DNA from: a virus
Lineage: Duplodnaviria; Caudoviricetes
Direction: 5' to 3' (one strand)
Length of the DNA: 63,652 nt
Virus record (IMG/VR): IMGVR_UViG_3300030109_004674
Span: 1-63,652 of that record
Positions 1 to 63,652 of this stretch are shown here, one piece after another. The notes beneath the pieces were generated by a model. It worked only from the letters and a program-made list of their open reading frames with translations, made no database searches and had not been told where the DNA came from. Position 1 is the first letter of the stretch. Each line of letters begins with the position of its first letter. The position numbers were made by a program, and so were the translations under genes.

Positions 1-803
1 TCCGATCTTTCATCAACTACGACATTAGCATCTTCAATGTTTTCATTTGACTCAACATCTTTTGCTTCTTTGTTTTTCTTTCTTGTAGCAGCAGCTTTTT
101 TCGCAGCTTCAGATCTTTTTTTCGCAGCATCTACCTCTTGCTTAGTGGCATTACTTCCATCAGTTTTAGAAACGGATTCTGACTTAGCTGTCAAGTTTTT
201 TACACCCTGATCCATTGCTTCTTGAGTATCCTGCTTTGATACATTAGCAACATTGGATGTCGGTTGACCTTTAAATACTTGAATACCTATTTCAAGATAC
301 GACCCACATTTAGATTGTATATCAGTAGCTGCCGACTTAAAGCCATCCGCAGGTTCGGTTCCTGTACCGTCGGTCTCGTGACCACCATATTGGTAAGGCG
401 TGTATAAATCAAACTTTTTGATATACATTCTTCCCTTCATTAAGATGTATGGCGTTTCTTTTTTACCGATTACCACTTTCTGCCTTTTGGCATTATCCCA
501 TTGGGTTTGCTCGATAACATTTACGGTCTCCTTAACAATCTCATGTTCCAGATCCCATCCAGCAATTCCAAAAACATCATTCATTCTTTCCACAACCGCA
601 ATTGCTTTGATAACAGACAAGTACTTCTTAGTTGGGTGAGTACTAATCATGCCAGGCGGTATTGGCTGTGAAAGAAGTTCACGGTATTCTCTAGGCAACA
701 CCGTGTGTTTTCCTCCAAAACCTGTTCCCTTTGGGTAACATGTGTTTGTTTCTCTGTCAATTACATACCCTTCTGGTACGATTTGTAAGCTATTTTGCTC
801 CAT
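1..803 (-). CDS. Rad52/Rad22 (Sak-like) single-strand annealing protein, N-terminal part; continues at 63652-63460 (331 aa total)
   Basis: Manual translation MEQNSLQIVPEG...THPTKKYLSVIKAIAVVERMNDVFGIAGWDLEHE...DGFKSAATD matches the Rad52-family pattern; absent from the ORF track because the window edge splits it. Confidence 0.8.
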   Translation of the reverse strand, partial: MEQNSLQIVPEGYVIDRETNTCYPKGTGFGGKHTVLPREYRELLSQPIPPGMISTHPTKKYLSVIKAIAVVERMNDVFGIAGWDLEHEIVKETVNVIEQTQWDNAKRQKVVIGKKETPYILMKGRMYIKKFDLYTPYQYGGHETDGTGTEPADGFKSAATDIQSKCGSYLEIGIQVFKGQPTSNVANVSKQDTQEAMDQGVKNLTAKSESVSKTDGSNATKQEVDAAKKRSEAAKKAAATRKKNKEAKDVESNENIEDANVVVDERS

Positions 804-805
804 AA

Positions 806-1033
806 TTACTCTGATTTAGCGTTGATAAAACAATTTTCAATTCTTTCTATACCGCACTCTAAAAGTTCGGCAAGCACCAATAAAACATATCTGTCTCTTG
901 GTTTTTTGTATCCGTTACAGTACTGAGATAGTGTCGATGTACTTCTCTCTATACCTTTCGTGGCCAGCTGTTGCATTATCCAAACCTGACTCCTTCCTTT
1001 CTCAATAAGGACATCTTTTAAAAGCTCTCTCAT
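806..1033 (-). CDS. XRE/Cro-like HTH transcriptional regulator
   Basis: 75 aa; SQVWIMQQL...STLSQYCNGYKKP...LAELLEC pattern. Confidence 0.7.
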   Translation of the reverse strand: MRELLKDVLIEKGRSQVWIMQQLATKGIERSTSTLSQYCNGYKKPRDRYVLLVLAELLECGIERIENCFINAKSE

Positions 1034-1638
1034 GATAACATTAAATTAATTGATGAATAAATAATAGCAGCTAAAGCCATGAAAAATGGAAATGCTACTA
1101 TGTTTCTTACCTGCCTCTGCTCTTCCCTTGAAAGGGTTTTGAGACCTACAAACCTAGAGAAATTATCTCTTGGTTCTTTTTTGATTTGCCAATCTACAAT
1201 TGGTTTTTTCATTGTGTTCTGATTTTTCTTTTTAATATATTCAGCTTCATTATACTTGGTTTTGAATTTATCCCAATTTGATATTGTTTCAGGAAACTTC
1301 CCTTCACCATCCGGGTAATCATTATTACCAATGTAGTTTTCTATTATGTCTACTATTCTCTCATGCAGGTCTATATGTCTTACGTTTGTCATAAATTCCT
1401 TATGCATTCTATTGGTTTCAAACATATTGTTATATACTCTGCAACTGTTAAGAACTGTAGCATGATCCTTGTCGTATATCCTTCCTATTTTTGCCAGGCT
1501 TAACTTGGTTCTGTTTCTTATGTGATAGAATACACAGTGCCTAGCTAGAACTATTTCACTTTTTCTTGTTTTCTTATGAAGTAGTTCAGGGTTTATTCCT
1601 GTAGCTATTGACACAGATTTTATTATAATCTTGCTCAT
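1030..1638 (-). CDS. Protein with DnaA C-terminal-like HTH domain and a C-terminal hydrophobic segment
   Basis: TRKSEIVLARHCVFY...LSLAKIGRIYDKDHATVLNS is a Bac_DnaA_C pattern; likely start MSKII at 1638 (track start 1716 lies in the ori-like tract). Confidence 0.7.
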   Translation of the reverse strand: MSKIIIKSVSIATGINPELLHKKTRKSEIVLARHCVFYHIRNRTKLSLAKIGRIYDKDHATVLNSCRVYNNMFETNRMHKEFMTNVRHIDLHERIVDIIENYIGNNDYPDGEGKFPETISNWDKFKTKYNEAEYIKKKNQNTMKKPIVDWQIKKEPRDNFSRFVGLKTLSREEQRQVRNIVAFPFFMALAAIIYSSINLMLS

Positions 1639-1691
1639 TTCATAGTCATTTATCCTAGACCTAGATCTATACGATATTGAAAATATCAAAG

Positions 1692-1769
1692 CTTTTATCT
1701 TATCTTTTACTTTCATTTACTTTTATCTTCTTTGCATTACATACGCAATGCATGTGCAATGCATGTGCA
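1692..1769 (-). repeat. Iteron-like array A: three 11-bp units followed by a purine-rich tract
   Basis: Minus strand reads TGCACATGCAT TGCACATGCAT TGCGTATGTAA TGC AAAGAAGATAAAAGTAAATGAAAG. Confidence 0.75.
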
Positions 1770-1814
1770 TAACGAGTTTAAGTTTTTCCCTTCGGGTTCG
1801 TATTATTTTTAGAC

Positions 1815-2015
1815 CTACTGGTTACTTGGATATATCCTAATCCTGTAGTCCTTAATCAATAAAAAAGGCAGGACATAATAGGTCACATGTATTTCAGCAT
1901 TCTGCAATCCTTCTTCACTGTCTCTGGTTATGCCTAATCCTATAATTGGCGATATAATAATTTTTGTAGTCCGTATGTTTTTTGTTCCGTCCTCATCTAT
2001 AGTGTAATTAGACAT
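1815..2015 (-). CDS. Hypothetical protein
   Basis: 66-aa ORF co-oriented with and overlapping its neighbour. Confidence 0.55.
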   Translation of the reverse strand: MSNYTIDEDGTKNIRTTKIIISPIIGLGITRDSEEGLQNAEIHVTYYVLPFLLIKDYRIRIYPSNQ

Positions 2016-2194
2016 AGTTGTGTTTTTAGTTCTAGGTAGTGATCAATTGCTTTGTATCCGTGTTTCTGCAGAAATAACTCAATAAGTTTTCTGTTAGCTT
2101 GTAAGTGACATACATTTCCGCTGGTGATGTTTTTTAAAACCCACCTGTAGTCACTTTCTACGCTCGGCTTAGATGTCCCAGGGTTCGTATCCAT
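1997..2194 (-). CDS. Hypothetical protein
   Basis: 65-aa ORF in a coupled gene chain. Confidence 0.55.
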   Translation of the reverse strand: MDTNPGTSKPSVESDYRWVLKNITSGNVCHLQANRKLIELFLQKHGYKAIDHYLELKTQLCLITL

Positions 2195-2627
2195 ATGCTT
2201 CTATTGGCGTTAAGGGTTGTGTTCTAATATGCGTATTCATTTTGCTGTTACCATCGCTCCTGGTCTTGGTAATAGCATTTTTTCTAGCTGCAGATATTCC
2301 GTAAATTAAAAACCGCAACATTAGTTTTCGGCAATTATGTCTTACAACAGCTTTTACGTTTTTCACCGTGCAGTCTGATTTAAATATACCAAACTTTTGA
2401 TTTGCGATAACTACTTCGCAATTATTTATAACGGAGTATATAACGATCTCGGCATTGTATGCATGGCTTTCCAGATTGTCCCTAATAATTGTTTTTGTCA
2501 CAAAAAAGTTTTTAATATCAGCTTCTAGCCATGACTTTTCAATTGTTTTGCAGGCTATTTCAATTAGGTTAAGTTCTTTTTTTAGCTCCTCATAAAGAGC
2601 TTCTTTAATGTATTTGGTATGTCCCAT
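2169..2627 (-). CDS. Hypothetical protein
   Basis: 152-aa ORF. Confidence 0.65.
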   Translation of the reverse strand: MGHTKYIKEALYEELKKELNLIEIACKTIEKSWLEADIKNFFVTKTIIRDNLESHAYNAEIVIYSVINNCEVVIANQKFGIFKSDCTVKNVKAVVRHNCRKLMLRFLIYGISAARKNAITKTRSDGNSKMNTHIRTQPLTPIEAYGYEPWDI

Positions 2628-2660
2628 TGGTGTTGAGGTATAAATCGTTTAAAATGCTTT

Positions 2661-2696
2661 AAAAAGGCAGCCGAAGGTAATCAGGCTCCGACTGCC
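2661..2696 (-). terminator. Rho-independent terminator ending the early array
   Basis: GGCAGTCGGAG-loop-CTTCGGCTGCC-TTTTT on minus strand, just after the DUF932 stop codon. Confidence 0.8.
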
Positions 2697-2715
2697 ATAA
2701 CTCTAAAAACAATCA

Positions 2716-3615
2716 CTAATAAACAGTAATTTTATCAACCATATCAAAAGCTTTGTTATCTGCTTTGTATGCTGATCCAGTCATCTTGTTTTCCCACATG
2801 TCGTTCCTTCTATTCGAAACGTCTTTTGTTGTGTAGGAAGTCACACCAGAAAACAATCCCCACAATGTCTCACCTTTTTGAGCTTGCTCTTGTGCGATTC
2901 TTACGGTAAGGTTTTGGGCCTTCTTTATCTGGTTTGGACTGTATAATTTTTTTGCATCACTAACATCCGTTTCTATGTTTACACCTGTAATAGCTTGCAC
3001 CATTCTCACCGTCTCGTTAACTGAACACTTTGTCGCTGCCATTCTGTAAAACTTTTCGTAAAGAGTCTGCTCTTGCTCTCTTATCTTGTCCACACCTCTC
3101 ATTAAAAGGTCAACCTTGTCTCGCATGTTTGCAGAGTGTCTAATCCTGGTGTTCATTTCTTTGTACATTCTGTGAAATGTATTACTACATGACATTGTAA
3201 TGTTTGTCATTCCCAGGGCCAAACTTCCGGTTCCGTCGTGCGAATTCAGGACAGTTATATATTTTTTTATCTGGTCGTGGTTCTTACCTATGCCTTCTAT
3301 ACTTCCTGTGTCAATCTTTAGGTAAACTTTTCTACCTCCATGGAAAGATCCTCCTTTTGCTAGTGACAGGTCGCTTTGCTGTGCAATTTTGGAAACCATA
3401 TCTATTAGCTCCCAGTTCTGAAAAACCTCATAACCTTCTTTTGCGGCAAAAAACTCTTGGTTCGTGTCTTCTCTTCTAATCGAATAATAGTTCGACTCGA
3501 TTCCTTCTCCTGTGTAAAGCTTTTCCTTTTTTACGTTCCAGAAAAGCTGAAACCTATCGAGTAATTCTGCTACGAATTCTCCTTGGTTTTCAATTTGTTG
3601 TATTGATTGATTCAT
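2716..3615 (-). CDS. DUF932 / TIGR03299 phage-plasmid protein
   Basis: YEVFQNWEL, GGSFHGGRKVY, LNSHDGTGS, CSNT, RIRHS and GETLWGLFSGVT motifs. Confidence 0.85.
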   Translation of the reverse strand: MNQSIQQIENQGEFVAELLDRFQLFWNVKKEKLYTGEGIESNYYSIRREDTNQEFFAAKEGYEVFQNWELIDMVSKIAQQSDLSLAKGGSFHGGRKVYLKIDTGSIEGIGKNHDQIKKYITVLNSHDGTGSLALGMTNITMSCSNTFHRMYKEMNTRIRHSANMRDKVDLLMRGVDKIREQEQTLYEKFYRMAATKCSVNETVRMVQAITGVNIETDVSDAKKLYSPNQIKKAQNLTVRIAQEQAQKGETLWGLFSGVTSYTTKDVSNRRNDMWENKMTGSAYKADNKAFDMVDKITVY

Positions 3616-3671
3616 GATTGATAAGTTTTATAAGTTAAAAAATATTTTGTCTAAGTTAAACAAAGTTTTTA

Positions 3672-3890
3672 TTAAGACAAGTTTTTTGTTAAGATTTTTA
3701 CTTCATTATTTGAAATTATATCTAAAAGTTTTTTGTCTAGCTTGGCCCGTATTCTGTTTAACCTTTTGATATCAAATGATATAACACTGGTTTTCTTGGG
3801 TGCCGCTTCCAGGTCAGAGAGTTTCTGATCGAGAAGCATTAATAGTTCGACTAGTTCTGTTTGTCTTAATTCGTCTTTTTCGTTTGCCAT
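3672..3890 (-). CDS. Hypothetical protein
   Basis: 72-aa helical ORF in the early array. Confidence 0.6.
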   Translation of the reverse strand: MANEKDELRQTELVELLMLLDQKLSDLEAAPKKTSVISFDIKRLNRIRAKLDKKLLDIISNNEVKILTKNLS

Positions 3891-3902
3891 TGGGTTCGAT
3901 TT

Positions 3903-4199
3903 TTATATTAAACATTTTGAGATATAGGCTAAGGTACCAAATTGGTTTAACACAAATTGTCTATCTGGTATTGCTATAATTTTTCCATCGATCAAAGCTT
4001 TGAGCATACCCTGGTTTTCTGAATAGTCTTTTATAATTACTTCATCAGGCTGCAGGTTAACTCTGTCGGCCATGTTTATGGTGGCAACAGCTGCCCGTTG
4101 GTTCGTGTCCTTTTCGGTTAGTACCAGACAAATGTTTTTTGTTTCTGCGTACTTTTCTTTTTTTACCGTGTGCGGTTTGTTTCTGAATATTACTTCCAT
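3903..4199 (-). CDS. DUF4313-like hypothetical protein
   Basis: ATINM...IIKDYSENQGMLKALIDGKII pattern. Confidence 0.5.
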   Translation of the reverse strand: MEVIFRNKPHTVKKEKYAETKNICLVLTEKDTNQRAAVATINMADRVNLQPDEVIIKDYSENQGMLKALIDGKIIAIPDRQFVLNQFGTLAYISKCLI

Positions 4200-4211
4200 T
4201 TTATATAAGTT

Positions 4212-4475
4212 TTAAGGTTGTACAATTTTTTTAGTTACATACATTATTTGGTTATATCCGTCGCTGACGGTACCTGTGTATTTTTCGTCTACAATAAGGT
4301 TAAATATTTCAGGCAATGCGTATCTGAATTCTGGCTCTTCACCGTTTGAGCTATTCCAGAATAGTATATAGCTTTTGCTGCCTTCAATTTTATATACCGT
4401 GGTTTCTTGTAAGTCATCCTCTATTGAATGAGCGTATTTGTTTCTGTTTATCGATTTAATTAGTTCTTTATCCAT
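4212..4475 (-). CDS. Hypothetical protein
   Basis: 87-aa ORF with A-rich start context. Confidence 0.65.
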   Translation of the reverse strand: MDKELIKSINRNKYAHSIEDDLQETTVYKIEGSKSYILFWNSSNGEEPEFRYALPEIFNLIVDEKYTGTVSDGYNQIMYVTKKIVQP

Positions 4476-4486
4476 GGTTTTAAAGT

Positions 4487-4720
4487 TTATGTAAGGTTAT
4501 GAGGTTTGTTTAAATTCAATTTATTTAATGAGATTATTACCTCCTCTTCAATCTCTTCAATTCCTTCGTCTTGCATCTTGAGAAGAAATTCCTTGCAACG
4601 GTTATATAGTTTCCTTGCGTATTCTTTTTCCCTTTCTGACATGTATTCGTATTCAACGTCCGATAGGTCGTAAATTGCGTTTCCTAGTTCCTTGTGTGCG
4701 TATTCCATTGTCCTTGCCAT
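4487..4720 (-). CDS. Hypothetical protein
   Basis: 77-aa ORF preceded by a variant start motif (AAAACTTAAGATC-ATG). Confidence 0.65.
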   Translation of the reverse strand: MARTMEYAHKELGNAIYDLSDVEYEYMSEREKEYARKLYNRCKEFLLKMQDEGIEEIEEEVIISLNKLNLNKPHNLT

Positions 4721-4735
4721 GATCTTAAGTTTTAT

Positions 4736-4772
4736 GGGCCCAGGTGGCCCCTGGTTAGTTTACTTTTTGTTT
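4736..4772. repeat. 37-bp direct repeat, copy 1 (GGGCCC hairpin plus gene 3' end)
   Basis: gggcccaggtggcccctggttagtttactttttgttt, identical to 5006-5042. Confidence 0.95.
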
Positions 4773-4987
4773 TGTGCATGCTCTTGCATTGCTCCTATTA
4801 TCATGTTTAAATTATCCTTAGATAGCTTTTTAAACTCATCTAAGCCCATATAAGCTATTAATACATCTTTACATACGTTTACATCTTCTTGCTGCTTTGT
4901 AGCTTCTGTATTTTCGTTGTATAATTTAGTTTTATTAAAAGCTATATTTTCTAAATATTCTCCGTGGTGTCTTCTTACTTTGCTCAT
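4760..4987 (-). CDS. Hypothetical protein between 37-bp direct repeats
   Basis: 75-aa AT-rich ORF ending NKK* like its upstream neighbour. Confidence 0.65.
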   Translation of the reverse strand: MSKVRRHHGEYLENIAFNKTKLYNENTEATKQQEDVNVCKDVLIAYMGLDEFKKLSKDNLNMIIGAMQEHAQNKK

Positions 4988-5005
4988 TTTGTTTTGCTTT
5001 TAAAG

Positions 5006-5042
5006 GGGCCCAGGTGGCCCCTGGTTAGTTTACTTTTTGTTT
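5006..5042. repeat. 37-bp direct repeat, copy 2
   Basis: Identical to 4736-4772. Confidence 0.95.
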
Positions 5043-5488
5043 ATCCATTCGATTACCTGCTGCGGTGATCCTTTAAACAAAGTTTTATTTTTGTTTACAT
5101 AGTCACCTTTTTTGCTCATGTATCCCCGTGTCACTACATGAACTGTCAGCTCGTGTGTATCAAAGTCTCCAATTACTTTGTATTCGTAATTTTCCCAGTC
5201 CATTTTGCGGGGGGCTTCTAGGTATATATTTCCTGGCCCGTCTTTAAAGTGACTAACTACAGAAGCGGCCAAACATCCCATTCCGTTGAATATCATTCGT
5301 TCCTTTTTTCCTAGTCCGATTCCGTTCACTAGGTCTCCTCCCGATAAGTATTCACAAAGTTGTAGCCCATGGCCTTCCGGGTATCCGTCGAACTGCCTGT
5401 ACATTGCGACAATTTTGTTTGTTTTTCTTTGTCCTGTTTTCTCCGATTTATACGTTTGTATAAAAGTTGTTAATGATCTTGTTCCCAT
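5030..5488 (-). CDS. Conserved phage/plasmid hypothetical protein (MGTRS...YRQFDGYPEGHG family)
   Basis: 152 aa with the recurring DGYP motif seen in phage early genes. Confidence 0.7.
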   Translation of the reverse strand: MGTRSLTTFIQTYKSEKTGQRKTNKIVAMYRQFDGYPEGHGLQLCEYLSGGDLVNGIGLGKKERMIFNGMGCLAASVVSHFKDGPGNIYLEAPRKMDWENYEYKVIGDFDTHELTVHVVTRGYMSKKGDYVNKNKTLFKGSPQQVIEWINKK

Positions 5489-5515
5489 GATTGAAAAGTT
5501 TTAAAAGTTTGTTAT

Positions 5516-6316
5516 TTATTTATTTATTTGTGGGTCTACAATAAACCCAGATTTGATACTTTTTTGTTGTGCTGTTTTGCTTTTAATATTTTTTACTCTT
5601 AAGCCCGCGATGCTGGCCTTGGGTTCGTCCAAAAATCTAAGGTCTGTAACATCAGCGTCGAAAACTTCAAGGCCCATATATTTTTCTGGCAAAATTTTCC
5701 CCATAAAAGGTACTGCTACATTAAAACCTAGGTTTATAGCTTCTTGCCATTGCTCAAAATTTGATTCGCTGTAGCTAAAAGTAAGATGATAATTAGGTAC
5801 GTTTTTAAAGGTCTCTAAGCGGTTAAAAACTTTTGTGTAGTCGTAAAATTGAACGTCTTTAAAAGTCTCCAGGACGTTAAATAACCTTAGGTCTAAATCG
5901 CTGGTTCCGTTTAACCTTACGCTGTAATGCATGTTTTTTGCTTCTGCTTTTCTTTGTCCTGCTTTTATTTCCGCATGTAGCCAACTATTAAAAAACTTAC
6001 GGTTTGCGTAGAATAGCCATGTTTTTTTGAGTCTGCTATTAAGTATTGTATTTTTGGTGTCCATCTTTACACGTCCTGAAGTATTTAAACATCCTAAAAT
6101 GCATCCTTTGCTTGCCATGCTACAGGTATTGAAACCACTACTTTTATGTGGGGCCAAATAAAGTATACCAGAAAGGTAGTTTAGTTTGGCACCCTTTTTT
6201 ATTTTGCTGCTGCTGTTTAGGCCCATCAAATAAGATAGCCCCGTTTGTTTTTTAGCTGCTGCAATTGTTGTAAATTCAAGATCCTGAACTTGTTTTTTGT
6301 ACTGAAGAAAATTCAT
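5516..6316 (-). CDS. Gp88-like protein with a Cys cluster (possible Fe-S, radical-SAM-like fold)
   Basis: CSMASKGCILGCL, VRLNGTSD, QFYDYTK, NYHLTFS and DLRFLD motifs. Confidence 0.7.
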   Translation of the reverse strand: MNFLQYKKQVQDLEFTTIAAAKKQTGLSYLMGLNSSSKIKKGAKLNYLSGILYLAPHKSSGFNTCSMASKGCILGCLNTSGRVKMDTKNTILNSRLKKTWLFYANRKFFNSWLHAEIKAGQRKAEAKNMHYSVRLNGTSDLDLRLFNVLETFKDVQFYDYTKVFNRLETFKNVPNYHLTFSYSESNFEQWQEAINLGFNVAVPFMGKILPEKYMGLEVFDADVTDLRFLDEPKASIAGLRVKNIKSKTAQQKSIKSGFIVDPQINK

Positions 6317-6333
6317 GTTATAAGTTTTTAAAA

Positions 6334-6350
6334 GGGCCCGGGGGCCCGTT
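6334..6350 (-). repeat. GGGCCC intergenic hairpin
   Basis: AACGGGCCCCCGGGCCC-TTTT directly after a stop codon. Confidence 0.75.
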
Positions 6351-6351
6351 G

Positions 6352-6861
6352 TTAGTTTATTGTTAATGTTTCACCGTCGAAAGTTAGTGTATCAATTTTA
6401 GATAAAGAGTATTGTCTAAATTTCGTATGCTTTAATGTTTTGCGTATTATGTTTTTGGCAATTGTCAGGGGCCTAGAATTGACGGTTTTATATTCACCCT
6501 TTTGCACTACATTTTTTCGCACCTGGAGACCGTATATGTAAATTGTTTTAGTCTCAATATGCATGCGAATACCTGTGCAAAGTTGTACATAAGCGTCCTT
6601 TTGTCCCTGGCTCCGGTTTTTGGTTTGTTTCGTTGGTTTTGTAAGGGCCGTTAACAATTCGATTCTGGCTTTCTCTTCAATTGTTTCGTAGTCGTAACTG
6701 ATCCCTTTTAGTGTGTTTATATCCTTTTGTTTTGCGTTCTGGATGCTGGCCCCAACATTTAACAAAACTTTGCTTATTTCACCTTGTTTGTTTGTGTAGT
6801 TGTTAATTGCTACAAATTGCACCCCGTTAAATTGTTTTAGTTTGTTGATTAAGTTTTTCAT
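6352..6861 (-). CDS. Hypothetical protein (basic)
   Basis: 169 aa preceded by the canonical start motif. Confidence 0.75.
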   Translation of the reverse strand: MKNLINKLKQFNGVQFVAINNYTNKQGEISKVLLNVGASIQNAKQKDINTLKGISYDYETIEEKARIELLTALTKPTKQTKNRSQGQKDAYVQLCTGIRMHIETKTIYIYGLQVRKNVVQKGEYKTVNSRPLTIAKNIIRKTLKHTKFRQYSLSKIDTLTFDGETLTIN

Positions 6862-6878
6862 GATTGAAAAGTTTTAGA

Positions 6879-6916
6879 GGGGCCCAGCAAATGGTATGCA
6901 ATGGCCGGGCCCTGGT
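6879..6916 (-). repeat. 38-bp GGGCCC hairpin repeat, copy 1
   Basis: ggggcccagcaaatggtatgcaatggccgggccctggt; 37/38 identical to 9263-9300. Confidence 0.9.
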
Positions 6917-6923
6917 TAGTTTA

Positions 6924-7175
6924 TTATTTAGTTCTTATTATGTATCCTGGTTCTGAATTATCATTTCTATTAAACTCAAAGGCTATCCTTTCGTTTTTTT
7001 TCATGTCTAATAGTTTGTCGATTTGTTCCTGTATTGCGTACATGTATTCGTAATCATCCTCCTGGTCTGTTTTGGCGTAAATTTTTTCTAAATCTACTTT
7101 TACCTGGTAAACATCATTTTCGCAAATGATAATTAATTTCCATTTTCTGTAGCTGTTTATTTCTTTCTTTGCCAT
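6924..7175 (-). CDS. Hypothetical protein
   Basis: 83 aa preceded by the canonical start motif. Confidence 0.7.
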   Translation of the reverse strand: MAKKEINSYRKWKLIIICENDVYQVKVDLEKIYAKTDQEDDYEYMYAIQEQIDKLLDMKKNERIAFEFNRNDNSEPGYIIRTK

Positions 7176-7253
7176 GATTGATAAGTTTTAAAGTTTAGAT
7201 AAAAATATGTATTTAGTTTTACTTATGCAAATAAAAGTTTAAAAAAGTAAATA

Positions 7254-7550
7254 TTATATTCCAATTACTTGGGCTTCTGTCCTGTATTTTTTTAAATCGT
7301 TTATTGCATCTTTAAGAGACTCGCCCAGGGTTCCCAGTGTGAAGGCCCAGTCTTGAAAAGTTATTTCGATATATGGCACTACATGATCTGTGTTGATTTG
7401 TTTTTGGTAGTGCTTTATTGGCTTGCTTAGGGCTTTAACTGGTATTGAGTAATATTTGCCTCCATAACCTGAAGTTAAAAAGTTGTGACACTTGCCTGAT
7501 TTGCTTGGGCCCTGATATCGTTTTTCTGGTATCCTTATTATAATTTCCAT
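7254..7550 (-). CDS. Hypothetical protein
   Basis: 98-aa ORF. Confidence 0.65.
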   Translation of the reverse strand: MEIIIRIPEKRYQGPSKSGKCHNFLTSGYGGKYYSIPVKALSKPIKHYQKQINTDHVVPYIEITFQDWAFTLGTLGESLKDAINDLKKYRTEAQVIGI

Positions 7551-7702
7551 TTGAATCCTAAGTTTTCAGTTATTATGTATTGTTTTACGCTCGTTAGTGC
7601 AATGTGATTTGTACTAAGTTTTACGGCCATGTGGCCCAGGTCTACCCGGTGCTGTGTTTTGCCGTCGGGTACGTTCACTATTTGTTTTTTATACTTTTTC
7701 AT
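7538..7702 (-). CDS. Small hypothetical protein (54 aa, below track cutoff)
   Basis: MKKYKKQIVNVPDGKTQHRVDLGHMAVKL...FKWKL*; fills the gap and overlaps both neighbours. Confidence 0.55.
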   Translation of the reverse strand: MKKYKKQIVNVPDGKTQHRVDLGHMAVKLSTNHIALTSVKQYIITENLGFKWKL

Positions 7703-8255
7703 TTAGCTGTATGTTTTTGATTATGTTTTTTGAGTCTTCAATTAAACTTTCTTTGCTGTAGTATCCCCAACATGAGTCAACTTGTTCGTCGTTTTGGTTA
7801 TCAATAATTTCGTACCCTAAAACAGACCCAGTTATCCAAACGTCGTATGTTTTTACTTCAGATTCCAATAAGTTTTTTACATGTTCGATTGTTTTCTTTG
7901 TCAGTCTTTTAACCTGCATAGCTTCTCGGGCTTTTTGTTTATCGACGTAAATATATCCGATTTGCCCGCTGTCCCAAGGGCATGCAAACGGGCTTGTGCT
8001 TACCGTCTGTCCCGAGTGGTCGTACATGTAAATCGGCAAAATTACTGCAGCATTTTTTTGTAGTGTTTTTTTCAGGTCTTGCCATCCGCTATAGTCTTGG
8101 GCCCTGTGTTCGGTTTCGTCCCCTAGATGGTATCTTCTATGCTGACAAACCATTGTGCCCAGGTTGTCCCATTTGCGGGGGCTTTCTGCGTAGTGGTCTA
8201 CAAATATTTTTATTGTGTATCCTTTGTGTTCGATTGTTTCTAAAATTGTGTCCAT
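7689..8255 (-). CDS. Conserved phage/plasmid hypothetical protein (YDHSG...WDSGQIG family)
   Basis: SPRKWDNLG, YMYDHSG, CPWDSGQIG and DSCWGYY motifs. Confidence 0.75.
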   Translation of the reverse strand: MDTILETIEHKGYTIKIFVDHYAESPRKWDNLGTMVCQHRRYHLGDETEHRAQDYSGWQDLKKTLQKNAAVILPIYMYDHSGQTVSTSPFACPWDSGQIGYIYVDKQKAREAMQVKRLTKKTIEHVKNLLESEVKTYDVWITGSVLGYEIIDNQNDEQVDSCWGYYSKESLIEDSKNIIKNIQLNEKV

Positions 8256-8267
8256 GATTGATAAGTT

Positions 8268-8672
8268 TTAAGTTAATGATTCAAATATTAGTATTTTGTT
8301 TGCCTTGTCCAGCAATATTGTGAATAGTTCTGTGTCTGTCTGTCTGTCAATTAAAACCACTTGTTTGCCTTCTAGATAGCTGTAAATTTCATACTCTTTA
8401 TTTATTTCTATTGTCTGGCCCCGGTCTATATTTTTAACCGTTTTGTACTTTATAATTTTACACAAATCGTTTAAGAATTGAACGTCGTTGTTGAATATCT
8501 TTTGCAGCAGTTTTCGGTTTTTTTCCTTTTGTTCGATTAAATCCTGGTATACCTGGCCTCTGCTTTCTTTGTCCTCAAACCAGTCCGCAATTGTTTGGGC
8601 TGCGTCTTCAATTATTCGCTGTGACTCTTTAAGTCTCTTAATTAGCTTTTTGTTTTGTTCTGTTGTTCTCAT
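8268..8672 (-). CDS. Hypothetical protein
   Basis: 134 aa preceded by the canonical start motif. Confidence 0.7.
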   Translation of the reverse strand: MRTTEQNKKLIKRLKESQRIIEDAAQTIADWFEDKESRGQVYQDLIEQKEKNRKLLQKIFNNDVQFLNDLCKIIKYKTVKNIDRGQTIEINKEYEIYSYLEGKQVVLIDRQTDTELFTILLDKANKILIFESLT

Positions 8673-8684
8673 GATTGAAAAGTT

Positions 8685-8795
8685 TTAACGGTTTAAAATT
8701 AGTATCCATGTAACCAGGGCAGAAGCTATGCATATTAAAAATTCGTAATTTATTTGCCCGTCGTTATTTTCAAATATTTTTTTTACTTTATTCAT
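8685..8795 (-). CDS. Small membrane peptide (36 aa)
   Basis: MNKVKKIFENNDGQINYEFLICIASALVTWILILNR; A-rich start following the hairpin (track start 8909 overlaps the upstream gene). Confidence 0.55.
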   Translation of the reverse strand: MNKVKKIFENNDGQINYEFLICIASALVTWILILNR

Positions 8796-8811
8796 TTTAA
8801 AGAGTTTTAAA

Positions 8812-8834
8812 GGGGCCCAGTTTGGGCCCTGGTT
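8812..8834 (-). repeat. GGGCCC intergenic hairpin
   Basis: AACCAGGGCCCAAACTGGGCCCC-TTTAAAA. Confidence 0.8.
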
Positions 8835-9223
8835 TATGAAATTATTTTTATTGTTCCTGCTTCCTGTATGTATTCGAACGTGTCCCCATCTGCAGAATTC
8901 ACGGCCCAAATTGGCGTATAATAGTCGTGGTATCTGTTTCCCTGGTTCATAAATCCCACAAGGGCGAAATGTGTGAAATTTTCTAGTATTTCGGTTTCAC
9001 GGTTTCCAAACGGGTTATTCTTTCTTATTTTCCCCGTGGGTGATTTGTGCAGGTTTCTAAGGTATTTGATTCCGTCGTCCCCATCGATTAAATCGATATA
9101 AATTTGCTCGTTTAAAATTTCCGTGTCTGTCCCTGCGTTTAATCTACGCTTTACCAGCAAAACATCTTTGTAGTTGATTGATTCCGCTGTGATTAATTCC
9201 TGTGTGATTTGTTTCTTTGCCAT
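8834..9223 (-). CDS. Hypothetical protein
   Basis: 129 aa preceded by the canonical start motif. Confidence 0.7.
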   Translation of the reverse strand: MAKKQITQELITAESINYKDVLLVKRRLNAGTDTEILNEQIYIDLIDGDDGIKYLRNLHKSPTGKIRKNNPFGNRETEILENFTHFALVGFMNQGNRYHDYYTPIWAVNSADGDTFEYIQEAGTIKIIS

Positions 9224-9262
9224 GATTGATAAATTTTAGAGTTTAATTAATTGAGTTTTAAA

Positions 9263-9300
9263 GGGGCCCAGCAGATGGTATGCAATGGCCGGGCCCTGGT
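9263..9300 (-). repeat. 38-bp GGGCCC hairpin repeat, copy 2
   Basis: ggggcccagcagatggtatgcaatggccgggccctggt. Confidence 0.9.
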
Positions 9301-9308
9301 GTTTAGTG

Positions 9309-9692
9309 TTAAATAGTTTTTAATAGTTCATCAAATTGTCTTTTTTCCTCGTCTATTTTGTTTTGAACGTATTCCGCGTCCGTTACAAAAACGATTCTGT
9401 CCAGGTTTATTTTTGTTGTTTCGCTATCTCCAAACATGTTTGTCGTGTACAAGATCATTTGTTTATTGGTGATTTTGTCAATATTCATCTGGTCTCCTCT
9501 TAGGTCTAACATGTATTGTATCTCGCTATTTCTTATTGCGTAGATACTTGTCAATTCTCCCTCCATTCGGCCATGTTTAGCGTATTCAATTTTGATGCCT
9601 GAAATGTGTCTGAATTCCGATTTAGTCGGGTTTAACATGTAGAAGGTTTCACCTCTTTTTAATCTGTTGATAATTTCCGTTTTCGTGTACAT
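9309..9692 (-). CDS. Hypothetical protein
   Basis: 127 aa preceded by the canonical start motif. Confidence 0.7.
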   Translation of the reverse strand: MYTKTEIINRLKRGETFYMLNPTKSEFRHISGIKIEYAKHGRMEGELTSIYAIRNSEIQYMLDLRGDQMNIDKITNKQMILYTTNMFGDSETTKINLDRIVFVTDAEYVQNKIDEEKRQFDELLKTI

Positions 9693-9728
9693 GATTGATA
9701 AATTTTAGAGTTTATTAATTTGATTTGT

Positions 9729-9857
9729 TTAAATGTTTTTTATAATGGTGTCAATAATTCCGATATAAATTGCTACAGCTAACATTCCTAGCATTAGTAT
9801 TGCGAATAATGTTTCCGCGAAAAAGTCCGATAGTATAAAAGCGATTATTTTTTTCAT
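9729..9857 (-). CDS. Small membrane protein (42 aa), first gene of the early array
   Basis: MKKIIAFILSDFFAETLFAILMLGMLAVAIYIGIIDTIIKNI*; A-rich start context. Confidence 0.55.
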   Translation of the reverse strand: MKKIIAFILSDFFAETLFAILMLGMLAVAIYIGIIDTIIKNI

Positions 9858-9901
9858 TTTAATAAAGTTTTAAAGTTGTTGCTATTAGTTCGGCAACAGG
9901 A

Positions 9902-9933
9902 CAATGATACGACGCATTATTGAATAAAGCAAA
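9902..9933 (-). promoter_or_regulatory. Putative Bacteroidota sigma70-type promoter for the early array
   Basis: TTTG-N20-TATCATTG, one mismatch to the TTTG-N19/21-TAnnTTTG consensus. Confidence 0.55.
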
Positions 9934-10187
9934 TAAAAGTTTAACTAAGGAAACTAACAAACGGCCTGGAGTCAATAAATACAGGGGTTTGAAGAGTTTA
10001 AAATTTGTTGTCGTTGTTAACTAATTGTTAACAGGTTAGGCCATTAAGAGCAAAACGGGGGACAAATAGCAGGTTAAAATTGTTCTAAGTGGTTGAGATT
10101 GTGGTAGTTGTGGGTGTTGGGTGATGTTTTTTTCCGTGGACGGCCAGACGGCCAAAAAGCCCCATAAATAAGCTACACGACGTCCTG

Positions 10188-10212
10188 TAAGTCACTGAAA
10201 ATCAATACGTTA
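10188..10212. promoter_or_regulatory. IHF-like binding site (overlapping inverted pair)
   Basis: AATCAATACGTTA (10200-10212) matches WATCAANNNNTTR; near-match TTTCAGTGACTTA on the opposite strand. Confidence 0.45.
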
Positions 10213-10413
10213 GCTGTCCTGGGCTGAGATGGTGGGGCCCCGTCGCAAAAAAAGGATTGTTATTGCTGTGATGGCTTGGCCTGGTTAAAGTTACCGATTT
10301 TCTCCTGAAAGGCTAGGGGTCGGTTCATTATAGTAATACCCCCCGACACACCAACTTCACATTTGACAGGGTATCAAAACCCTAAAGTACTGATGCACAT
10401 ACCGTTAAGCTTA

Positions 10414-10540
10414 TGCAGATGCATTGCAAGTGCATTACACATGTATTACAAGTGCATTAGTTTCGCATTGCAGATGTAATGCATACCCCATGCGGATGCA
10501 ATACAAAGGAGAAGAGAAGAGAGAAGAAGAGAGAAAAGAA
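10414..10540 (+). repeat. Iteron-like array B: eight 11-bp units plus a 36-nt purine tract (candidate origin)
   Basis: TGCAGATGCAT TGCAAGTGCAT TACACATGTAT TACAAGTGCAT TAGTTTCGCAT TGCAGATGTAA TGCATACCCCA TGCGGATGCAA, then AAAGGAGAAGAGAAGAGAG... Confidence 0.8.
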
Positions 10541-10719
10541 TATTAGTTAGCACAGCTAGCTTTTTAGTAATGCCATAATACATAATTCCGAAGGATAAAT
10601 GTAGACATGGTTTACTAGTATGAGAAAATAGATATATAGGGGAAATAATTAGTTATACTGATGGTCAGGCATTTAAGGGTTAAATAGCGTATTTGAGATT
10701 AATACAATTTGTCACTGTC

Positions 10720-10749
10720 TTGATTACAAAGGAATTTTTCATATATTTG
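10720..10749 (+). promoter_or_regulatory. Bacteroidota sigma70-type promoter
   Basis: TTG-N19-TATATTTG. Confidence 0.75.
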
Positions 10750-10753
10750 ATTA

Positions 10754-10818
10754 GGAATGATTTTCCATGAATATAAGTTTTAGAGTTTGGGGGGAGGAGT
10801 GATTACCTCCCCTTTTTT
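10754..10818 (+). ncRNA. Candidate small antisense RNA complementary to early-gene start regions
   Basis: Bounded by a consensus promoter and an intrinsic terminator; core TTCCATGAATATAAGTTTTAGAGTTT mirrors the early start motif; 5' end estimated. Confidence 0.55.
10789..10818 (+). terminator. Intrinsic terminator immediately upstream of the HNH gene
   Basis: GGGGAGG-agtgatta-CCTCCCC-TTTTTT. Confidence 0.75.
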
Positions 10819-10822
10819 GAAT

Positions 10823-11197
10823 ATGGGTAAAGAAAAAAGTAAGAGCTGGAAAAGCTACGGAAATAAGCTGCCGAGTAATGATAAAGAGTGCTTCTATTGT
10901 GGCTCTAGATTATGGGAAGGCAATCGAACTACCGACCACATTATTCCAAAAAGTAAAGGCGGTATCCTATCTAACGACAACAAAGTATATTCCTGTAAAA
11001 GATGTAATAGCTTAAAACAGGATCACTCCGTTAAGGACTTCGAAGGTATTATCAAGTTTATGGTAAGAGAGATGGATAAAGACCATGAGGCTAAAATGGA
11101 ATACTACCGTAATATTTTAATATCTCTAGAGAAGTTAAGAAAGAACAAGACGGCCAATGGAAAGACAGCTAAAGGTATTTCAAGCGATAAAGGATGA
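10823..11197 (+). CDS. HNH endonuclease (terminase-associated position)
   Basis: CFYC...TTDHIIPKSKGG...N...CKRCN; ATG at 10823 preferred over TTG at 10787, which runs through the terminator. Confidence 0.85.
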   Translation: MGKEKSKSWKSYGNKLPSNDKECFYCGSRLWEGNRTTDHIIPKSKGGILSNDNKVYSCKRCNSLKQDHSVKDFEGIIKFMVREMDKDHEAKMEYYRNILISLEKLRKNKTANGKTAKGISSDKG

Positions 11198-11702
11198 ATG
11201 TGACCGCATTGATGCTAATGTTCAATTAGAGCACGTCTATGTGATGGATAAACACACAGGGGAGTTTATACCTGTCCTAGCTGTTCTCAACGAACAAGCA
11301 CAGTTTGTATTGCAGAAGATTAGAAAAGCAATAAGGTACAAACCGGATTACGTTACGGCTTACCAGGCAAGCTCTACTGATATGGCTAAAGAATTAACCG
11401 GAAGCGAAGCAAAGGTACTTTTTTATCTGATTGGTAAAATGACTTACAACAACCTGGTAAAAGGAATTACAATGAGGGGGCTATCAAAAGGAATAGGTAT
11501 CGGTGTAAACACGGCCAAGGATGCAATTGATGGTTTAGCCCAAAAGAACTTTGTTATGATAACAGGGAAGAACATCAGGAGGACGTATCACGTAAACCCT
11601 TCTATTGTTTGGAAGGGATCGATTTACAAGAAGAAGCAGAAAGTGGATATGTTTTTTGATAACAATATCAAGGATGCAGTGGCTGCTTATAATGAAAAAT
11701 AA
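11157..11702 (+). CDS. RepL-like winged-HTH DNA-binding protein (initiator, regulator or TerS candidate)
   Basis: AKVLFYLIGKMTYNN...LSKGIGIGVNTAKDAIDGL...YHVNPSIVWKG. Confidence 0.6.
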   Translation: MERQLKVFQAIKDECDRIDANVQLEHVYVMDKHTGEFIPVLAVLNEQAQFVLQKIRKAIRYKPDYVTAYQASSTDMAKELTGSEAKVLFYLIGKMTYNNLVKGITMRGLSKGIGIGVNTAKDAIDGLAQKNFVMITGKNIRRTYHVNPSIVWKGSIYKKKQKVDMFFDNNIKDAVAAYNEK

Positions 11703-11740
11703 AATTTTGAAAAACCCTACGGGTTGTTAAGCTTGATTAT

Positions 11741-13765
11741 ATGAACCTAGGAGGCATACCTTTTTCCGCATGGAAACCTGATCATCGGCCTTTGGAATAT
11801 CCGAAGGAATTTGTCAAATGGATTGACTCTATCAATTCAGGATGGCAGAATAAAATTGATTACGAGCCTTACAACAAATGGCAGGAGCAAGCGGAGATAT
11901 GGCTACGTGATAAAACCGACATCACAGATTTTCACGATGTTGACGAACAAGCAAACTTTATTATATCTGAATACCTGAAATGTAGAGGTAACTCTCTTTA
12001 CTACTGCAACAAGCACGGATTCCTGAAAGAAGGAGACGTAGATGGAGGAGGAGTTAAGTTTGATGCATGGGAAGCCCAAAAGATAACACTGTTCCTAGCC
12101 GACTGCGGATACAACATGATGATCGGTAAAGCAAGACAGATTGGATTTACATCCACACTAGGTTTGCTCGCAGGTAAAAGAATTAATTTCAATAACTCGT
12201 ATTACGTAAAGTTTGTAACCCATACCAAGGATAAAGGGGAGGAAATTTTTCGTGATAAAATCAAGTGGGCTTTTGGTAGAGTGCCGGGGTATCTTAGGAA
12301 TGAGGTATACAACGATGCACACAACATGTTATCTCTTCAGGAAAAAGGAAAGAAAGGGGAATCAGGAGGAGCCAATTCTAGAGCAGAGGTAGTTACACCA
12401 TCTGTGGATGCAATAAACGGTGGTCAACCAAACCTTATCCTTATGGATGAGATTGGGCTAATGGATGTATTTACCGCTATGATGAAAGAAGGTAGACCTG
12501 CTTTATTCTTCTACAATCCCAAAACCAAACAAATGGAAATGAAGCGACAACTTATCGCTTGGGGTACAGGTGGGGAAATGGATAAAGGTGGTGCCGTATT
12601 CGAAGTAGAGTTTAAAGCCGCATACAAAGCCTGGAGAGAAAAAAATTATAACTACGGAATCATACCGCTATTCTTTGATGCATACGCAAGGGAAGGTATG
12701 ACCAGAGATATTATTGAAAAAGAAAAATTATACTACTATTCCGTTACAGGAGTAGAGGCTGAAAGAAGTAAGGTGCAATTTCACCAGCACTATCCAATGT
12801 CTATCGATGACATGTTTCTTCGTAAGTCCGCAACCATATTGCCTATCCATGAAATAAACAAACACATAAATAAAATCTATATGCTCAAGGAAGGTGATGA
12901 GCCTTCGTATGGATACTTCCAGCCCATATACGACATAAACGAACCAACACCTGATTTGTTTTTAAAGTATAAAGTTACAGGGGTAGAGTTTGTGAAGACT
13001 AAAGGAATACAGGACGAAAGAACAACATCAGTAATATGGAGGCACCCTGAAGAGAATTGGGAGTTCAGATACTACCAGGGAACTGACCCTATTAACTCTG
13101 AAACAGGTAAATCCAAAATGTCAACCGCAGTATGGGACGCACTTGCAATGTCTCCTGCGTGTGTAGTTAACTGGAGAATCAGGTCTTACAAGGAATGTTA
13201 TCTGCAATGCATACTTGCAGGAATGTATTACAACGTGGACAATCGTGAAACTAAAGATCTTGTCGAATCCAATATTGGTGATTCTTATTTGGATTTTAGA
13301 GAAATGCATGGATTTGAAAGAGGTGTTGTAGCTAACGCAGATTTGCCAATGTCTTTGCAAGGGGGGTCTGCAAAGTGGTGGGGTATATCCAACAAAGCAT
13401 CTACTGCAGGAAGGATTACAAACAGGATTATTGAAATGATTGAATTATATGCCGACAACATATACATTCCATGGTTCTGGATACAATGTAAAACATTTGT
13501 CGAGAAGTCTTTGAAAGGAACAACCTCGCACAGACAAAGTAGATTTCAAGCAGCTGATTTGAAGTTTGATTTTGATGATGTTATATTCTCAATAACTTAT
13601 GCGTATATTAATGCAGACGCACACAATAGATTTGAGCCAAGAAAAATTAGTGGTGCAAAATCGAACAAAGTGTTTACAAAGTACGTTCAGAATAGAGAAA
13701 CCAACTTTCAAATGCGTCTAGCACAGGTGAATGACAAAGGAGAGGTTGTTAAGTATCTTAATTAA
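11741..13765 (+). CDS. terL: Terminase large subunit
   Basis: Walker A region GKARQIGFT, Walker B LILMDE, coupling motif GTG, nuclease residues GTDP and FDDVI. Confidence 0.9.
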   Translation: MNLGGIPFSAWKPDHRPLEYPKEFVKWIDSINSGWQNKIDYEPYNKWQEQAEIWLRDKTDITDFHDVDEQANFIISEYLKCRGNSLYYCNKHGFLKEGDVDGGGVKFDAWEAQKITLFLADCGYNMMIGKARQIGFTSTLGLLAGKRINFNNSYYVKFVTHTKDKGEEIFRDKIKWAFGRVPGYLRNEVYNDAHNMLSLQEKGKKGESGGANSRAEVVTPSVDAINGGQPNLILMDEIGLMDVFTAMMKEGRPALFFYNPKTKQMEMKRQLIAWGTGGEMDKGGAVFEVEFKAAYKAWREKNYNYGIIPLFFDAYAREGMTRDIIEKEKLYYYSVTGVEAERSKVQFHQHYPMSIDDMFLRKSATILPIHEINKHINKIYMLKEGDEPSYGYFQPIYDINEPTPDLFLKYKVTGVEFVKTKGIQDERTTSVIWRHPEENWEFRYYQGTDPINSETGKSKMSTAVWDALAMSPACVVNWRIRSYKECYLQCILAGMYYNVDNRETKDLVESNIGDSYLDFREMHGFERGVVANADLPMSLQGGSAKWWGISNKASTAGRITNRIIEMIELYADNIYIPWFWIQCKTFVEKSLKGTTSHRQSRFQAADLKFDFDDVIFSITYAYINADAHNRFEPRKISGAKSNKVFTKYVQNRETNFQMRLAQVNDKGEVVKYLN

Positions 13766-13792
13766 CTAGATGATTTGTATAAGAAAAAAAAT

Positions 13793-13800
13793 TATATTTG
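13793..13800 (+). promoter_or_regulatory. TAnnTTTG (-7) promoter element
   Basis: TATATTTG in the intergenic gap. Confidence 0.55.
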
Positions 13801-13880
13801 TGAATAGTAATACTGTGCAGAGTTTTTTATAACTGTACTGAAGAACTGCATTTCTTCTGTATTAACTAAATATTTTAATC

Positions 13881-14663
13881 ATGGCAAAAAAAAATTACGA
13901 CGTAGCCGTACTTAACACTCTGCAAGCTTCGGGAGCAGATATTGTTATTTCAAATGGAAAAGTGTCGCTGGACTCAGGAGCAGCAGACCAAATTTTACCG
14001 ATACAATGGAAGAATATTGTGTCTTATTCAAAAACATCTTATGCAGCAGGTACTGCCGAAAAAGAGTATATTGATTTTACAGCAATTACTCCAGCAGCTA
14101 ATACCGAGTACACACTTTCAGTTAAGCATAACGGAAAAACAAGAACGTACTCCATGATTGGTAAAACCGCACCTACTAACGCTGCAGCAATTGTTACAGC
14201 TATTGTAGCTGATGTAAACAATGATCCTAACGCTGTTGTAACTGCAGTTGCTTCAACAAACGTAGTTCAGCTTACAATGAAGGCTTCGGCTTTATCAGGA
14301 GGAGGTATTACTTCATCATCAGCTGGTGCATCGGTTACTACAAATACTGCTTTTGTAGCTCCGGCAGGAAGTGCTGCTGAAGTTGAAGCAGCTAGAAAAG
14401 GGGCATCACAAACTAATGGAGAGTACACTAAGTATTCTATTATTTACGATAAGCCTGTTTCGCATAACGCTATTAGTGGACAAAAAGCTTTCTTGGAAGT
14501 AGAAGCTGTAATTTATGTTCGTGAAGGTGCAACAAACTTCTCTGATTTAGAAACAGATATTGACCAAATTTTAGCTCAAACAGCATCTTCCGGATCTAGA
14601 GGTTTGGATACCGCAAGCATTGCAGCATTAGCAGGGTCTGTAAAGAATTATATTACTATTTAA
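13881..14663 (+). CDS. Probable virion structural protein (capsid auxiliary/decoration candidate)
   Basis: Ala/Thr-rich, beta-like 260 aa with its own promoter and terminator. Confidence 0.55.
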   Translation: MAKKNYDVAVLNTLQASGADIVISNGKVSLDSGAADQILPIQWKNIVSYSKTSYAAGTAEKEYIDFTAITPAANTEYTLSVKHNGKTRTYSMIGKTAPTNAAAIVTAIVADVNNDPNAVVTAVASTNVVQLTMKASALSGGGITSSSAGASVTTNTAFVAPAGSAAEVEAARKGASQTNGEYTKYSIIYDKPVSHNAISGQKAFLEVEAVIYVREGATNFSDLETDIDQILAQTASSGSRGLDTASIAALAGSVKNYITI

Positions 14664-14668
14664 AAAAC

Positions 14669-14694
14669 GGGGGAGTATACCTCCCCTTCTTTTT
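14669..14694 (+). terminator. Intrinsic terminator
   Basis: GGGGGAG-tatac-CTCCCCT-TCTTTTT. Confidence 0.7.
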
Positions 14695-14709
14695 ATCGTA
14701 AAATGAGAA

Positions 14710-15285
14710 ATGAGTAAAGAGTTAGTAATTTCATTATTTGAACCATCCAAGCGAGATATGAAGCTGGATTATCCAGAACTCGCAGATGTAGAAGAATTTG
14801 AGGAATTAAACGCAAGAGAATTAAAGTTTTGTTGGTATGTAGGAAATCGTACTAGCCCTTTAGCAAAACTGGACAAAAAGATTAGAGTTGTGCAAGCAGC
14901 TGAAACTGCGTTTGAAGGATACCGAAGAGATAAATCGATGATAGACGGTTTACGAAAAGGAATTATACCTTCAAAGCTAAAGCTGGCAATTGCAAAAATG
15001 ACTACTTATGTTCCAACTGTAAGACTAAAAGCAAAGTTAAATACCGAGTATATTTTTGAAGCAATGCAAGATCTTGTTATAATTGACAAGCAAACCAGGA
15101 AGATGATGACTGGTGATGAAAAGAAAGAATATCAAGCATTACTATCTAAGGTATCGGCAGATTTGCCAAAACTTGTAGATAGGATAGAAGGTGGTTTCGG
15201 TATTAAGATAGTTGAGAAAAACAATCGTAAAGCTGAAGTTAAGATATCGCTTAAAGATGTTTTATCAGAAATAGACCAAGATTAA
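14710..15285 (+). CDS. Hypothetical protein (head module)
   Basis: 191 aa directly before the portal. Confidence 0.7.
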   Translation: MSKELVISLFEPSKRDMKLDYPELADVEEFEELNARELKFCWYVGNRTSPLAKLDKKIRVVQAAETAFEGYRRDKSMIDGLRKGIIPSKLKLAIAKMTTYVPTVRLKAKLNTEYIFEAMQDLVIIDKQTRKMMTGDEKKEYQALLSKVSADLPKLVDRIEGGFGIKIVEKNNRKAEVKISLKDVLSEIDQD

Positions 15286-15296
15286 AACTTTAAAGT

Positions 15297-17564
15297 ATGC
15301 TGTTTTACATAACTGAATCACATAGGCCAAATAGAATAGAGGAGAAGAAAGATAAAGATTATCATTTAAGATTTGGTAGGTGGGTTTTAAATGGATTGAA
15401 TCATCCATTACACCAGGCTTACGTAAAGAAATCAATGATTAACTGGTCATTCTACAAAGGTAATCAGTGGATATTTGATGAAGACCTAGAAGCTTTCTTT
15501 ATGGATGAGTCCGGAGATATTCGGAATCGACTGAAGTTTCAAAAGAACATGATTAGACCAATGGTAGAGCAGTACGTAGGTAATGCTATTAGACTACCAT
15601 ATCGTGCAAGAGCAAAAGCTCAATCTGATTATGTAATCAACAAAAGAGAAGAAGAATTGGCAAAGCTTGCATTTTATCATGACGCTAGAGAGTCAGATGA
15701 TTTAATGGAAAAGCATATCGATAAAAGCATCCCTCTCGGTGAGACGAGAGAGGAAACCATGGAGATATTTGAAAATGTATTCGTCAATGAATACGAAAGA
15801 GATATTAATGGTTTATTGCAATGGATGGAAAAGCATGTTGATATTGACCAAATAAAATTCATTACTACAAAGCATTTAGCCATTACTGGTTTAGGTGCAT
15901 ATATGGGTTCTGAGTATAACTCAAATTATATTGGAGAAGCAGTTGACCCAATGTATTGTTGGTTTGATAGATCAGCACAAAAACCTGATTTAACTGATGC
16001 AGAGTACCAAGGTAGATGGTATTACCATGATGTACCATCAATTCTAGAAAGATGGCAAGGCATTACTAATGAACAAAGAAGAACAATTGAACAAGCTTCT
16101 AAAAACGAAAGCACATCGGTCAATAAGATAGTACAGCAGTTTTACAACCATACAGGAAGTAAGATACCTGTATTTGAAACATTCTGGAAAGATACGGAAC
16201 AGCAGTGGTATGGATGGGTTAATGATGAGTATGGATACCCTTTCTTTACTTTAATCGATCACGAAAATAGTGCTTATACTACAAAAGACTTAATCGACCC
16301 ACCAAACGATTCTCATAAAGAAATACTAGGTAAAAAGAAGAAAGCAAAAATATACGTTGACGTACTAAGGTATTGCACATTTATACCAAAAGAAGAAGTT
16401 GGTAATTTAGGAGCAGGAAGCGAAGATATAGTTTTGGAACACGGTATTTTGCCGTATGAAGAAACATATTGGTTTGACCCTTCTAATGTAGAGTTTCCAA
16501 TTAAGTTTTACGCTTGGTCTTATGATAAAGGAGAAGTTCTTTCACCATTAGATGACGCAATACAACCTCAAAGGTTTATTAATAGGATGCTATCCATAGC
16601 GGAATCACATGTGAATAACATGAGAGGTTCAGGAACTGTTATAGCTAAAAACGCTATAGACCCTAGAGATGGTGAGGAAAAAATTCAAAGAAACATTAAT
16701 AAAGGCAAACCAATTACTGTTGACATTACAAGGACTGGGTCAGTACAAAATGCTATTGGAACGTATGGTACCGATCTTGGTGGAGGTGTTAACCAGATTT
16801 TTAGCTTAGTTAAAGAAATGCAGGTAAGCCTTCAGGATGTAACAGGGATAAATGAGGCTATGACAGGAACTCAAGGAGACTCTTTAGTTGGTGTTATTCA
16901 ATCTCAAATACAAAGAGGTACCTTAATTCAAGAGCCATTTTATTTTGCTTTAACATCAATACTTAAGCAAGCATACCAACATATGGCTACAGTTGGTAAA
17001 AGGATTTACCACGACAACCCTAGAAAGCTTACAATGATAACCGGAGACAAAGGTTTAGAAAGAATCAACATTACAAAAGAAATGATGTTAGAGGATTTTA
17101 GAATTTTTATCGAAAGGTCACAGCCAAAAGAAACACAATTGGAAACTACGAACAATTTAATATTGACGTTATTCCAAATGGGATTAATAGACAATAATGT
17201 AGCTGCTAATTTATTTAACAGAGCAGACGCTGATGAAGTTGCTACAGCAATGAGACAGCATCAGATTAATCTTAAAACTGCTACCAACAGAACGGATAAC
17301 CAACAAATGGCTGCAGAAAACCAAATGATGGCAGACGCTCAACAAGAACAGGAAATGGCTAGGTTAGACCAAGAGCAAATGATGGAAATGCAAATGGAAG
17401 AATCTGAAAGAGCCAGACAACATGAAGTAGACCAAACATTATTAAGAGGGGAGCTTCAGGATCAGAGAGAAAGGACTAGAGCTGAACTAAAAAAAGATGG
17501 TGAACTGAACGAGGAAGATGCAGAGATTGCAGACAATATAAAAAGAATGCTACGTTCTAGTTAA
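15297..17564 (+). CDS. Portal protein
   Basis: 755 aa; FYKGNQW, NMIRPMVEQYVG, QDVTGINEAMTG motifs; Q/M-rich C-terminal coil; position between TerL and scaffold. Confidence 0.85.
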   Translation: MLFYITESHRPNRIEEKKDKDYHLRFGRWVLNGLNHPLHQAYVKKSMINWSFYKGNQWIFDEDLEAFFMDESGDIRNRLKFQKNMIRPMVEQYVGNAIRLPYRARAKAQSDYVINKREEELAKLAFYHDARESDDLMEKHIDKSIPLGETREETMEIFENVFVNEYERDINGLLQWMEKHVDIDQIKFITTKHLAITGLGAYMGSEYNSNYIGEAVDPMYCWFDRSAQKPDLTDAEYQGRWYYHDVPSILERWQGITNEQRRTIEQASKNESTSVNKIVQQFYNHTGSKIPVFETFWKDTEQQWYGWVNDEYGYPFFTLIDHENSAYTTKDLIDPPNDSHKEILGKKKKAKIYVDVLRYCTFIPKEEVGNLGAGSEDIVLEHGILPYEETYWFDPSNVEFPIKFYAWSYDKGEVLSPLDDAIQPQRFINRMLSIAESHVNNMRGSGTVIAKNAIDPRDGEEKIQRNINKGKPITVDITRTGSVQNAIGTYGTDLGGGVNQIFSLVKEMQVSLQDVTGINEAMTGTQGDSLVGVIQSQIQRGTLIQEPFYFALTSILKQAYQHMATVGKRIYHDNPRKLTMITGDKGLERINITKEMMLEDFRIFIERSQPKETQLETTNNLILTLFQMGLIDNNVAANLFNRADADEVATAMRQHQINLKTATNRTDNQQMAAENQMMADAQQEQEMARLDQEQMMEMQMEESERARQHEVDQTLLRGELQDQRERTRAELKKDGELNEEDAEIADNIKRMLRSS

Positions 17565-17575
17565 ACATTTATTGA

Positions 17576-17583
17576 TATATTTG
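17576..17583 (+). promoter_or_regulatory. TAnnTTTG (-7) promoter element for scaffold-MCP
   Basis: TATATTTG in the intergenic gap. Confidence 0.55.
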
Positions 17584-17613
17584 CGTATATTGTCATGTAA
17601 AATGTAATGAAAT

Positions 17614-18888
17614 ATGTCTGAAGAGAAAAGTGAATCAAAAGCAACTGAGGAACAAGAAGTTGTAGAGGTTCAGGAAACAGAGCAACAAGAAGAACAGAGT
17701 AATCCTACGGCACAGGAAAGAGAAACGGGTGGTCAACCACTGGGCAAGACTACAGATGAAAGAGCAGCTGAAATAGACCACATAATGAATATGGCTAAAA
17801 CTAATCCAGCCATAAAGGAAATGCCTGAGTATCAAGAAATGATGGAGGAATTATCCAAAATTGAAAAGAGTAAAACTCAGGAAGTTCAAGACACAGAGCA
17901 AGAAGAAGCAGAAGAACAGGAAGAAGAAACTCAAGAGGAAACTCAAGAGAGTGAACAAGAGGAAGAAACCTTGGACATTGATGATGAAGACGATGTTTTC
18001 GGAATCAATAAAGGTAGAAAAGGTACTAAGTATAAATTCAAAGACAGAAAAGAAGTTGATGAGTTTATGAAGAAAAAGTACGGTGCCAAAGATTACCCAA
18101 AGCTCTTTGAATCGGTTGATAAGTGGAGGAACGATAGTCAACAACTAACTCAAGTACAAGAACAAAATGAGAAAATAGTTGAAGGATTAGGTTCTTTACC
18201 ACAACCAATTAAGGATGCCATCCAAGCTTACAGTGAAAGTGAGGATTGGCGATCAGCATTCTCGAATGCAGCTACGCATTTAGATTTTAATGCAGAATTT
18301 GAAGAACTTAACAAAGAGGCCGTTGTTGAGCATTACTTCAAAAGAAGGTATGAATCTTTACGCAAAAAACTGGATGAAGAGGATATTGATGAGGATGAGT
18401 ATAATGATAGAATTGAAGATTTTTATGATTCCTCTCAAAGATTGTTTGCGTCAGATAAGAAGACTATAGAGAAAGAACGTGCCAAGGTGATTAAGAAACA
18501 AGAGGAAAGCGAAGAGGCTTTCAAAGGTTCTGCACTTGGTTCCGTCAATTCTTTAAAGGATGAGTTCCCTAACTTCAGTAGCAGTCAGTTGCAAAAAATT
18601 AGACGGCACTTGGTTAACGGTGATATTAATAGTCTATTCGTAGAAGATGGCAAATATATTAAAGATGCTGCCAAAAGGATTGCTTTTGCTTTGTATGGTG
18701 AAAAGATCATAAAGGCTAAAGTAACCAAAGCGAAAAGAACTGGTAAGAATGAGTCTAAAGAAGAGTTCTTTAGCAGAGGTAACAGTAAAGTGAAAACTTC
18801 TAGAAGCCAGCAAGGTCATAGTGCTGCTAGAACAGAGCAATCTGTAAACCACCTGCAAGGACAATTTAAAGAAGACCCATATTCTTAA
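17614..18888 (+). CDS. Capsid scaffolding protein (probable)
   Basis: Highly acidic coiled coil located between portal and MCP. Confidence 0.7.
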   Translation: MSEEKSESKATEEQEVVEVQETEQQEEQSNPTAQERETGGQPLGKTTDERAAEIDHIMNMAKTNPAIKEMPEYQEMMEELSKIEKSKTQEVQDTEQEEAEEQEEETQEETQESEQEEETLDIDDEDDVFGINKGRKGTKYKFKDRKEVDEFMKKKYGAKDYPKLFESVDKWRNDSQQLTQVQEQNEKIVEGLGSLPQPIKDAIQAYSESEDWRSAFSNAATHLDFNAEFEELNKEAVVEHYFKRRYESLRKKLDEEDIDEDEYNDRIEDFYDSSQRLFASDKKTIEKERAKVIKKQEESEEAFKGSALGSVNSLKDEFPNFSSSQLQKIRRHLVNGDINSLFVEDGKYIKDAAKRIAFALYGEKIIKAKVTKAKRTGKNESKEEFFSRGNSKVKTSRSQQGHSAARTEQSVNHLQGQFKEDPYS

Positions 18889-18925
18889 TTATTAATTAGT
18901 TAACAAAAAGTAAAAAAGAAAAAAA

Positions 18926-20161
18926 ATGGCAATTTACGACAATGCTTCAGACAAGAGCATAGTGAACTTAAACTCAGTTGGTTCACAGTATGCTAGTGAC
19001 TTCAGTCACGATACCTCTATTTTAGTAGAGAAGATTACTAACAAAGCTATCTTTGATGCTTCACCACAACAGTTCATGGATTTGAAACTGTTAAACATGA
19101 AGCCATCAGTTCCTGTAAACTCTGATGAGTTTTTCTACCAGGAAATGGATTATCAAAGAAAAGTTTCAGTAGCTGCTTCATCGCCTGCTGGTGTAACTTA
19201 CCCAACAACTCAAGCTATTACGTTAACCTCGGTAGACGATATCGCAGAGGATTATGTAATTGTATATCCTAACAACAAAAAAGGTATTGTAACTGACGTT
19301 AACACAACTACTAAAATTGTTACAATTACTCCTTTAAATGGAGATACCGTTCCTACTGTAACAAGTGGAGATAACATTCACTTACTATCGCCTGTTGAAG
19401 CTGATGGTGCAGATGGATTTGCAAACATGTTTAGAGCTACAACTACTGAGCGTTACAACTACGTACAGTTGTTTTCTAAAACAATCCGTTATGGTGAAGT
19501 TGAGTTGTACAAGCTTCAAAAAGCTGCTGCAACTGACAATTTTATTGAAATGGAAAAGAACGCAATGTTCAGTCAGTTCAGAACAGATATTTCAAATGCA
19601 TTTTGGAATGGTGAAAAAGGTGAGGCTATTTTAGCTAATGGTGATAAAGCAAAACTTACTCAAGGTGTTTACCCTGCGATGGTTGCTGCTGGTTCTCCAA
19701 ACGCTTCTGCAACATTAGCAACTTTAAAAGAGTCTTTTGAAGACACAGTATTGGATACTGAATTTGGTGAGTATGGTGCAGTGAGAATGGCTTTTGCTAC
19801 TCCAAAGATTATCTTAAAGCTTTCTAAGCAGTACAAAGATACTTTGACAAGATACACTCCGAATGATGAGATTGCTAAACTAGGTCTTAAAGAAATCGAT
19901 TTAGGTTCTTCTAGAATTGTATTGGTTCCTTACTCAAGATTTGGTAGTGACGCATCTTTCCCTGCTGCATTCGCAAACAGAATCTTCATCGTAGATATGA
20001 AGAACATTACATTGAGATCAATGTGGGGTGAGAGATCAGGAGAAACTCTTGATAGAGTTCAAGGTGTTCCAAAGAGATACAAGGAAATGTGGGTTGACGC
20101 TAACTACGGTGTTCAGTTCAACAATCCTTTAGCTTGTGGATACATCGATGTAACACTATAA
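18926..20161 (+). CDS. Major capsid protein (SU10/DUF5309-like)
   Basis: YNYVQLFSKTI...FRTDISNAFWNGEK...LTQGV; strong codon bias; followed by a terminator. Confidence 0.85.
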   Translation: MAIYDNASDKSIVNLNSVGSQYASDFSHDTSILVEKITNKAIFDASPQQFMDLKLLNMKPSVPVNSDEFFYQEMDYQRKVSVAASSPAGVTYPTTQAITLTSVDDIAEDYVIVYPNNKKGIVTDVNTTTKIVTITPLNGDTVPTVTSGDNIHLLSPVEADGADGFANMFRATTTERYNYVQLFSKTIRYGEVELYKLQKAAATDNFIEMEKNAMFSQFRTDISNAFWNGEKGEAILANGDKAKLTQGVYPAMVAAGSPNASATLATLKESFEDTVLDTEFGEYGAVRMAFATPKIILKLSKQYKDTLTRYTPNDEIAKLGLKEIDLGSSRIVLVPYSRFGSDASFPAAFANRIFIVDMKNITLRSMWGERSGETLDRVQGVPKRYKEMWVDANYGVQFNNPLACGYIDVTL

Positions 20162-20177
20162 TACTTAATTTATACAG

Positions 20178-20207
20178 AAAGCCTGCTCATAATTGGGCAG
20201 GCTTTTT
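20178..20207 (+). terminator. Intrinsic terminator after MCP
   Basis: AAAGCCTGCTCA-taat-TGGGCAGGCTTTTT. Confidence 0.85.
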
Positions 20208-20229
20208 AAAACAACGTAAGAAAAGATAA

Positions 20230-21015
20230 ATGAAAAGTTCAGTTAATAAGGGAAATGAGAAAGCATCGCAGCAAAAAGCTACTCAAGAAGCAAAAGAAAT
20301 AGCTGCAAAAAAACTAAGTGAGATACCTCAATCTGTTGAAACAGAAAGTGCGGAAATGACACTTATTAAAGACCTTCAAGCTAAAATTAATAGACTGGAG
20401 GCAAAAGCATCTAGCAGTAATGAAGAAAGTTTAGAGCCATCTGTAGAAGATGATTATTTAGAAGACCCCGTAATGTTTTTCTCTTATGGTAGTACATGGA
20501 GAGTTTATGGGGATAAAAGAAGAGGAAAAATTGTACACGCACCTGTAGATGGTGGTATTAAGTTTTCTAAAGCTTACAGATACGAAAGAAGAACTGCTGC
20601 TAGAAGAGGTATGGAAATAGTTTCTGTTTGTTCAGTTACTGTTCAAAGTAAAGCCCTGGTAAAATGGTTGAGAGAACATACTTTGTTTGGTGTAAAGTTT
20701 TTTGAATCAATCAGTGACGCTTCTTCTGTAGATGTTACGTTTGCAGAAAAAATGACTGAAATCAATCATATGGTTAGCAATATGAGCGATATGCAGGCAG
20801 TAGAACGAGCTAGAATGGAGGGCGTTAATACAAATACACCAGACATTGACCTTGTTAGAAAGCAGCTGGTTGAGAAGTTAACAAGAAAAGATTTGAACGC
20901 AGAAAGTAACAACAAAAAGTCTTATCACGTTAACTCATTAAACGCAGCTCAAGCAGGTGAGTCAAATAAGCTTATAAACAAAGGTGTAGCTTCCGGACAG
21001 GATGTTTACACATAA
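20230..21015 (+). CDS. Hypothetical protein (virion module)
   Basis: 261-aa ORF after MCP. Confidence 0.7.
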   Translation: MKSSVNKGNEKASQQKATQEAKEIAAKKLSEIPQSVETESAEMTLIKDLQAKINRLEAKASSSNEESLEPSVEDDYLEDPVMFFSYGSTWRVYGDKRRGKIVHAPVDGGIKFSKAYRYERRTAARRGMEIVSVCSVTVQSKALVKWLREHTLFGVKFFESISDASSVDVTFAEKMTEINHMVSNMSDMQAVERARMEGVNTNTPDIDLVRKQLVEKLTRKDLNAESNNKKSYHVNSLNAAQAGESNKLINKGVASGQDVYT

Positions 21016-21026
21016 AAACATAAAAG

Positions 21027-21788
21027 ATGGCGATAGCAGCACAGGATTTAGCGGATAAAATAAGATTTGCATTAGACGCAGAGAACGCTGATCACTATGG
21101 TGATAATGAAGATATTATACCAGCTATAAATTCTTCAGTTCAGTGGCTGATATCGGTTATCAATTCTGTCTTAGGACAAAAAAAATTAGGAGAGGAAATA
21201 TTTAGGGAATTAACATTTGCTAGAGTTTTCAGAACATCAAGTGATTCTAGAATATCGTTAGAGGTATTTCCTGATGATCCATGGACAATTCTAGCGGTGT
21301 ATCCTCTTCCAACAACAGGGGATAATGATGGTACATATACAGAGCCTACGGATAAAAAGGAAAGTGCTCATGTTACTAACAAATATCATATAACATCTGA
21401 TTATTCCGCTAAAAGACTAACTATAGAAGAATGGGCTTTAAACAAACAAAACCCATTTGCTGCAGGCTATGCTGGTACCGCTGTATGCGACACTTTAAAA
21501 GAGTACGCATATTTAAGTCCATTTGATTATCGTTCTAATGACTCGGCACCACAAAAGCAAGAAATCGAAGTAAGACCTGCTGTTGTTAACGATGAGGTAA
21601 CTGTTTTTTATATTAAAAAACCGACCAAAATTACCGCACTAACTGATAGTATTGAGTTTCCGGATTCTGTATTTTCGTTGCTATTTAACAAAGCTTTAGC
21701 TTATATTGCATATAAGCAAGGAGATGGCACGAATATTAGTCAAATTAGTGGTCAAGATATCTCAATACTGTTAAGAGCAATTAGTTAG
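21027..21788 (+). CDS. Head-tail adaptor / tail ring protein
   Basis: Ends V.YIKKP...IEFPDS...L...ALAY, a ring-protein pattern; position. Confidence 0.65.
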   Translation: MAIAAQDLADKIRFALDAENADHYGDNEDIIPAINSSVQWLISVINSVLGQKKLGEEIFRELTFARVFRTSSDSRISLEVFPDDPWTILAVYPLPTTGDNDGTYTEPTDKKESAHVTNKYHITSDYSAKRLTIEEWALNKQNPFAAGYAGTAVCDTLKEYAYLSPFDYRSNDSAPQKQEIEVRPAVVNDEVTVFYIKKPTKITALTDSIEFPDSVFSLLFNKALAYIAYKQGDGTNISQISGQDISILLRAIS

Positions 21789-21790
21789 TT

Positions 21791-22585
21791 ATGGCAACAT
21801 ATAGACACGTATTATACAACGTACTTGAGTCTTACAAGAAAGTACACGACGACACAACTGTGCAACCTGCTCAAGTTGTTTTTTGGATTCAGGTAGTAAC
21901 GAATCGTTTAAGGAGGGAGAACAAAGAAGAGATAGGTTTAGCGAGATATCTAACAAGGTTCTGTAGTGTTCCTGTATATACGGACGCTAATTGTAAAAAT
22001 CAAAAGTATATTGACATTCCTACTGATGTTTTTGACATGGATAATGACAAAGGCATTCAGTATATAACGTACAATTACGACACAGGTTGCTGTTGTACCG
22101 GGCCTAATTTTTCACAAGTTCAATTTCAACCTACATCTCCTGGAGAATCAATGAGGTTACAAATGGACGAGTATGAGCGACCAAGTCCAAAACAACCATA
22201 CTTTTACAGGGTTACAGGTATTAATAATTGTGACAATGTAAATAGAATATACTTTTTAGGTTTAGAGTGTATAGATGTTTCTGACGTAGAAATAGGTATT
22301 GTTTGTAGTCAAGACCCATCACAGGTGTGTAATCTAGATGAAGAGATTCCATTACCAGAGTGGTTGATAGAAGAGTTAATAACAAGAGTTTTAAACTTAG
22401 GAAGATTTATCTTAATATCACCACAAGAAAGAGTTAATGACGGATCAGACTTAACAAGACGTTCTGTTAATCAAGTTCCAAAAACAGAAACTCCACAGCC
22501 TACAGAAGAGCAGATTGTTAATCAAGCTGCAACGCAACAAGAACAAAGACAAAGAATACAAAATCAATTAGCAAATGGACAGTAA
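21791..22585 (+). CDS. Tail ring protein (probable)
   Basis: DPSQVCNLDEEIPLPEWLIEELI C-terminal pattern; position. Confidence 0.6.
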   Translation: MATYRHVLYNVLESYKKVHDDTTVQPAQVVFWIQVVTNRLRRENKEEIGLARYLTRFCSVPVYTDANCKNQKYIDIPTDVFDMDNDKGIQYITYNYDTGCCCTGPNFSQVQFQPTSPGESMRLQMDEYERPSPKQPYFYRVTGINNCDNVNRIYFLGLECIDVSDVEIGIVCSQDPSQVCNLDEEIPLPEWLIEELITRVLNLGRFILISPQERVNDGSDLTRRSVNQVPKTETPQPTEEQIVNQAATQQEQRQRIQNQLANGQ

Positions 22586-23312
22586 CGATTACTTATCAGT
22601 GAATCACATTTTAGCTGAAGCTTCACAAGCTTTGGCAGATAAGGATTTTAGAAGTGGAATGTCTAAAGGTTGGTATATTTCCAGAATACAAGATGCACTT
22701 CAAGAAATAGCTATTGATACTTTTTATCAAAAAATTACGGATGATTTCGATGTTCCTTCGGACTTGAATCTTCCAATGATAGATAATGCTTTTAATATTA
22801 GATTAATGGTTTTGTATAACGGTGATTGTTGTACGCCTAGTTCATCCGCTACCGTTCATTGGAAAAGAAACTACAATAACAAAAAAAAAGTTGATGGTGC
22901 GGCTACAAGAAATATGCCTACAGAAAAAGCTAATAGACATGACCCTATTTTGCCTTCAACTAGAGGTGTTAGCAATTACTACTACGCAGCTGTAGAGAAT
23001 GGCATTATTAGTTTAAGCCCTGGTTGTGCAGCATTTTCCAAAATAAGAATAACTTATAATGGAATGGGTATACAGGTTGGAGACACTCCGGTTATTCCCA
23101 GGTTTTTTGAAAGAGCAGTAAATGCATATGTTCAGTATCAGTTTTGGTTAGCTAAATCAGCGGTAGAGCCACGAAAGTGGATTGGTCTTTTAGATAGAGC
23201 AGACGCAAAATATAATCAAGAGTTAGAAAAAGCAAAGATTAGAATATCCAGTATGAATTCTTTCGAAAAAGAATCAATGGACGAATACATATCAAACGCA
23301 TTACATAAGTAA
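22575..23312 (+). CDS. Tail ring protein (probable)
   Basis: IRITYNG...PVIPRFFERAVNAYV pattern; position. Confidence 0.6.
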   Translation: MDSNDYLSVNHILAEASQALADKDFRSGMSKGWYISRIQDALQEIAIDTFYQKITDDFDVPSDLNLPMIDNAFNIRLMVLYNGDCCTPSSSATVHWKRNYNNKKKVDGAATRNMPTEKANRHDPILPSTRGVSNYYYAAVENGIISLSPGCAAFSKIRITYNGMGIQVGDTPVIPRFFERAVNAYVQYQFWLAKSAVEPRKWIGLLDRADAKYNQELEKAKIRISSMNSFEKESMDEYISNALHK

Positions 23313-23314
23313 GA

Positions 23315-26300
23315 ATGAAACAATTACATCATCCTAAAGACTCAAAAACCTACGTAAAAGGGGCAAATAGAGATATTGAAAAAGAATTTCTCAGTGGAGA
23401 TGAAGGTTCATATCTAGATGCCTGCAACATGCGTCCTACAGACATGGATGGGGATAATGGTGCATTGCCTAAAATAAAAGGTGAGAAAATACATTATGCT
23501 GCAGTAGATAATAATTGTCAAGACGGAACAAGTAGTCCATTATCTTCTAGTTATAAATGTATAGGTACAGTTGAGGTTAATGATAATATCATAGAATTTT
23601 GGGCAGACGAAAACCAAGCTTTAGATTCTTTCGTTAGAATTAATGGCACGATAGTTTTAAAAAGCCCTGACTTTCCAATAAGACACGATTATCCTTTACA
23701 AATTGCTAAGAACGAATCCTGTGCAGGAGGAGAGGTTTATGTAACAGACAACTTTAATACCCCTATGTTTTTTAATGTAGAGGATTTAATGATTAACGCA
23801 GGGATTTTTAACTCATCCGATTGTAGTGATAAGTATTTTTCACAATACAATCCGAATCAATATAAACTTTCTTTACAAGGTAGTCTCAATGTTCCAAAAT
23901 TTATCGATCTTGAATCAACTGGTTCAACATCTATAAGCTATAGAAAAAGAAATGGTGCAGGAGGTTTACCTGTAGGAACATATGCGTATGCAATGAGGTA
24001 TGTGTCGGATTCTGGAGAAAGAACAAATGTAGGGATGTTTACGCCTACTATACCTGTTGTAAGTCAATATTCATCTCAAAGCACAATATACCCATATTCC
24101 AAAACAATGGGTGATTTGCCTAACGAAACAAACCTGACACAATTCGCAATAAGACTTAGGGTTAGGGTTAGTAATACTAACAACTACGATTACATAGAAA
24201 TTATTCGTATTAGATGGACTAGTGGTACTGCTTTAGGAACACCGCCTGCAGGTGAGGTTATATTAAAAATAGATATTGAAGAAGGTGAGGTTGGTTCATT
24301 CGATGTCGAAGATGCGTCTTTAAGCAAGGTAGAAGATCTTACCCAAGAAGAAGAAGCTGATGTATTAAACGCTGTAGCAAAGGCTAAGTCGATAAGGTAT
24401 TACGAAAACAAACTTTATTTAGGTAATGTTCAATACGCCAGTAAAGACATTGACACAGACTTAACTTTCGATACCGTTGGAGGAGTTGCAAAAATACACC
24501 CAACAATAGAAGCTTTAGGCAAAAGTGGACATAGTTTACCATATAATTATGCTTACCATAAAAGCTATATGTCTACTGAAAAGTATGGTTTTGGTATAGT
24601 GGCTATGGATGAAAACGGTTCTAGGTCATTTGTAAAAAAGATAGACGGTGCTGGTAATGTAGAAGTTCCTTCAAGAAGAGATCCTGTCTCTCAAGAAACT
24701 ATAGATACATCAATTAAAGGCATTCCTAAAGCTGCATTAACTCTAGGTGGAGCAAATTATTGTCATGAAGTATTTGATATGGATGACGCAGTAGGTAAAA
24801 CTGAGCGGTGTTCATTTGTAAACATGATTGACGAAGGAAGAAAGTGTTACAGAAACGTAGGTGATGGAGAACAAAATTTTGGTTCATGTAGTAATGCGGA
24901 TTCATTAAAAAAAATATCTACTTCCTGTGCAGGTAAAAAAATAAAATGCAAAGATTTAGGGTTTAGAGGTTTAAGACCTTATTACCCCGCAGATAGTTAT
25001 ACTAATCATAATTATAATCCAACTCAAGAAATTTACAGAAGCAGAACAGGTAAAGTGGTTTCTCCTTCTAGGAAAATGTTTGCACCAAATTATTATGCAA
25101 AAGGATTTTCTATTGAAGGAATAAATCTACCTAGCTGGGTAAAATCATTTTCAATAATGAGAACTCAACCTGCTAAAAAAGTAGAAGCCCAAGGGCTGGC
25201 ATTTTATGCTTTAAAGAGTGCCGATGGTTTATTTGGTGCTAACACAATGAAGTATAAAAACAGAGTGTGGTTTTACTCCCCCGATATGAATCAAGATAGT
25301 GGATTGTATCCACAAATCTTTGACCAGGTTTTAAGCGGTGTTGGTACGGGGGAGTATTCTTTGAAAATGGAAAGTCCATTAGGGTTTAGTAGTGAGTATT
25401 ATAACTTCAATGAAAAAGCTTGTGGTGCAGTTCCGACTTTTGGTATTGATATGATTTCTTATGCTAGGTTAATGAGAGATAAAGTTTCTGCTGAATTCAA
25501 CCCAATGGAAAGTAGTAGCATGGGAATACCTGGTCCAGATGGACAGAGATATGTTTCTTGGGGTGAATGGAGAAGAGAGTCTTCGCCAATACCTCCTGCT
25601 TTTGGAACAGGAACTAATTCAAATTTATTTAATATCACCAATATAAAAGTAATAAAAGGTGCAGGTACTACAGCAGGAGATAGAGGGGGTCACTATTGGG
25701 AAGTTACTTTAGATAAAGATGTTTACGCTTCAGGAGGTTTAGGCTCTGGGTATTCTTTAGATTTTCAAGACGAAGCAGTAAGAAATTGGCACGAGCCAGT
25801 ATATGTTTGCTCTATTGTAAGAAATGCTAACTCTGTAGAAGACCCTCAGATACAAGATTACATACCAACAGGTCAAATACAGCATGTACGCTCTTTAGTG
25901 GCAGCTAGTTTAGATGATACAGATCCTATAACAGCAAACTTAGTTGATGAAAGATGGGAAGATTGTATACCTGATTTACAAGACTCTAGTGGTAATCAAA
26001 TAGCAGAAACACTAATGCCTACTCAGTCTGCTGAGTATTATAATTTAGATAGATTTGTTACTGTTATTGATAGTCAAGGAAACGAGAAAAAGTGGATTAA
26101 TTGTACTTTTAAAACAGCGTCACAAATTAACACTATACTGCAAGACATACAGAACAATGGCTACTACCAATCAACAGACGGCTCATCAACTAGAGTTTAC
26201 GGTATATACAAACACACAGACTATAATAATAGGCGATTTGCATTAAAGTTTGATACAGGAGGTTGGCCTTCGGGAGTAAATACATCTTTGTATCCAGACG

Positions 26301-28411
26301 ATAATTTTATTCCGAAAAAAGGACATAAAGTATATGTCGATTGGGACAAAAGAATACCTATTAGATTTTTTGGTGGAGACACTTATGTAGGAGAAAGTGT
26401 TCACCCTATATACGATTTAAAGTACAAAAGCACAGGTTGTCCTATTGATGCCGCAAACAAGCATAGAATCAATATTGGAATGCCTTATAGAAAAGTAACT
26501 GTAAATAAAAGAATATTTATGGTTAAGTCAGGATTGGACGTGTTGTCTGATAATATACAGAATGTTGAGACATTAAAGCATGATAAGATACTAGGGCAAG
26601 AACCGTCAAGAATGAGACAGTGGTTACTAATGTATACGGCAGAAACCAGACATGGTATACCGTATTTTTATGGTGAATCTACCCCTAGAGAAACCTTAAA
26701 CACATTCTTTCCGATAACGCACTACAGACAGAGGCCGAACAAGTGGAATGACAACAATCCTACGGTTACAACTCATGACGCTTATACGACTGAGTATGGA
26801 GATGAAGTGAAGTATTGGAATTACGGTGGTTTCCGTTTTACACAAATGACAAATATTGATTACGCTCAATACAATAATTTTACTTTGTATACAAGCAAGC
26901 CTAAAGTTGGGTTTACGGATCAAAGCAAGTTCTGCACTAGGATTATATGGTCAGCAGAAAAGCCTGTAAACGTACAAGATAGTCCGAGTGTAAGAAGTTT
27001 TCCAGCTTTAAATGTTTTTGACTTGTCTGATAACACAGGTGAAATAAAGTATTTATTTGATTCAGATAGCGGCAAAGGAAACAACCTTATTGCATTTACT
27101 GATAGCGGTATTGCTATTTGTTTAACCGATAAAAGAATTATTAGCGAAGTAAGTGGCTCGCAGTTAGCTGCTATAGAAAGTGCCACAAGAGGAGTCCAAA
27201 AACAAATATGGCTAACCAAGCGTACCGGTATGTCCGATGAAATGTGGAGAACAGCTGCAGAAAGTGGTTCTTCAATTTATTTTGCTAATTACAATTCAGC
27301 TTATAGACTTACAGGTAATCAACTTGAAGATATTGGAAGAAAAAAATATCACAGTAGATTGTGGAAAGATTTCTTGCAAAAAGTTGGAACAGGATACAGT
27401 ACGGATTTAACAGGTGTCTACAATACTCTGCATAATGAATATTGGATTTCTTTTAACGATAAAGAAAATAACACAGAGGTAGATACGTCTAGTGTTACTT
27501 ATTTACAGTGGAATCCCATTTCTTCAGACGCTATAGGATCTGTTTTAAATATTGCTTATAATGGCAATGTTGCCAATTCAGGAAATCAATACTTTGGAGT
27601 ATCAGCCGCTTCTCCCACATTATTTCTTACGGGAACCCCTACCGATGATTCGGTTATAGTTATTGGTGGTTTTAATGGACAACTTTTAACTACTGCTGTT
27701 AAGGTTGTAGTAGACCCTACGGGAAATTCTATTAGATTTAAAAACCCATTTACTAATGTGATAACAGTAGTAAATCCTGGTGAAGCTTATTATATAACTG
27801 TTTTTGTAGATGAAAACCAAGTTGTAACATCAATCAATATGACTGCAACATATAATGAGTTTAGCGGTGTAAAGAAACAAAAATGTGTAACGCCAATGTT
27901 TGGTGCTTTGAATGATCACTGGCTCGGCACTAACTCTCATGATTTTGATAGATATCTTTCTTTTGATAATGAACTCTATGGAATGCGTAATGGAGAGACT
28001 TATGTGCTAAATACAGGAGACTTAATATATAACCAATCCATCAAAGGTTTCGTTATAAATACATCAACAGGTAAAGGAAAGTCTAAAACTACTACGGGAA
28101 CAACAAGGGGAGACACTTCTAGCGATAAAGAGTTTTCTAGAATTAGAGTTAGTTCCGACAATAAACCTAGTAAGGTAGACTTTTATGAGACAGAAGCTCA
28201 GTTAGATGCAGACACCCCTGTGTGCACCTTAGACGCTGTAGCGTTACCTGCGGTGTTAAAAGATTATCACGGGTTTGAGCAGTATGTGCCTAGAAAAACA
28301 GCGGACAGGAAAAGAGTACAAGGAAGAATTTTGTTTTTCAAAATAACACATGACAAGCAAGAAGAGTTTAAGGTGATAAACACAGAAGTGCAATATAAAG
28401 TGCTAAAATAA
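23315..28411 (+). CDS. Tail muzzle / stabilization protein (crAss-like)
   Basis: 1698 aa; N-terminal KGANRD...YLDACNMR; NKLYLGN; follows the ring proteins. Confidence 0.7.
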   Translation: MKQLHHPKDSKTYVKGANRDIEKEFLSGDEGSYLDACNMRPTDMDGDNGALPKIKGEKIHYAAVDNNCQDGTSSPLSSSYKCIGTVEVNDNIIEFWADENQALDSFVRINGTIVLKSPDFPIRHDYPLQIAKNESCAGGEVYVTDNFNTPMFFNVEDLMINAGIFNSSDCSDKYFSQYNPNQYKLSLQGSLNVPKFIDLESTGSTSISYRKRNGAGGLPVGTYAYAMRYVSDSGERTNVGMFTPTIPVVSQYSSQSTIYPYSKTMGDLPNETNLTQFAIRLRVRVSNTNNYDYIEIIRIRWTSGTALGTPPAGEVILKIDIEEGEVGSFDVEDASLSKVEDLTQEEEADVLNAVAKAKSIRYYENKLYLGNVQYASKDIDTDLTFDTVGGVAKIHPTIEALGKSGHSLPYNYAYHKSYMSTEKYGFGIVAMDENGSRSFVKKIDGAGNVEVPSRRDPVSQETIDTSIKGIPKAALTLGGANYCHEVFDMDDAVGKTERCSFVNMIDEGRKCYRNVGDGEQNFGSCSNADSLKKISTSCAGKKIKCKDLGFRGLRPYYPADSYTNHNYNPTQEIYRSRTGKVVSPSRKMFAPNYYAKGFSIEGINLPSWVKSFSIMRTQPAKKVEAQGLAFYALKSADGLFGANTMKYKNRVWFYSPDMNQDSGLYPQIFDQVLSGVGTGEYSLKMESPLGFSSEYYNFNEKACGAVPTFGIDMISYARLMRDKVSAEFNPMESSSMGIPGPDGQRYVSWGEWRRESSPIPPAFGTGTNSNLFNITNIKVIKGAGTTAGDRGGHYWEVTLDKDVYASGGLGSGYSLDFQDEAVRNWHEPVYVCSIVRNANSVEDPQIQDYIPTGQIQHVRSLVAASLDDTDPITANLVDERWEDCIPDLQDSSGNQIAETLMPTQSAEYYNLDRFVTVIDSQGNEKKWINCTFKTASQINTILQDIQNNGYYQSTDGSSTRVYGIYKHTDYNNRRFALKFDTGGWPSGVNTSLYPDDNFIPKKGHKVYVDWDKRIPIRFFGGDTYVGESVHPIYDLKYKSTGCPIDAANKHRINIGMPYRKVTVNKRIFMVKSGLDVLSDNIQNVETLKHDKILGQEPSRMRQWLLMYTAETRHGIPYFYGESTPRETLNTFFPITHYRQRPNKWNDNNPTVTTHDAYTTEYGDEVKYWNYGGFRFTQMTNIDYAQYNNFTLYTSKPKVGFTDQSKFCTRIIWSAEKPVNVQDSPSVRSFPALNVFDLSDNTGEIKYLFDSDSGKGNNLIAFTDSGIAICLTDKRIISEVSGSQLAAIESATRGVQKQIWLTKRTGMSDEMWRTAAESGSSIYFANYNSAYRLTGNQLEDIGRKKYHSRLWKDFLQKVGTGYSTDLTGVYNTLHNEYWISFNDKENNTEVDTSSVTYLQWNPISSDAIGSVLNIAYNGNVANSGNQYFGVSAASPTLFLTGTPTDDSVIVIGGFNGQLLTTAVKVVVDPTGNSIRFKNPFTNVITVVNPGEAYYITVFVDENQVVTSINMTATYNEFSGVKKQKCVTPMFGALNDHWLGTNSHDFDRYLSFDNELYGMRNGETYVLNTGDLIYNQSIKGFVINTSTGKGKSKTTTGTTRGDTSSDKEFSRIRVSSDNKPSKVDFYETEAQLDADTPVCTLDAVALPAVLKDYHGFEQYVPRKTADRKRVQGRILFFKITHDKQEEFKVINTEVQYKVLK

Positions 28412-28438
28412 AGGCAAGTTTATATGGCTTAAATTAGT

Positions 28439-28446
28439 TAAATTTG
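28439..28446 (+). promoter_or_regulatory. TAnnTTTG (-7) promoter element
   Basis: TAAATTTG in the intergenic gap. Confidence 0.5.
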
Positions 28447-28475
28447 ATTATACACAATTTAAAAGGTTAATAGTT

Positions 28476-29237
<762 letters not shown>

Positions 29238-29249
29238 ATTTATTTAGTA

Positions 29250-31484
29250 ATGGATAAAAAAAACGCAAACGTAGACAAAATTGTACAAAGTGTGCAAAAA
29301 GCTGCACTTAACAACACTAACACTTTTGTCACTGATGAAACAGAATCTTTTTTGGATCAAGAAAGGGATGGTATACTTAATAGCGTAAATAATGTTGAGC
29401 AGACCGAAATACCAAAGGAAGTAATAGATGAAATGCAAGACGGAGAAAGTCCAGGCGTTGAGGCAGATGTTGATGCTAGTGACATAGTTAATGAACCTAT
29501 CACAAAAGATGAAGTTGATTTAGACACTTACACTCCAGAAAGAATAGATGAAGCTAGAAGGTATGCGGAGATATATGGAAGGCAACCTGGAAGAGATACA
29601 GCACGGGGTAGTTTTGCTGCAGACGCAACACGAAGAGAATTGTTCCCGAATTACGATAGACCAATAAAAGTAGGAAGCTACCAAGGTAAAGTAGTGGGTA
29701 ATGTGGACATTTTTGTTGGTGAGGGTAACTTACTTCCTTTAGGGCTTATAGCACAAAGAAACAAATCACAACAAAAAGCTGCCGCAAAAAGAAGTAAGAT
29801 TAGAAAAAAAGTTTTAAACTTATTAGACATAGACACAGCACAACAATTCCAAAAAGGTTTTGATGAAAAGATGGATGACCTTCTTCAGGAATATGGGGAA
29901 AAGACAAATTGGAAATTCGAAGTTTTAGCTGACGTAAGCAATCCTTTAGCTCTTAAGTATCGTTCAGATATGCGACAAATGAAAAGGCTGTCAAGAGAGC
30001 AAAAAGACGCAGACAAGAGAGCGGATGCAGTTTTAAAAGGTATGAAAAAATCTGAAGGTTTTTATCCACCTGTAGTAATACAGTCTGCTATGAGAATCAA
30101 AGAAGGTCAATTTGATATTGATAAGTTACTATCTAAAAAAGGAAGAAAGGAATGGTTTGAAACGTCTTCTAATCTTGTCGCTTATGATAACATGACAAAT
30201 GTACTTGATACAAAAGTAGTGGACAATATTAAAGCTGATATTGTGCCTATGATAAACGGTATATTTAAAGAGCCAGAAAGTAATGCGGACTTAATAGCTG
30301 CATACGATGAAGTTTACCATTCAAAAACACACGATAAGGTTGTAAGTGCTACTAAAAAATTCTATAAAGACGGAAGAGTAGAGCAAGTTGTTGATGCTGT
30401 TTTAAAGCAAAACAATTTCTATGTTGGTACTAACGCTCAAGAGAAAAAAGAATGGAGACAATATGCTTTAGATTATGTTTACGGTCTTATAGGTGCAGAA
30501 ATTAAAACAAACGTAAACTTTGTAAAAGCTAGAGAAGACTCAAGCAGTAATAGCAATAATCGCAATAGAAAACAAGCTTTCACAATATTTACTGATAAGG
30601 CAGACCTTTCAGCAAACCCTGAACAGGTGTCTTCATTGAAGAATGAAATTGCAAAAGCTGCACCAAATAAAGCGAATATACCAGCAACAGGTATGACTAC
30701 CGCTCAAATCAATAAATACAGAATTGGTGTTGCTAATGCTTTTGCAAATCACTATGGTCTTGAAATGGATCTTAAAATAGATGATCAAGGAAACCTTGTA
30801 GGTGGTGGTAAGTATGGAGAATTAAAAGGGGAAATAAAAAATGCAGGAGATAATAAGTCATATGACAAAAGAGTAACTGATGTAACTTATGATTTAAATG
30901 GAGATCAAGTTGCACCACAGGATTATCTAAAACATCTTAAAACTAAGCATCCAACTGACTTCAGTGAAAGTGACAAGGTTATGTATAATGTGTTGACAGG
31001 GTTAGAGGTAGGAAATCTTACCGTAGCTGACTTGAGAAATGCAAAATTATCGCCAACAAATGGTGCGTTTGGTGATGGGAATAGAGGTTTGGCTACGAAA
31101 TACGAAATGGCTTTATACACGTTTGATGAAGAAACTAGGCAATCAAAACTATTAACTGCTGATGATGTGCGTTTAAATCCAAACCTTATAGATAACGCTA
31201 TACCTAAAATAATTATAACATATCAGTCAGTTACAATGAAGCTTCCTCATTTAAAAGAAGCTGTAACTAAATCGGGATGGAGTACAAACACAACGGTTCC
31301 TGTTACACAAATAGTATACAATTTAGATAACGCAACTGCAGCAATGTTGGATAATGAAGTTAAAGGTGCTAATGTTGAATACAACAGAAATAGCGATAGA
31401 ACATATAAGCAGCAGCCTGGAACAAAAGAGGAGAAAAATAACAAAAGCAAAACCAATACTGGTAATAAGAAGAAAACAATATAA
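29250..31484 (+). CDS. Probable internal virion/ejection protein
   Basis: 744 aa; position in the cargo cluster. Confidence 0.55.
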   Translation: MDKKNANVDKIVQSVQKAALNNTNTFVTDETESFLDQERDGILNSVNNVEQTEIPKEVIDEMQDGESPGVEADVDASDIVNEPITKDEVDLDTYTPERIDEARRYAEIYGRQPGRDTARGSFAADATRRELFPNYDRPIKVGSYQGKVVGNVDIFVGEGNLLPLGLIAQRNKSQQKAAAKRSKIRKKVLNLLDIDTAQQFQKGFDEKMDDLLQEYGEKTNWKFEVLADVSNPLALKYRSDMRQMKRLSREQKDADKRADAVLKGMKKSEGFYPPVVIQSAMRIKEGQFDIDKLLSKKGRKEWFETSSNLVAYDNMTNVLDTKVVDNIKADIVPMINGIFKEPESNADLIAAYDEVYHSKTHDKVVSATKKFYKDGRVEQVVDAVLKQNNFYVGTNAQEKKEWRQYALDYVYGLIGAEIKTNVNFVKAREDSSSNSNNRNRKQAFTIFTDKADLSANPEQVSSLKNEIAKAAPNKANIPATGMTTAQINKYRIGVANAFANHYGLEMDLKIDDQGNLVGGGKYGELKGEIKNAGDNKSYDKRVTDVTYDLNGDQVAPQDYLKHLKTKHPTDFSESDKVMYNVLTGLEVGNLTVADLRNAKLSPTNGAFGDGNRGLATKYEMALYTFDEETRQSKLLTADDVRLNPNLIDNAIPKIIITYQSVTMKLPHLKEAVTKSGWSTNTTVPVTQIVYNLDNATAAMLDNEVKGANVEYNRNSDRTYKQQPGTKEEKNNKSKTNTGNKKKTI

Positions 31485-31486
31485 CA

Positions 31487-34400
31487 ATGGCAAGCGAATT
31501 TGAATTAGGACAAGAATCTTATGATGAATCTTCTGCACAAATTGGTGAAGGAATAGTTGATGACAATATTCTGACTGAAGAGGAAAAGAAGAAAAAAGAA
31601 GAGGAAGCAAAGCTTAAACTACAATTAGCTAAAAACGCAGCTAACCAAACTTCTCAAGGTGCTAGTGATACAACGTCTATTGCGACAGAGGAGCCTGCGT
31701 TGCCACAGGAAATACAAGATACTATAAGTTCGCAAGAAGAGACTCCAGAGGAAGAGGTTGTTGATGAAATTGAAGAAGCAAGCGAACAAGAGGTAGATGA
31801 AGAGGACACTAAAAACAAAGTGCCAGTAACAAGGTACGCTAAAAATCCTCCGGAAAAAACAGTAAACAATGAAAAAGCAAAACAGCTTTATCAGTTTTTA
31901 AGCGAAGATCCAGACATAAACCTTGTAAGTACTTTTGATGAATTTAAAACCAATTGGCTTGGTACGGATGAAAAGGCAAAAGAAATATACGACATACTTT
32001 CTGGCCCAAACAATTTATCAGATGAGGCATACGAGGAAAACCTTCAAGACTATTTAAGTCAAGTACGGAGTGATGATGTGGTAGCAAATAACAATGAGGA
32101 TGGCTATGAAATGGCAAATACAGGGAGGATAAATCTTACTGTAGACCAATTACCAGATGCTCTAGGATTAACCACTAAAGAAGCTGCTTCTTACGACAAA
32201 GCAAGAGAACTTCAAGACAGATTAGATGCTTTGATGCCTGCTTACGAAAGAGAATTAGCGGCAGAAAAAACTAGACAAGAAAAAGAAAATAGACAAAATA
32301 AGATAGACGAAGCGGCTAAAACCTTTGAAGAAAAGATACATGAGCGGGTTAATGAGGATTTGGGAGTAAGTGAACATAGACAAGATTTATTTGAACTGCA
32401 ACGTCAATCCGAAATAGGTATTCATCAAGCAAAAAAAACAACACAATTAGGGACTTTAGTAGAACAGTTAAAAAAAGATATTAAGACAGAAAAAAACATG
32501 CTAGAAGTAGCAGCGGGAATATCAGCTGCACCATACATTTGGTATGACGGGATAGACGAACCTTTAAAGGAGATGTTGAGTACCGATAAGGAGTTTATTG
32601 TTCGTGAATTCAAAGGAACTGAAAATGAAATTTTTTCAACTGAATTTGAAATTGACAAAAAAATAGCTCAAATGGAAAAAGACAGGGAGACAACTATAAA
32701 GTTGATAGGCTCTGTTAAATACGAAAAAAGACTAGATAAACTAAAAGAAGAAAGAGCGGATGTTTTAGAAGAGTATTTTGCTCCAATTAATAAAAATATT
32801 AACGAGCTAAATGCCTTAAAGCTAGAACAAGGTATTTCTAAAAAAAGAATTGACGCAATTAATAAGCAGATAAAAATTCAACAAGGATTAAAAAGAAATC
32901 TTATTCTAGATAACCCAGAGCAAGCCATTAAATCTTTAACTCCTGCATTAGAAGGAAACAATAAGATTATAATGAAGCAAATCATGGATACTATTGACAA
33001 GGATCATCCTAACGCATCTGCAAAGGAGAAGTTTGATTTGTTTTTTTTAGCTCACAGGGAAGCTGTAACGCAAAACCTTATAGAAGTTGGTTATGCAAAA
33101 GAAGCAGGAATGGATGAAATGATGCGTCCTGTAATAGAAGTAGACATAGGGTGGTCACCATATATAAAAGATGCTTTTAATTGGAAGAGAATTCCTTTTA
33201 CTTCTATACCTGTAGACGAAGGTACCATGTCTTTAACGGATAAACAAAAGGAAGCTATTAAAGGATTATCAGGGCTTAACGCTATGTTGCCTATTTATTT
33301 AACGAACAGGGTTAAAGTTACTGATGATAGTTTTTGGGATGGTTTTTGGGATGGAATGGGATCATTTATGTTACCTAATCTTTATGCTGGCGACACTAAC
33401 ATGACTCAAAAAAGAATGTCGGTAACTCAAAGATTCATAGATGAGTACGGTGTTGACAATGTGGATAAAAAAACATTAGAAGCAATATCAGGAGCTTCCA
33501 CACCTGCAGATTTGTTTAAAGAAGATTTTAAGTTATGGAACCCATTTACATGGGATGAAGTTGATCCTGTTAGAGCAGGACAGACAACTGGTATGTTAGC
33601 AGGTGTTATGGTTGAAATGTTACCAGCAATGGTTGCAACCGCTCCCGAAGGAGGTGCAGGAGGATTAGCTGTTTTGGCGAGAATTGGAAATACTTTAAAA
33701 AACGCTAAGAAATTCAAACGATTAGGCAAGGCTTCAGCTAGGTATTTTGATTTATTAAAAGAGTCTTCAAGTCTAGCCAAGTACTCTGTATTTGCAAAAA
33801 ATCCTTTACTAAAAAATGCTGCATTTGAAGGATTGCGTTTTGAACTGGTTGGAGAAGTGTTTCAAACAAATGAAGATACATTTAATTTTTGGTCAGGTTT
33901 TGCAGGTGGTTATTTAGGAGGACTAACAGCTAAAGGAATTAAGTCTGGTGCATCATCTTTATTTACTAAAACTGGTGCTGAAGATGCTTTAGCTAGGTTA
34001 GGAGTAGTGTTTGGTGATAAAGCCAAAGGTCTTGCTAATAGTATTATAGAAATACAATCTAGAGGTATTGGTGAGGTTGGAGAAGAGATTGCCCAGGAAA
34101 TGGTTGAAACATATAGACAGACTCCGGAAGGAAAATCTTTTTTTGCAGAGTTAAGGAAAAAATTTCCTGATGCTAAATCGATAGACGAATTTCTTATAAC
34201 TACCTATTTAATGGGTAGTATGTTTGGAGGTATGGCTCAGTTTAATAAACTATACAGTAAACATAAAGGTAGTGGAGGAAACACAAAGGTAGTAGACGAA
34301 GCTGTAGGTGACATGGCTAACGACCAGTCTCTTGCTATTATGAAAGTGGTTGAAGAAGAGTCAAAAATAGATTCAGAAGGAGGTAAAAGGCAGGCAAGAA

Positions 34401-37400
34401 AAGTTCCGCTAGCATTAAAGTCAGGAAAAGAGTCTACAGGAGATATGGATCTTTTGTTAGAAGATAAATCTATAAGTGAAGAGCAAGTTCAATCTGAAAT
34501 TGAGTTAGATGAAGACATTGATACAAAAGACTCAAAAGTTGCAACCGAAGTAAATGAAAAGCTAGGTGAAGAAAAAACCAAAAGATTACAAGAACTTAAA
34601 AAGAAAAAGGCTGAAGGCGATGAATCTTTTGAAGTGGATTCTGAAATAGATGAGATAATTAGAGAAAAACAAGACATACGAGCAGGTATTGTTTCTGATT
34701 CAGATAGCAAATCTTTTGTTACGTTAGATTCTAATGACAAAATTGAGAAAGGAGACAGGCTAAGTTCTAAAAAAGATGATGGTAGTTATGTTAATTACGA
34801 TGTTATTGGAACTAATAAAGATGGGTCAATAGATGTAGATATAAACGGAACCAAGAGTACGCTTAGTGAGAACATCGTTAAAGATTTAAGAAAACAAGAA
34901 GGGTTTACTTTAACGAGAGAAACAGATGTTGGCCCGAAAACAACCGCAGAAGAAAAAGGTTTATCCGCAATGAATAGTCTTCAGAAAAAAATATCTGAAG
35001 GAGTCACTGGAAAAGAATTGACAAAAGACAGGAAGCAAGCTAACCAATACTTGAAGGACAACTACGACTTAGACTCACAAGAGTTATCGTCATTAAAAGA
35101 CGAGCTAGGTATTAAAAGTAAAGCGTCATCAGCACAAGCGGTATTTGCTTCAGCTATAAGGAAAGGAGTTACTACCGATAAGTTTATGTCGGCAATTAAA
35201 AAAGTTACTGCTGATTCTAAGCCAGATACTAAAACTGGGAGAAAAGCAAAAGCAAAAGAACTTCAAGATGAGATAGATATTTTAGAAAAAGAAATTGCTT
35301 TCGAAGGAAGGCAACTAGAATCAGATAAAGATGGACTTGAAAATGAAATAGAAACAGTAAACGATTTAGTTTCACGAAAGTGGGAGCCTGTAAATAGCGA
35401 AGATGCTGCAGTTCAATTGGCAGGAAAAAACACAAAAGGAAGACAAGTTGTTGGAACCAAGGGTGACATCAACATTAAGTCAACATCTAAAACTGGGAGA
35501 TCAATAAGAGCCATAGCGGATGACATAGCTGCTGAAGCAAATGACACAAATAACATTGATTCAGACGATGTGTTTGAAGCTATACTAGATGTTTTGCAAG
35601 AAGGGGGTATAGCAAAATGGAGAAATAAAGTATTTAATAAAAAAGGATTAAGTCAAAAAGAAGCGGATTTAAAAGCTAAAGAGCAGACTCTTAAAGAAAA
35701 GAAAAATGACTTAGCTAAATTAAAAGAAAAAGATCCTAATGCAGACCTTTCTACTGAAGAGGAAGTGTTTTTTGAAGAAAAGGCTAAAGACCAGGAAGAG
35801 TTTGAAGCTTCTGAAGAAAAACGAATGAAAGAAGAAACTCCAAAAGTAAGTCCAAAACAGATGTCTGATAAGGAGTTAAACGCAGCCATTAAAGAGGCAA
35901 AGGCAGCCAACGAAAAGGCATCATTTGCAGATGGGTCAAAGAACAAAACAGTTTCTGCGTTGAAGAAATTAACAGACGAAAAGAAGTCCAGGACAGCAGC
36001 CGAAAAAGAGTCAAAAGCTGAATCAAAGACTCCACTGCAGAAAGCGAAGGATGAAGTATCTAGAATTCAAAAAGAGTTAGATGAAAAAAAACAAGAAGCT
36101 GTAAAGTTGTTTAAGGAAACAGGAAATGCGAAAACATTAGACAACGAGGTTGTAAAACTTGAAAAAGAACTTAAGGCGGCAAAAGCTAAACTTGACAAGC
36201 TTAAGCCAGCTCCAAAGAAAACTAGAAAACTTACTCCACAAGAAAAGAAGGCTGCACAATTAAAAAGAGAAGCTAAAAAATTAGCAGACAAAAATAACAA
36301 AGCGGCACAAAAAGAGCATGATGCAGAAACTAAAAAAGCAGGAGAATACAAAGTAAGCGAAGACTCTAAAGAAACAATTAAACAAAAGACAGATGCTCTT
36401 CCAAAAGATCATACTGTATTTAAGCATAAAAAAACAGTAATACAAGATATTGTTAAAGCAATAGACGAATTAGCCAAAGGAAATATTGCTACTATAATTA
36501 TTGGTGGGTCTAAGATTCCTTTCCTAAAGATGACTACAGATAAAAACGGAAAAGTATTTATCGATAAGCAAAGTGGTGTTTGGGATTTAGTATTTGGTTT
36601 AGACAGAAAAAATGAAGACGGAAGTAATGTTATAAATTCGGAAGACGGCTCTGCAGACTTAAGAAACGAGTTAGCAAAACAAATTGCTAAAGCGAGATTA
36701 GTTGGTCTAGCAAAAGCTCAAGCAAAAGTTAATCTAGAAAAGAAAAAGCTTGCGTCAAAAATGTTTGAGTCAGGTCTTAAAGATATTACTGATGCAGCTA
36801 AACAAGCTAGAGGCGAGATGAGTCTTTTTCTTGGAGGAACTCAAGCATCGTTAAAACTTCTAAAAGGCGTTGTGAAGATGGCAGCTGGCGGTGGTCTTTT
36901 TGTTTTAGAGAAAGGCGTTGGTGTGCCAATAAAATACGGACTTAAAGCTTATCAATTTGCAACAGATCAGGTTTCAAGTTTAGTTGCAAAATTTGTAGAT
37001 AAAGTATTGTACAAACTTCTTGACGAGATTGGAATTGCAACTATAAAGGCTGTTAAATTCATCTTTGGAAAAATATTTAATAAAGTAGCAGAGTACGCAC
37101 GTAAAGGAAAGATGTCTGCTTCAGATATAGATTATAACAGTATTGATCCTGACACTGCAACAGCTTTTGAGGACACTGTGAGAGAAGCGGCTAACATGAA
37201 AGGTGATATTAGTGATATATCTTTATTCATAAGAAATCAAGCAGCTATGTTTAAGGCTTTGTCAGAAAGTATATCGGAAAAAAAGAAATCTTATGCATTA
37301 GCTTCAGCAGCTTTAATGAAGCTGTCTAATGATGTTGGTAGAATGACAAATCTAGATGATGTAAAAGCTAGGTTGCAAGAAGAGGCTAATCCAACAGCAC

Positions 37401-39904
37401 CTAGGCATATTGATATTCTTAGCGGCCATATGGATGCAATAGCTGTGACATCGGGAATGAGAAATAAAATCAAGGGTGCTATAAAAGATTTAATTTATAG
37501 AAGACACGGAGACATACATCGAGGTATGTTTGAAGATGATGTTTTAGCTCATGAAATGGAGGTTTTAACTGAAGCTGAAAATATAGCATTAACTTTTATG
37601 ACTCAAGGAACTAAAAAAGTTCCAGAAATGTTAAAAATGGGTAAAGAGCAAAGGGCTATTATAAATGGATTGCTACAAAATCCTACGCAAAACATGGTAC
37701 TTTTTGAAAATAAAATATACGAAAGGTTTTCTAAGTACTTTGAAGCTATGACGGAAAATGGTCAGCTTACAGAAGAGGCTTATGTAACAGGATATATGCC
37801 ACAGGTTTGGGATTTGAAAGGAAAAGAAATTGGAGAAGTAAAAAAAGTATTCGATTTAAAAAACCCCAACACAAAAAAGAGATACATACAAAGTTATGAG
37901 GCAGGTATTAAATTAGGATTAACGCCAAAAACTTTAAAAGCAAGCGATTTATTAAGAGTCTATTCTAAAAATTATCATCAGACTACAGCTAATAAAGGTT
38001 TTGTAGAGGCTTTATATGAGATGGTTACAGAGTCAGGACAAAGATTAGTTGTTCCAGCTGATTCAAAAGCACCTCCAGGATATGTTAAAATCGATAATCC
38101 AGCTTTTACGAAATACGTAATGAAACCAAACAAGGACGGTAAATTTGAACTTACTGAAGTTCCTGTAATGGCTCATCCTGAAATAGCAGGATATGTCAAT
38201 GCGTTAGCTAGCCAAGGTTTTGATAATAAAGGTTTAAAGGCATTATACGCTTTGACGCAGGTAGTAAAAAAGATAAATCTAAGTATTTCCTTTTTTCACC
38301 ATTGGGCTTTAAGTGAAGCAGCTACAGCTACTCCTGCAAGTTTAACCGCAGCAGTCGGCATGTGGAATCCTAGAAAAATAATGAAAGAATACTTCACGAA
38401 TGAAAATCCAATGGAAGTATTTAGAAATATTCCCTTAACTAAAGAGGCGTTAGAAGCAGGGCTTATGATAGAGTCTTCTCCAGATATATCTAGAGAGATT
38501 TCAGACAACTTGTTTAATCGAGCAGTTAGAGGTTTGGATAATGCGATCTTTAATAAAACTGAAATAAGTTTTAAAGACGCAGATGGAAAGATGAGAACAA
38601 TTAATCTAAACCCTGTAAAGGGTACAGATAAACTTGTGAAAAAATGGGATGGATTTTTATGGGATTACCTGCATAATGGTTTTAAGTTAACGGCTTTCCA
38701 AAACATGAAAACCGACTGGGATGTTAAAAACCCAAACGCAACTAAAGAGCAGAGAAAACTTGCTTATAGAGAAATTGCAGGCCAGGTTAACGATACGTTT
38801 GGAGGACAAGCGTGGGAAATGTTAGCGGTTAGTAAGAAAACGCTTCAAACACTACAATTGTTATTGCTTTCTCCAGATTGGACGGTATCTACCGGTAGAC
38901 AGTTCTTATCAATGTTTGCTGGATTTTCTGACTCAAAAACATTTAGAGCGTTAAGAAGAGATGGTAATTACGGTAAAAGACCTTTATATACTATTGATGG
39001 AATATACAATGCTGTAGAGAAGTTAGATGTAGCAAACGATTTAAACTCTGCAAGCACAAGAAGAAATATGGGATTGCGTTTTTGGTCTAATGCATGCCTT
39101 AGATACTATTTACTAATGAATGTCGCAAACTACGTTATAACAGCATGGAGTGATGATAGGGATAGAGAGGATGAAAGAGATAGAAATGCGTTTGATAAAG
39201 CAATGGATTCTTTTGGTATTATTCCAGACGGAACAGTAGGTAAGTTTATGTATGAAAACGACAGAGGAAATAAATTTGCTTTGATGGGAGGAAGGAGTCC
39301 TGCTACAAATGAGAAGATGTATTACAGGATGTCTAAGCAGTTTTTAGAGGTGCCAGAAATGCTAGAAGACCCATTAGGAAGACTTGCGTCTAAAGCGTCT
39401 CCTAATTTAAGGTTTATTTCAGACGTTATAATAGACCCTAAGACTATATACGATCCTTACAGAACAAGAGGTGAAGCTGCTTTAGATGTTATACTTCCTT
39501 TTTCGTCAAAGATATTTAATCCTGATGAAAACCTTACTCCTTTAACTAGAACCGTATCCGTTGCTGTTGGTGTAAGAAAAGGGTTTACACAAACCCGATT
39601 AAAAAGAGAGCTTGGTGATCTTTGGAGAGAAGACGCACCTATAGAGGATTTTATCGAATTAGCTTATGCAGCAAAAGAAACAGGAGAAAAGCTTAGATAT
39701 AAACTCGCTGTTGTTCAAGCTTCTGAAGAGTACATGAAGGCAAAAGAGAAGGAGATTAAAAAAATAGAAGGAATAAAAGGTGAAGGGGGAAAGATAAGGA
39801 TGTTGCAGAATAGAGAGCTTCGGGAAAAATGGATAGAAGAAAAGAAGTATTTAGGTAAAAAAATACAACAAGTTATCAATGAAGCTAGCAGAATAACACC
39901 ATAA
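31487..39904 (+). CDS. Giant (2805 aa) internal virion/ejection protein
   Basis: Acidic N-terminus, Gly-rich hydrophobic segments, K/E-rich coils, helical C-terminal region; no catalytic motif recognised. Confidence 0.65.
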   Translation: MASEFELGQESYDESSAQIGEGIVDDNILTEEEKKKKEEEAKLKLQLAKNAANQTSQGASDTTSIATEEPALPQEIQDTISSQEETPEEEVVDEIEEASEQEVDEEDTKNKVPVTRYAKNPPEKTVNNEKAKQLYQFLSEDPDINLVSTFDEFKTNWLGTDEKAKEIYDILSGPNNLSDEAYEENLQDYLSQVRSDDVVANNNEDGYEMANTGRINLTVDQLPDALGLTTKEAASYDKARELQDRLDALMPAYERELAAEKTRQEKENRQNKIDEAAKTFEEKIHERVNEDLGVSEHRQDLFELQRQSEIGIHQAKKTTQLGTLVEQLKKDIKTEKNMLEVAAGISAAPYIWYDGIDEPLKEMLSTDKEFIVREFKGTENEIFSTEFEIDKKIAQMEKDRETTIKLIGSVKYEKRLDKLKEERADVLEEYFAPINKNINELNALKLEQGISKKRIDAINKQIKIQQGLKRNLILDNPEQAIKSLTPALEGNNKIIMKQIMDTIDKDHPNASAKEKFDLFFLAHREAVTQNLIEVGYAKEAGMDEMMRPVIEVDIGWSPYIKDAFNWKRIPFTSIPVDEGTMSLTDKQKEAIKGLSGLNAMLPIYLTNRVKVTDDSFWDGFWDGMGSFMLPNLYAGDTNMTQKRMSVTQRFIDEYGVDNVDKKTLEAISGASTPADLFKEDFKLWNPFTWDEVDPVRAGQTTGMLAGVMVEMLPAMVATAPEGGAGGLAVLARIGNTLKNAKKFKRLGKASARYFDLLKESSSLAKYSVFAKNPLLKNAAFEGLRFELVGEVFQTNEDTFNFWSGFAGGYLGGLTAKGIKSGASSLFTKTGAEDALARLGVVFGDKAKGLANSIIEIQSRGIGEVGEEIAQEMVETYRQTPEGKSFFAELRKKFPDAKSIDEFLITTYLMGSMFGGMAQFNKLYSKHKGSGGNTKVVDEAVGDMANDQSLAIMKVVEEESKIDSEGGKRQARKVPLALKSGKESTGDMDLLLEDKSISEEQVQSEIELDEDIDTKDSKVATEVNEKLGEEKTKRLQELKKKKAEGDESFEVDSEIDEIIREKQDIRAGIVSDSDSKSFVTLDSNDKIEKGDRLSSKKDDGSYVNYDVIGTNKDGSIDVDINGTKSTLSENIVKDLRKQEGFTLTRETDVGPKTTAEEKGLSAMNSLQKKISEGVTGKELTKDRKQANQYLKDNYDLDSQELSSLKDELGIKSKASSAQAVFASAIRKGVTTDKFMSAIKKVTADSKPDTKTGRKAKAKELQDEIDILEKEIAFEGRQLESDKDGLENEIETVNDLVSRKWEPVNSEDAAVQLAGKNTKGRQVVGTKGDINIKSTSKTGRSIRAIADDIAAEANDTNNIDSDDVFEAILDVLQEGGIAKWRNKVFNKKGLSQKEADLKAKEQTLKEKKNDLAKLKEKDPNADLSTEEEVFFEEKAKDQEEFEASEEKRMKEETPKVSPKQMSDKELNAAIKEAKAANEKASFADGSKNKTVSALKKLTDEKKSRTAAEKESKAESKTPLQKAKDEVSRIQKELDEKKQEAVKLFKETGNAKTLDNEVVKLEKELKAAKAKLDKLKPAPKKTRKLTPQEKKAAQLKREAKKLADKNNKAAQKEHDAETKKAGEYKVSEDSKETIKQKTDALPKDHTVFKHKKTVIQDIVKAIDELAKGNIATIIIGGSKIPFLKMTTDKNGKVFIDKQSGVWDLVFGLDRKNEDGSNVINSEDGSADLRNELAKQIAKARLVGLAKAQAKVNLEKKKLASKMFESGLKDITDAAKQARGEMSLFLGGTQASLKLLKGVVKMAAGGGLFVLEKGVGVPIKYGLKAYQFATDQVSSLVAKFVDKVLYKLLDEIGIATIKAVKFIFGKIFNKVAEYARKGKMSASDIDYNSIDPDTATAFEDTVREAANMKGDISDISLFIRNQAAMFKALSESISEKKKSYALASAALMKLSNDVGRMTNLDDVKARLQEEANPTAPRHIDILSGHMDAIAVTSGMRNKIKGAIKDLIYRRHGDIHRGMFEDDVLAHEMEVLTEAENIALTFMTQGTKKVPEMLKMGKEQRAIINGLLQNPTQNMVLFENKIYERFSKYFEAMTENGQLTEEAYVTGYMPQVWDLKGKEIGEVKKVFDLKNPNTKKRYIQSYEAGIKLGLTPKTLKASDLLRVYSKNYHQTTANKGFVEALYEMVTESGQRLVVPADSKAPPGYVKIDNPAFTKYVMKPNKDGKFELTEVPVMAHPEIAGYVNALASQGFDNKGLKALYALTQVVKKINLSISFFHHWALSEAATATPASLTAAVGMWNPRKIMKEYFTNENPMEVFRNIPLTKEALEAGLMIESSPDISREISDNLFNRAVRGLDNAIFNKTEISFKDADGKMRTINLNPVKGTDKLVKKWDGFLWDYLHNGFKLTAFQNMKTDWDVKNPNATKEQRKLAYREIAGQVNDTFGGQAWEMLAVSKKTLQTLQLLLLSPDWTVSTGRQFLSMFAGFSDSKTFRALRRDGNYGKRPLYTIDGIYNAVEKLDVANDLNSASTRRNMGLRFWSNACLRYYLLMNVANYVITAWSDDRDREDERDRNAFDKAMDSFGIIPDGTVGKFMYENDRGNKFALMGGRSPATNEKMYYRMSKQFLEVPEMLEDPLGRLASKASPNLRFISDVIIDPKTIYDPYRTRGEAALDVILPFSSKIFNPDENLTPLTRTVSVAVGVRKGFTQTRLKRELGDLWREDAPIEDFIELAYAAKETGEKLRYKLAVVQASEEYMKAKEKEIKKIEGIKGEGGKIRMLQNRELREKWIEEKKYLGKKIQQVINEASRITP

Positions 39905-39959
39905 CATTGACCCTAACAAAAACTAAGGAAGCCACGTAATATAGTAATTAAATAATTTA

Positions 39960-39967
39960 TATATTTG
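39960..39967 (+). promoter_or_regulatory. TAnnTTTG (-7) promoter element for the tail-fibre block
   Basis: TATATTTG in the intergenic gap. Confidence 0.55.
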
Positions 39968-39983
39968 TTAAAAGAGACAAGTC

Positions 39984-40721
39984 ATGCCAAACTTTCAAGC
40001 AACATTAATCGATTCATCAACAAACACAATAGACGTATCTATTGATACGGACTGTTCAATTTTGACTTTTGAGGATAATTCTAATTATACTACTTCAGAT
40101 GAATCAGGTCATGAAAACGCAGACTTTGCAGATTATAGGCAGTTAGAAATTAGTTCTCCAGATGGTTCAACATACGATTACGATGCTCAAGGAAATTTAG
40201 ATGCAGCTTGGGATCAAGGGACTTCTAGAAACAATACTCTAAACAGGACGTTAGCTTCTTCAGATTTAGATGGCGTATACGTTTTGACTCTTTTTTCTGT
40301 ACCAACTTATAACTCGTCTGTCAGCTACACGCATACCACGGCTAGCCCAAAATCTGTTTATTACAACAATAAAATTTGGCAGACACTACAAACAACACCT
40401 TCATCAAATACTCCAGAGTCTGGTTCTGAGTATTGGAAAGAAATAACCAGAAAAGACCTTAGTTCTAAGTATAAAGCGACAGCTACATTTTCTTTAACAT
40501 GTAGAGAGCTTAATCAATGTTTAGAAAGACTGACATTAGAGGCAGGGTGTACTGTGAGTGGAGATTCGTGTGATGACGACCTTCTTTGCGGTAATACATC
40601 ATTCTTAAATCAAGTTAAGCTTAAAACCTTAATAGATGGTATAGGATACGCCAGTGATGCAGGAGACTTTACTGAGGCAACCAATTTGGTCAATGCAGCT
40701 AAATCAATTTGTAATTGTTAA
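39984..40721 (+). CDS. Tail hub/collar-like structural protein
   Basis: LDGVY.LT motif; Cys-rich C-terminus ending ICNC; small carbohydrate-binding-like insert. Confidence 0.55.
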   Translation: MPNFQATLIDSSTNTIDVSIDTDCSILTFEDNSNYTTSDESGHENADFADYRQLEISSPDGSTYDYDAQGNLDAAWDQGTSRNNTLNRTLASSDLDGVYVLTLFSVPTYNSSVSYTHTTASPKSVYYNNKIWQTLQTTPSSNTPESGSEYWKEITRKDLSSKYKATATFSLTCRELNQCLERLTLEAGCTVSGDSCDDDLLCGNTSFLNQVKLKTLIDGIGYASDAGDFTEATNLVNAAKSICNC

Positions 40722-41029
40722 TGAGCCAGATTCAACAACATCTATTAGATCCGGAAAATGTTTCAGTAATGACTGAAGCAAACACGAAAACTGTTAAACG
40801 TGATATTGTCTTAAAGCTAAATAAACTAGCTTTAGCGATGGTCTATAATTTAGGTTCAGAGTCTGATACTGAGTGGGGAGACGTTATTTTAAAAAATAAC
40901 ATTCTAGACATGTTCACGTACACAAACGCAAAAACATTAACAGAGGATGATCTTAGATGCTTGGTAGGCAGGTTGTTTAGAGAGCTAGATAGTAGTATTC
41001 CTTGTAATACTAGTGGTATACATTTTTAA
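40721..41029 (+). CDS. Hypothetical protein (tail module)
   Basis: ATG overlaps the upstream TAA. Confidence 0.65.
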   Translation: MSQIQQHLLDPENVSVMTEANTKTVKRDIVLKLNKLALAMVYNLGSESDTEWGDVILKNNILDMFTYTNAKTLTEDDLRCLVGRLFRELDSSIPCNTSGIHF

Positions 41030-41041
41030 GTAGAAACAATT

Positions 41042-44000
41042 ATGAGTGGAGGAAGTTGTAATCCAATTAGATCAAAAAAACCAACGTCTCAGAACTTAAG
41101 CACTTCTGATGTAACAACGTACGATGGTCCAGCTGTAAGTAACCTGTCGGGAATTACACCAAGTGTATCGTCCTTAAATAATGTAGTAACATCTATAGAT
41201 AATGCTTTTGGAAGTTTTTCACTTCCTAATTCTGGCGGCATAACATACAACGGAAACCTTACGTTGGGGACTTGCAATATTCCTGTTACACCAACGGTAA
41301 ACACTACGGTTAATGACGCAATAACTTCTTTAGCAACATACATATGTTCGGTAGAAAGCAGTATACCTAGTGTTACTAACTTAACAACAGACAGCATAAA
41401 GGTAACTGGTAGTTTGATAGGAACAACTTGTATTGGCACATTTACTGCGGCAAGTACTACAACAGCTTATCTTGATGCGTTAACAACATATGTTTGTAAT
41501 GGATTAACCACATTAAGTGGTGCAGACCAAACAGATTTGTATGATTACGAATCAATATCAACTCACGAAGACTGGATTGGTATTGGGGGTGACTCAGGAC
41601 ACTCTTCTAGTAGTTTAATAGTTCCAATTACTAGTAATCCTAGTGGAGTTGGACGTTATTACATAAACGGAATAAAGTATAAAGTAGCTAATCAGAATGT
41701 AACTTTAGTTGCAAGTAGAGATAATTATGTTGATTGGTCTGAAAGTGCCACTGATTATGTTATTACAGATGTAGCATCAGGAAGCACAGCACCACCAGTA
41801 AGCGGAGTTAGACTTTGGAAGTTTGTAACTGACGGATCAGGTGTAACCGCAGCAACAGACCTTAGAAATCTATATTGGTTTGATGGTGAAAGAATGACTG
41901 ACAATGCCGTCCTAACAAGGCATATTACAGATTTAAATGTAACTGCAGCAAAACTAGAAAACTTTGGTACTGCAGGTACAAATGATTGGGGTATTGGTCA
42001 ATTTACTGTTGATGATAAAGGTAGGGTTCAATCGTATAGTGAAAATGTAACATTAAATTCATTAGCAAACGGAGATGTGTTGCAGTATAACTCAAGCACT
42101 AGTACTTGGGAAAATGTTGGAATAGCAGCTACATTAATTCCTGCAGGAGCAACACAAGGGCAGACATTGTATTACGACACAAGTAGTAGTCAGTACCAAG
42201 TGAGTACATTCTTGCGAAACATGGATAATGCCGTAGGTATTGGAGGAAGCGGTATTCCGCAACAAGAACTACACATAGGTGCTTCCGCTACACAGGCATG
42301 GCAGCTTGATGATGTATCAGGACTTAATGCTTCAACAACAACAGGAGGCTCTTTAGTAGCTGATACTTATTACTATACTGTTACAGCTATTGATTCTTTA
42401 GGAGGTGAAAGTATATCTCAAAACGAAGTATCTGGTACAGTGGATGGAATTGCTCAAACACAAGTAGACATAACATGGGCAGAAGTCCCTAGAGCAACAT
42501 CATATAGAGTTTACAAGGGTACTGCATCCGGTGTTTACACGGAATATTTTTCAGTAACTGGAAGTTTTATTTATTCAGACACTGGAGCTGCAGGAACAGC
42601 AGGAAGTGCTCCAACTGAAAATCCTAGTGCTTTTGCAATGTACGCTACTAAAAATGGTATTGGTATAGGTGCTACAGCTGACGCAGAAAAAGCTATTGTA
42701 ATAAGAGATAACGGATTCTCTACTCATTACGGTGTCGACATACTTTTACAAGGAACTAAAAATGTTGATACTTACGGTGTAAAATCTTCTATCACAGCAA
42801 CAAACTCAGCTAACAATATAGGTGGTTGGTTTAATGTTTCGGGTGGTGCTAATAATTACGTATTAAGACTTCAAGACGGAAACGACAATACAGGTAAGTT
42901 TTTGCAAGTTTCAGACGCTGACGGAAATGTTGCTTTTAATGATCCGTCTGTGACTATACAAGATGAAGGTGCTTCTATTCTAGCTGGTGCCAATGTAATA
43001 AACTTTGTTGGGCCAGGTGTTACAGCTTCATCTCCTTCTGCAGGACAAGTTGATGTTTCGATTACAGGATCTGTTTCTGCATTAGATGATTTATCCGATG
43101 TAACATCAGCATCACCAAATGACTGGGACACTCTTGCATATGACTCCGCTTTAAGTCAATGGGTTAATAGTGGTGTTATAAGCAATGATCTTGACAACGC
43201 AGCTATAGGAGATAAACCAACAGCTATAGCGGCAAGACTACATATAAACAGTACTAATGGCACTGATTTATTAAAAATAGAAAACTCTATAGCAGGGGTA
43301 GTAGCAACAATTAATTCTGCAGGATTATTAACATATAATGATGCTATAAAATACACTTACACTAATAGTGGTGCGTCTCCTTTAGGTGCAGGAAAAGTGT
43401 TAACATCTGACGCTAACGGTAATGCGACATGGGAGAATGCTAATTCTTCCATAAACCTGCAGTCAGTTACGAACATTGGAAATGCTACAACAAACAATAT
43501 TGAGCTAACAGGTTCTAGTTTAGTTTATGACAATAGCTCGTTTACTACAACTGTATCAGCCAATCCTACGGCAAATAGAACAATAAACTTTCCAGATGAA
43601 AGTGGATATATAGTTTTAGGGTCAGGTACTACGGATAGAGTTACTAGATGGGATTCAGCAAGTAGTACAGGTAATTCATCTTTTTATGATGACGGAACAA
43701 CAACAGGTTTTGGTGTTACCCCAAGTGCCTCTAAGAGGATAGATATTGTATCCAATGTAGATACAACTATAGAAATAGATCACACAGGGTCAGCTGCAGG
43801 ATCTTGTATATTAGATATGTCTTACACGGGTACTGCTAGTGGAATAGTATCAGGTTTAGTGAAGTTATCAAGTAGTTCCGCTGTTGGAAGTACAAAAGGA
43901 ATTGTAGCCCAACTTACATCAAGCACTGGTACTTATGTTTACGGTGTTCAAGGTAATGTTAACAATGCTGCTAACAGAAATTGCGGTGTTTACGGGTCGG

Positions 44001-44806
44001 CAAATAATGCTCAGTCTGGAGGTAAAGATATTGGTGTTTTAGCTGCAGCTAATAATGCAAACACAACTTTCAGTTATGTTAGTGTAGGGCTTTCAGCAAG
44101 CTCATCAGCACCTTCAACTAATGCAGGAGACGCTGCAGGTATTTGGTGTGCAGCTACTGTTTCCAATTCTGATGATAACTACGGTATACATATTAAAACA
44201 GCAAACCCAGGTACGGGTACATCATATATAGGTATATTTGATGACGGCAGAACAACAGGAGCAAATAAGTACTTAAAATCTATAGACGCAAACGGTGTTG
44301 CTGAATGGGCAAGCATTACGGCTTCAAGTTTAGGAGTGACATTAAGCAGCACATCTTCAGGGTCTACGACAACCTCTGATTCTTTATACACAATGACTTC
44401 TGGTATTGATGTAGAATATAGAACTAACGGAGGAGTTAGTCTGTTTTATATGGATGAATCAGACAGTAAGGTTGGTATTGGAACAAATTCTCCAACATCT
44501 ACACTATCGGTAAATGGTTCTGCTGAAATGAAGCTAGTTACAACATCATCAGCTTCTTATACGGCAGGAGATGAAGTCACTATATATGCGGATACGACAT
44601 CTAATAATGTTACCGTAAACCTTCCTACAGCATCAGGAATTGACGGAAGGATATATGTTGTAAAGAAAAAAGTACAAGCTAATAAAATTATTATAGACGC
44701 TAACTCTTCAGAAACAATAGACGGATCTACTACACAAGAGTTATTTGACCAATACGATTGGATTACCATTCAGTCGGATGGAACAAGTTGGATTATAATA
44801 GGATAA
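41042..44806 (+). CDS. Tail fibre protein
   Basis: Ser/Thr/Gly-rich; FN3-like segment YYYTVTAID...W...YRVY; C-terminal LPTASG...SDGTSWII fibre domain. Confidence 0.8.
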   Translation: MSGGSCNPIRSKKPTSQNLSTSDVTTYDGPAVSNLSGITPSVSSLNNVVTSIDNAFGSFSLPNSGGITYNGNLTLGTCNIPVTPTVNTTVNDAITSLATYICSVESSIPSVTNLTTDSIKVTGSLIGTTCIGTFTAASTTTAYLDALTTYVCNGLTTLSGADQTDLYDYESISTHEDWIGIGGDSGHSSSSLIVPITSNPSGVGRYYINGIKYKVANQNVTLVASRDNYVDWSESATDYVITDVASGSTAPPVSGVRLWKFVTDGSGVTAATDLRNLYWFDGERMTDNAVLTRHITDLNVTAAKLENFGTAGTNDWGIGQFTVDDKGRVQSYSENVTLNSLANGDVLQYNSSTSTWENVGIAATLIPAGATQGQTLYYDTSSSQYQVSTFLRNMDNAVGIGGSGIPQQELHIGASATQAWQLDDVSGLNASTTTGGSLVADTYYYTVTAIDSLGGESISQNEVSGTVDGIAQTQVDITWAEVPRATSYRVYKGTASGVYTEYFSVTGSFIYSDTGAAGTAGSAPTENPSAFAMYATKNGIGIGATADAEKAIVIRDNGFSTHYGVDILLQGTKNVDTYGVKSSITATNSANNIGGWFNVSGGANNYVLRLQDGNDNTGKFLQVSDADGNVAFNDPSVTIQDEGASILAGANVINFVGPGVTASSPSAGQVDVSITGSVSALDDLSDVTSASPNDWDTLAYDSALSQWVNSGVISNDLDNAAIGDKPTAIAARLHINSTNGTDLLKIENSIAGVVATINSAGLLTYNDAIKYTYTNSGASPLGAGKVLTSDANGNATWENANSSINLQSVTNIGNATTNNIELTGSSLVYDNSSFTTTVSANPTANRTINFPDESGYIVLGSGTTDRVTRWDSASSTGNSSFYDDGTTTGFGVTPSASKRIDIVSNVDTTIEIDHTGSAAGSCILDMSYTGTASGIVSGLVKLSSSSAVGSTKGIVAQLTSSTGTYVYGVQGNVNNAANRNCGVYGSANNAQSGGKDIGVLAAANNANTTFSYVSVGLSASSSAPSTNAGDAAGIWCAATVSNSDDNYGIHIKTANPGTGTSYIGIFDDGRTTGANKYLKSIDANGVAEWASITASSLGVTLSSTSSGSTTTSDSLYTMTSGIDVEYRTNGGVSLFYMDESDSKVGIGTNSPTSTLSVNGSAEMKLVTTSSASYTAGDEVTIYADTTSNNVTVNLPTASGIDGRIYVVKKKVQANKIIIDANSSETIDGSTTQELFDQYDWITIQSDGTSWIIIG

Positions 44807-44816
44807 AATTATTGAT

Positions 44817-45917
44817 ATGAAAAATACTTCAAATTTAAGAAATAATAATTCCGCAACTGTTGCCCCTACTGCTACAGATGACTCAACTTTAGGGTATAAT
44901 GTTGGCAGTACATGGGTTGACACAACTGCAAATGAAGGTTATGTGTGTGTAGATTCTTCAGCAACAGCAGCTATATGGTCAAATATTAGTGCAGCAGCAA
45001 ACCTTTTCACATCAAATTTAAATCTATTAGCTAATAGAAGCCACACTTTAAATGACAAAGAATTTAAATTCGACATTGACAATTCAAGTACTAACATAAT
45101 AGGTAACTCAAGATTTAGTAGTGCAGGAATAGTGGGTTATTTAAACGATACAACTACAAATGTTGTTAACAGTTATAATATTAACAGTACAGATATAACA
45201 TTCATAGCAGATAGTTCAACAGCTTATACATCTTTGGTTATTAGTCCGGGTTCAATAGCTTTGTCAGAAGGTTCAAGTGATATAGCTATCGATGGAATAT
45301 CTGTAAGTCTATCATCAGGAAATGGTGGTCTTTCAATTGGTTCTGTTGGTACAGCAAACACTTTGTATCAAGATAATTCTACTAATAAATATGGAATTTT
45401 ATTAAACGGATTTGGTGAAACTTCTGAAACAAATGCGACGGGAGCAAGCTATGCTAGTTTAGTTGGAACATCATTAGTGCCTAAAAAATATGTTGACGAT
45501 GCTATAGCTTCATCAGGGTCAACACCAGCTTTAAATAACGGAGAAATATATGTAGGTGATGCTTCAAATGCGGCTCAATCAGTAGCTATGAGTGGAGACA
45601 CTACGATAGATAATGCAGGAGTAGTTACCATTGGAAATGATAAAGTTACTTATCCTAAAATGCAAGATACCACTCAAGCAGCTATATTAGGTACTGCTTT
45701 AGGTGCAGGAACGGTGGGAGAAATTCCAATAATTGAACAGTATCTATCAGCAGGAACAACAGTAACTTTGTTAGAAAACACATCTAATTGGGATGTAAAC
45801 GGAGTTTACACAGGAGCAACAATAACTGGAACGTATCAAGGTCAAGCACATGTTAACGCTAACTACTGGTTTACTGCAACAGATGATAATGTTTGGATTA
45901 GATTAATTAGAGGATAG
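44817..45917 (+). CDS. Tail fibre/spike-associated protein
   Basis: APTATDDSTLGYNVGSTW and AMSGDTTIDNAGVVTI fibre motifs. Confidence 0.7.
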   Translation: MKNTSNLRNNNSATVAPTATDDSTLGYNVGSTWVDTTANEGYVCVDSSATAAIWSNISAAANLFTSNLNLLANRSHTLNDKEFKFDIDNSSTNIIGNSRFSSAGIVGYLNDTTTNVVNSYNINSTDITFIADSSTAYTSLVISPGSIALSEGSSDIAIDGISVSLSSGNGGLSIGSVGTANTLYQDNSTNKYGILLNGFGETSETNATGASYASLVGTSLVPKKYVDDAIASSGSTPALNNGEIYVGDASNAAQSVAMSGDTTIDNAGVVTIGNDKVTYPKMQDTTQAAILGTALGAGTVGEIPIIEQYLSAGTTVTLLENTSNWDVNGVYTGATITGTYQGQAHVNANYWFTATDDNVWIRLIRG

Positions 45918-45921
45918 AATT

Positions 45922-47637
45922 ATGGCAATAATACTGAGCAAACAAAGAGTAATTTCAACAACTCCAACTCCAAGACAAACTTGGACTAGGCCAACTGAGT
46001 GGCTGGATATGCCTGCTTTAAGCCAAGGAGACGAGAAAGTTCACATGCTTGTTAAAGTTTATGAGAAAGGAAGTAACTTTATTATTTTTAAATTTAGAGG
46101 TGACTACCAAGTAGATTGGGGTGATGGAACAACTGTAACTACTCACGCAGATAACACGGATGCGGAGCATGACTATGATTGGGCAAATGCTCCCTCAAGT
46201 TCATTAACAAGCGGAGGCTATAGGCAAGTAATACTAACTGTTACAGCTCAAGGAGGTTCTACTTTAACACAATTCATTAGACCATCTTCACCTTATGCTC
46301 ATTCAAACGATGTATATAGAGGTTTTGGAAATGGAAATGTTTTAAGTGTTAAAATAGCAGGTACAGCTTTTACACACATGAACTTAGGTATGTGGACTTG
46401 GATTGCCTTAGAAGAATTTGAATATGTAGGAACAGCACCAAACCTATCAAACGTAAGCAATTGCTTCACAAGTTGTAATAATTTAAAAAAGATTAATCAA
46501 TGGAATACATCGGCAGTTACAAATTTTGCTAATGTTTTTCAAAATTGCTACTCTTTATTAGAAGTGCCTCCATTAGACACAAGTAGTGCTACTAATGTTA
46601 CATACATGTACTATAATTGTTTTTCAATAGATTATATACCACCAATGGATGTTTCATCTTCAACTAATTTGACATATACATTTAACACTTGTAGGAGTTT
46701 AAATAATAATCCCATATCTAATTATAGTGGTATTACAAATATGACAGCAACATATTCCAATACAAGACTTAAAACATTTGACGCTAGTTTACCAAATGTA
46801 ACAGGTATGCACCTTTGTTTTGACGGCTGTAGCGATTTGGAAGTAGTAAACATTACAGCAGGCACAGGTGTTCTTACTACTATGAGTTATACATTTAGGA
46901 ATTGTGTTAATATAAAAGAAATAAAGCCATTTGACACATCAGGGGTCACTAGTTTTCTATGGTGTTTTTCAGCAATAAAAACTCAATGTGATTTTACTTG
47001 GGTAGACACATCAAGCACACAAAATTTTGAATCAATGTTTGAAGGAAGTTATTTAACAGATGCAAGTTTTCTTAATGTTACATCAAATGCCACAAACTTA
47101 ACAGAGGTATTTCAGAATTGTACTAAGTTGAAAAAAACTCCTGCATCTTTTGACTGTACTAATGTTACAACAATTAAAGGTTTATTTGCTTATTGTTATC
47201 TATTGGAGGATTTTCCTACTTTAAACAACACAGGGAATATTACAGATACTTATAATACATTTGCTTATTGTAAAGGGTTAGAAGTTGCACCACCTATTGC
47301 TGGAACTTTAACGAGTTGCAGGGCGATGTTTTCAGGTGCAGTAAATGTGGCTACAATTCCTGCTTATGATTTAAGTGGGGTTACTACATATCCTAATGGG
47401 TATCAATTTGCACTATCGGCAAATAATATAAGAGAATCATTAGTCACAGGAATAACCTCAAGACATAGCTATCAAAATTGTAGTATGGCTCAAGCTGAAC
47501 TAGTAACAGTATTTAATAACTTAGGAACGGCAAATGGTTCACAAACAATTTATGTAGACAAAAATCCAGGCTCAGCAGATTTAACTGCAAGTGATTTATT
47601 AATAGCCACTAATAAAGGTTGGACAGTAGTAAGTTAA
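45922..47637 (+). CDS. BspA/DUF285-like repeat protein (receptor-binding candidate)
   Basis: VDWGDG motif plus ~22-24-aa repeats (D/N)TSxxTNxxxxFxxCxxL; C-terminal ATNKGWTV. Confidence 0.8.
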   Translation: MAIILSKQRVISTTPTPRQTWTRPTEWLDMPALSQGDEKVHMLVKVYEKGSNFIIFKFRGDYQVDWGDGTTVTTHADNTDAEHDYDWANAPSSSLTSGGYRQVILTVTAQGGSTLTQFIRPSSPYAHSNDVYRGFGNGNVLSVKIAGTAFTHMNLGMWTWIALEEFEYVGTAPNLSNVSNCFTSCNNLKKINQWNTSAVTNFANVFQNCYSLLEVPPLDTSSATNVTYMYYNCFSIDYIPPMDVSSSTNLTYTFNTCRSLNNNPISNYSGITNMTATYSNTRLKTFDASLPNVTGMHLCFDGCSDLEVVNITAGTGVLTTMSYTFRNCVNIKEIKPFDTSGVTSFLWCFSAIKTQCDFTWVDTSSTQNFESMFEGSYLTDASFLNVTSNATNLTEVFQNCTKLKKTPASFDCTNVTTIKGLFAYCYLLEDFPTLNNTGNITDTYNTFAYCKGLEVAPPIAGTLTSCRAMFSGAVNVATIPAYDLSGVTTYPNGYQFALSANNIRESLVTGITSRHSYQNCSMAQAELVTVFNNLGTANGSQTIYVDKNPGSADLTASDLLIATNKGWTVVS

Positions 47638-47648
47638 TTAAAAAGATT

Positions 47649-47819
47649 ATGTTTTATAAATACGAAGAAGATTTTAATGAGTGGCACACAGGGAATAAGA
47701 TTTCATTTCCTGATGGAGTTACTTTATCTGTTGATAATAAAATAGAAAAAGATGGTTGGAAGTGGTACGATACACCACCTGCAGAATATACAGAATGGTT
47801 AGAACAACAAAATAATTAA
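47649..47819 (+). CDS. Small fibre-associated protein
   Basis: MFYKY...DGWKWYDTPP; ATG at 47649. Confidence 0.6.
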   Translation: MFYKYEEDFNEWHTGNKISFPDGVTLSVDNKIEKDGWKWYDTPPAEYTEWLEQQNN

Positions 47820-47822
47820 GAT

Positions 47823-48206
47823 ATGAGTGCAACACCAAATATAAACCCTGCAAAAGTAATAGGTGGAGTACGCCCATCTCTTACTAAAACAATAGTTCTT
47901 GAAGCTCCAGCAGATGCAGATTACATTCCTATATTTAGAACAGATGTAGCAATTACTATTGTAGAAGCTAAAGGAGCACTAATGGATACAGGAGATGTTG
48001 ATATTAGATTATACCATGATACTGACTTAGCCAACACTTCTCCTACAGCAATAGGAGCATCTACTACGCTAACAACTACAACTGAAGCAGCTGTAGACAT
48101 ATCAACAGATGCAACAATACCAGCTGACAGTTGGATAATTTTAGATATTGGGACAGTGGCAACACCACAAACAACAGTGGTAAACATAAGATATACAGAG
48201 GACTAA
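47823..48206 (+). CDS. Hypothetical tail-associated protein
   Basis: 127 aa, beta-rich. Confidence 0.65.
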   Translation: MSATPNINPAKVIGGVRPSLTKTIVLEAPADADYIPIFRTDVAITIVEAKGALMDTGDVDIRLYHDTDLANTSPTAIGASTTLTTTTEAAVDISTDATIPADSWIILDIGTVATPQTTVVNIRYTED

Positions 48207-48207
48207 A

Positions 48208-48486
48208 ATGAAGACTATAATTAGAAAAATAGAATTAGAAGGGGAGGGTCTTAAGCATACAGATGTTGGGTACACAACTAGCTCGTCAATAGTAGACTCT
48301 ATTAACGAACAGTATGATATTACATTAGGTGGGTTTCTAGCAGAGCGAAGAACAAAAATACAGAAAGGTGAAGTATCAATAAATGTTTTTTTTACTACTA
48401 CTCCATTTGTGTATGAAGCAAGAGTAGAGGTGGATACTATTAATGGTTTAGGTCTTAGCAAAATCACAGATATAAACGATTTATAA
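48208..48486 (+). CDS. Hypothetical protein
   Basis: 92 aa, tightly coupled to neighbours. Confidence 0.65.
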   Translation: MKTIIRKIELEGEGLKHTDVGYTTSSSIVDSINEQYDITLGGFLAERRTKIQKGEVSINVFFTTTPFVYEARVEVDTINGLGLSKITDINDL

Positions 48487-48487
48487 T

Positions 48488-49138
48488 ATGGCGGCTCCTA
48501 CTAAGGGAAATACAACAAATGGGAACCCAACACCAGGGGCTAGTAGTCACACTATTTCTCATACTCAAAATACAGGAAACGATAGGCTTTTAGTTGTTCA
48601 ACTTACTATGAGTAACGCACGTAGTTATTCAGGCTGTACGTATGGTGGACAAGCAATGACGCAACTGTACACTATTAACAGAGGAGGTTTAAGTCAAAGA
48701 ATGGCTTTCTATTATTTAGAAGACCCTCCAACAGGGGCTAACGACATTGTAATTAGTTTCAATAATTCTGTATGGAATCCAATATCTATACACGCTAGAA
48801 GTTTTACTGACTCAGGAGGAGTAGGAGCGTCTGCAAAAACAGGAGGGACAGCAACACCTCATACGCAAAATTTAACCGTTGAAGAAGATTCATTGATCAT
48901 GATTACTTCGTGTTGTGTAAATGTTATTCTTACTCAACAGATACCTGACGGAACTACTCGAACTTTTACTACGCACAACACAAACAGGCAGGTAGCAACG
49001 GGTGCTATATCTGCTGATGCTGGACACAGTGCTGGAACGATAGATTTAAGAGCAACCGCTACAACTGGTAACTTAACGCTAGATAGAATAGAAATAAAAG
49101 GTTTATCGAGTAGTAGCAGAAGGATTATTGTTGTATAG
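48488..49138 (+). CDS. Tail-associated beta-sandwich protein
   Basis: GNDRLLVV...TYGGQAMT...YYLEDPPTGAN pattern. Confidence 0.6.
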   Translation: MAAPTKGNTTNGNPTPGASSHTISHTQNTGNDRLLVVQLTMSNARSYSGCTYGGQAMTQLYTINRGGLSQRMAFYYLEDPPTGANDIVISFNNSVWNPISIHARSFTDSGGVGASAKTGGTATPHTQNLTVEEDSLIMITSCCVNVILTQQIPDGTTRTFTTHNTNRQVATGAISADAGHSAGTIDLRATATTGNLTLDRIEIKGLSSSSRRIIVV

Positions 49139-49231
49139 TATAACATAAACAATATTTGTGACGTAGAAAAATACAAACCCGTTTACTTGGTAGTAATGTT
49201 ATAAACAATTATTTTTAGCAAAATCAATAAA

Positions 49232-49612
49232 ATGGGGTTTATTTTACTCACTGTAACAAATGTATCTAGCGATGTATCCGTAACCGATATGAGTTTACCT
49301 ATAATGGTTGTAGCAGAGCTTGTTGTTTTCGTTGGTTTGCTAGTAGGAATATGGAGTACTCTGAAAAATAAAACAGCTATGAATGCAAAACTATACAGTG
49401 AGCTAAAAGAGAAACTAAATACTCATATGGCAGATTCAGAAAGACAAATCAATAGCTTGAGACAGAACCATAGCGAGGCGTATTCAAAGTTAGAAAACAA
49501 AATATCAGGTTTAGAAAAAGAGGTAGGAAGCATTGCAATCGGGATAGCAAACATAGAAGGATTTATGAAAGCAATGTCCGCAAAATCTAAAAACAATAAC
49601 AACTCTTGTTAA
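49232..49612 (+). CDS. Membrane protein with coiled coil (holin/antiholin-like)
   Basis: One predicted TM segment followed by a heptad coil; upstream of the endolysin. Confidence 0.5.
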   Translation: MGFILLTVTNVSSDVSVTDMSLPIMVVAELVVFVGLLVGIWSTLKNKTAMNAKLYSELKEKLNTHMADSERQINSLRQNHSEAYSKLENKISGLEKEVGSIAIGIANIEGFMKAMSAKSKNNNNSC

Positions 49613-49613
49613 T

Positions 49614-49733
49614 ATGAGATACGGAAGTAGAAAAACATCAGAGAAAGGTAGTTCATCATCTAAAAAGGTAAACTACGGAACTAGAAAGGGAAGCCAAGGA
49701 ACCAAGAAGGGGTCTAGTAAAAAGTATAAATAA
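49614..49733 (+). CDS. Small, highly basic peptide (39 aa)
   Basis: MRYGSRKTSEKGSSSSKKVNYGTRKGSQGTKKGSSKKYK*; starts 1 nt after the upstream stop. Confidence 0.6.
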   Translation: MRYGSRKTSEKGSSSSKKVNYGTRKGSQGTKKGSSKKYK

Positions 49734-49770
49734 AATTCATATATTTATAACAAACAAAAAGTAAAGAGAA

Positions 49771-50178
49771 ATGAAGAAAGTGTTACGAATGAAAAACATC
49801 GAAGTAATTGGATTGGCAGAGTGCTTAAACGCTCTATGTGACAACGGTGTAAATCTAAGACCAAAGACATGGTACACCCTAGCTAACAACAGGCAGACAT
49901 TAATTAATCAAGGAAAGATTATTGATGAGGGTATTAAAAATATTCAAGAAAAGTACAAGGAAACTAACGAAGAAGGTAAGGATATTATACCAGAAACTTC
50001 TGTACCTGATTTTCATGCGGATAGAAATGAGTTAATGGAAATGGAAGTAGAATTAAGTTTCTACCAAATAGACATGAAGGATATTGAAAAGGATATGCCT
50101 AAAATGAAAGGCGTTAAAAACCTATACATCTTCTTCGACTACATTGTTTCCTCTAGTAAAGAACTACAAGAAGCTTAA
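49771..50178 (+). CDS. Hypothetical protein
   Basis: 135 aa. Confidence 0.7.
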   Translation: MKKVLRMKNIEVIGLAECLNALCDNGVNLRPKTWYTLANNRQTLINQGKIIDEGIKNIQEKYKETNEEGKDIIPETSVPDFHADRNELMEMEVELSFYQIDMKDIEKDMPKMKGVKNLYIFFDYIVSSSKELQEA

Positions 50179-50180
50179 TT

Positions 50181-50954
50181 ATGGCCTTAGATATTAGCAA
50201 AATAAATCAAGTATCTTTTCCTGATGATCAATACTATAGATCTGTTGTGGAAAAGAATCAGATTGTAATCCATCATACTGTATCAGGACACGGAATTAAT
50301 GGTGATGTTAACCACTGGAAAGCTTCTGAAGCTAGAGTTGCTACATCTTTGATTATCGACAGAAAGGGTGATATACATCAGTGTTTTTCAACAAAGTATT
50401 ATGCTCATCATTTAGGTATTAAGAGAGGATTCATACTTGAGCAAAAAACTACCAAAAGCAATTTAGAGCTAAATCAAAAAAGCATTGCTATTGAGCTAGA
50501 CTCTTACGGAGGTTTAGAGAAAAAGGGTAGTAAGTACATTACAGTTTATGGTAACGAAGTGCCTGCTAAATCTGTTGTATCATACAAGGAGAAGTATAGA
50601 GGGTATAAGTACTACGAAAAGTACACAGATAAGCAGATAGCTGCGTTAAAGGATGTGTTAGAGTATCTGACTAAAAAGTACGATATACCTTTTGAGTACA
50701 AAGAAGATATGTGGGATGTATCTAAAGATGCTTTAAATGGCGTTAGCGGAATCTATTCACACACATCGTATAGAGCAGACAAATCAGACTGTCATCCACA
50801 ACCAGAGTTAATCTCTATGATTAAGGGTGAAAAGAAAAAGACTTCATCTCCTGCAAAGAAAAGGAGTGTCGAAAAAAAGACATCGATAAAGTTAAAAACT
50901 CAATCGAATGGAGCAGTCAAAAAGAAAGCTACCAAAAAAACTAACAAAAAGTAA
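50181..50954 (+). CDS. Endolysin, N-acetylmuramoyl-L-alanine amidase (Amidase_2)
   Basis: IVIHHT, YAHHLG, SIAIEL, YTDKQIAAL, YSH...KSDCHP; Lys-rich tail. Confidence 0.9.
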   Translation: MALDISKINQVSFPDDQYYRSVVEKNQIVIHHTVSGHGINGDVNHWKASEARVATSLIIDRKGDIHQCFSTKYYAHHLGIKRGFILEQKTTKSNLELNQKSIAIELDSYGGLEKKGSKYITVYGNEVPAKSVVSYKEKYRGYKYYEKYTDKQIAALKDVLEYLTKKYDIPFEYKEDMWDVSKDALNGVSGIYSHTSYRADKSDCHPQPELISMIKGEKKKTSSPAKKRSVEKKTSIKLKTQSNGAVKKKATKKTNKK

Positions 50955-51141
50955 GAGGTTTTGGTTTAGCGTTTTTGCATTTATTGTGAATGCATTAATG
51001 TTCTCAATATTAGTCATAAAAGATAATGATCCGGTATCAGTAGGTACTGGGTTGTCTATGCTGAACACACCTGTTTATGTTTATGTTTTTGGGGAATCCT
51101 GGAAACCATCAAGTAAAGCTGAAAAAGATGAAAATGTTTAA
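50908..51141 (+). CDS. Holin (putative, two TM segments)
   Basis: KSKRFW followed by two hydrophobic segments; overlaps the amidase. Confidence 0.6.
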   Translation: MEQSKRKLPKKLTKSKRFWFSVFAFIVNALMFSILVIKDNDPVSVGTGLSMLNTPVYVYVFGESWKPSSKAEKDENV

Positions 51142-51211
51142 AGGAGGAGGTTGCAATTGTGGTGGAAGCAGACCAAGGCCAAGACCAAAGCCGTATGGGA
51201 AAGCGTATTAG
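51134..51211 (+). CDS. 25-aa Cys/Pro/Arg peptide
   Basis: MFKGGGCNCGGSRPRPRPKPYGKAY*; bridges the holin and spanin genes. Confidence 0.4.
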   Translation: MFKGGGCNCGGSRPRPRPKPYGKAY

Positions 51212-51845
51212 AGAAGTTATAATCTTGGCATTATTAATTGTATTGATTATGCTAGGCGTAGATTCGTGCAAGAACAAATCAAAGATGTACGAACAAGCAA
51301 CTGCTATAAACAATTACCAGGATACAATACTGAGATACTCTGACAGAGAGGGGGAGCTTGTCGATTACAATAAATCTTTAAAATTAAACTTAAAAGTTGC
51401 CTTGGAGAATGTGGATGGACTTAAGGGGGATTTGAAGAGATTAAAACTAAAGAAACCTAAAGTAATTGTAAAGTACAAGAACACAGTAAGAATAGATTCA
51501 GTAGAAGTGGAGCACGAAATTATCCTTCCTTGTGATGAGTTTAGTTACGCATTCAATGTAGACAGCTCTAATTACTCGATTACAGGGCTTCTAACGGACA
51601 AAAAACTTTCCTTTGATAGAATATCTATACCAAACAATCAAACCTTTATTGTAGCCGACAAGAGAGAGAAGTGGTATAAGTCAAAACAATATGTTGTTGT
51701 AGTTGACAACTCTAACCCATATGTCGTTTCTAGCGGGCTTCAGTCATACACAATAACACCAAGAAAGAAACCACATGAAAAGTGGTATACTAAGCTTGGA
51801 GCAGGCTTTGTTCTCGGTGTATTATTTAGCAATTCTATAAAATAG
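51195..51845 (+). CDS. Spanin-like protein
   Basis: N-terminal hydrophobic segment ending VDSC (lipobox-like), coil, beta region, C-terminal TM; last gene of the lysis block. Confidence 0.55.
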   Translation: MGKRIREVIILALLIVLIMLGVDSCKNKSKMYEQATAINNYQDTILRYSDREGELVDYNKSLKLNLKVALENVDGLKGDLKRLKLKKPKVIVKYKNTVRIDSVEVEHEIILPCDEFSYAFNVDSSNYSITGLLTDKKLSFDRISIPNNQTFIVADKREKWYKSKQYVVVVDNSNPYVVSSGLQSYTITPRKKPHEKWYTKLGAGFVLGVLFSNSIK

Positions 51846-52160
51846 AAAAGAAGCTCCAGATCCAGCACATGCGTATGCAAATAATTTACCTGTAGATTGA
51901 AGACAAGTAAATTCGATACCCATAAAAAAATACATTACTATACCCATCCAGAATCCAAAACACAAAGGACAGTTTACTAACTGACCAAAGAAGTATTGAA
52001 TCCTTTGTTTTTTAGTTGGCTTGAATTCAGGAGTTTCTACCTTCTCCCATGTTTCATCATCTAATGATATAAAATCTCTGACACCTTTAAATAGGCTAGA
52101 ATATGTTACTATAAACGTACCACCTGCAGTGGCAAACAAAAACAATATAAGTTCACTCAT
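51822..52160 (-). CDS. DUF1360-like membrane protein
   Basis: LVNCPLCFGFW motif plus TM segments. Confidence 0.65.
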   Translation of the reverse strand: MSELILFLFATAGGTFIVTYSSLFKGVRDFISLDDETWEKVETPEFKPTKKQRIQYFFGQLVNCPLCFGFWMGIVMYFFMGIEFTCLQSTGKLFAYACAGSGASFLFYRIAK

Positions 52161-52183
52161 TACTCTTTACTCTTTAGTTATTT

Positions 52184-52429
52184 TTATGACTTGTAAGTCT
52201 GATTTTTTTGATTGTAGTTATCTAATGAACCACCTTCATAATTGTTCGGATCTTCGTACAATTCCATTAGTCTACTAACCGCTTCACTTGCTCCTTCGTA
52301 AACTTCCTTTTTTTCTCCAATGTATTTTTCACCATCGTAAGAATCCATAGATGATTTTTCGTAACAATCGTACTTGATAATGAAGCCATTCTTAGCAGGC
52401 TCCATTTTGAGGTTTTTAAATTTAGCCAT
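52184..52429 (-). CDS. Hypothetical protein
   Basis: 81 aa. Confidence 0.65.
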   Translation of the reverse strand: MAKFKNLKMEPAKNGFIIKYDCYEKSSMDSYDGEKYIGEKKEVYEGASEAVSRLMELYEDPNNYEGGSLDNYNQKNQTYKS

Positions 52430-52434
52430 AATAT

Positions 52435-52740
52435 TTAATTAGATATCCAATTACTAATGTCATCAACTGCAACCTGTAATCCTGCAGCTGTTGCAGCCCA
52501 AGTTCCTTTTCCTACTACATCCTGTATGTCAAACTGTAATAATTCATCTTCACCTTTTTTGATAGTGATAAGAAAAGAAGTGCTTCTCTTAACTAAAGGG
52601 GAAGCGATATTCTTGTTTACAATGTTGTGATGAACTGAAAGACCATTCTTGTTTAATGTATTCCAGTTGGTGTTGTCGCTGCTCCATGCTATAGCTTTAG
52701 TCCATGTCGCATCTACCGTTGCTCCGTTATCTATGTACAT
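52435..52740 (-). CDS. Hypothetical protein
   Basis: 101 aa. Confidence 0.65.
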   Translation of the reverse strand: MYIDNGATVDATWTKAIAWSSDNTNWNTLNKNGLSVHHNIVNKNIASPLVKRSTSFLITIKKGEDELLQFDIQDVVGKGTWAATAAGLQVAVDDISNWISN

Positions 52741-52745
52741 AATAA

Positions 52746-52985
52746 TTAAGTTTTGCTTATAAGAATATTGTATTTCAAACCAAATTTCTCACAAGTCTTT
52801 TTTAATACAGTATGAGCGTGTGATGTCGCCCCCTTTTCACTTTTCTCTATAGTGTCTACCTTGATGTATATTGCCCTAGACAATTGCATAGGTGTCATTT
52901 TTAGGTGCTCTTCTCTAATCAGTTTAAGCAACTGAGGCATTTCGTTAATGTTTGCCTCAACCCAAAACTCTTTCTCGTTTGCCAT
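52746..52985 (-). CDS. XRE-like HTH protein
   Basis: LKLIREEHLKMTPMQLSRAI...TIEKSEKG. Confidence 0.6.
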   Translation of the reverse strand: MANEKEFWVEANINEMPQLLKLIREEHLKMTPMQLSRAIYIKVDTIEKSEKGATSHAHTVLKKTCEKFGLKYNILISKT

Positions 52986-53211
52986 TTACTCCTGTTTGTA
53001 TATCTAACTCTTCTACGGTGTTGTCTACAATTAGTTTTCTCTTCTTCCTTCCGTCTTTTTCCGGTTCTCTTAAAAACACCGCAGTCAAATCTTTGTCACT
53101 ATCACGCATCTTCCATCTTCTGTAATGAGATATCTCTGTTGTATTCCATCTCTCTGGCTCCAGCACCTTTCCGTTCTCATCAGTTATTCTCAGTGTGACA
53201 AACTTGCTCAT
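52957..53211 (-). CDS. Hypothetical protein
   Basis: 84 aa downstream of a promoter element. Confidence 0.65.
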   Translation of the reverse strand: MSKFVTLRITDENGKVLEPERWNTTEISHYRRWKMRDSDKDLTAVFLREPEKDGRKKRKLIVDNTVEELDIQTGVNGKRERVLG

Positions 53212-53227
53212 TTACTACGTCTTTAAA

Positions 53228-53235
53228 CAAATATA
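53228..53235 (-). promoter_or_regulatory. TAnnTTTG (-7) promoter element
   Basis: TATATTTG on the minus strand. Confidence 0.55.
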
Positions 53236-53274
53236 ATAAAAAAACCAAGAGATGGCTTTCTTAAATAAAGACAT

Positions 53275-53298
53275 AAAAAAAGAGGATTTCTCCTCTTT
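53275..53298 (-). terminator. Intrinsic terminator
   Basis: AGAGGA-GAAA-TCCTCT-TTTTTT on the minus strand. Confidence 0.75.
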
Positions 53299-53320
53299 AA
53301 GTCTAGTGTCTACCTTTGTT

Positions 53321-53602
53321 TTAGAACGGGAGATCATCAGAATCAGTGGCAGAAGCAGGTTGTGCGGCTTGTACGTCTTCTTGCTTTTGTCTGCGTTGCT
53401 CTTCAGTCTCAAACTCACTCATCTTCCCTGCAACAAACTTTCCTGACTTACCATTCTTGCTCCACTCTTTCATCCATCCTGCTAACCTCATTTTGGTTCC
53501 GTCTCCCAAGATAATATGTCCTGTGTAGTCTGGTTGATTTCCTGTCTTTTCTCTGTTCTCAAACATTATGAACTGCATTGGTTCATCTTTCTCATGTGCC
53601 AT
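53321..53602 (-). CDS. SSB-like / DUF736-like protein
   Basis: NQPDYTG...LAGW motif; acidic C-terminal tail DSDDLPF. Confidence 0.65.
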   Translation of the reverse strand: MAHEKDEPMQFIMFENREKTGNQPDYTGHIILGDGTKMRLAGWMKEWSKNGKSGKFVAGKMSEFETEEQRRQKQEDVQAAQPASATDSDDLPF

Positions 53603-53607
53603 AATTA

Positions 53608-54021
53608 CTAAATTAAATTGTTACTTATTTTAATTACTAAATCGTCTACCTTTTTATTGGTGTTAGGTAGAAAAACCAAATCTTTATTTCCTTCTTGATA
53701 GATCTTGTATTTAAGAAGTTTAAATTTATTGTTTGCATCAGGTGTTACTACACCTTTTGTATCGATGTAAAGCTTAATATCATTATACGGAACAACAAAA
53801 TCAACCTTCATGTAAATCTGCCTTACAGTTGTATTAGTGGCATCTTTAAAACCTGGAGAGAGAATAACCTTATATTGCATTTCAAAAGGGATGTTATGCG
53901 TTTTAAACATTTGATACATCCTTAATTCTCTTTTTGAATCGAATAAAACACCATCAAACAATACTTTCTTTGCATTGTATTTATTCTTTTTCTTTCCTCC
54001 TTTCCAGCTGTTGTAGCTCAT
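53608..54021 (-). CDS. DUF1064 PD-(D/E)xK endonuclease
   Basis: NKYNAKK...FDSKRE...VDF...IDTKG. Confidence 0.85.
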   Translation of the reverse strand: MSYNSWKGGKKKNKYNAKKVLFDGVLFDSKRELRMYQMFKTHNIPFEMQYKVILSPGFKDATNTTVRQIYMKVDFVVPYNDIKLYIDTKGVVTPDANNKFKLLKYKIYQEGNKDLVFLPNTNKKVDDLVIKISNNLI

Positions 54022-54382
54022 CTTTACTCATGTACTCTGGTGCTTGAGATAAAGATAATGTTTTTACAAATTCTATCTTAATTATTTTTAATGTGTTTTG
54101 CTCTAATTTAGATTGATATTTATCCTTCCCATACCTTTCTTTGTATGCCCTGTTTAAGAACGCTTTATTCTGCATTATCTTAATTCGATCATGACCAACC
54201 ACAAGTACGTTTTTTAACACAGCAACAGTAGGTTTAAGGTTTTCTTTTGACTTTGGTCTCCCACGCCCAACGTGTTGCTCATGGACAGTCCACTTGCTTA
54301 GACGAATCATTCTATGAGGGTATTTTTTCTCTAAATCGTTTATGTAATCTTGTTGACTAAATACTGAATCTTGCATTACCAC
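53981..54382 (-). CDS. Hypothetical protein
   Basis: ~131-133 aa, coupled to neighbours. Confidence 0.65.
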   Translation of the reverse strand: MVMQDSVFSQQDYINDLEKKYPHRMIRLSKWTVHEQHVGRGRPKSKENLKPTVAVLKNVLVVGHDRIKIMQNKAFLNRAYKERYGKDKYQSKLEQNTLKIIKIEFVKTLSLSQAPEYMSKDELQQLERRKEKE

Positions 54383-54660
54383 TTTACTTTGTCAGCCCAA
54401 TATGCAGCAGACATCTTACCTTTTCGTATGTTCTTTGCGTGTCTTGCCTTAAATGATTTTTTTCTAGCTTTTTCTTTTTCGCTCTTAGGGTTTTTCCCCG
54501 CACCGCTTACACCTTGCTGTCCAAACCTTATAACTTTAGTTTTATCTCCTTCTTTTGCAACTACGACGTGAGATTTTTTGGGATGACTAGGTGTTCTTTT
54601 TGGCTTATTATATCCACTTAAGTTTAGTTTTCTTAAAGCGGCTTTCCCTCTTTCAGACAT
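54376..54660 (-). CDS. Basic conserved viral protein (DUF5754-like)
   Basis: KVIRFGQQG...RKKSFKARH...SAAYWADKVKW. Confidence 0.65.
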   Translation of the reverse strand: MSERGKAALRKLNLSGYNKPKRTPSHPKKSHVVVAKEGDKTKVIRFGQQGVSGAGKNPKSEKEKARKKSFKARHAKNIRKGKMSAAYWADKVKW

Positions 54661-54698
54661 AATGTTCTTTTTGTTAGTGTGTAATAAATATACAGAAA

Positions 54699-55061
54699 TT
54701 AAAGATATAGCATCTTCATTCTAGATATCATTCTTTCCATTTCGATGTTATAAAAATCATCAAAACTCTCCATTGGCTTCCCTTTACTTTCCCAAGCAAT
54801 ATAAAGAATATTACGCATCCTTTGCCTTTTTGTTTTACCATTAACTAACTCTTCCGCATCTATCTTAGTTTCTTGTAATGCCTTTATCTGTTCCGAGTTT
54901 ATTTCGTTGTCAGACAAGTGAAACTTAATATAATTGTTAGCCATCTTATATAGTGTGGCAGCGTCTTCAGCAGACATTTCTCCAGTTTGTATTACGATCT
55001 TACAGGTATTGTCTTTTAACGTCCTGAAAGAGTCTACGATTCCATCTTTTACGATATTCAT
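54699..55061 (-). CDS. Conserved phage hypothetical protein
   Basis: RTLKDNT...KTKRQRMRNILY...FDDFY. Confidence 0.7.
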   Translation of the reverse strand: MNIVKDGIVDSFRTLKDNTCKIVIQTGEMSAEDAATLYKMANNYIKFHLSDNEINSEQIKALQETKIDAEELVNGKTKRQRMRNILYIAWESKGKPMESFDDFYNIEMERMISRMKMLYL

Positions 55062-55075
55062 ATCTTTCAGGTTGT

Positions 55076-55348
55076 TTATAATTCGTACTTGTGTTTCTCT
55101 ATTTTACGCTTTGCTAGAAGGTTCCTGACTTGAACAAAATTGTTTTGCTCTGTTGCCAACTCTATTTCTGAAACAAGATTTTTATAGTTGTTTAGTATTT
55201 GATTTAGCAGATACGCTTCATCTGTCTTGTCACGTAAGTGTTTGAATAATTCGTCTTTCTCTTTTCCCATTTCTATAAATTTTAACATTATTGTAAAAGC
55301 AACCTTCGGTAGTCGCTCAAGCTCGTTTACAAGGGCGTTAGTATTCAT
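55076..55348 (-). CDS. Hypothetical protein
   Basis: 90 aa. Confidence 0.65.
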   Translation of the reverse strand: MNTNALVNELERLPKVAFTIMLKFIEMGKEKDELFKHLRDKTDEAYLLNQILNNYKNLVSEIELATEQNNFVQVRNLLAKRKIEKHKYEL

Positions 55349-55532
55349 TTATTAAATCTTTTAATCTTGATTTAATCTCATCTATTTCAGCACCTTCAAT
55401 TTCTTCTTCAAATTTTTTTAAAACAAACGAAATCCTAACACTAAATAAATCCAATAACTCTTTGGTGCATTGGTTTACTTCGGTATTAGTTAAAATTGTC
55501 TTAAATAATATTTCAACTATTTTTTCTTCCAT
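55338..55532 (-). CDS. Hypothetical protein
   Basis: Likely start MEEKI at 55532. Confidence 0.55.
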   Translation of the reverse strand: MEEKIVEILFKTILTNTEVNQCTKELLDLFSVRISFVLKKFEEEIEGAEIDEIKSRLKDLINEY

Positions 55533-55565
55533 CGTTACAGTATTTATTTTTAATATTGTACGCAA

Positions 55566-55757
55566 TTATTTAGGAAACCATTCAGTTATTTCTGTATCAA
55601 CATATTCTTGTCCACCAACTGCATTTATCATGTCATTAGTGTGAGCTACTGCTTCATTGTATCTAATAAACACTTGGTCATCAGAGGTTGCGTAAAAACT
55701 CGAAAATTGTTGTCCAAGTCCTGTTTCGAAAACCTCATTAGCTTTTTCTTGTGTCAT
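55566..55757 (-). CDS. Hypothetical protein
   Basis: Likely start MTQEK at 55757; FYATSDDQVF motif. Confidence 0.6.
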   Translation of the reverse strand: MTQEKANEVFETGLGQQFSSFYATSDDQVFIRYNEAVAHTNDMINAVGGQEYVDTEITEWFPK

Positions 55758-55776
55758 TTTTATAAGTTTAACTTTG

Positions 55777-56019
55777 TTATACAAAAGTGTCCCAACACCA
55801 GATAGGAGTTTTTTCACCAACATAAGAGCCGCTCACATTGTAAGTAAAATGCTCTAAAGCATCCTCTTCTGTCATCTCTATCTTTAGTATTTCAATACAT
55901 TTTGCTACAGAGTATATTAACCTCATTTCGTTTTCTTCGACACCAATTACAGCGTCATCAAACCCATCCGCTTTTAAGAATTCATCCTCATAATATTGCT
56001 CTATAATTTGCTCTAACAT
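55777..56019 (-). CDS. Conserved phage hypothetical protein
   Basis: ADGFDDAVIG...EDALEHFTYNVSGSYVGEKTP. Confidence 0.7.
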   Translation of the reverse strand: MLEQIIEQYYEDEFLKADGFDDAVIGVEENEMRLIYSVAKCIEILKIEMTEEDALEHFTYNVSGSYVGEKTPIWCWDTFV

Positions 56020-56297
56020 TTCTCTTTTTCTTTTATGACTGCAACCAATTCCTCTAAAAGTTTAACCTGTGCCTCTTCATGGCTTTTGCAATATGGGTAT
56101 CTAGTTGTATCCTTTGGTCTATGGTAAACTCCATTAGCGTAAATCTTATAACCATACTCTTTCCCGGACTGTTCAATCCATGCAACATATCCCCATTTTT
56201 CTCTAAACCAATTAAATACTTCACAGTAAGTTACATTGTCATAATACCCTAATTGTCTTACAGCAGATAGTTCTTCAGAAGTTATTACGTCACTCAT
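56013..56297 (-). CDS. Hypothetical protein
   Basis: VFNWFREKWG...SHEEAQ motif. Confidence 0.65.
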   Translation of the reverse strand: MSDVITSEELSAVRQLGYYDNVTYCEVFNWFREKWGYVAWIEQSGKEYGYKIYANGVYHRPKDTTRYPYCKSHEEAQVKLLEELVAVIKEKEKC

Positions 56298-56310
56298 TTT
56301 TATGTTGTTT

Positions 56311-56338
56311 AAAAAACCCCCTCAATTAATGAGGGAGT
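56311..56338 (-). terminator. Intrinsic terminator closing the nitrogen cassette
   Basis: ACTCCCTCA-ttaat-TGAGGGGGT-TTTTT on the minus strand. Confidence 0.8.
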
Positions 56339-56343
56339 CTTAA

Positions 56344-56412
56344 TTAATCTAAATTGCTATCAATGATTGAATCTATGGCTAAATCATCAATGTAATCTTC
56401 TATAAAGCACAT
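56344..56412 (-). CDS. 22-aa acidic peptide
   Basis: MCFIEDYIDDLAIDSIIDSNLD*; starts 2 nt after the porin stop and fills the space to the terminator. Confidence 0.4.
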   Translation of the reverse strand: MCFIEDYIDDLAIDSIIDSNLD

Positions 56413-56414
56413 TT

Positions 56415-57407
56415 TTAATTAAAAGAATAAACCGCTGCTAGTACAATACTAGATAGGTTATCCTTTTGTTCAAATACTTGCTCACTGGCTTTGTCTAATC
56501 TATACTCTAACTTTAGATTTAGATTCTCTTTAGCGTAATCTAAAGTAGTAGTAAAGTTTATAACATTTGCATCTGGGCCAATTGCTCCAACTCCGTCTCC
56601 AGTTTCAGCAAAGTATTCACCTCTCAAACCTGCGGTTAATTTACCAAAAGAATATTGAGGGTATAAAGCTGCTCCGTAGAAGCCGTTTCCATCAGTATCA
56701 TTGTACGTTGAATTAACCCCTAGGTAAAACTTTTTCGACAAATTATAACCACCTGTCAAATCAATTTGAAATGTAGCTTCAGATGCGGGATCTTGCTTTC
56801 CAAACAAGAAGTTTAAATACGTACTCTTATATGCTAGTACAGCACCTAGCGTACTGAAATTAGACGGGTTGAAATCCGTTGCATCAGTTGCGTTTAAAAC
56901 AGCTAACATGGCAGTAAAGTCATCAGACAAAGCGATGTCTGCTTTTAAACCACTATGAGAAAAAGGGCCATAAGAAAACATGTAAGAAGTTGAGTAATTA
57001 AAGTTTCCCGAAGGGCTAATCACTTCATACCCAAGAAAGGTGTTAAAGTTACCCATTGTTAAGGTCATCCTATTACTAACATCCCAATAAACATAAAGCT
57101 GATTAATGATGTTAGAACTCCCGGTAGATAAGAAAACAGCATCTTCTCCTCTAGGCCCAAAAACTAGGTCTGCCACAACACCTGTGTTCTTTGTATCGTA
57201 AGAACTAATAAGGTTGAACATACCCAAACTGAAACCATTTAAGTTAGCAAACGATGTAGCTGGTGCTAAATCTGTTTTGGCTGTACTAAGGTTTCTTCTG
57301 TAGTAAACGTCTACACTTCCTTCTAAAGAAAGGTTTGACTTTAAACTATCCTGACCGTAAGATAGTATTGTAGTAGCTAATAATATTAATGTAAATAGTT
57401 TTTTCAT
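56415..57407 (-). CDS. Outer-membrane beta-barrel porin (putative OmpL-like/DUF1597 family)
   Basis: Signal peptide MKKLFTLILLATTILSYG; GSVDVYY, GNFNTFLGYEVI, NFNYSTSYMFSYGPFSHSG; C-terminal YSF. Confidence 0.85.
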   Translation of the reverse strand: MKKLFTLILLATTILSYGQDSLKSNLSLEGSVDVYYRRNLSTAKTDLAPATSFANLNGFSLGMFNLISSYDTKNTGVVADLVFGPRGEDAVFLSTGSSNIINQLYVYWDVSNRMTLTMGNFNTFLGYEVISPSGNFNYSTSYMFSYGPFSHSGLKADIALSDDFTAMLAVLNATDATDFNPSNFSTLGAVLAYKSTYLNFLFGKQDPASEATFQIDLTGGYNLSKKFYLGVNSTYNDTDGNGFYGAALYPQYSFGKLTAGLRGEYFAETGDGVGAIGPDANVINFTTTLDYAKENLNLKLEYRLDKASEQVFEQKDNLSSIVLAAVYSFN

Positions 57408-57423
57408 TTTGTGTAAAATTAAA

Positions 57424-57440
57424 GGGGGCATAACACCCCC
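57424..57440 (-). other. Intercistronic hairpin between amt and the porin
   Basis: GGGGGTG-TTA-TGCCCCC followed by TTT. Confidence 0.6.
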
Positions 57441-57446
57441 TGGTTA

Positions 57447-58694
57447 TTAATGTTCATTAAGACGAAAGTCAGAGTAAGCAGGCATGCCATGCTCAGAGCT
57501 GTCCAATCCTTCAAGCTCTTCTTTTTTACTAACTCTTAACCCCATAGTTTTCTTAATGGTGAATAGTATTATAAAAGAAGTAATCAGACAGAAAGCTCCA
57601 ATTACAGAAACCCCTATAAGTTGTGTAAGGAATTGACTACCACTAGCTAATTCTCCAAAGATACCCACTGCAAGAGTACCCCAGATTCCGCATCCAAGGT
57701 GTACTGCGATGGCTCCTACTGGATCATCTAATTTAAGCTTGTCTAACAAGGCAACCGCAAGGACTACTATGATACCTCCAATAAGCCCAACTACAACAGA
57801 TTCGTTTGGACTCATCTGATCGGCACCTGCAGTGATAGCGACTAATCCTCCCAAGATTCCATTAAGGAACATTGTTAAATCAAATGCTTTATCCTTAATT
57901 AAAGATGTAATAGCGGCACCAAAACCACCTGCAGCTGCTGCAAGACAAGTAGTAACTAAGGTTAGTGATGTTAACGCTGGGTCAGCACTTAATACGCTAC
58001 CACCGTTAAATCCAAACCAACCAAGCCATAATATTAATACTCCTGCCGTAGCAAAAGGAATATTATGACCTAAAATAGGGAAAGACTTTCCGTTTATTTT
58101 AAGATACTTTCCAATCCTTGGGCCTAACAGCCATACAGCCACTAATGCTGCCCATCCGCCAACAGAGTGAACTAATGTACTTCCTGCAAAGTCGTAGAAT
58201 CCTAGGCCATCTAGCCATCCTCCTCCCCACTTCCAGCTACCTACTATAGGGTATACAAGCCCTACATAGATTAGACTGAATAGCATGAAGCTTGTTAGCT
58301 TGATACGCTCTGCCACAGCCCCACTTACAATAGTTGCTGCTGTTGCGGCAAACATACCCTGGAACAAGAAATCTGTCCACCAAGTATAACCTCCTGAAGC
58401 GTACTCGGCAGTCATACCATTTTCTGGTGAAGCTATCCCAAAACCAGCGAATTTAATAATCCCCATGCTACCCTCTTCAAACCCAGGGTACATGAGATTA
58501 AATCCTCCTATGTAGTAGACTAAAAGTCCCATACAAATAATGAAGATATTTTTGAATAGGATGTTGATGGTATTTTTTTGTCTTGTCAGTCCTATCTCCA
58601 ACAAGCTAAATCCTAAGTGCATAAAGAACACCAAACCTGTACAGACCATCATCCACAGGTTATTTACTGTTAACATTTCCATTTCTTCTTTCAA
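57447..58694 (-). CDS. amtB: Ammonium transporter (Amt family)
   Basis: FQGMFAAT, SGAVAER, DFAGSTLVH, WFGFNGGS, DDPVGAIAVH; twin-His and Phe gates intact. Confidence 0.97.
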   Translation of the reverse strand: MKEEMEMLTVNNLWMMVCTGLVFFMHLGFSLLEIGLTRQKNTINILFKNIFIICMGLLVYYIGGFNLMYPGFEEGSMGIIKFAGFGIASPENGMTAEYASGGYTWWTDFLFQGMFAATAATIVSGAVAERIKLTSFMLFSLIYVGLVYPIVGSWKWGGGWLDGLGFYDFAGSTLVHSVGGWAALVAVWLLGPRIGKYLKINGKSFPILGHNIPFATAGVLILWLGWFGFNGGSVLSADPALTSLTLVTTCLAAAAGGFGAAITSLIKDKAFDLTMFLNGILGGLVAITAGADQMSPNESVVVGLIGGIIVVLAVALLDKLKLDDPVGAIAVHLGCGIWGTLAVGIFGELASGSQFLTQLIGVSVIGAFCLITSFIILFTIKKTMGLRVSKKEELEGLDSSEHGMPAYSDFRLNEH

Positions 58695-59029
58695 TTAAGT
58701 GTTTGATTTCCTCTTTCTTTTGTTCGGATTCGATATGCTTCTTGCACATCGCTGACAAAGATTTTGCCGTCTCCGACTTCGCCTGTGTAGGCAGAATCAA
58801 GAATAGCGTTAATTGTCCTTTCTAAAAACTCGTCACTAACGACGATTGAAAGATACCTCCTCTGAATTTCAGAAGTAGAATATGGAATACCTCGATACTT
58901 CCTATCGAGCTGCTCGTTACCAACTCCTGTACAATCCCAGTAACTAAAAAAAGTTACCTTAACTGCCAATAGAGCTGATTTCACCTCATCAAATTGAGCT
59001 TTTCTGATGATACAATCCACCTTTTTCAT
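58691..59029 (-). CDS. glnK: P-II nitrogen regulatory protein (GlnK-type by linkage to amt)
   Basis: 112 aa; T-loop YRG, TGEVGDGKIFV, RIRT. Confidence 0.95.
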   Translation of the reverse strand: MKKVDCIIRKAQFDEVKSALLAVKVTFFSYWDCTGVGNEQLDRKYRGIPYSTSEIQRRYLSIVVSDEFLERTINAILDSAYTGEVGDGKIFVSDVQEAYRIRTKERGNQTLN

Positions 59030-59063
59030 AAGCGATCTATTTATTGGTTAAAAATTAAAAATG

Positions 59064-59071
59064 CAAAGTTA
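59064..59071 (-). promoter_or_regulatory. TAnnTTTG (-7) element upstream of P-II
   Basis: TAACTTTG 35 nt before the ATG; no clear -33 element. Confidence 0.55.
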
Positions 59072-59078
59072 AACTATA

Positions 59079-59312
59079 TTATAGGTTTACGTCTAGTTTG
59101 ACATACCCTTTTGGAAAGAATTTCATCTTATCTTCATCCCATTCGGTGTCATGGTATTCAAAACAAAATTTTGGCCCAAAACATTTAAAAGCCTTTTCTC
59201 TGCCCTCGGTACTGTCTTTTGCTTCAAATACTGCCACAGTATCTTTGTCTAATGTTTTTCCGTTTACGGAGTGAGCGTGATCTCCTCCAAATGTTACGTA
59301 TGTTTTTGCCAT
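59079..59312 (-). CDS. Hypothetical protein
   Basis: 77 aa; YVTFG...FGPKFCFEY. Confidence 0.7.
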   Translation of the reverse strand: MAKTYVTFGGDHAHSVNGKTLDKDTVAVFEAKDSTEGREKAFKCFGPKFCFEYHDTEWDEDKMKFFPKGYVKLDVNL

Positions 59313-59329
59313 TTATTTACAGTTTTAAA

Positions 59330-59502
59330 AACTCTCCAAGTCCTCCAAGTGGAATGATAGTAGTGTAATCCTACGACACAGTACCATCTAACTTCAAAAC
59401 TAACACTCTTGGAAGTGTTGTGATATAACAATCTGATTGTTATTCTTTTTCAACTGGAGTGATTACCAATACTCACTTGCTTATCCATTAGCCTGGAGAG
59501 TT
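59330..59502 (-). ncRNA. Candidate multi-stem structured RNA (~173 nt)
   Basis: 11-bp closing stem plus at least four internal helices whose mismatches become G-U pairs on the minus strand; no ORF in the track. Confidence 0.6.
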
Positions 59503-59516
59503 ATATTTTAATTAAG

Positions 59517-59846
59517 TTATTTTGATTTTATTTTCTTAACAAATTGATTTAATTTAGCCTCCCATTTCTTAGGAAATTTTTGTCCTCCATTAACGGCTTT
59601 TAGTAACGATGTTTCAGGTAGCCCAGCAGCCTTTTCAATACCAGCAATGCTTAGTAGTTCTTTGTTTTCTTTAATCCAAACAATGTCTTTGTTGCGTTCA
59701 GAGTTTTTAAAGTTTTCGATAGCTTTAACTAAATACAAATGGCTAATACTTCCAATTGAAATGTTTTCTTTCACAAAATCTATAACTGTTTCATCTGTCC
59801 ACCTAAATGTATGAACTGATTTTCTTTTTTTTACTTCTCTGTCCAT
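59517..59846 (-). CDS. HTH-like protein (C-terminus paralogous to 59849-60031)
   Basis: WIKENKELLSIAGIEKAAGLPETSLLKAVNG. Confidence 0.6.
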   Translation of the reverse strand: MDREVKKRKSVHTFRWTDETVIDFVKENISIGSISHLYLVKAIENFKNSERNKDIVWIKENKELLSIAGIEKAAGLPETSLLKAVNGGQKFPKKWEAKLNQFVKKIKSK

Positions 59847-59848
59847 TA

Positions 59849-60031
59849 CTAAAATGTTTTTAATTCTTGAACGAATTTATTCACGGAAGCTAGCCAGTTT
59901 TCAGGTAGTTCTCTAACACCACTCAGTGCTTTTTGCAAAGTACTTTTAGGCATGTGTAATTCCTTCTCAATCATATTCACATTAAGAAAGGGCTTGTTTT
60001 TTTTAAGCCAATTTATTGATCTGTCTTTCAT
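59849..60031 (-). CDS. HTH-like small protein
   Basis: WLKKNKPFLNVNMIEKELHMPKSTLQKALSG. Confidence 0.6.
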   Translation of the reverse strand: MKDRSINWLKKNKPFLNVNMIEKELHMPKSTLQKALSGVRELPENWLASVNKFVQELKTF

Positions 60032-60064
60032 TTTATTTTGTCGTTAATAAATTTTCTCCTTCTT

Positions 60065-60214
60065 TTACTCGTAATTGTTATCGTCATAAATTATTCTTCC
60101 ATCAATTTTGATAGCATGATACAATAGTGCTTCTTGAACTTCTCCAATAAAAGCTTGAAATGTTTCTTTTGAATGTCCATGCTCTTCCAGATATTCTTCT
60201 AATAATTCTTCCAT
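60065..60214 (-). CDS. Small acidic protein (49 aa)
   Basis: MEELLEEYLEEHGHSKETFQAFIGEVQEALLYHAIKIDGRIIYDDNNYE*; A-rich start context. Confidence 0.55.
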   Translation of the reverse strand: MEELLEEYLEEHGHSKETFQAFIGEVQEALLYHAIKIDGRIIYDDNNYE

Positions 60215-60256
60215 AAATATTTAGTTTTTAAGGTTATACTTTTAATGTTTAAAAAT

Positions 60257-60365
60257 GAACAGGGGCTAGCTATTTCCTTATTCGACTTATTGGGAGTGAA
60301 TATGCAATAGTTCCTACGCTAAAAGCATTGAAAGTAAAATAGCTTGTAAAGTTCTGCCCCTGTTC
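60257..60365 (-). ncRNA. Candidate structured RNA / processing stem (~109 nt)
   Basis: Perfect 10-bp outer inverted repeat GAACAGGGGC/GCCCCTGTTC; inner AGCTATTTT/GAAATAGCT. Confidence 0.5.
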
Positions 60366-60384
60366 TATCAAAGAACGATCTTTG

Positions 60385-62223
60385 TTAAAAAGGCACTTCT
60401 GGTCTGCTTTTTCTAAAAACATCATCATTGAGCCAATCATCCTCAAAAGATGTTTGTTCAGGTTCCTTGTCAATCCAAGACCCATTTAATTGCAGTGTTT
60501 TCTGCCCATCTTTACTGCATGGATAAAATCTACTACAATTTGAGATGTATTTAAAATCTGTCATACCTTCTTCACCTAAGTGTTTCCATTTTATTTTTTG
60601 TATATATACTGTAGTGATATTTAACACCCTATTCCGATATATAGCAATACCTACGTCTGTCATGTCGTACCAAGATTTTGACCCAGAGATATCGTATAAA
60701 GTCGGCACCTCGTACTGTCCATTGTCCAGGCTGTTTTTGTCTTTTACTTTGTCCATTTTTCTTGGGTGTGCTACTAAGAAAACTGCAACATCAAAGTTTT
60801 GTTTGAACATTGTAATCTTGTTAAGTGCCTTTTCGATGTACTGTGTTTCGGAACCATACTTTCCATATTGATGGTTAATCTTATTCCATGGATCAATTGT
60901 AAAGCCCTTTATTCCGTGTCTTAAAACCAGCTGTTTGCCAAGATCGATTAACTCATCAAGCATTATTGACCCGGATTTTGGTTTGATAAAAAAGAAATGT
61001 TTCTCAATAAAATCTAATGCTGACTCAAGTTCCATTTCGTTCATTCTTAATCCTTTCCCGTGAAAGAAGGCTTTGCCTACAATTATTTCCGCATACCTAT
61101 AGGCTAAAAACTGTATTGGTAAATGCTCTGGAGAGTATATTCCAAACTTCCAACCACAATTTACAGCAAGTAAAGTCTCTACCTGGTTAACCATGGATGA
61201 CTTACCATGAGTAGGTATACCTGTCCAGGTGTAAACTAAGCCTGTTTTCCAGGAAACTAAATCATCAAGACCTAGTTCATCATCGTATGTTGACTCCAAG
61301 CCAATAACATCTCCCTTCGCTACACCATTTCTAAACAAGTCTAAAGTTCCTTTTCTAATTTCAGTCATAGGAACAATACCTTTTATAGGGTAAAATTCAG
61401 CGTCTGTTATAAGCTTAAGCACCCCTTCTTCTCCGTGTTTTAAAAGAACCTCATTAGCATCCTTACATCCATCAGGGTATTTAACAATCTTACATCTCTC
61501 TCTGCCTAATCTTCTTGATAATTCTTTTCCTAATCTAGTCCCTGGCTCATCACCGTCAGTGGCTATATATATTTCTTTAGGTATGCCGTTTTCGAAAAAT
61601 GATGCACAGTTATCTAGGTATTGAAGATTGTTGTTGCCTTTACTGGCACCGTTAGGAACAGAGATAGCGTATCGAATTCCTGCTTCAAAAAAAGCCAACA
61701 CATCCATTTCACCTTCACATATTACAACCTGATTGTCCTGGATGTTATCTATATTGTAGAATATCAATTCAGCACCAGACTCCATCTTAAACATCTTGTC
61801 CGCTGTCCTGTATTTTTTGTTTACTATTTGCCCGTTCCTGAAATAGTTAAATATTATACACGTTACTTCCTTTTGTTTCTGAGGCATATAAACCTTTTCA
61901 CAAGTAACTTTGTTAGCCATAAGTGTTGAAGGTGATATCCCTCTTTTCTGAAACTCCATTACAACATTATCAGGCAAGTCTGTAGGGTTGTACTTGGGTA
62001 ATATGTACTCTTTATAAGGCTTCTTGTATTTATTTTTTTGTTGTACAGATCCATTCCATCCGCAATGATGGCAATTGTATATACCTTCATCTATATTTAC
62101 AGACAAGCATGGCTCTTTTTGATTCTTAGGCTTTCTAGTATGAGAACATTTAGGACATATTGTTTTTTCTTGCCCTGAAGTTCTTTTTAAATTGATTCCT
62201 AGTTGATATAAGTCTTGTATCAT
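60385..62223 (-). CDS. Primase-helicase (T7 gp4/Twinkle-like)
   Basis: Zn finger CPKC...CHHC, TOPRIM EGEMD and DGD, Walker A GIPTHGKS, IDPWN, LVAHP, YDISGS. Confidence 0.92.
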   Translation of the reverse strand: MIQDLYQLGINLKRTSGQEKTICPKCSHTRKPKNQKEPCLSVNIDEGIYNCHHCGWNGSVQQKNKYKKPYKEYILPKYNPTDLPDNVVMEFQKRGISPSTLMANKVTCEKVYMPQKQKEVTCIIFNYFRNGQIVNKKYRTADKMFKMESGAELIFYNIDNIQDNQVVICEGEMDVLAFFEAGIRYAISVPNGASKGNNNLQYLDNCASFFENGIPKEIYIATDGDEPGTRLGKELSRRLGRERCKIVKYPDGCKDANEVLLKHGEEGVLKLITDAEFYPIKGIVPMTEIRKGTLDLFRNGVAKGDVIGLESTYDDELGLDDLVSWKTGLVYTWTGIPTHGKSSMVNQVETLLAVNCGWKFGIYSPEHLPIQFLAYRYAEIIVGKAFFHGKGLRMNEMELESALDFIEKHFFFIKPKSGSIMLDELIDLGKQLVLRHGIKGFTIDPWNKINHQYGKYGSETQYIEKALNKITMFKQNFDVAVFLVAHPRKMDKVKDKNSLDNGQYEVPTLYDISGSKSWYDMTDVGIAIYRNRVLNITTVYIQKIKWKHLGEEGMTDFKYISNCSRFYPCSKDGQKTLQLNGSWIDKEPEQTSFEDDWLNDDVFRKSRPEVPF

Positions 62224-62224
62224 G

Positions 62225-62920
62225 TTACATTACCATTTTTCTATCTGTTTTTAAATCTATTTCCCCTGGGTTTGGGAAGTCTCGTCTTAAACATCCTCTG
62301 AAAAACGACCTATAATCTTTGTACTTTTTTCCTTTAGAGTTTAAGTAGTCAATTAATTCGTCTCTTTTGTTTTTTAGTTGTGTTCGTGTTATATGTTTAA
62401 AGTTTTCAGATTCCAGAAGTTGATTGCAAAACAGATTAAAGTAGTCAGGATTATGTAAAACTTGTATTGATTTAACTTTTGCAGGATCAATTTCTTTTTG
62501 TATTTCTGGAAAGATTGTATCCTCCTGTGATTCTTTTTTGTCTTTACTCTTCTGCCATCTAGCGGCAGCTGCGTTCTTACCTCTTTCTCTTGCCATGTCG
62601 TGTTTTGTCATTCTTTCGATTAGTGATGTTGACCAGAAATTTTTCCCGTCAGATTTAAAAAGTTCAAATTCATTTATACAGTCATCTACAAATTCTTTGC
62701 ATTTTTCAGTACTGCAGTTTGGTAGGGATAGGGCCAAAGAAGGGAAGTCATATTTCTTTTGTGTGGAAATCTTATATCCCTTCTGTTGAGCCATAACCTC
62801 AACAATAATCCAGTACCAACCGTAACCTTCTGCTCCCCAAATGCTCATTAATGCTTTTATTTTTGAGTCTTCGTGAGCATTCATATCGTGGCTAAACCAG
62901 TACGTTTTGCTCTTGTTCAT
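62225..62920 (-). CDS. DUF4373/Lin1244-like replication initiator
   Basis: WFSHDMNAHED.KI..L...GAEGYG.YW.IVE...FWSTSL.ERM; directly upstream of the helicase. Confidence 0.75.
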   Translation of the reverse strand: MNKSKTYWFSHDMNAHEDSKIKALMSIWGAEGYGWYWIIVEVMAQQKGYKISTQKKYDFPSLALSLPNCSTEKCKEFVDDCINEFELFKSDGKNFWSTSLIERMTKHDMARERGKNAAAARWQKSKDKKESQEDTIFPEIQKEIDPAKVKSIQVLHNPDYFNLFCNQLLESENFKHITRTQLKNKRDELIDYLNSKGKKYKDYRSFFRGCLRRDFPNPGEIDLKTDRKMVM

Positions 62921-62941
62921 TATTGGTAGTTGTGATTATTG

Positions 62942-63463
62942 TTATGATTTAGGTATTGTTGCACGAGGCGAACTTGCACCGTGTTTCTTGATAACACTTC
63001 CTGGAATTATTTCTCCTGTGTCATCGTCTAGAACACCACCTGTACCATGGGCTTTTTTCATTATTGATTCAATTTCTTTCAATTTAAGAGTCTCTTCATC
63101 AACAATTTTCTTTTGAGAAACCCATCCATCGTAATGATCGAAACTATGTGTGTCAGCTGAATTTGACACAGCAAGCTTAATACCGTTGTACTCGGTACCT
63201 CCTTTGCCATGTTTTTCTATTTCATCTTTTACATGGGGTGTCAATTCCTTTTTCGCCACGGTAGCGTACTCAAGTATAGCACAAACCCTAGTATAAGTAT
63301 CCAGCACATCATCCTCACCACTGTTTAGTATTGATTCAATATATGTCTGGGCTTGTACCTTAAGACCTTCCTTTGTAAAATTCAGCTTTGGCGGCAGTAT
63401 TTCGTTTCTAACTTGCTCTTTCTCGTTTGGTACGTCATCAAATATCACGTCATCTTTACTCAT
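62942..63463 (-). CDS. Conserved phage hypothetical protein (recombination module)
   Basis: 173 aa; C-terminal DDDTGEII. Confidence 0.7.
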   Translation of the reverse strand: MSKDDVIFDDVPNEKEQVRNEILPPKLNFTKEGLKVQAQTYIESILNSGEDDVLDTYTRVCAILEYATVAKKELTPHVKDEIEKHGKGGTEYNGIKLAVSNSADTHSFDHYDGWVSQKKIVDEETLKLKEIESIMKKAHGTGGVLDDDTGEIIPGSVIKKHGASSPRATIPKS

Positions 63464-63652
63464 AATCCTTGCTTTTTAAGTGCAGAATACCTGCTGTTAA
63501 CCATTTGTTTTAATTCAACTTCAGTTTCTTCTCCTAATTCTAAAAACTTAATGTCAAGTTGTAAAGCTCCAGACTCTTCTTTTATCGCATCAGAGGAGAC
63601 AAAAGAGTTTATCTTATTGACCACCTTGTTATAAGATTTCTCTCGCTCTTCC
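63460..63652 (-). CDS. C-terminal part of the Rad52/Sak-like protein (joined across the window edge)
   Basis: EEREKSYNKVVNKIN...YSALKKQGL*; in frame with 803-1; its TGA overlaps the next ATG. Confidence 0.8.
   Translation of the reverse strand, partial: EEREKSYNKVVNKINSFVSSDAIKEESGALQLDIKFLELGEETEVELKQMVNSRYSALKKQGL

What the first reader, a model, noticed from the sequence alone, without database searches (positions are those of the whole stretch)
10720..10818. Candidate master antisense sRNA: one ~65-nt RNA complementary to the shared start motif of the early array
Seen: a consensus promoter (TTG-N19-TATATTTG) is followed about 40 nt later by an intrinsic terminator. The enclosed sequence TTTTCCATGAAT-ATAAGTTTTAGAGTTT aligns with the plus strand (antisense to mRNA) at early starts: 9223 TTTGCCATGATTGATAAATTTTAGAGTTT, 7175 TTTGCCATGATTGATAAGTTTTAAAGTTT, 8255 TCCATGATTGATAAGTTTTAAGTT, 6861 TTTTCATGATTGAAAAGTTTTAGAG, 4199 TTCCATTTTATATAAGTTTTAAGGTT. 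Several differences would be G-U wobbles, and pairing covers the AUG and the A-rich region. Read on the minus strand it starts only a 5-codon ORF, so it does not serve a real gene. Known: Bacteroidota initiate translation from A-rich, SD-less regions, so masking them should block translation. Inference: a trans-acting sRNA that silences about ten early genes at once, and any new cassette adopting the motif would join the regulon. sRNA plus cassette array may be an undescribed regulatory system.
Basis: partly seen in the sequence, partly recalled or inferred. Interest (0 to 1): 0.85.

Follow-up and report, generated by a model that had tools for sequence, protein, structure and literature searches.

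The report
Late-operon leader RNA antisense to early starts
At the head of this phage's DNA-packaging operon, a host-type promoter and a strong terminator enclose about 65 bases that mirror the start region shared by many early genes, so the short RNA could switch those genes off, though this is untested and it may be only a regulatory leader.

Summary
A perfect Bacteroidota-type promoter (TTG-N19-TATATTTG, 10720-10749) lies 39 nt before the best-scoring intrinsic terminator found in the scanned parts of the window (hairpin 10789-10814, T6 10813-18). The enclosed bases carry an intact, ORF-less copy of the start module repeated before the left-hand early genes, in antisense orientation. The predicted RNA has an unpaired 5' part of about 34 nt. 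It pairs at -15 kcal/mol or better with 11 of 21 left-array start regions, against 0 of 29 plus-strand genes, 1 of 24 right-block genes and none of 200 shuffles on the array mean.

That pairing follows from family membership: the antisense of real family members pairs as well or better (the orphan ranks 8th of 24). The unit is also the only canonical promoter ahead of HNH-terminase, and its terminator ends 4 nt before the HNH ATG, so it must also be that operon's leader. In the one relative that covers the site (L004), the promoter's upstream/-33 part and a leader hairpin persist, but the pairing segment does not.

My reading: a late-operon leader/attenuator carrying a captured early-start module (0.45), versus a functional multi-target antisense RNA (0.33). 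No RNA data could be obtained.

The parts
10720..10749 (+). Bacteroidota sigma-A-type promoter: -33 TTG (10720-22), 19-nt spacer, -7 box TATATTTG (10742-49)
   Evidence: The consensus TTTG/TAHHTTTG and the 4-5 nt spacing to the transcription start come from passages of PMC6847099. The region upstream of and including -33 is 74% identical in L004, against a 41% background.
10754..10788 (+). Predicted unpaired 5' part of the RNA (start inferred at 10754/10755). It is antisense to the early start module from about -22 to +13.
   Evidence: Fold. Duplex energies and coverage. The transcription start is inferred from the -7 box and was not observed.
10751..10788 (-). Orphan copy of the early start module: AAACTCTAAAACTTAT (10788-10773), ATG 10768-10766, 5 codons, TAA 10753-10751
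   Evidence: 0 mismatches to the 15-nt consensus. It has one base fewer than the canonical copies between the core and the ATG.
10789..10818 (+). Intrinsic terminator: stem GGGGGGAGG/CCTCCCCTT, 8-nt loop, T6 (10813-18). It terminates only + strand transcription, because the minus-strand tail is AAACUCU.
   Evidence: Hairpin energy is about -16 kcal/mol.
10823..11197 (+). HNH endonuclease gene, first gene of the rightward block (then the unnamed ORF 11157-11702, which sits where a small terminase gene would, and the large-terminase gene 11741-13765). Its ATG is 4 nt after the end of the terminator's T-run.
   Evidence: PHROG HNH families, best 1.3e-13; Pfam HNH_5, 9e-12; the annotated terminase large subunit lies under the weak tblastn match of 11741-13765. 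The ORF at 11157-11702 has no family match.
3613..9714 (-). The 8 canonical copies of the start module at early ATGs (3613-3637, 5486-5510, 6859-6883, 7173-7197, 8253-8277, 8670-8694, 9221-9245, 9690-9714). Looser copies lie at the starts 4199, 4475, 4720, 6316, 7550, 8794 and 9857.
10757..10802 (+). Two mini-ORFs inside the leader: ATG 10757 (8 codons, TAG 10781-83) and ATG 10767 (11 codons, TGA 10800-02, in the hairpin loop). They could couple translation to termination. Nothing shows that they are used.
   Evidence: Read directly.

Best explanation
The segment is the promoter, the roughly 65-nt leader and the promoter-proximal terminator of the rightward HNH-terminase-structural block.

Host RNA polymerase starts at about 10754. 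Most transcripts stop at the T6 tract (10813-18) and give a short leader RNA. The rest read through, either through leakiness or through a phage factor, and express HNH and the terminase gene(s).

The leader's 5' part is a captured copy of the hairpin-plus-start module that precedes the early genes. The copy may persist through the same gene conversion that homogenises the other copies.

Shown: the sequence anatomy, the class of TATATTTG boxes in front of other rightward genes, the lack of room for another promoter, and partial conservation of the promoter and leader hairpin in L004.

Inferred: the transcription start, termination, read-through, and the lack of a necessary trans function.
For: - TATATTTG is the -7 box at 5 non-coding sites that face genes: 10742, 13793, 17576 and 39960 on +, 53235 on -. 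That is 5 of the 8 copies in the window, although only 6.5% of the window is non-coding.
- No other TAHHTTTG lies on the + strand between 9858 and the HNH ATG, and the terminator ends 4 nt before that ATG. Any canonical-promoter transcript of HNH must therefore cross the hairpin.
- The same arrangement recurs at 14669-14695, a strong terminator about 15 nt before the next ATG with no promoter between them. Read-through of terminators therefore seems normal in this block.
- In L004 (large terminase 79% identical) the region upstream of and including -33 is 74% identical against a 41% background. A TAGTTTTG box follows the TTG at 20 nt, and a 6-bp hairpin plus T-rich tail sits about 25 nt before the first + gene.
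- The orphan shows no sign of optimisation as a regulator: it ranks 8th of 24.
- Module copies are up to 100% identical over 37 nt and 96% over 47 nt, which is consistent with gene conversion keeping copies alike.
Against: - A perfect-consensus promoter followed at about +35 by the best-scoring terminator found is wasteful for a mere leader, unless the short RNA is itself a product or termination is regulated.
- No antiterminator gene was identified, and I did not search for one.
- A passive relic placed at random in the 965-nt gap would fall inside the 65-nt leader only about 7% of the time (my arithmetic).
- A relic of a leftward gene start 35 nt from the HNH ATG would have had no room for its own promoter.
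- The orphan is one of the 4 best-preserved copies, which is unexpected for unselected sequence.
- The L004 -7 box has G at -10, which PMC6847099 reports as virtually never seen.
Confidence: 0.45

Rival explanations
1. The terminated ~65-nt RNA, and possibly the same sequence at the 5' end of the late mRNA, acts in trans. Its unpaired 5' part pairs over about -22 to +15 with the start regions of roughly a dozen early mRNAs. That blocks 30S binding in an SD-less host, or creates double-stranded RNA for cleavage. Early genes would be shut off when host-type (late) promoters fire.
For: - Unpaired 34-nt 5' part followed by a terminator hairpin.
- Duplex energies: left array mean -15.0 kcal/mol with 11 of 21 at -15 or better; plus block -8.1 with 0 of 29; right block -9.4 with 1 of 24. 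For 200 dinucleotide shuffles of the seed the mean is -9.6 +/- 1.1 and the best is -12.6.
- In 15 of the 18 listed duplexes all three AUG bases are paired, with 14-29 pairs per duplex.
- At the two transition-polymorphic motif positions (Y in AACTYTAAAAYTT) the orphan carries C, so the RNA's G can pair with both alleles. This is 2 of 2 and weak.
- The orphan is well preserved although it has no ORF.
- Strong promoter plus strong terminator.
- AAAACT within -22..-1 is class-specific: 10 of 21 in the left array, 3 of 24 in the right block and 1 of 29 in the plus block, against 1.5% of random windows.
- The left array has no canonical host -7 box in non-coding DNA on its own strand, so host-type promoters may mark a different temporal class.
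Against: - The pairing is what any antisense copy of the family would give. Seven real members do better on the mean.
- The seed is at background identity in L004 (35%), and the L004 leader pairs poorly with this phage's motif (mean -12.1). L004's own early array is not on its contig, so covariation is untested rather than failed.
- No transcript data (closed) and no Rfam family.
- One RNA would have to titrate about 12 mRNA species.
- The timing is unknown: a consensus host promoter could fire from the first minute.
Confidence: 0.33
2. A passive relic. The motif copy is a leftover of a recombination or duplication at the edge of the cassette array. The promoter match and the terminator serve only the neighbouring operon, or the promoter match is chance, and the RNA, if made, does nothing.
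For: - The full promoter pattern occurs at the chance rate across the genome: 6 against 5.8.
- The copy includes an ATG and gene-like first codons, as a truncated gene start would.
- Recent exchange among module copies.
- No conservation of the segment in L004.
Against: - The joint arrangement of promoter, intact motif and terminator within 100 nt.
- The TATATTTG box class is clearly non-random in non-coding DNA.
- The copy has zero mismatches to the 15-nt consensus.
- Phage genomes rarely keep inert sequence.
Confidence: 0.14
3. The element works on the minus strand or as DNA. It could be an early-class promoter or start signal that drives a leftward non-coding transcript across 9858-10765. 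It could also be a protein-binding or recombination site that marks the boundary of the cassette array.
For: - The orphan has the full module order seen elsewhere on the minus strand: hairpin 3' arm ending in C's, then TCTAAAACTT, then ATG.
- The early array lacks canonical host -7 boxes, so the shared motif could be part of a non-host promoter.
- The 900-nt gap carries conserved blocks and repeats.
Against: - The spacing from the core to the ATG is 5-9 nt in every copy, which fits a translation signal better than a promoter.
- No minus-strand promoter candidate lies to the right of 10788. Only the hairpin and the HNH start are there.
- The hairpin has a T-tract only on the + strand.
Confidence: 0.08

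Closest known systems
Phage lambda PR'-tR' leader (6S RNA) with Q antitermination (recalled, not from a call)
   Same: A host-type promoter directly ahead of the late block, a terminator inside the leader, a short terminated RNA, and downstream genes that need read-through.
   Different: No Q-like gene or Q-binding element was identified here. The leader is about 65 nt rather than about 194 nt. The host type is Bacteroidota-like. The leader also mirrors a repeated early-gene start, and lambda's 6S RNA is not known to do that.
P1/P7 c4 and P4 CI immunity RNAs (recalled)
   Same: A small phage RNA that pairs with short repeated target sequences in other phage transcripts, so it has more than one target site.
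   Different: Those RNAs are processed from the operon that they control, act on 2 sites, and serve prophage immunity. Here the RNA would be a primary transcript from the opposite strand with about a dozen targets at translation starts in an apparently lytic genome.
Lambda OOP and P22 sar cis-antisense RNAs (OOP is named in passages of PMC4933390; sar is recalled)
   Same: A short phage antisense RNA with its own promoter and terminator.
   Different: Those overlap their single target gene. Here only a 5-codon stub lies opposite, and all the targets lie elsewhere.
T4 RegA translational repressor (recalled; the T4 review PMC3014915 was seen only in a search listing)
   Same: One factor that shuts off many early mRNAs by occupying their start regions.
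   Different: RegA is a protein that recognises a loose motif. Here the proposed factor is an RNA and the motif is a 20-25 nt near-identical block.
T4-type PeSL cassettes: early promoter plus stem-loop repeats that mediate module shuffling (recalled)
   Same: Repeated hairpin-plus-signal modules between small early genes, with copies kept alike by recombination.
   Different: The repeated signal here abuts the ATG and shows no host promoter box. None of this explains the orphan's placement inside a + strand transcription unit.
PAK_P3 sRNA1/sRNA2 (passages of PMC4933390)
   Same: Abundant ~100-nt RNAs from intergenic regions of a virulent phage, made late in infection.
   Different: No targets have been assigned to them. 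The host and the phage are unrelated. The paper's supplementary tables could not be opened.

Membership tests
Bacteroidota sigma-ABfr promoter (-33 TTTG / -7 TAHHTTTG) | -7 element TAHHTTTG with no G at positions 3 and 4 | tested here: met
   TATATTTG at 10742-10749. The definition is from PMC6847099.
Bacteroidota sigma-ABfr promoter (-33 TTTG / -7 TAHHTTTG) | -33 TTG about 19 nt upstream; transcript start 4-5 nt after the box | tested here: inconclusive
   TTG at exactly 19 nt. The start site cannot be observed with these tools. The paper notes that -33 is weakly conserved.
Intrinsic (Rho-independent) terminator | G+C-rich stem-loop immediately followed by a U-tract on the transcribed strand | tested here: met
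   9 pairs (6 G-C), 8-nt loop, T6. Ranked first in the scans of 3000-14000 and 10001-30000. About -16 kcal/mol.
Intrinsic (Rho-independent) terminator | Transcripts actually end there | not testable with these tools
Trans-acting base-pairing sRNA | A discrete, independently expressed small transcript | not testable with these tools
   No RNA data could be reached.
Trans-acting base-pairing sRNA | An accessible seed with complementarity to targets beyond controls | tested here: met
   One search shows that this equals family membership rather than optimisation.
Trans-acting base-pairing sRNA | Seed conserved, or covarying with its targets, in relatives | tested here: inconclusive
   The seed is 35% identical in L004 against a 41% background. 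L004's early genes are not on its 5.5-kb contig. No other relative covers the site.
Lambda-type late leader with antitermination | Promoter, then terminator, then late genes, with no promoter in between | tested here: met
Lambda-type late leader with antitermination | A phage antiterminator and its recognition site | not tested
   No search for Q-like proteins was run. The few early proteins scanned gave no such Pfam hit.
cis-antisense RNA (OOP/sar type) | Overlaps a real gene on the opposite strand | tested here: not met
   Only a 5-codon ORF lies opposite.
Any curated RNA family (Rfam 15) | A covariance-model match | tested here: not met
   No hit at gathering score in the whole window. Only a spurious mir-33 match at 10414-10489 at E up to 1.

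The most novel reading that the evidence does not exclude
The leader of the late packaging operon doubles as a master antisense RNA. When host-type late promoters fire, the abundant terminated 65-nt leader, and the 5' end of the late mRNA, pair across the AUG of about a dozen early mRNAs that share a 20-25 nt start module. In a host that has no Shine-Dalgarno step to fall back on, this would silence the whole early class at once. Any cassette that recombines in behind the module would join the regulon automatically. That would be a one-RNA early-to-late switch.
Probability: 0.3. Interest if true: 0.8.

Novelty: new variant of a known kind. Interest (0 to 1): 0.55.

Why it matters
Temporal shut-off of early genes in phages is known to work through proteins (RegA-type repressors, changes to the polymerase) or through single-target cis-antisense RNAs.

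A primary transcript that silences a whole gene class through a shared start module would be a new regulatory logic. It would be the first such case I know of for a phage of an SD-less, Bacteroidota-type host; my four literature searches surfaced no example, but they were not exhaustive. It would also tie cassette shuffling to regulon membership.

Under the more sober reading the finding still has value. It is a clear candidate for a promoter-proximal attenuator at the head of a packaging operon in an uncultured marine-type phage lineage, and it gives a compact set of parts (promoter, terminator, start module) that can be tested in Flavobacterium or Bacteroides reporters.

Tried and rejected
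1. Relatives for covariation.
- Large-terminase searches in IMG/VR (13 loci), metagenomes (13 loci) and GTDB genomes (none).
- A search with the ORF at 11157-11702 in IMG/VR (none).
- An early-protein search (8 loci, all unrelated phages without the motif).
- Only L004 reaches the leader. L002/L045 (67%) has the same divergent layout but SD-like sites and no motif. L051 (47%) has a TATATTTG box 5 nt before its large-terminase ATG and no leader hairpin.

2. Motif scans of IMG/VR.
- Start motif: 29 single, chance-like hits and no arrays.
- Hairpin-module junction: 0 hits.
- Conserved A-rich 16-mer: 114 or more stretches. All 113 newly fetched loci were screened (79, 34). Two (L099, L172) hold the known distant relative; the rest are not relatives.
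- Promoter-region pattern: first typed with the wrong spacing (0 hits), then corrected (L004 only).

3. Cultured phages: blastn found none. tblastn with the large terminase found only 23%-identical Morganella phages.

4. Rfam and tRNA scans found nothing real.

5. A gapless position weight matrix built from the 8 canonical copies misses the orphan because of its 1-nt deletion. I used a shorter consensus instead.

6. The idea that the giant 2805-aa protein is a virion RNA polymerase, which would explain why the early array lacks host promoters, found no support. There were no Pfam, PHROG or PDB hits and no DxDGD motif, and the Atlas returned only unnamed viral clusters. The question stays open.

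7. The idea that early mRNAs invade the terminator stem was considered and dropped without computation. Only CCCC is available for pairing, and an intramolecular hairpin forms faster.

8. An alternative genetic code for the 5-codon ORF was rejected on sight, because all three stop codons occur within 60 nt.

Full report
SETTING. The window is a complete IMG/VR virus record of 63,652 bp, rated 92% complete and linear.
- Small ORFs run leftward on the minus strand from 9857 to 3.
- A 965-bp gap without genes follows (9858-10822).
- A rightward block then starts with an HNH endonuclease (ATG 10823; PHROG and Pfam HNH hits). Next come an unnamed 181-aa ORF (11157-11702, no family match), a 674-aa gene whose only database match lies under an annotated large terminase, and a portal gene. 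The block runs to about 51.8 kb.
- A second minus-strand block (51.8-63.5 kb) holds a primase/helicase and a replication initiator.
- SD-like 4-mers occur before 6 of 79 ORFs, against 9.6% of random windows, and A at -3 occurs in 45 of 79. This fits the SD-less initiation of Bacteroidota described in PMC6847099 (abstract and passages).
- No cultured relative exists in the phage collection.

THE OBSERVATION.
- The promoter is TTG (10720-22), 19 nt, TATATTTG (10742-49).
- By the 4-5 nt rule of PMC6847099, the transcript would start at 10754/10755.
- The hairpin 10789-10814 with T6 (10813-18) is ranked first in both terminator scans that cover it.
- The RNA would be about 65 nt long. Its first 34 nt are predicted to be unpaired and the rest forms the hairpin at about -16 kcal/mol. 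The whole-molecule z-score is unremarkable at -0.8.
- On the minus strand the same bases read AAACTCTAAAACTTAT-ATTC-ATG plus 4 codons and a stop.

THE REPEATED MODULE.
- Eight early genes carry a near-identical 25-nt block that ends in ATG. There are 8 hits against 0.05 expected, with matrix scores of 27-37.
- Seven more carry looser versions in which the core AAAACTT lies 5-9 nt before the ATG.
- In six modules a G+C hairpin directly precedes the core.
- Copies are homogenised: 37 nt at 100% identity (4736/5006) and 47 nt at 96% (6870/9254).
- The core is class-specific. AAAACT within -22..-1 occurs in 10 of 21 left-array genes, 3 of 24 right-block genes and 1 of 29 plus-strand genes, against 1.5% of random windows.
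- The orphan at 10773-10787 matches the 15-nt consensus with no mismatch. It is one of 4 such copies and the only one without a gene.

PAIRING TESTS.
- With RNAduplex, the 5' part (10754-10788) pairs with -30..+20 of the left-array genes at a mean of -15.0 kcal/mol (11 of 21 at -15 or better).
- The plus block gives -8.1 (0 of 29) and the right block -9.4 (1 of 24).
- For 200 dinucleotide shuffles of the seed the mean is -9.6 +/- 1.1, and none falls below -12.6.
- The duplexes span about -22 to +15. All three AUG bases are paired in 15 of the 18 cases listed.
- The control that matters is different. I took the antisense of each real start region over the same -21..+13 window and paired it with the other 22-23 hand-listed starts. 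The orphan ranks 8th of 24 by mean energy.
- The pairing therefore shows membership of the repeat family. It does not show design as a regulator.

WHAT THE PROMOTER AND TERMINATOR ARE FOR.
- The full pattern TTG-N18-20-TAnnTTTG is at the chance rate in the window: 6 hits against 5.8 +/- 2.1.
- The exact box TATATTTG, however, has 5 of its 8 copies in the 4,134 nt of non-coding DNA, each facing the next gene: 10742, 13793, 17576 and 39960 on +, 53235 on -. That makes it a real promoter class.
- It is the only TAHHTTTG on the + strand between 9858 and HNH, and the terminator ends 4 nt before the HNH ATG. Canonical transcription of HNH and the terminase gene(s) must therefore cross the hairpin.
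- The next strong + terminator (14669-14695) is likewise followed within about 15 nt by the next ATG, with no promoter between them.
- The unit is therefore at least a leader with an attenuating terminator. I recall the lambda PR'-tR' arrangement as the nearest analogue.
- The left array has no TAHHTTTG box in non-coding DNA on its own strand. The best candidate is a one-mismatch TTTATTTG with a TTTG at -33 (9937), inside a 16-mer that recurs at about 7235.

COMPARATIVE EVIDENCE. Only L004 (5.5-kb contig, large terminase 79% identical) covers the site.
- Its intergenic DNA aligns with the window.
- The region upstream of and including -33 is 74% identical, against 41% for the bulk of the gap.
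- A TAGTTTTG box follows the TTG at 20 nt.
- A 6-bp hairpin (AGGGAG/CTCCCT) with a T-rich tail lies about 25 nt before the first + ORF.
- The segment aligned to the seed is 35% identical and about 13 nt longer.
- L004's early genes are off the contig, so covariation of seed and targets cannot be judged.
- All other searches for relatives failed.

VERDICT.
- The anatomy is real and non-random, and a short RNA is probably made.
- The evidence best supports a leader/attenuator of the packaging operon that carries a captured early-start module (0.45).
- The functional multi-target antisense RNA remains a live and attractive rival (0.33). The unit is oddly strong for a mere leader, the orphan is unusually well kept, and the motif is class-specific.
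- A passive relic (0.14) and a minus-strand or DNA-level role (0.08) are less likely.
- The named comparisons with lambda 6S/Q, P1 c4, P4 CI, P22 sar, T4 RegA and T4 PeSL rest on my recall. PAK_P3 and OOP rest on passages of PMC4933390.

Noticed in passing
window 10412-10545 and 1733-1772; L002 4365-4430; L004 575-660: Runs of 11-nt-spaced TGCATTGCA/ATGCAA-type repeats followed by a purine tract lie in the big gap. They recur directly upstream of the gene 1030-1716, whose product has a DnaA C-terminal helix-turn-helix domain (Pfam, 1.1e-16). Similar repeats sit at the same place in two relatives. They could be iterons of an origin or operator sites for that protein.
   Followed up: partly
window 10247-10264 and 10314-10355: An 18-mer, AAAAAAAGGATTGTTATT, is identical in L004, and its first 17 nt are identical in the 47%-identity relative (loci L013/L014/L051/L052). 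A 42-nt block is 86% identical in L004. These are the best-conserved non-coding pieces of the control region, and their function is unknown.
   Followed up: partly
window 4736-4772 / 5006-5042 and 6870-6916 / 9254-9300: The G+C hairpin modules between early genes have copies that are 100% and 96% identical. This indicates recent gene conversion or cassette exchange. Their T-richer tails lie on the + strand, so they could also stop antisense transcription through the array.
   Followed up: partly
window 9928-9943 and 7226-7241 (minus strand): The left array has no canonical host -7 box in non-coding DNA. The only candidates are two copies of TTAAACTTTTATTTGC, a one-mismatch box. The class of RNA polymerase that reads the early genes is open.
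   Followed up: partly
window 31487-39904, 23315-28411, 41042-44806: Giant ORFs of 2805, 1698 and 1254 aa in the structural block have no family hit in the searches run (PHROG for all three; Pfam and PDB for the 2805-aa one only). The Atlas search of the 2805-aa protein's C-terminal 2005 residues found only unnamed viral clusters, the nearest named one carrying LPD38 at a score of 0.90.
   Followed up: partly
window 13793-14695: A self-contained unit: a TATATTTG box, one 260-aa gene without any family hit, and a strong bidirectional terminator, directly followed by the next gene. It is probably a very highly expressed protein.
   Followed up: no
L064 8001-11400: An unrelated phage has its own repeated start block (…TATAATGAGGTTATAAAATG) before many small genes. 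Repeated start modules in early arrays are therefore not unique to this phage.
   Followed up: no
L051 7815-7840: In a 47%-identity relative, a TATATTTG box ends 5 nt before the large-terminase ATG. This implies a nearly leaderless packaging mRNA and no leader hairpin there.
   Followed up: no
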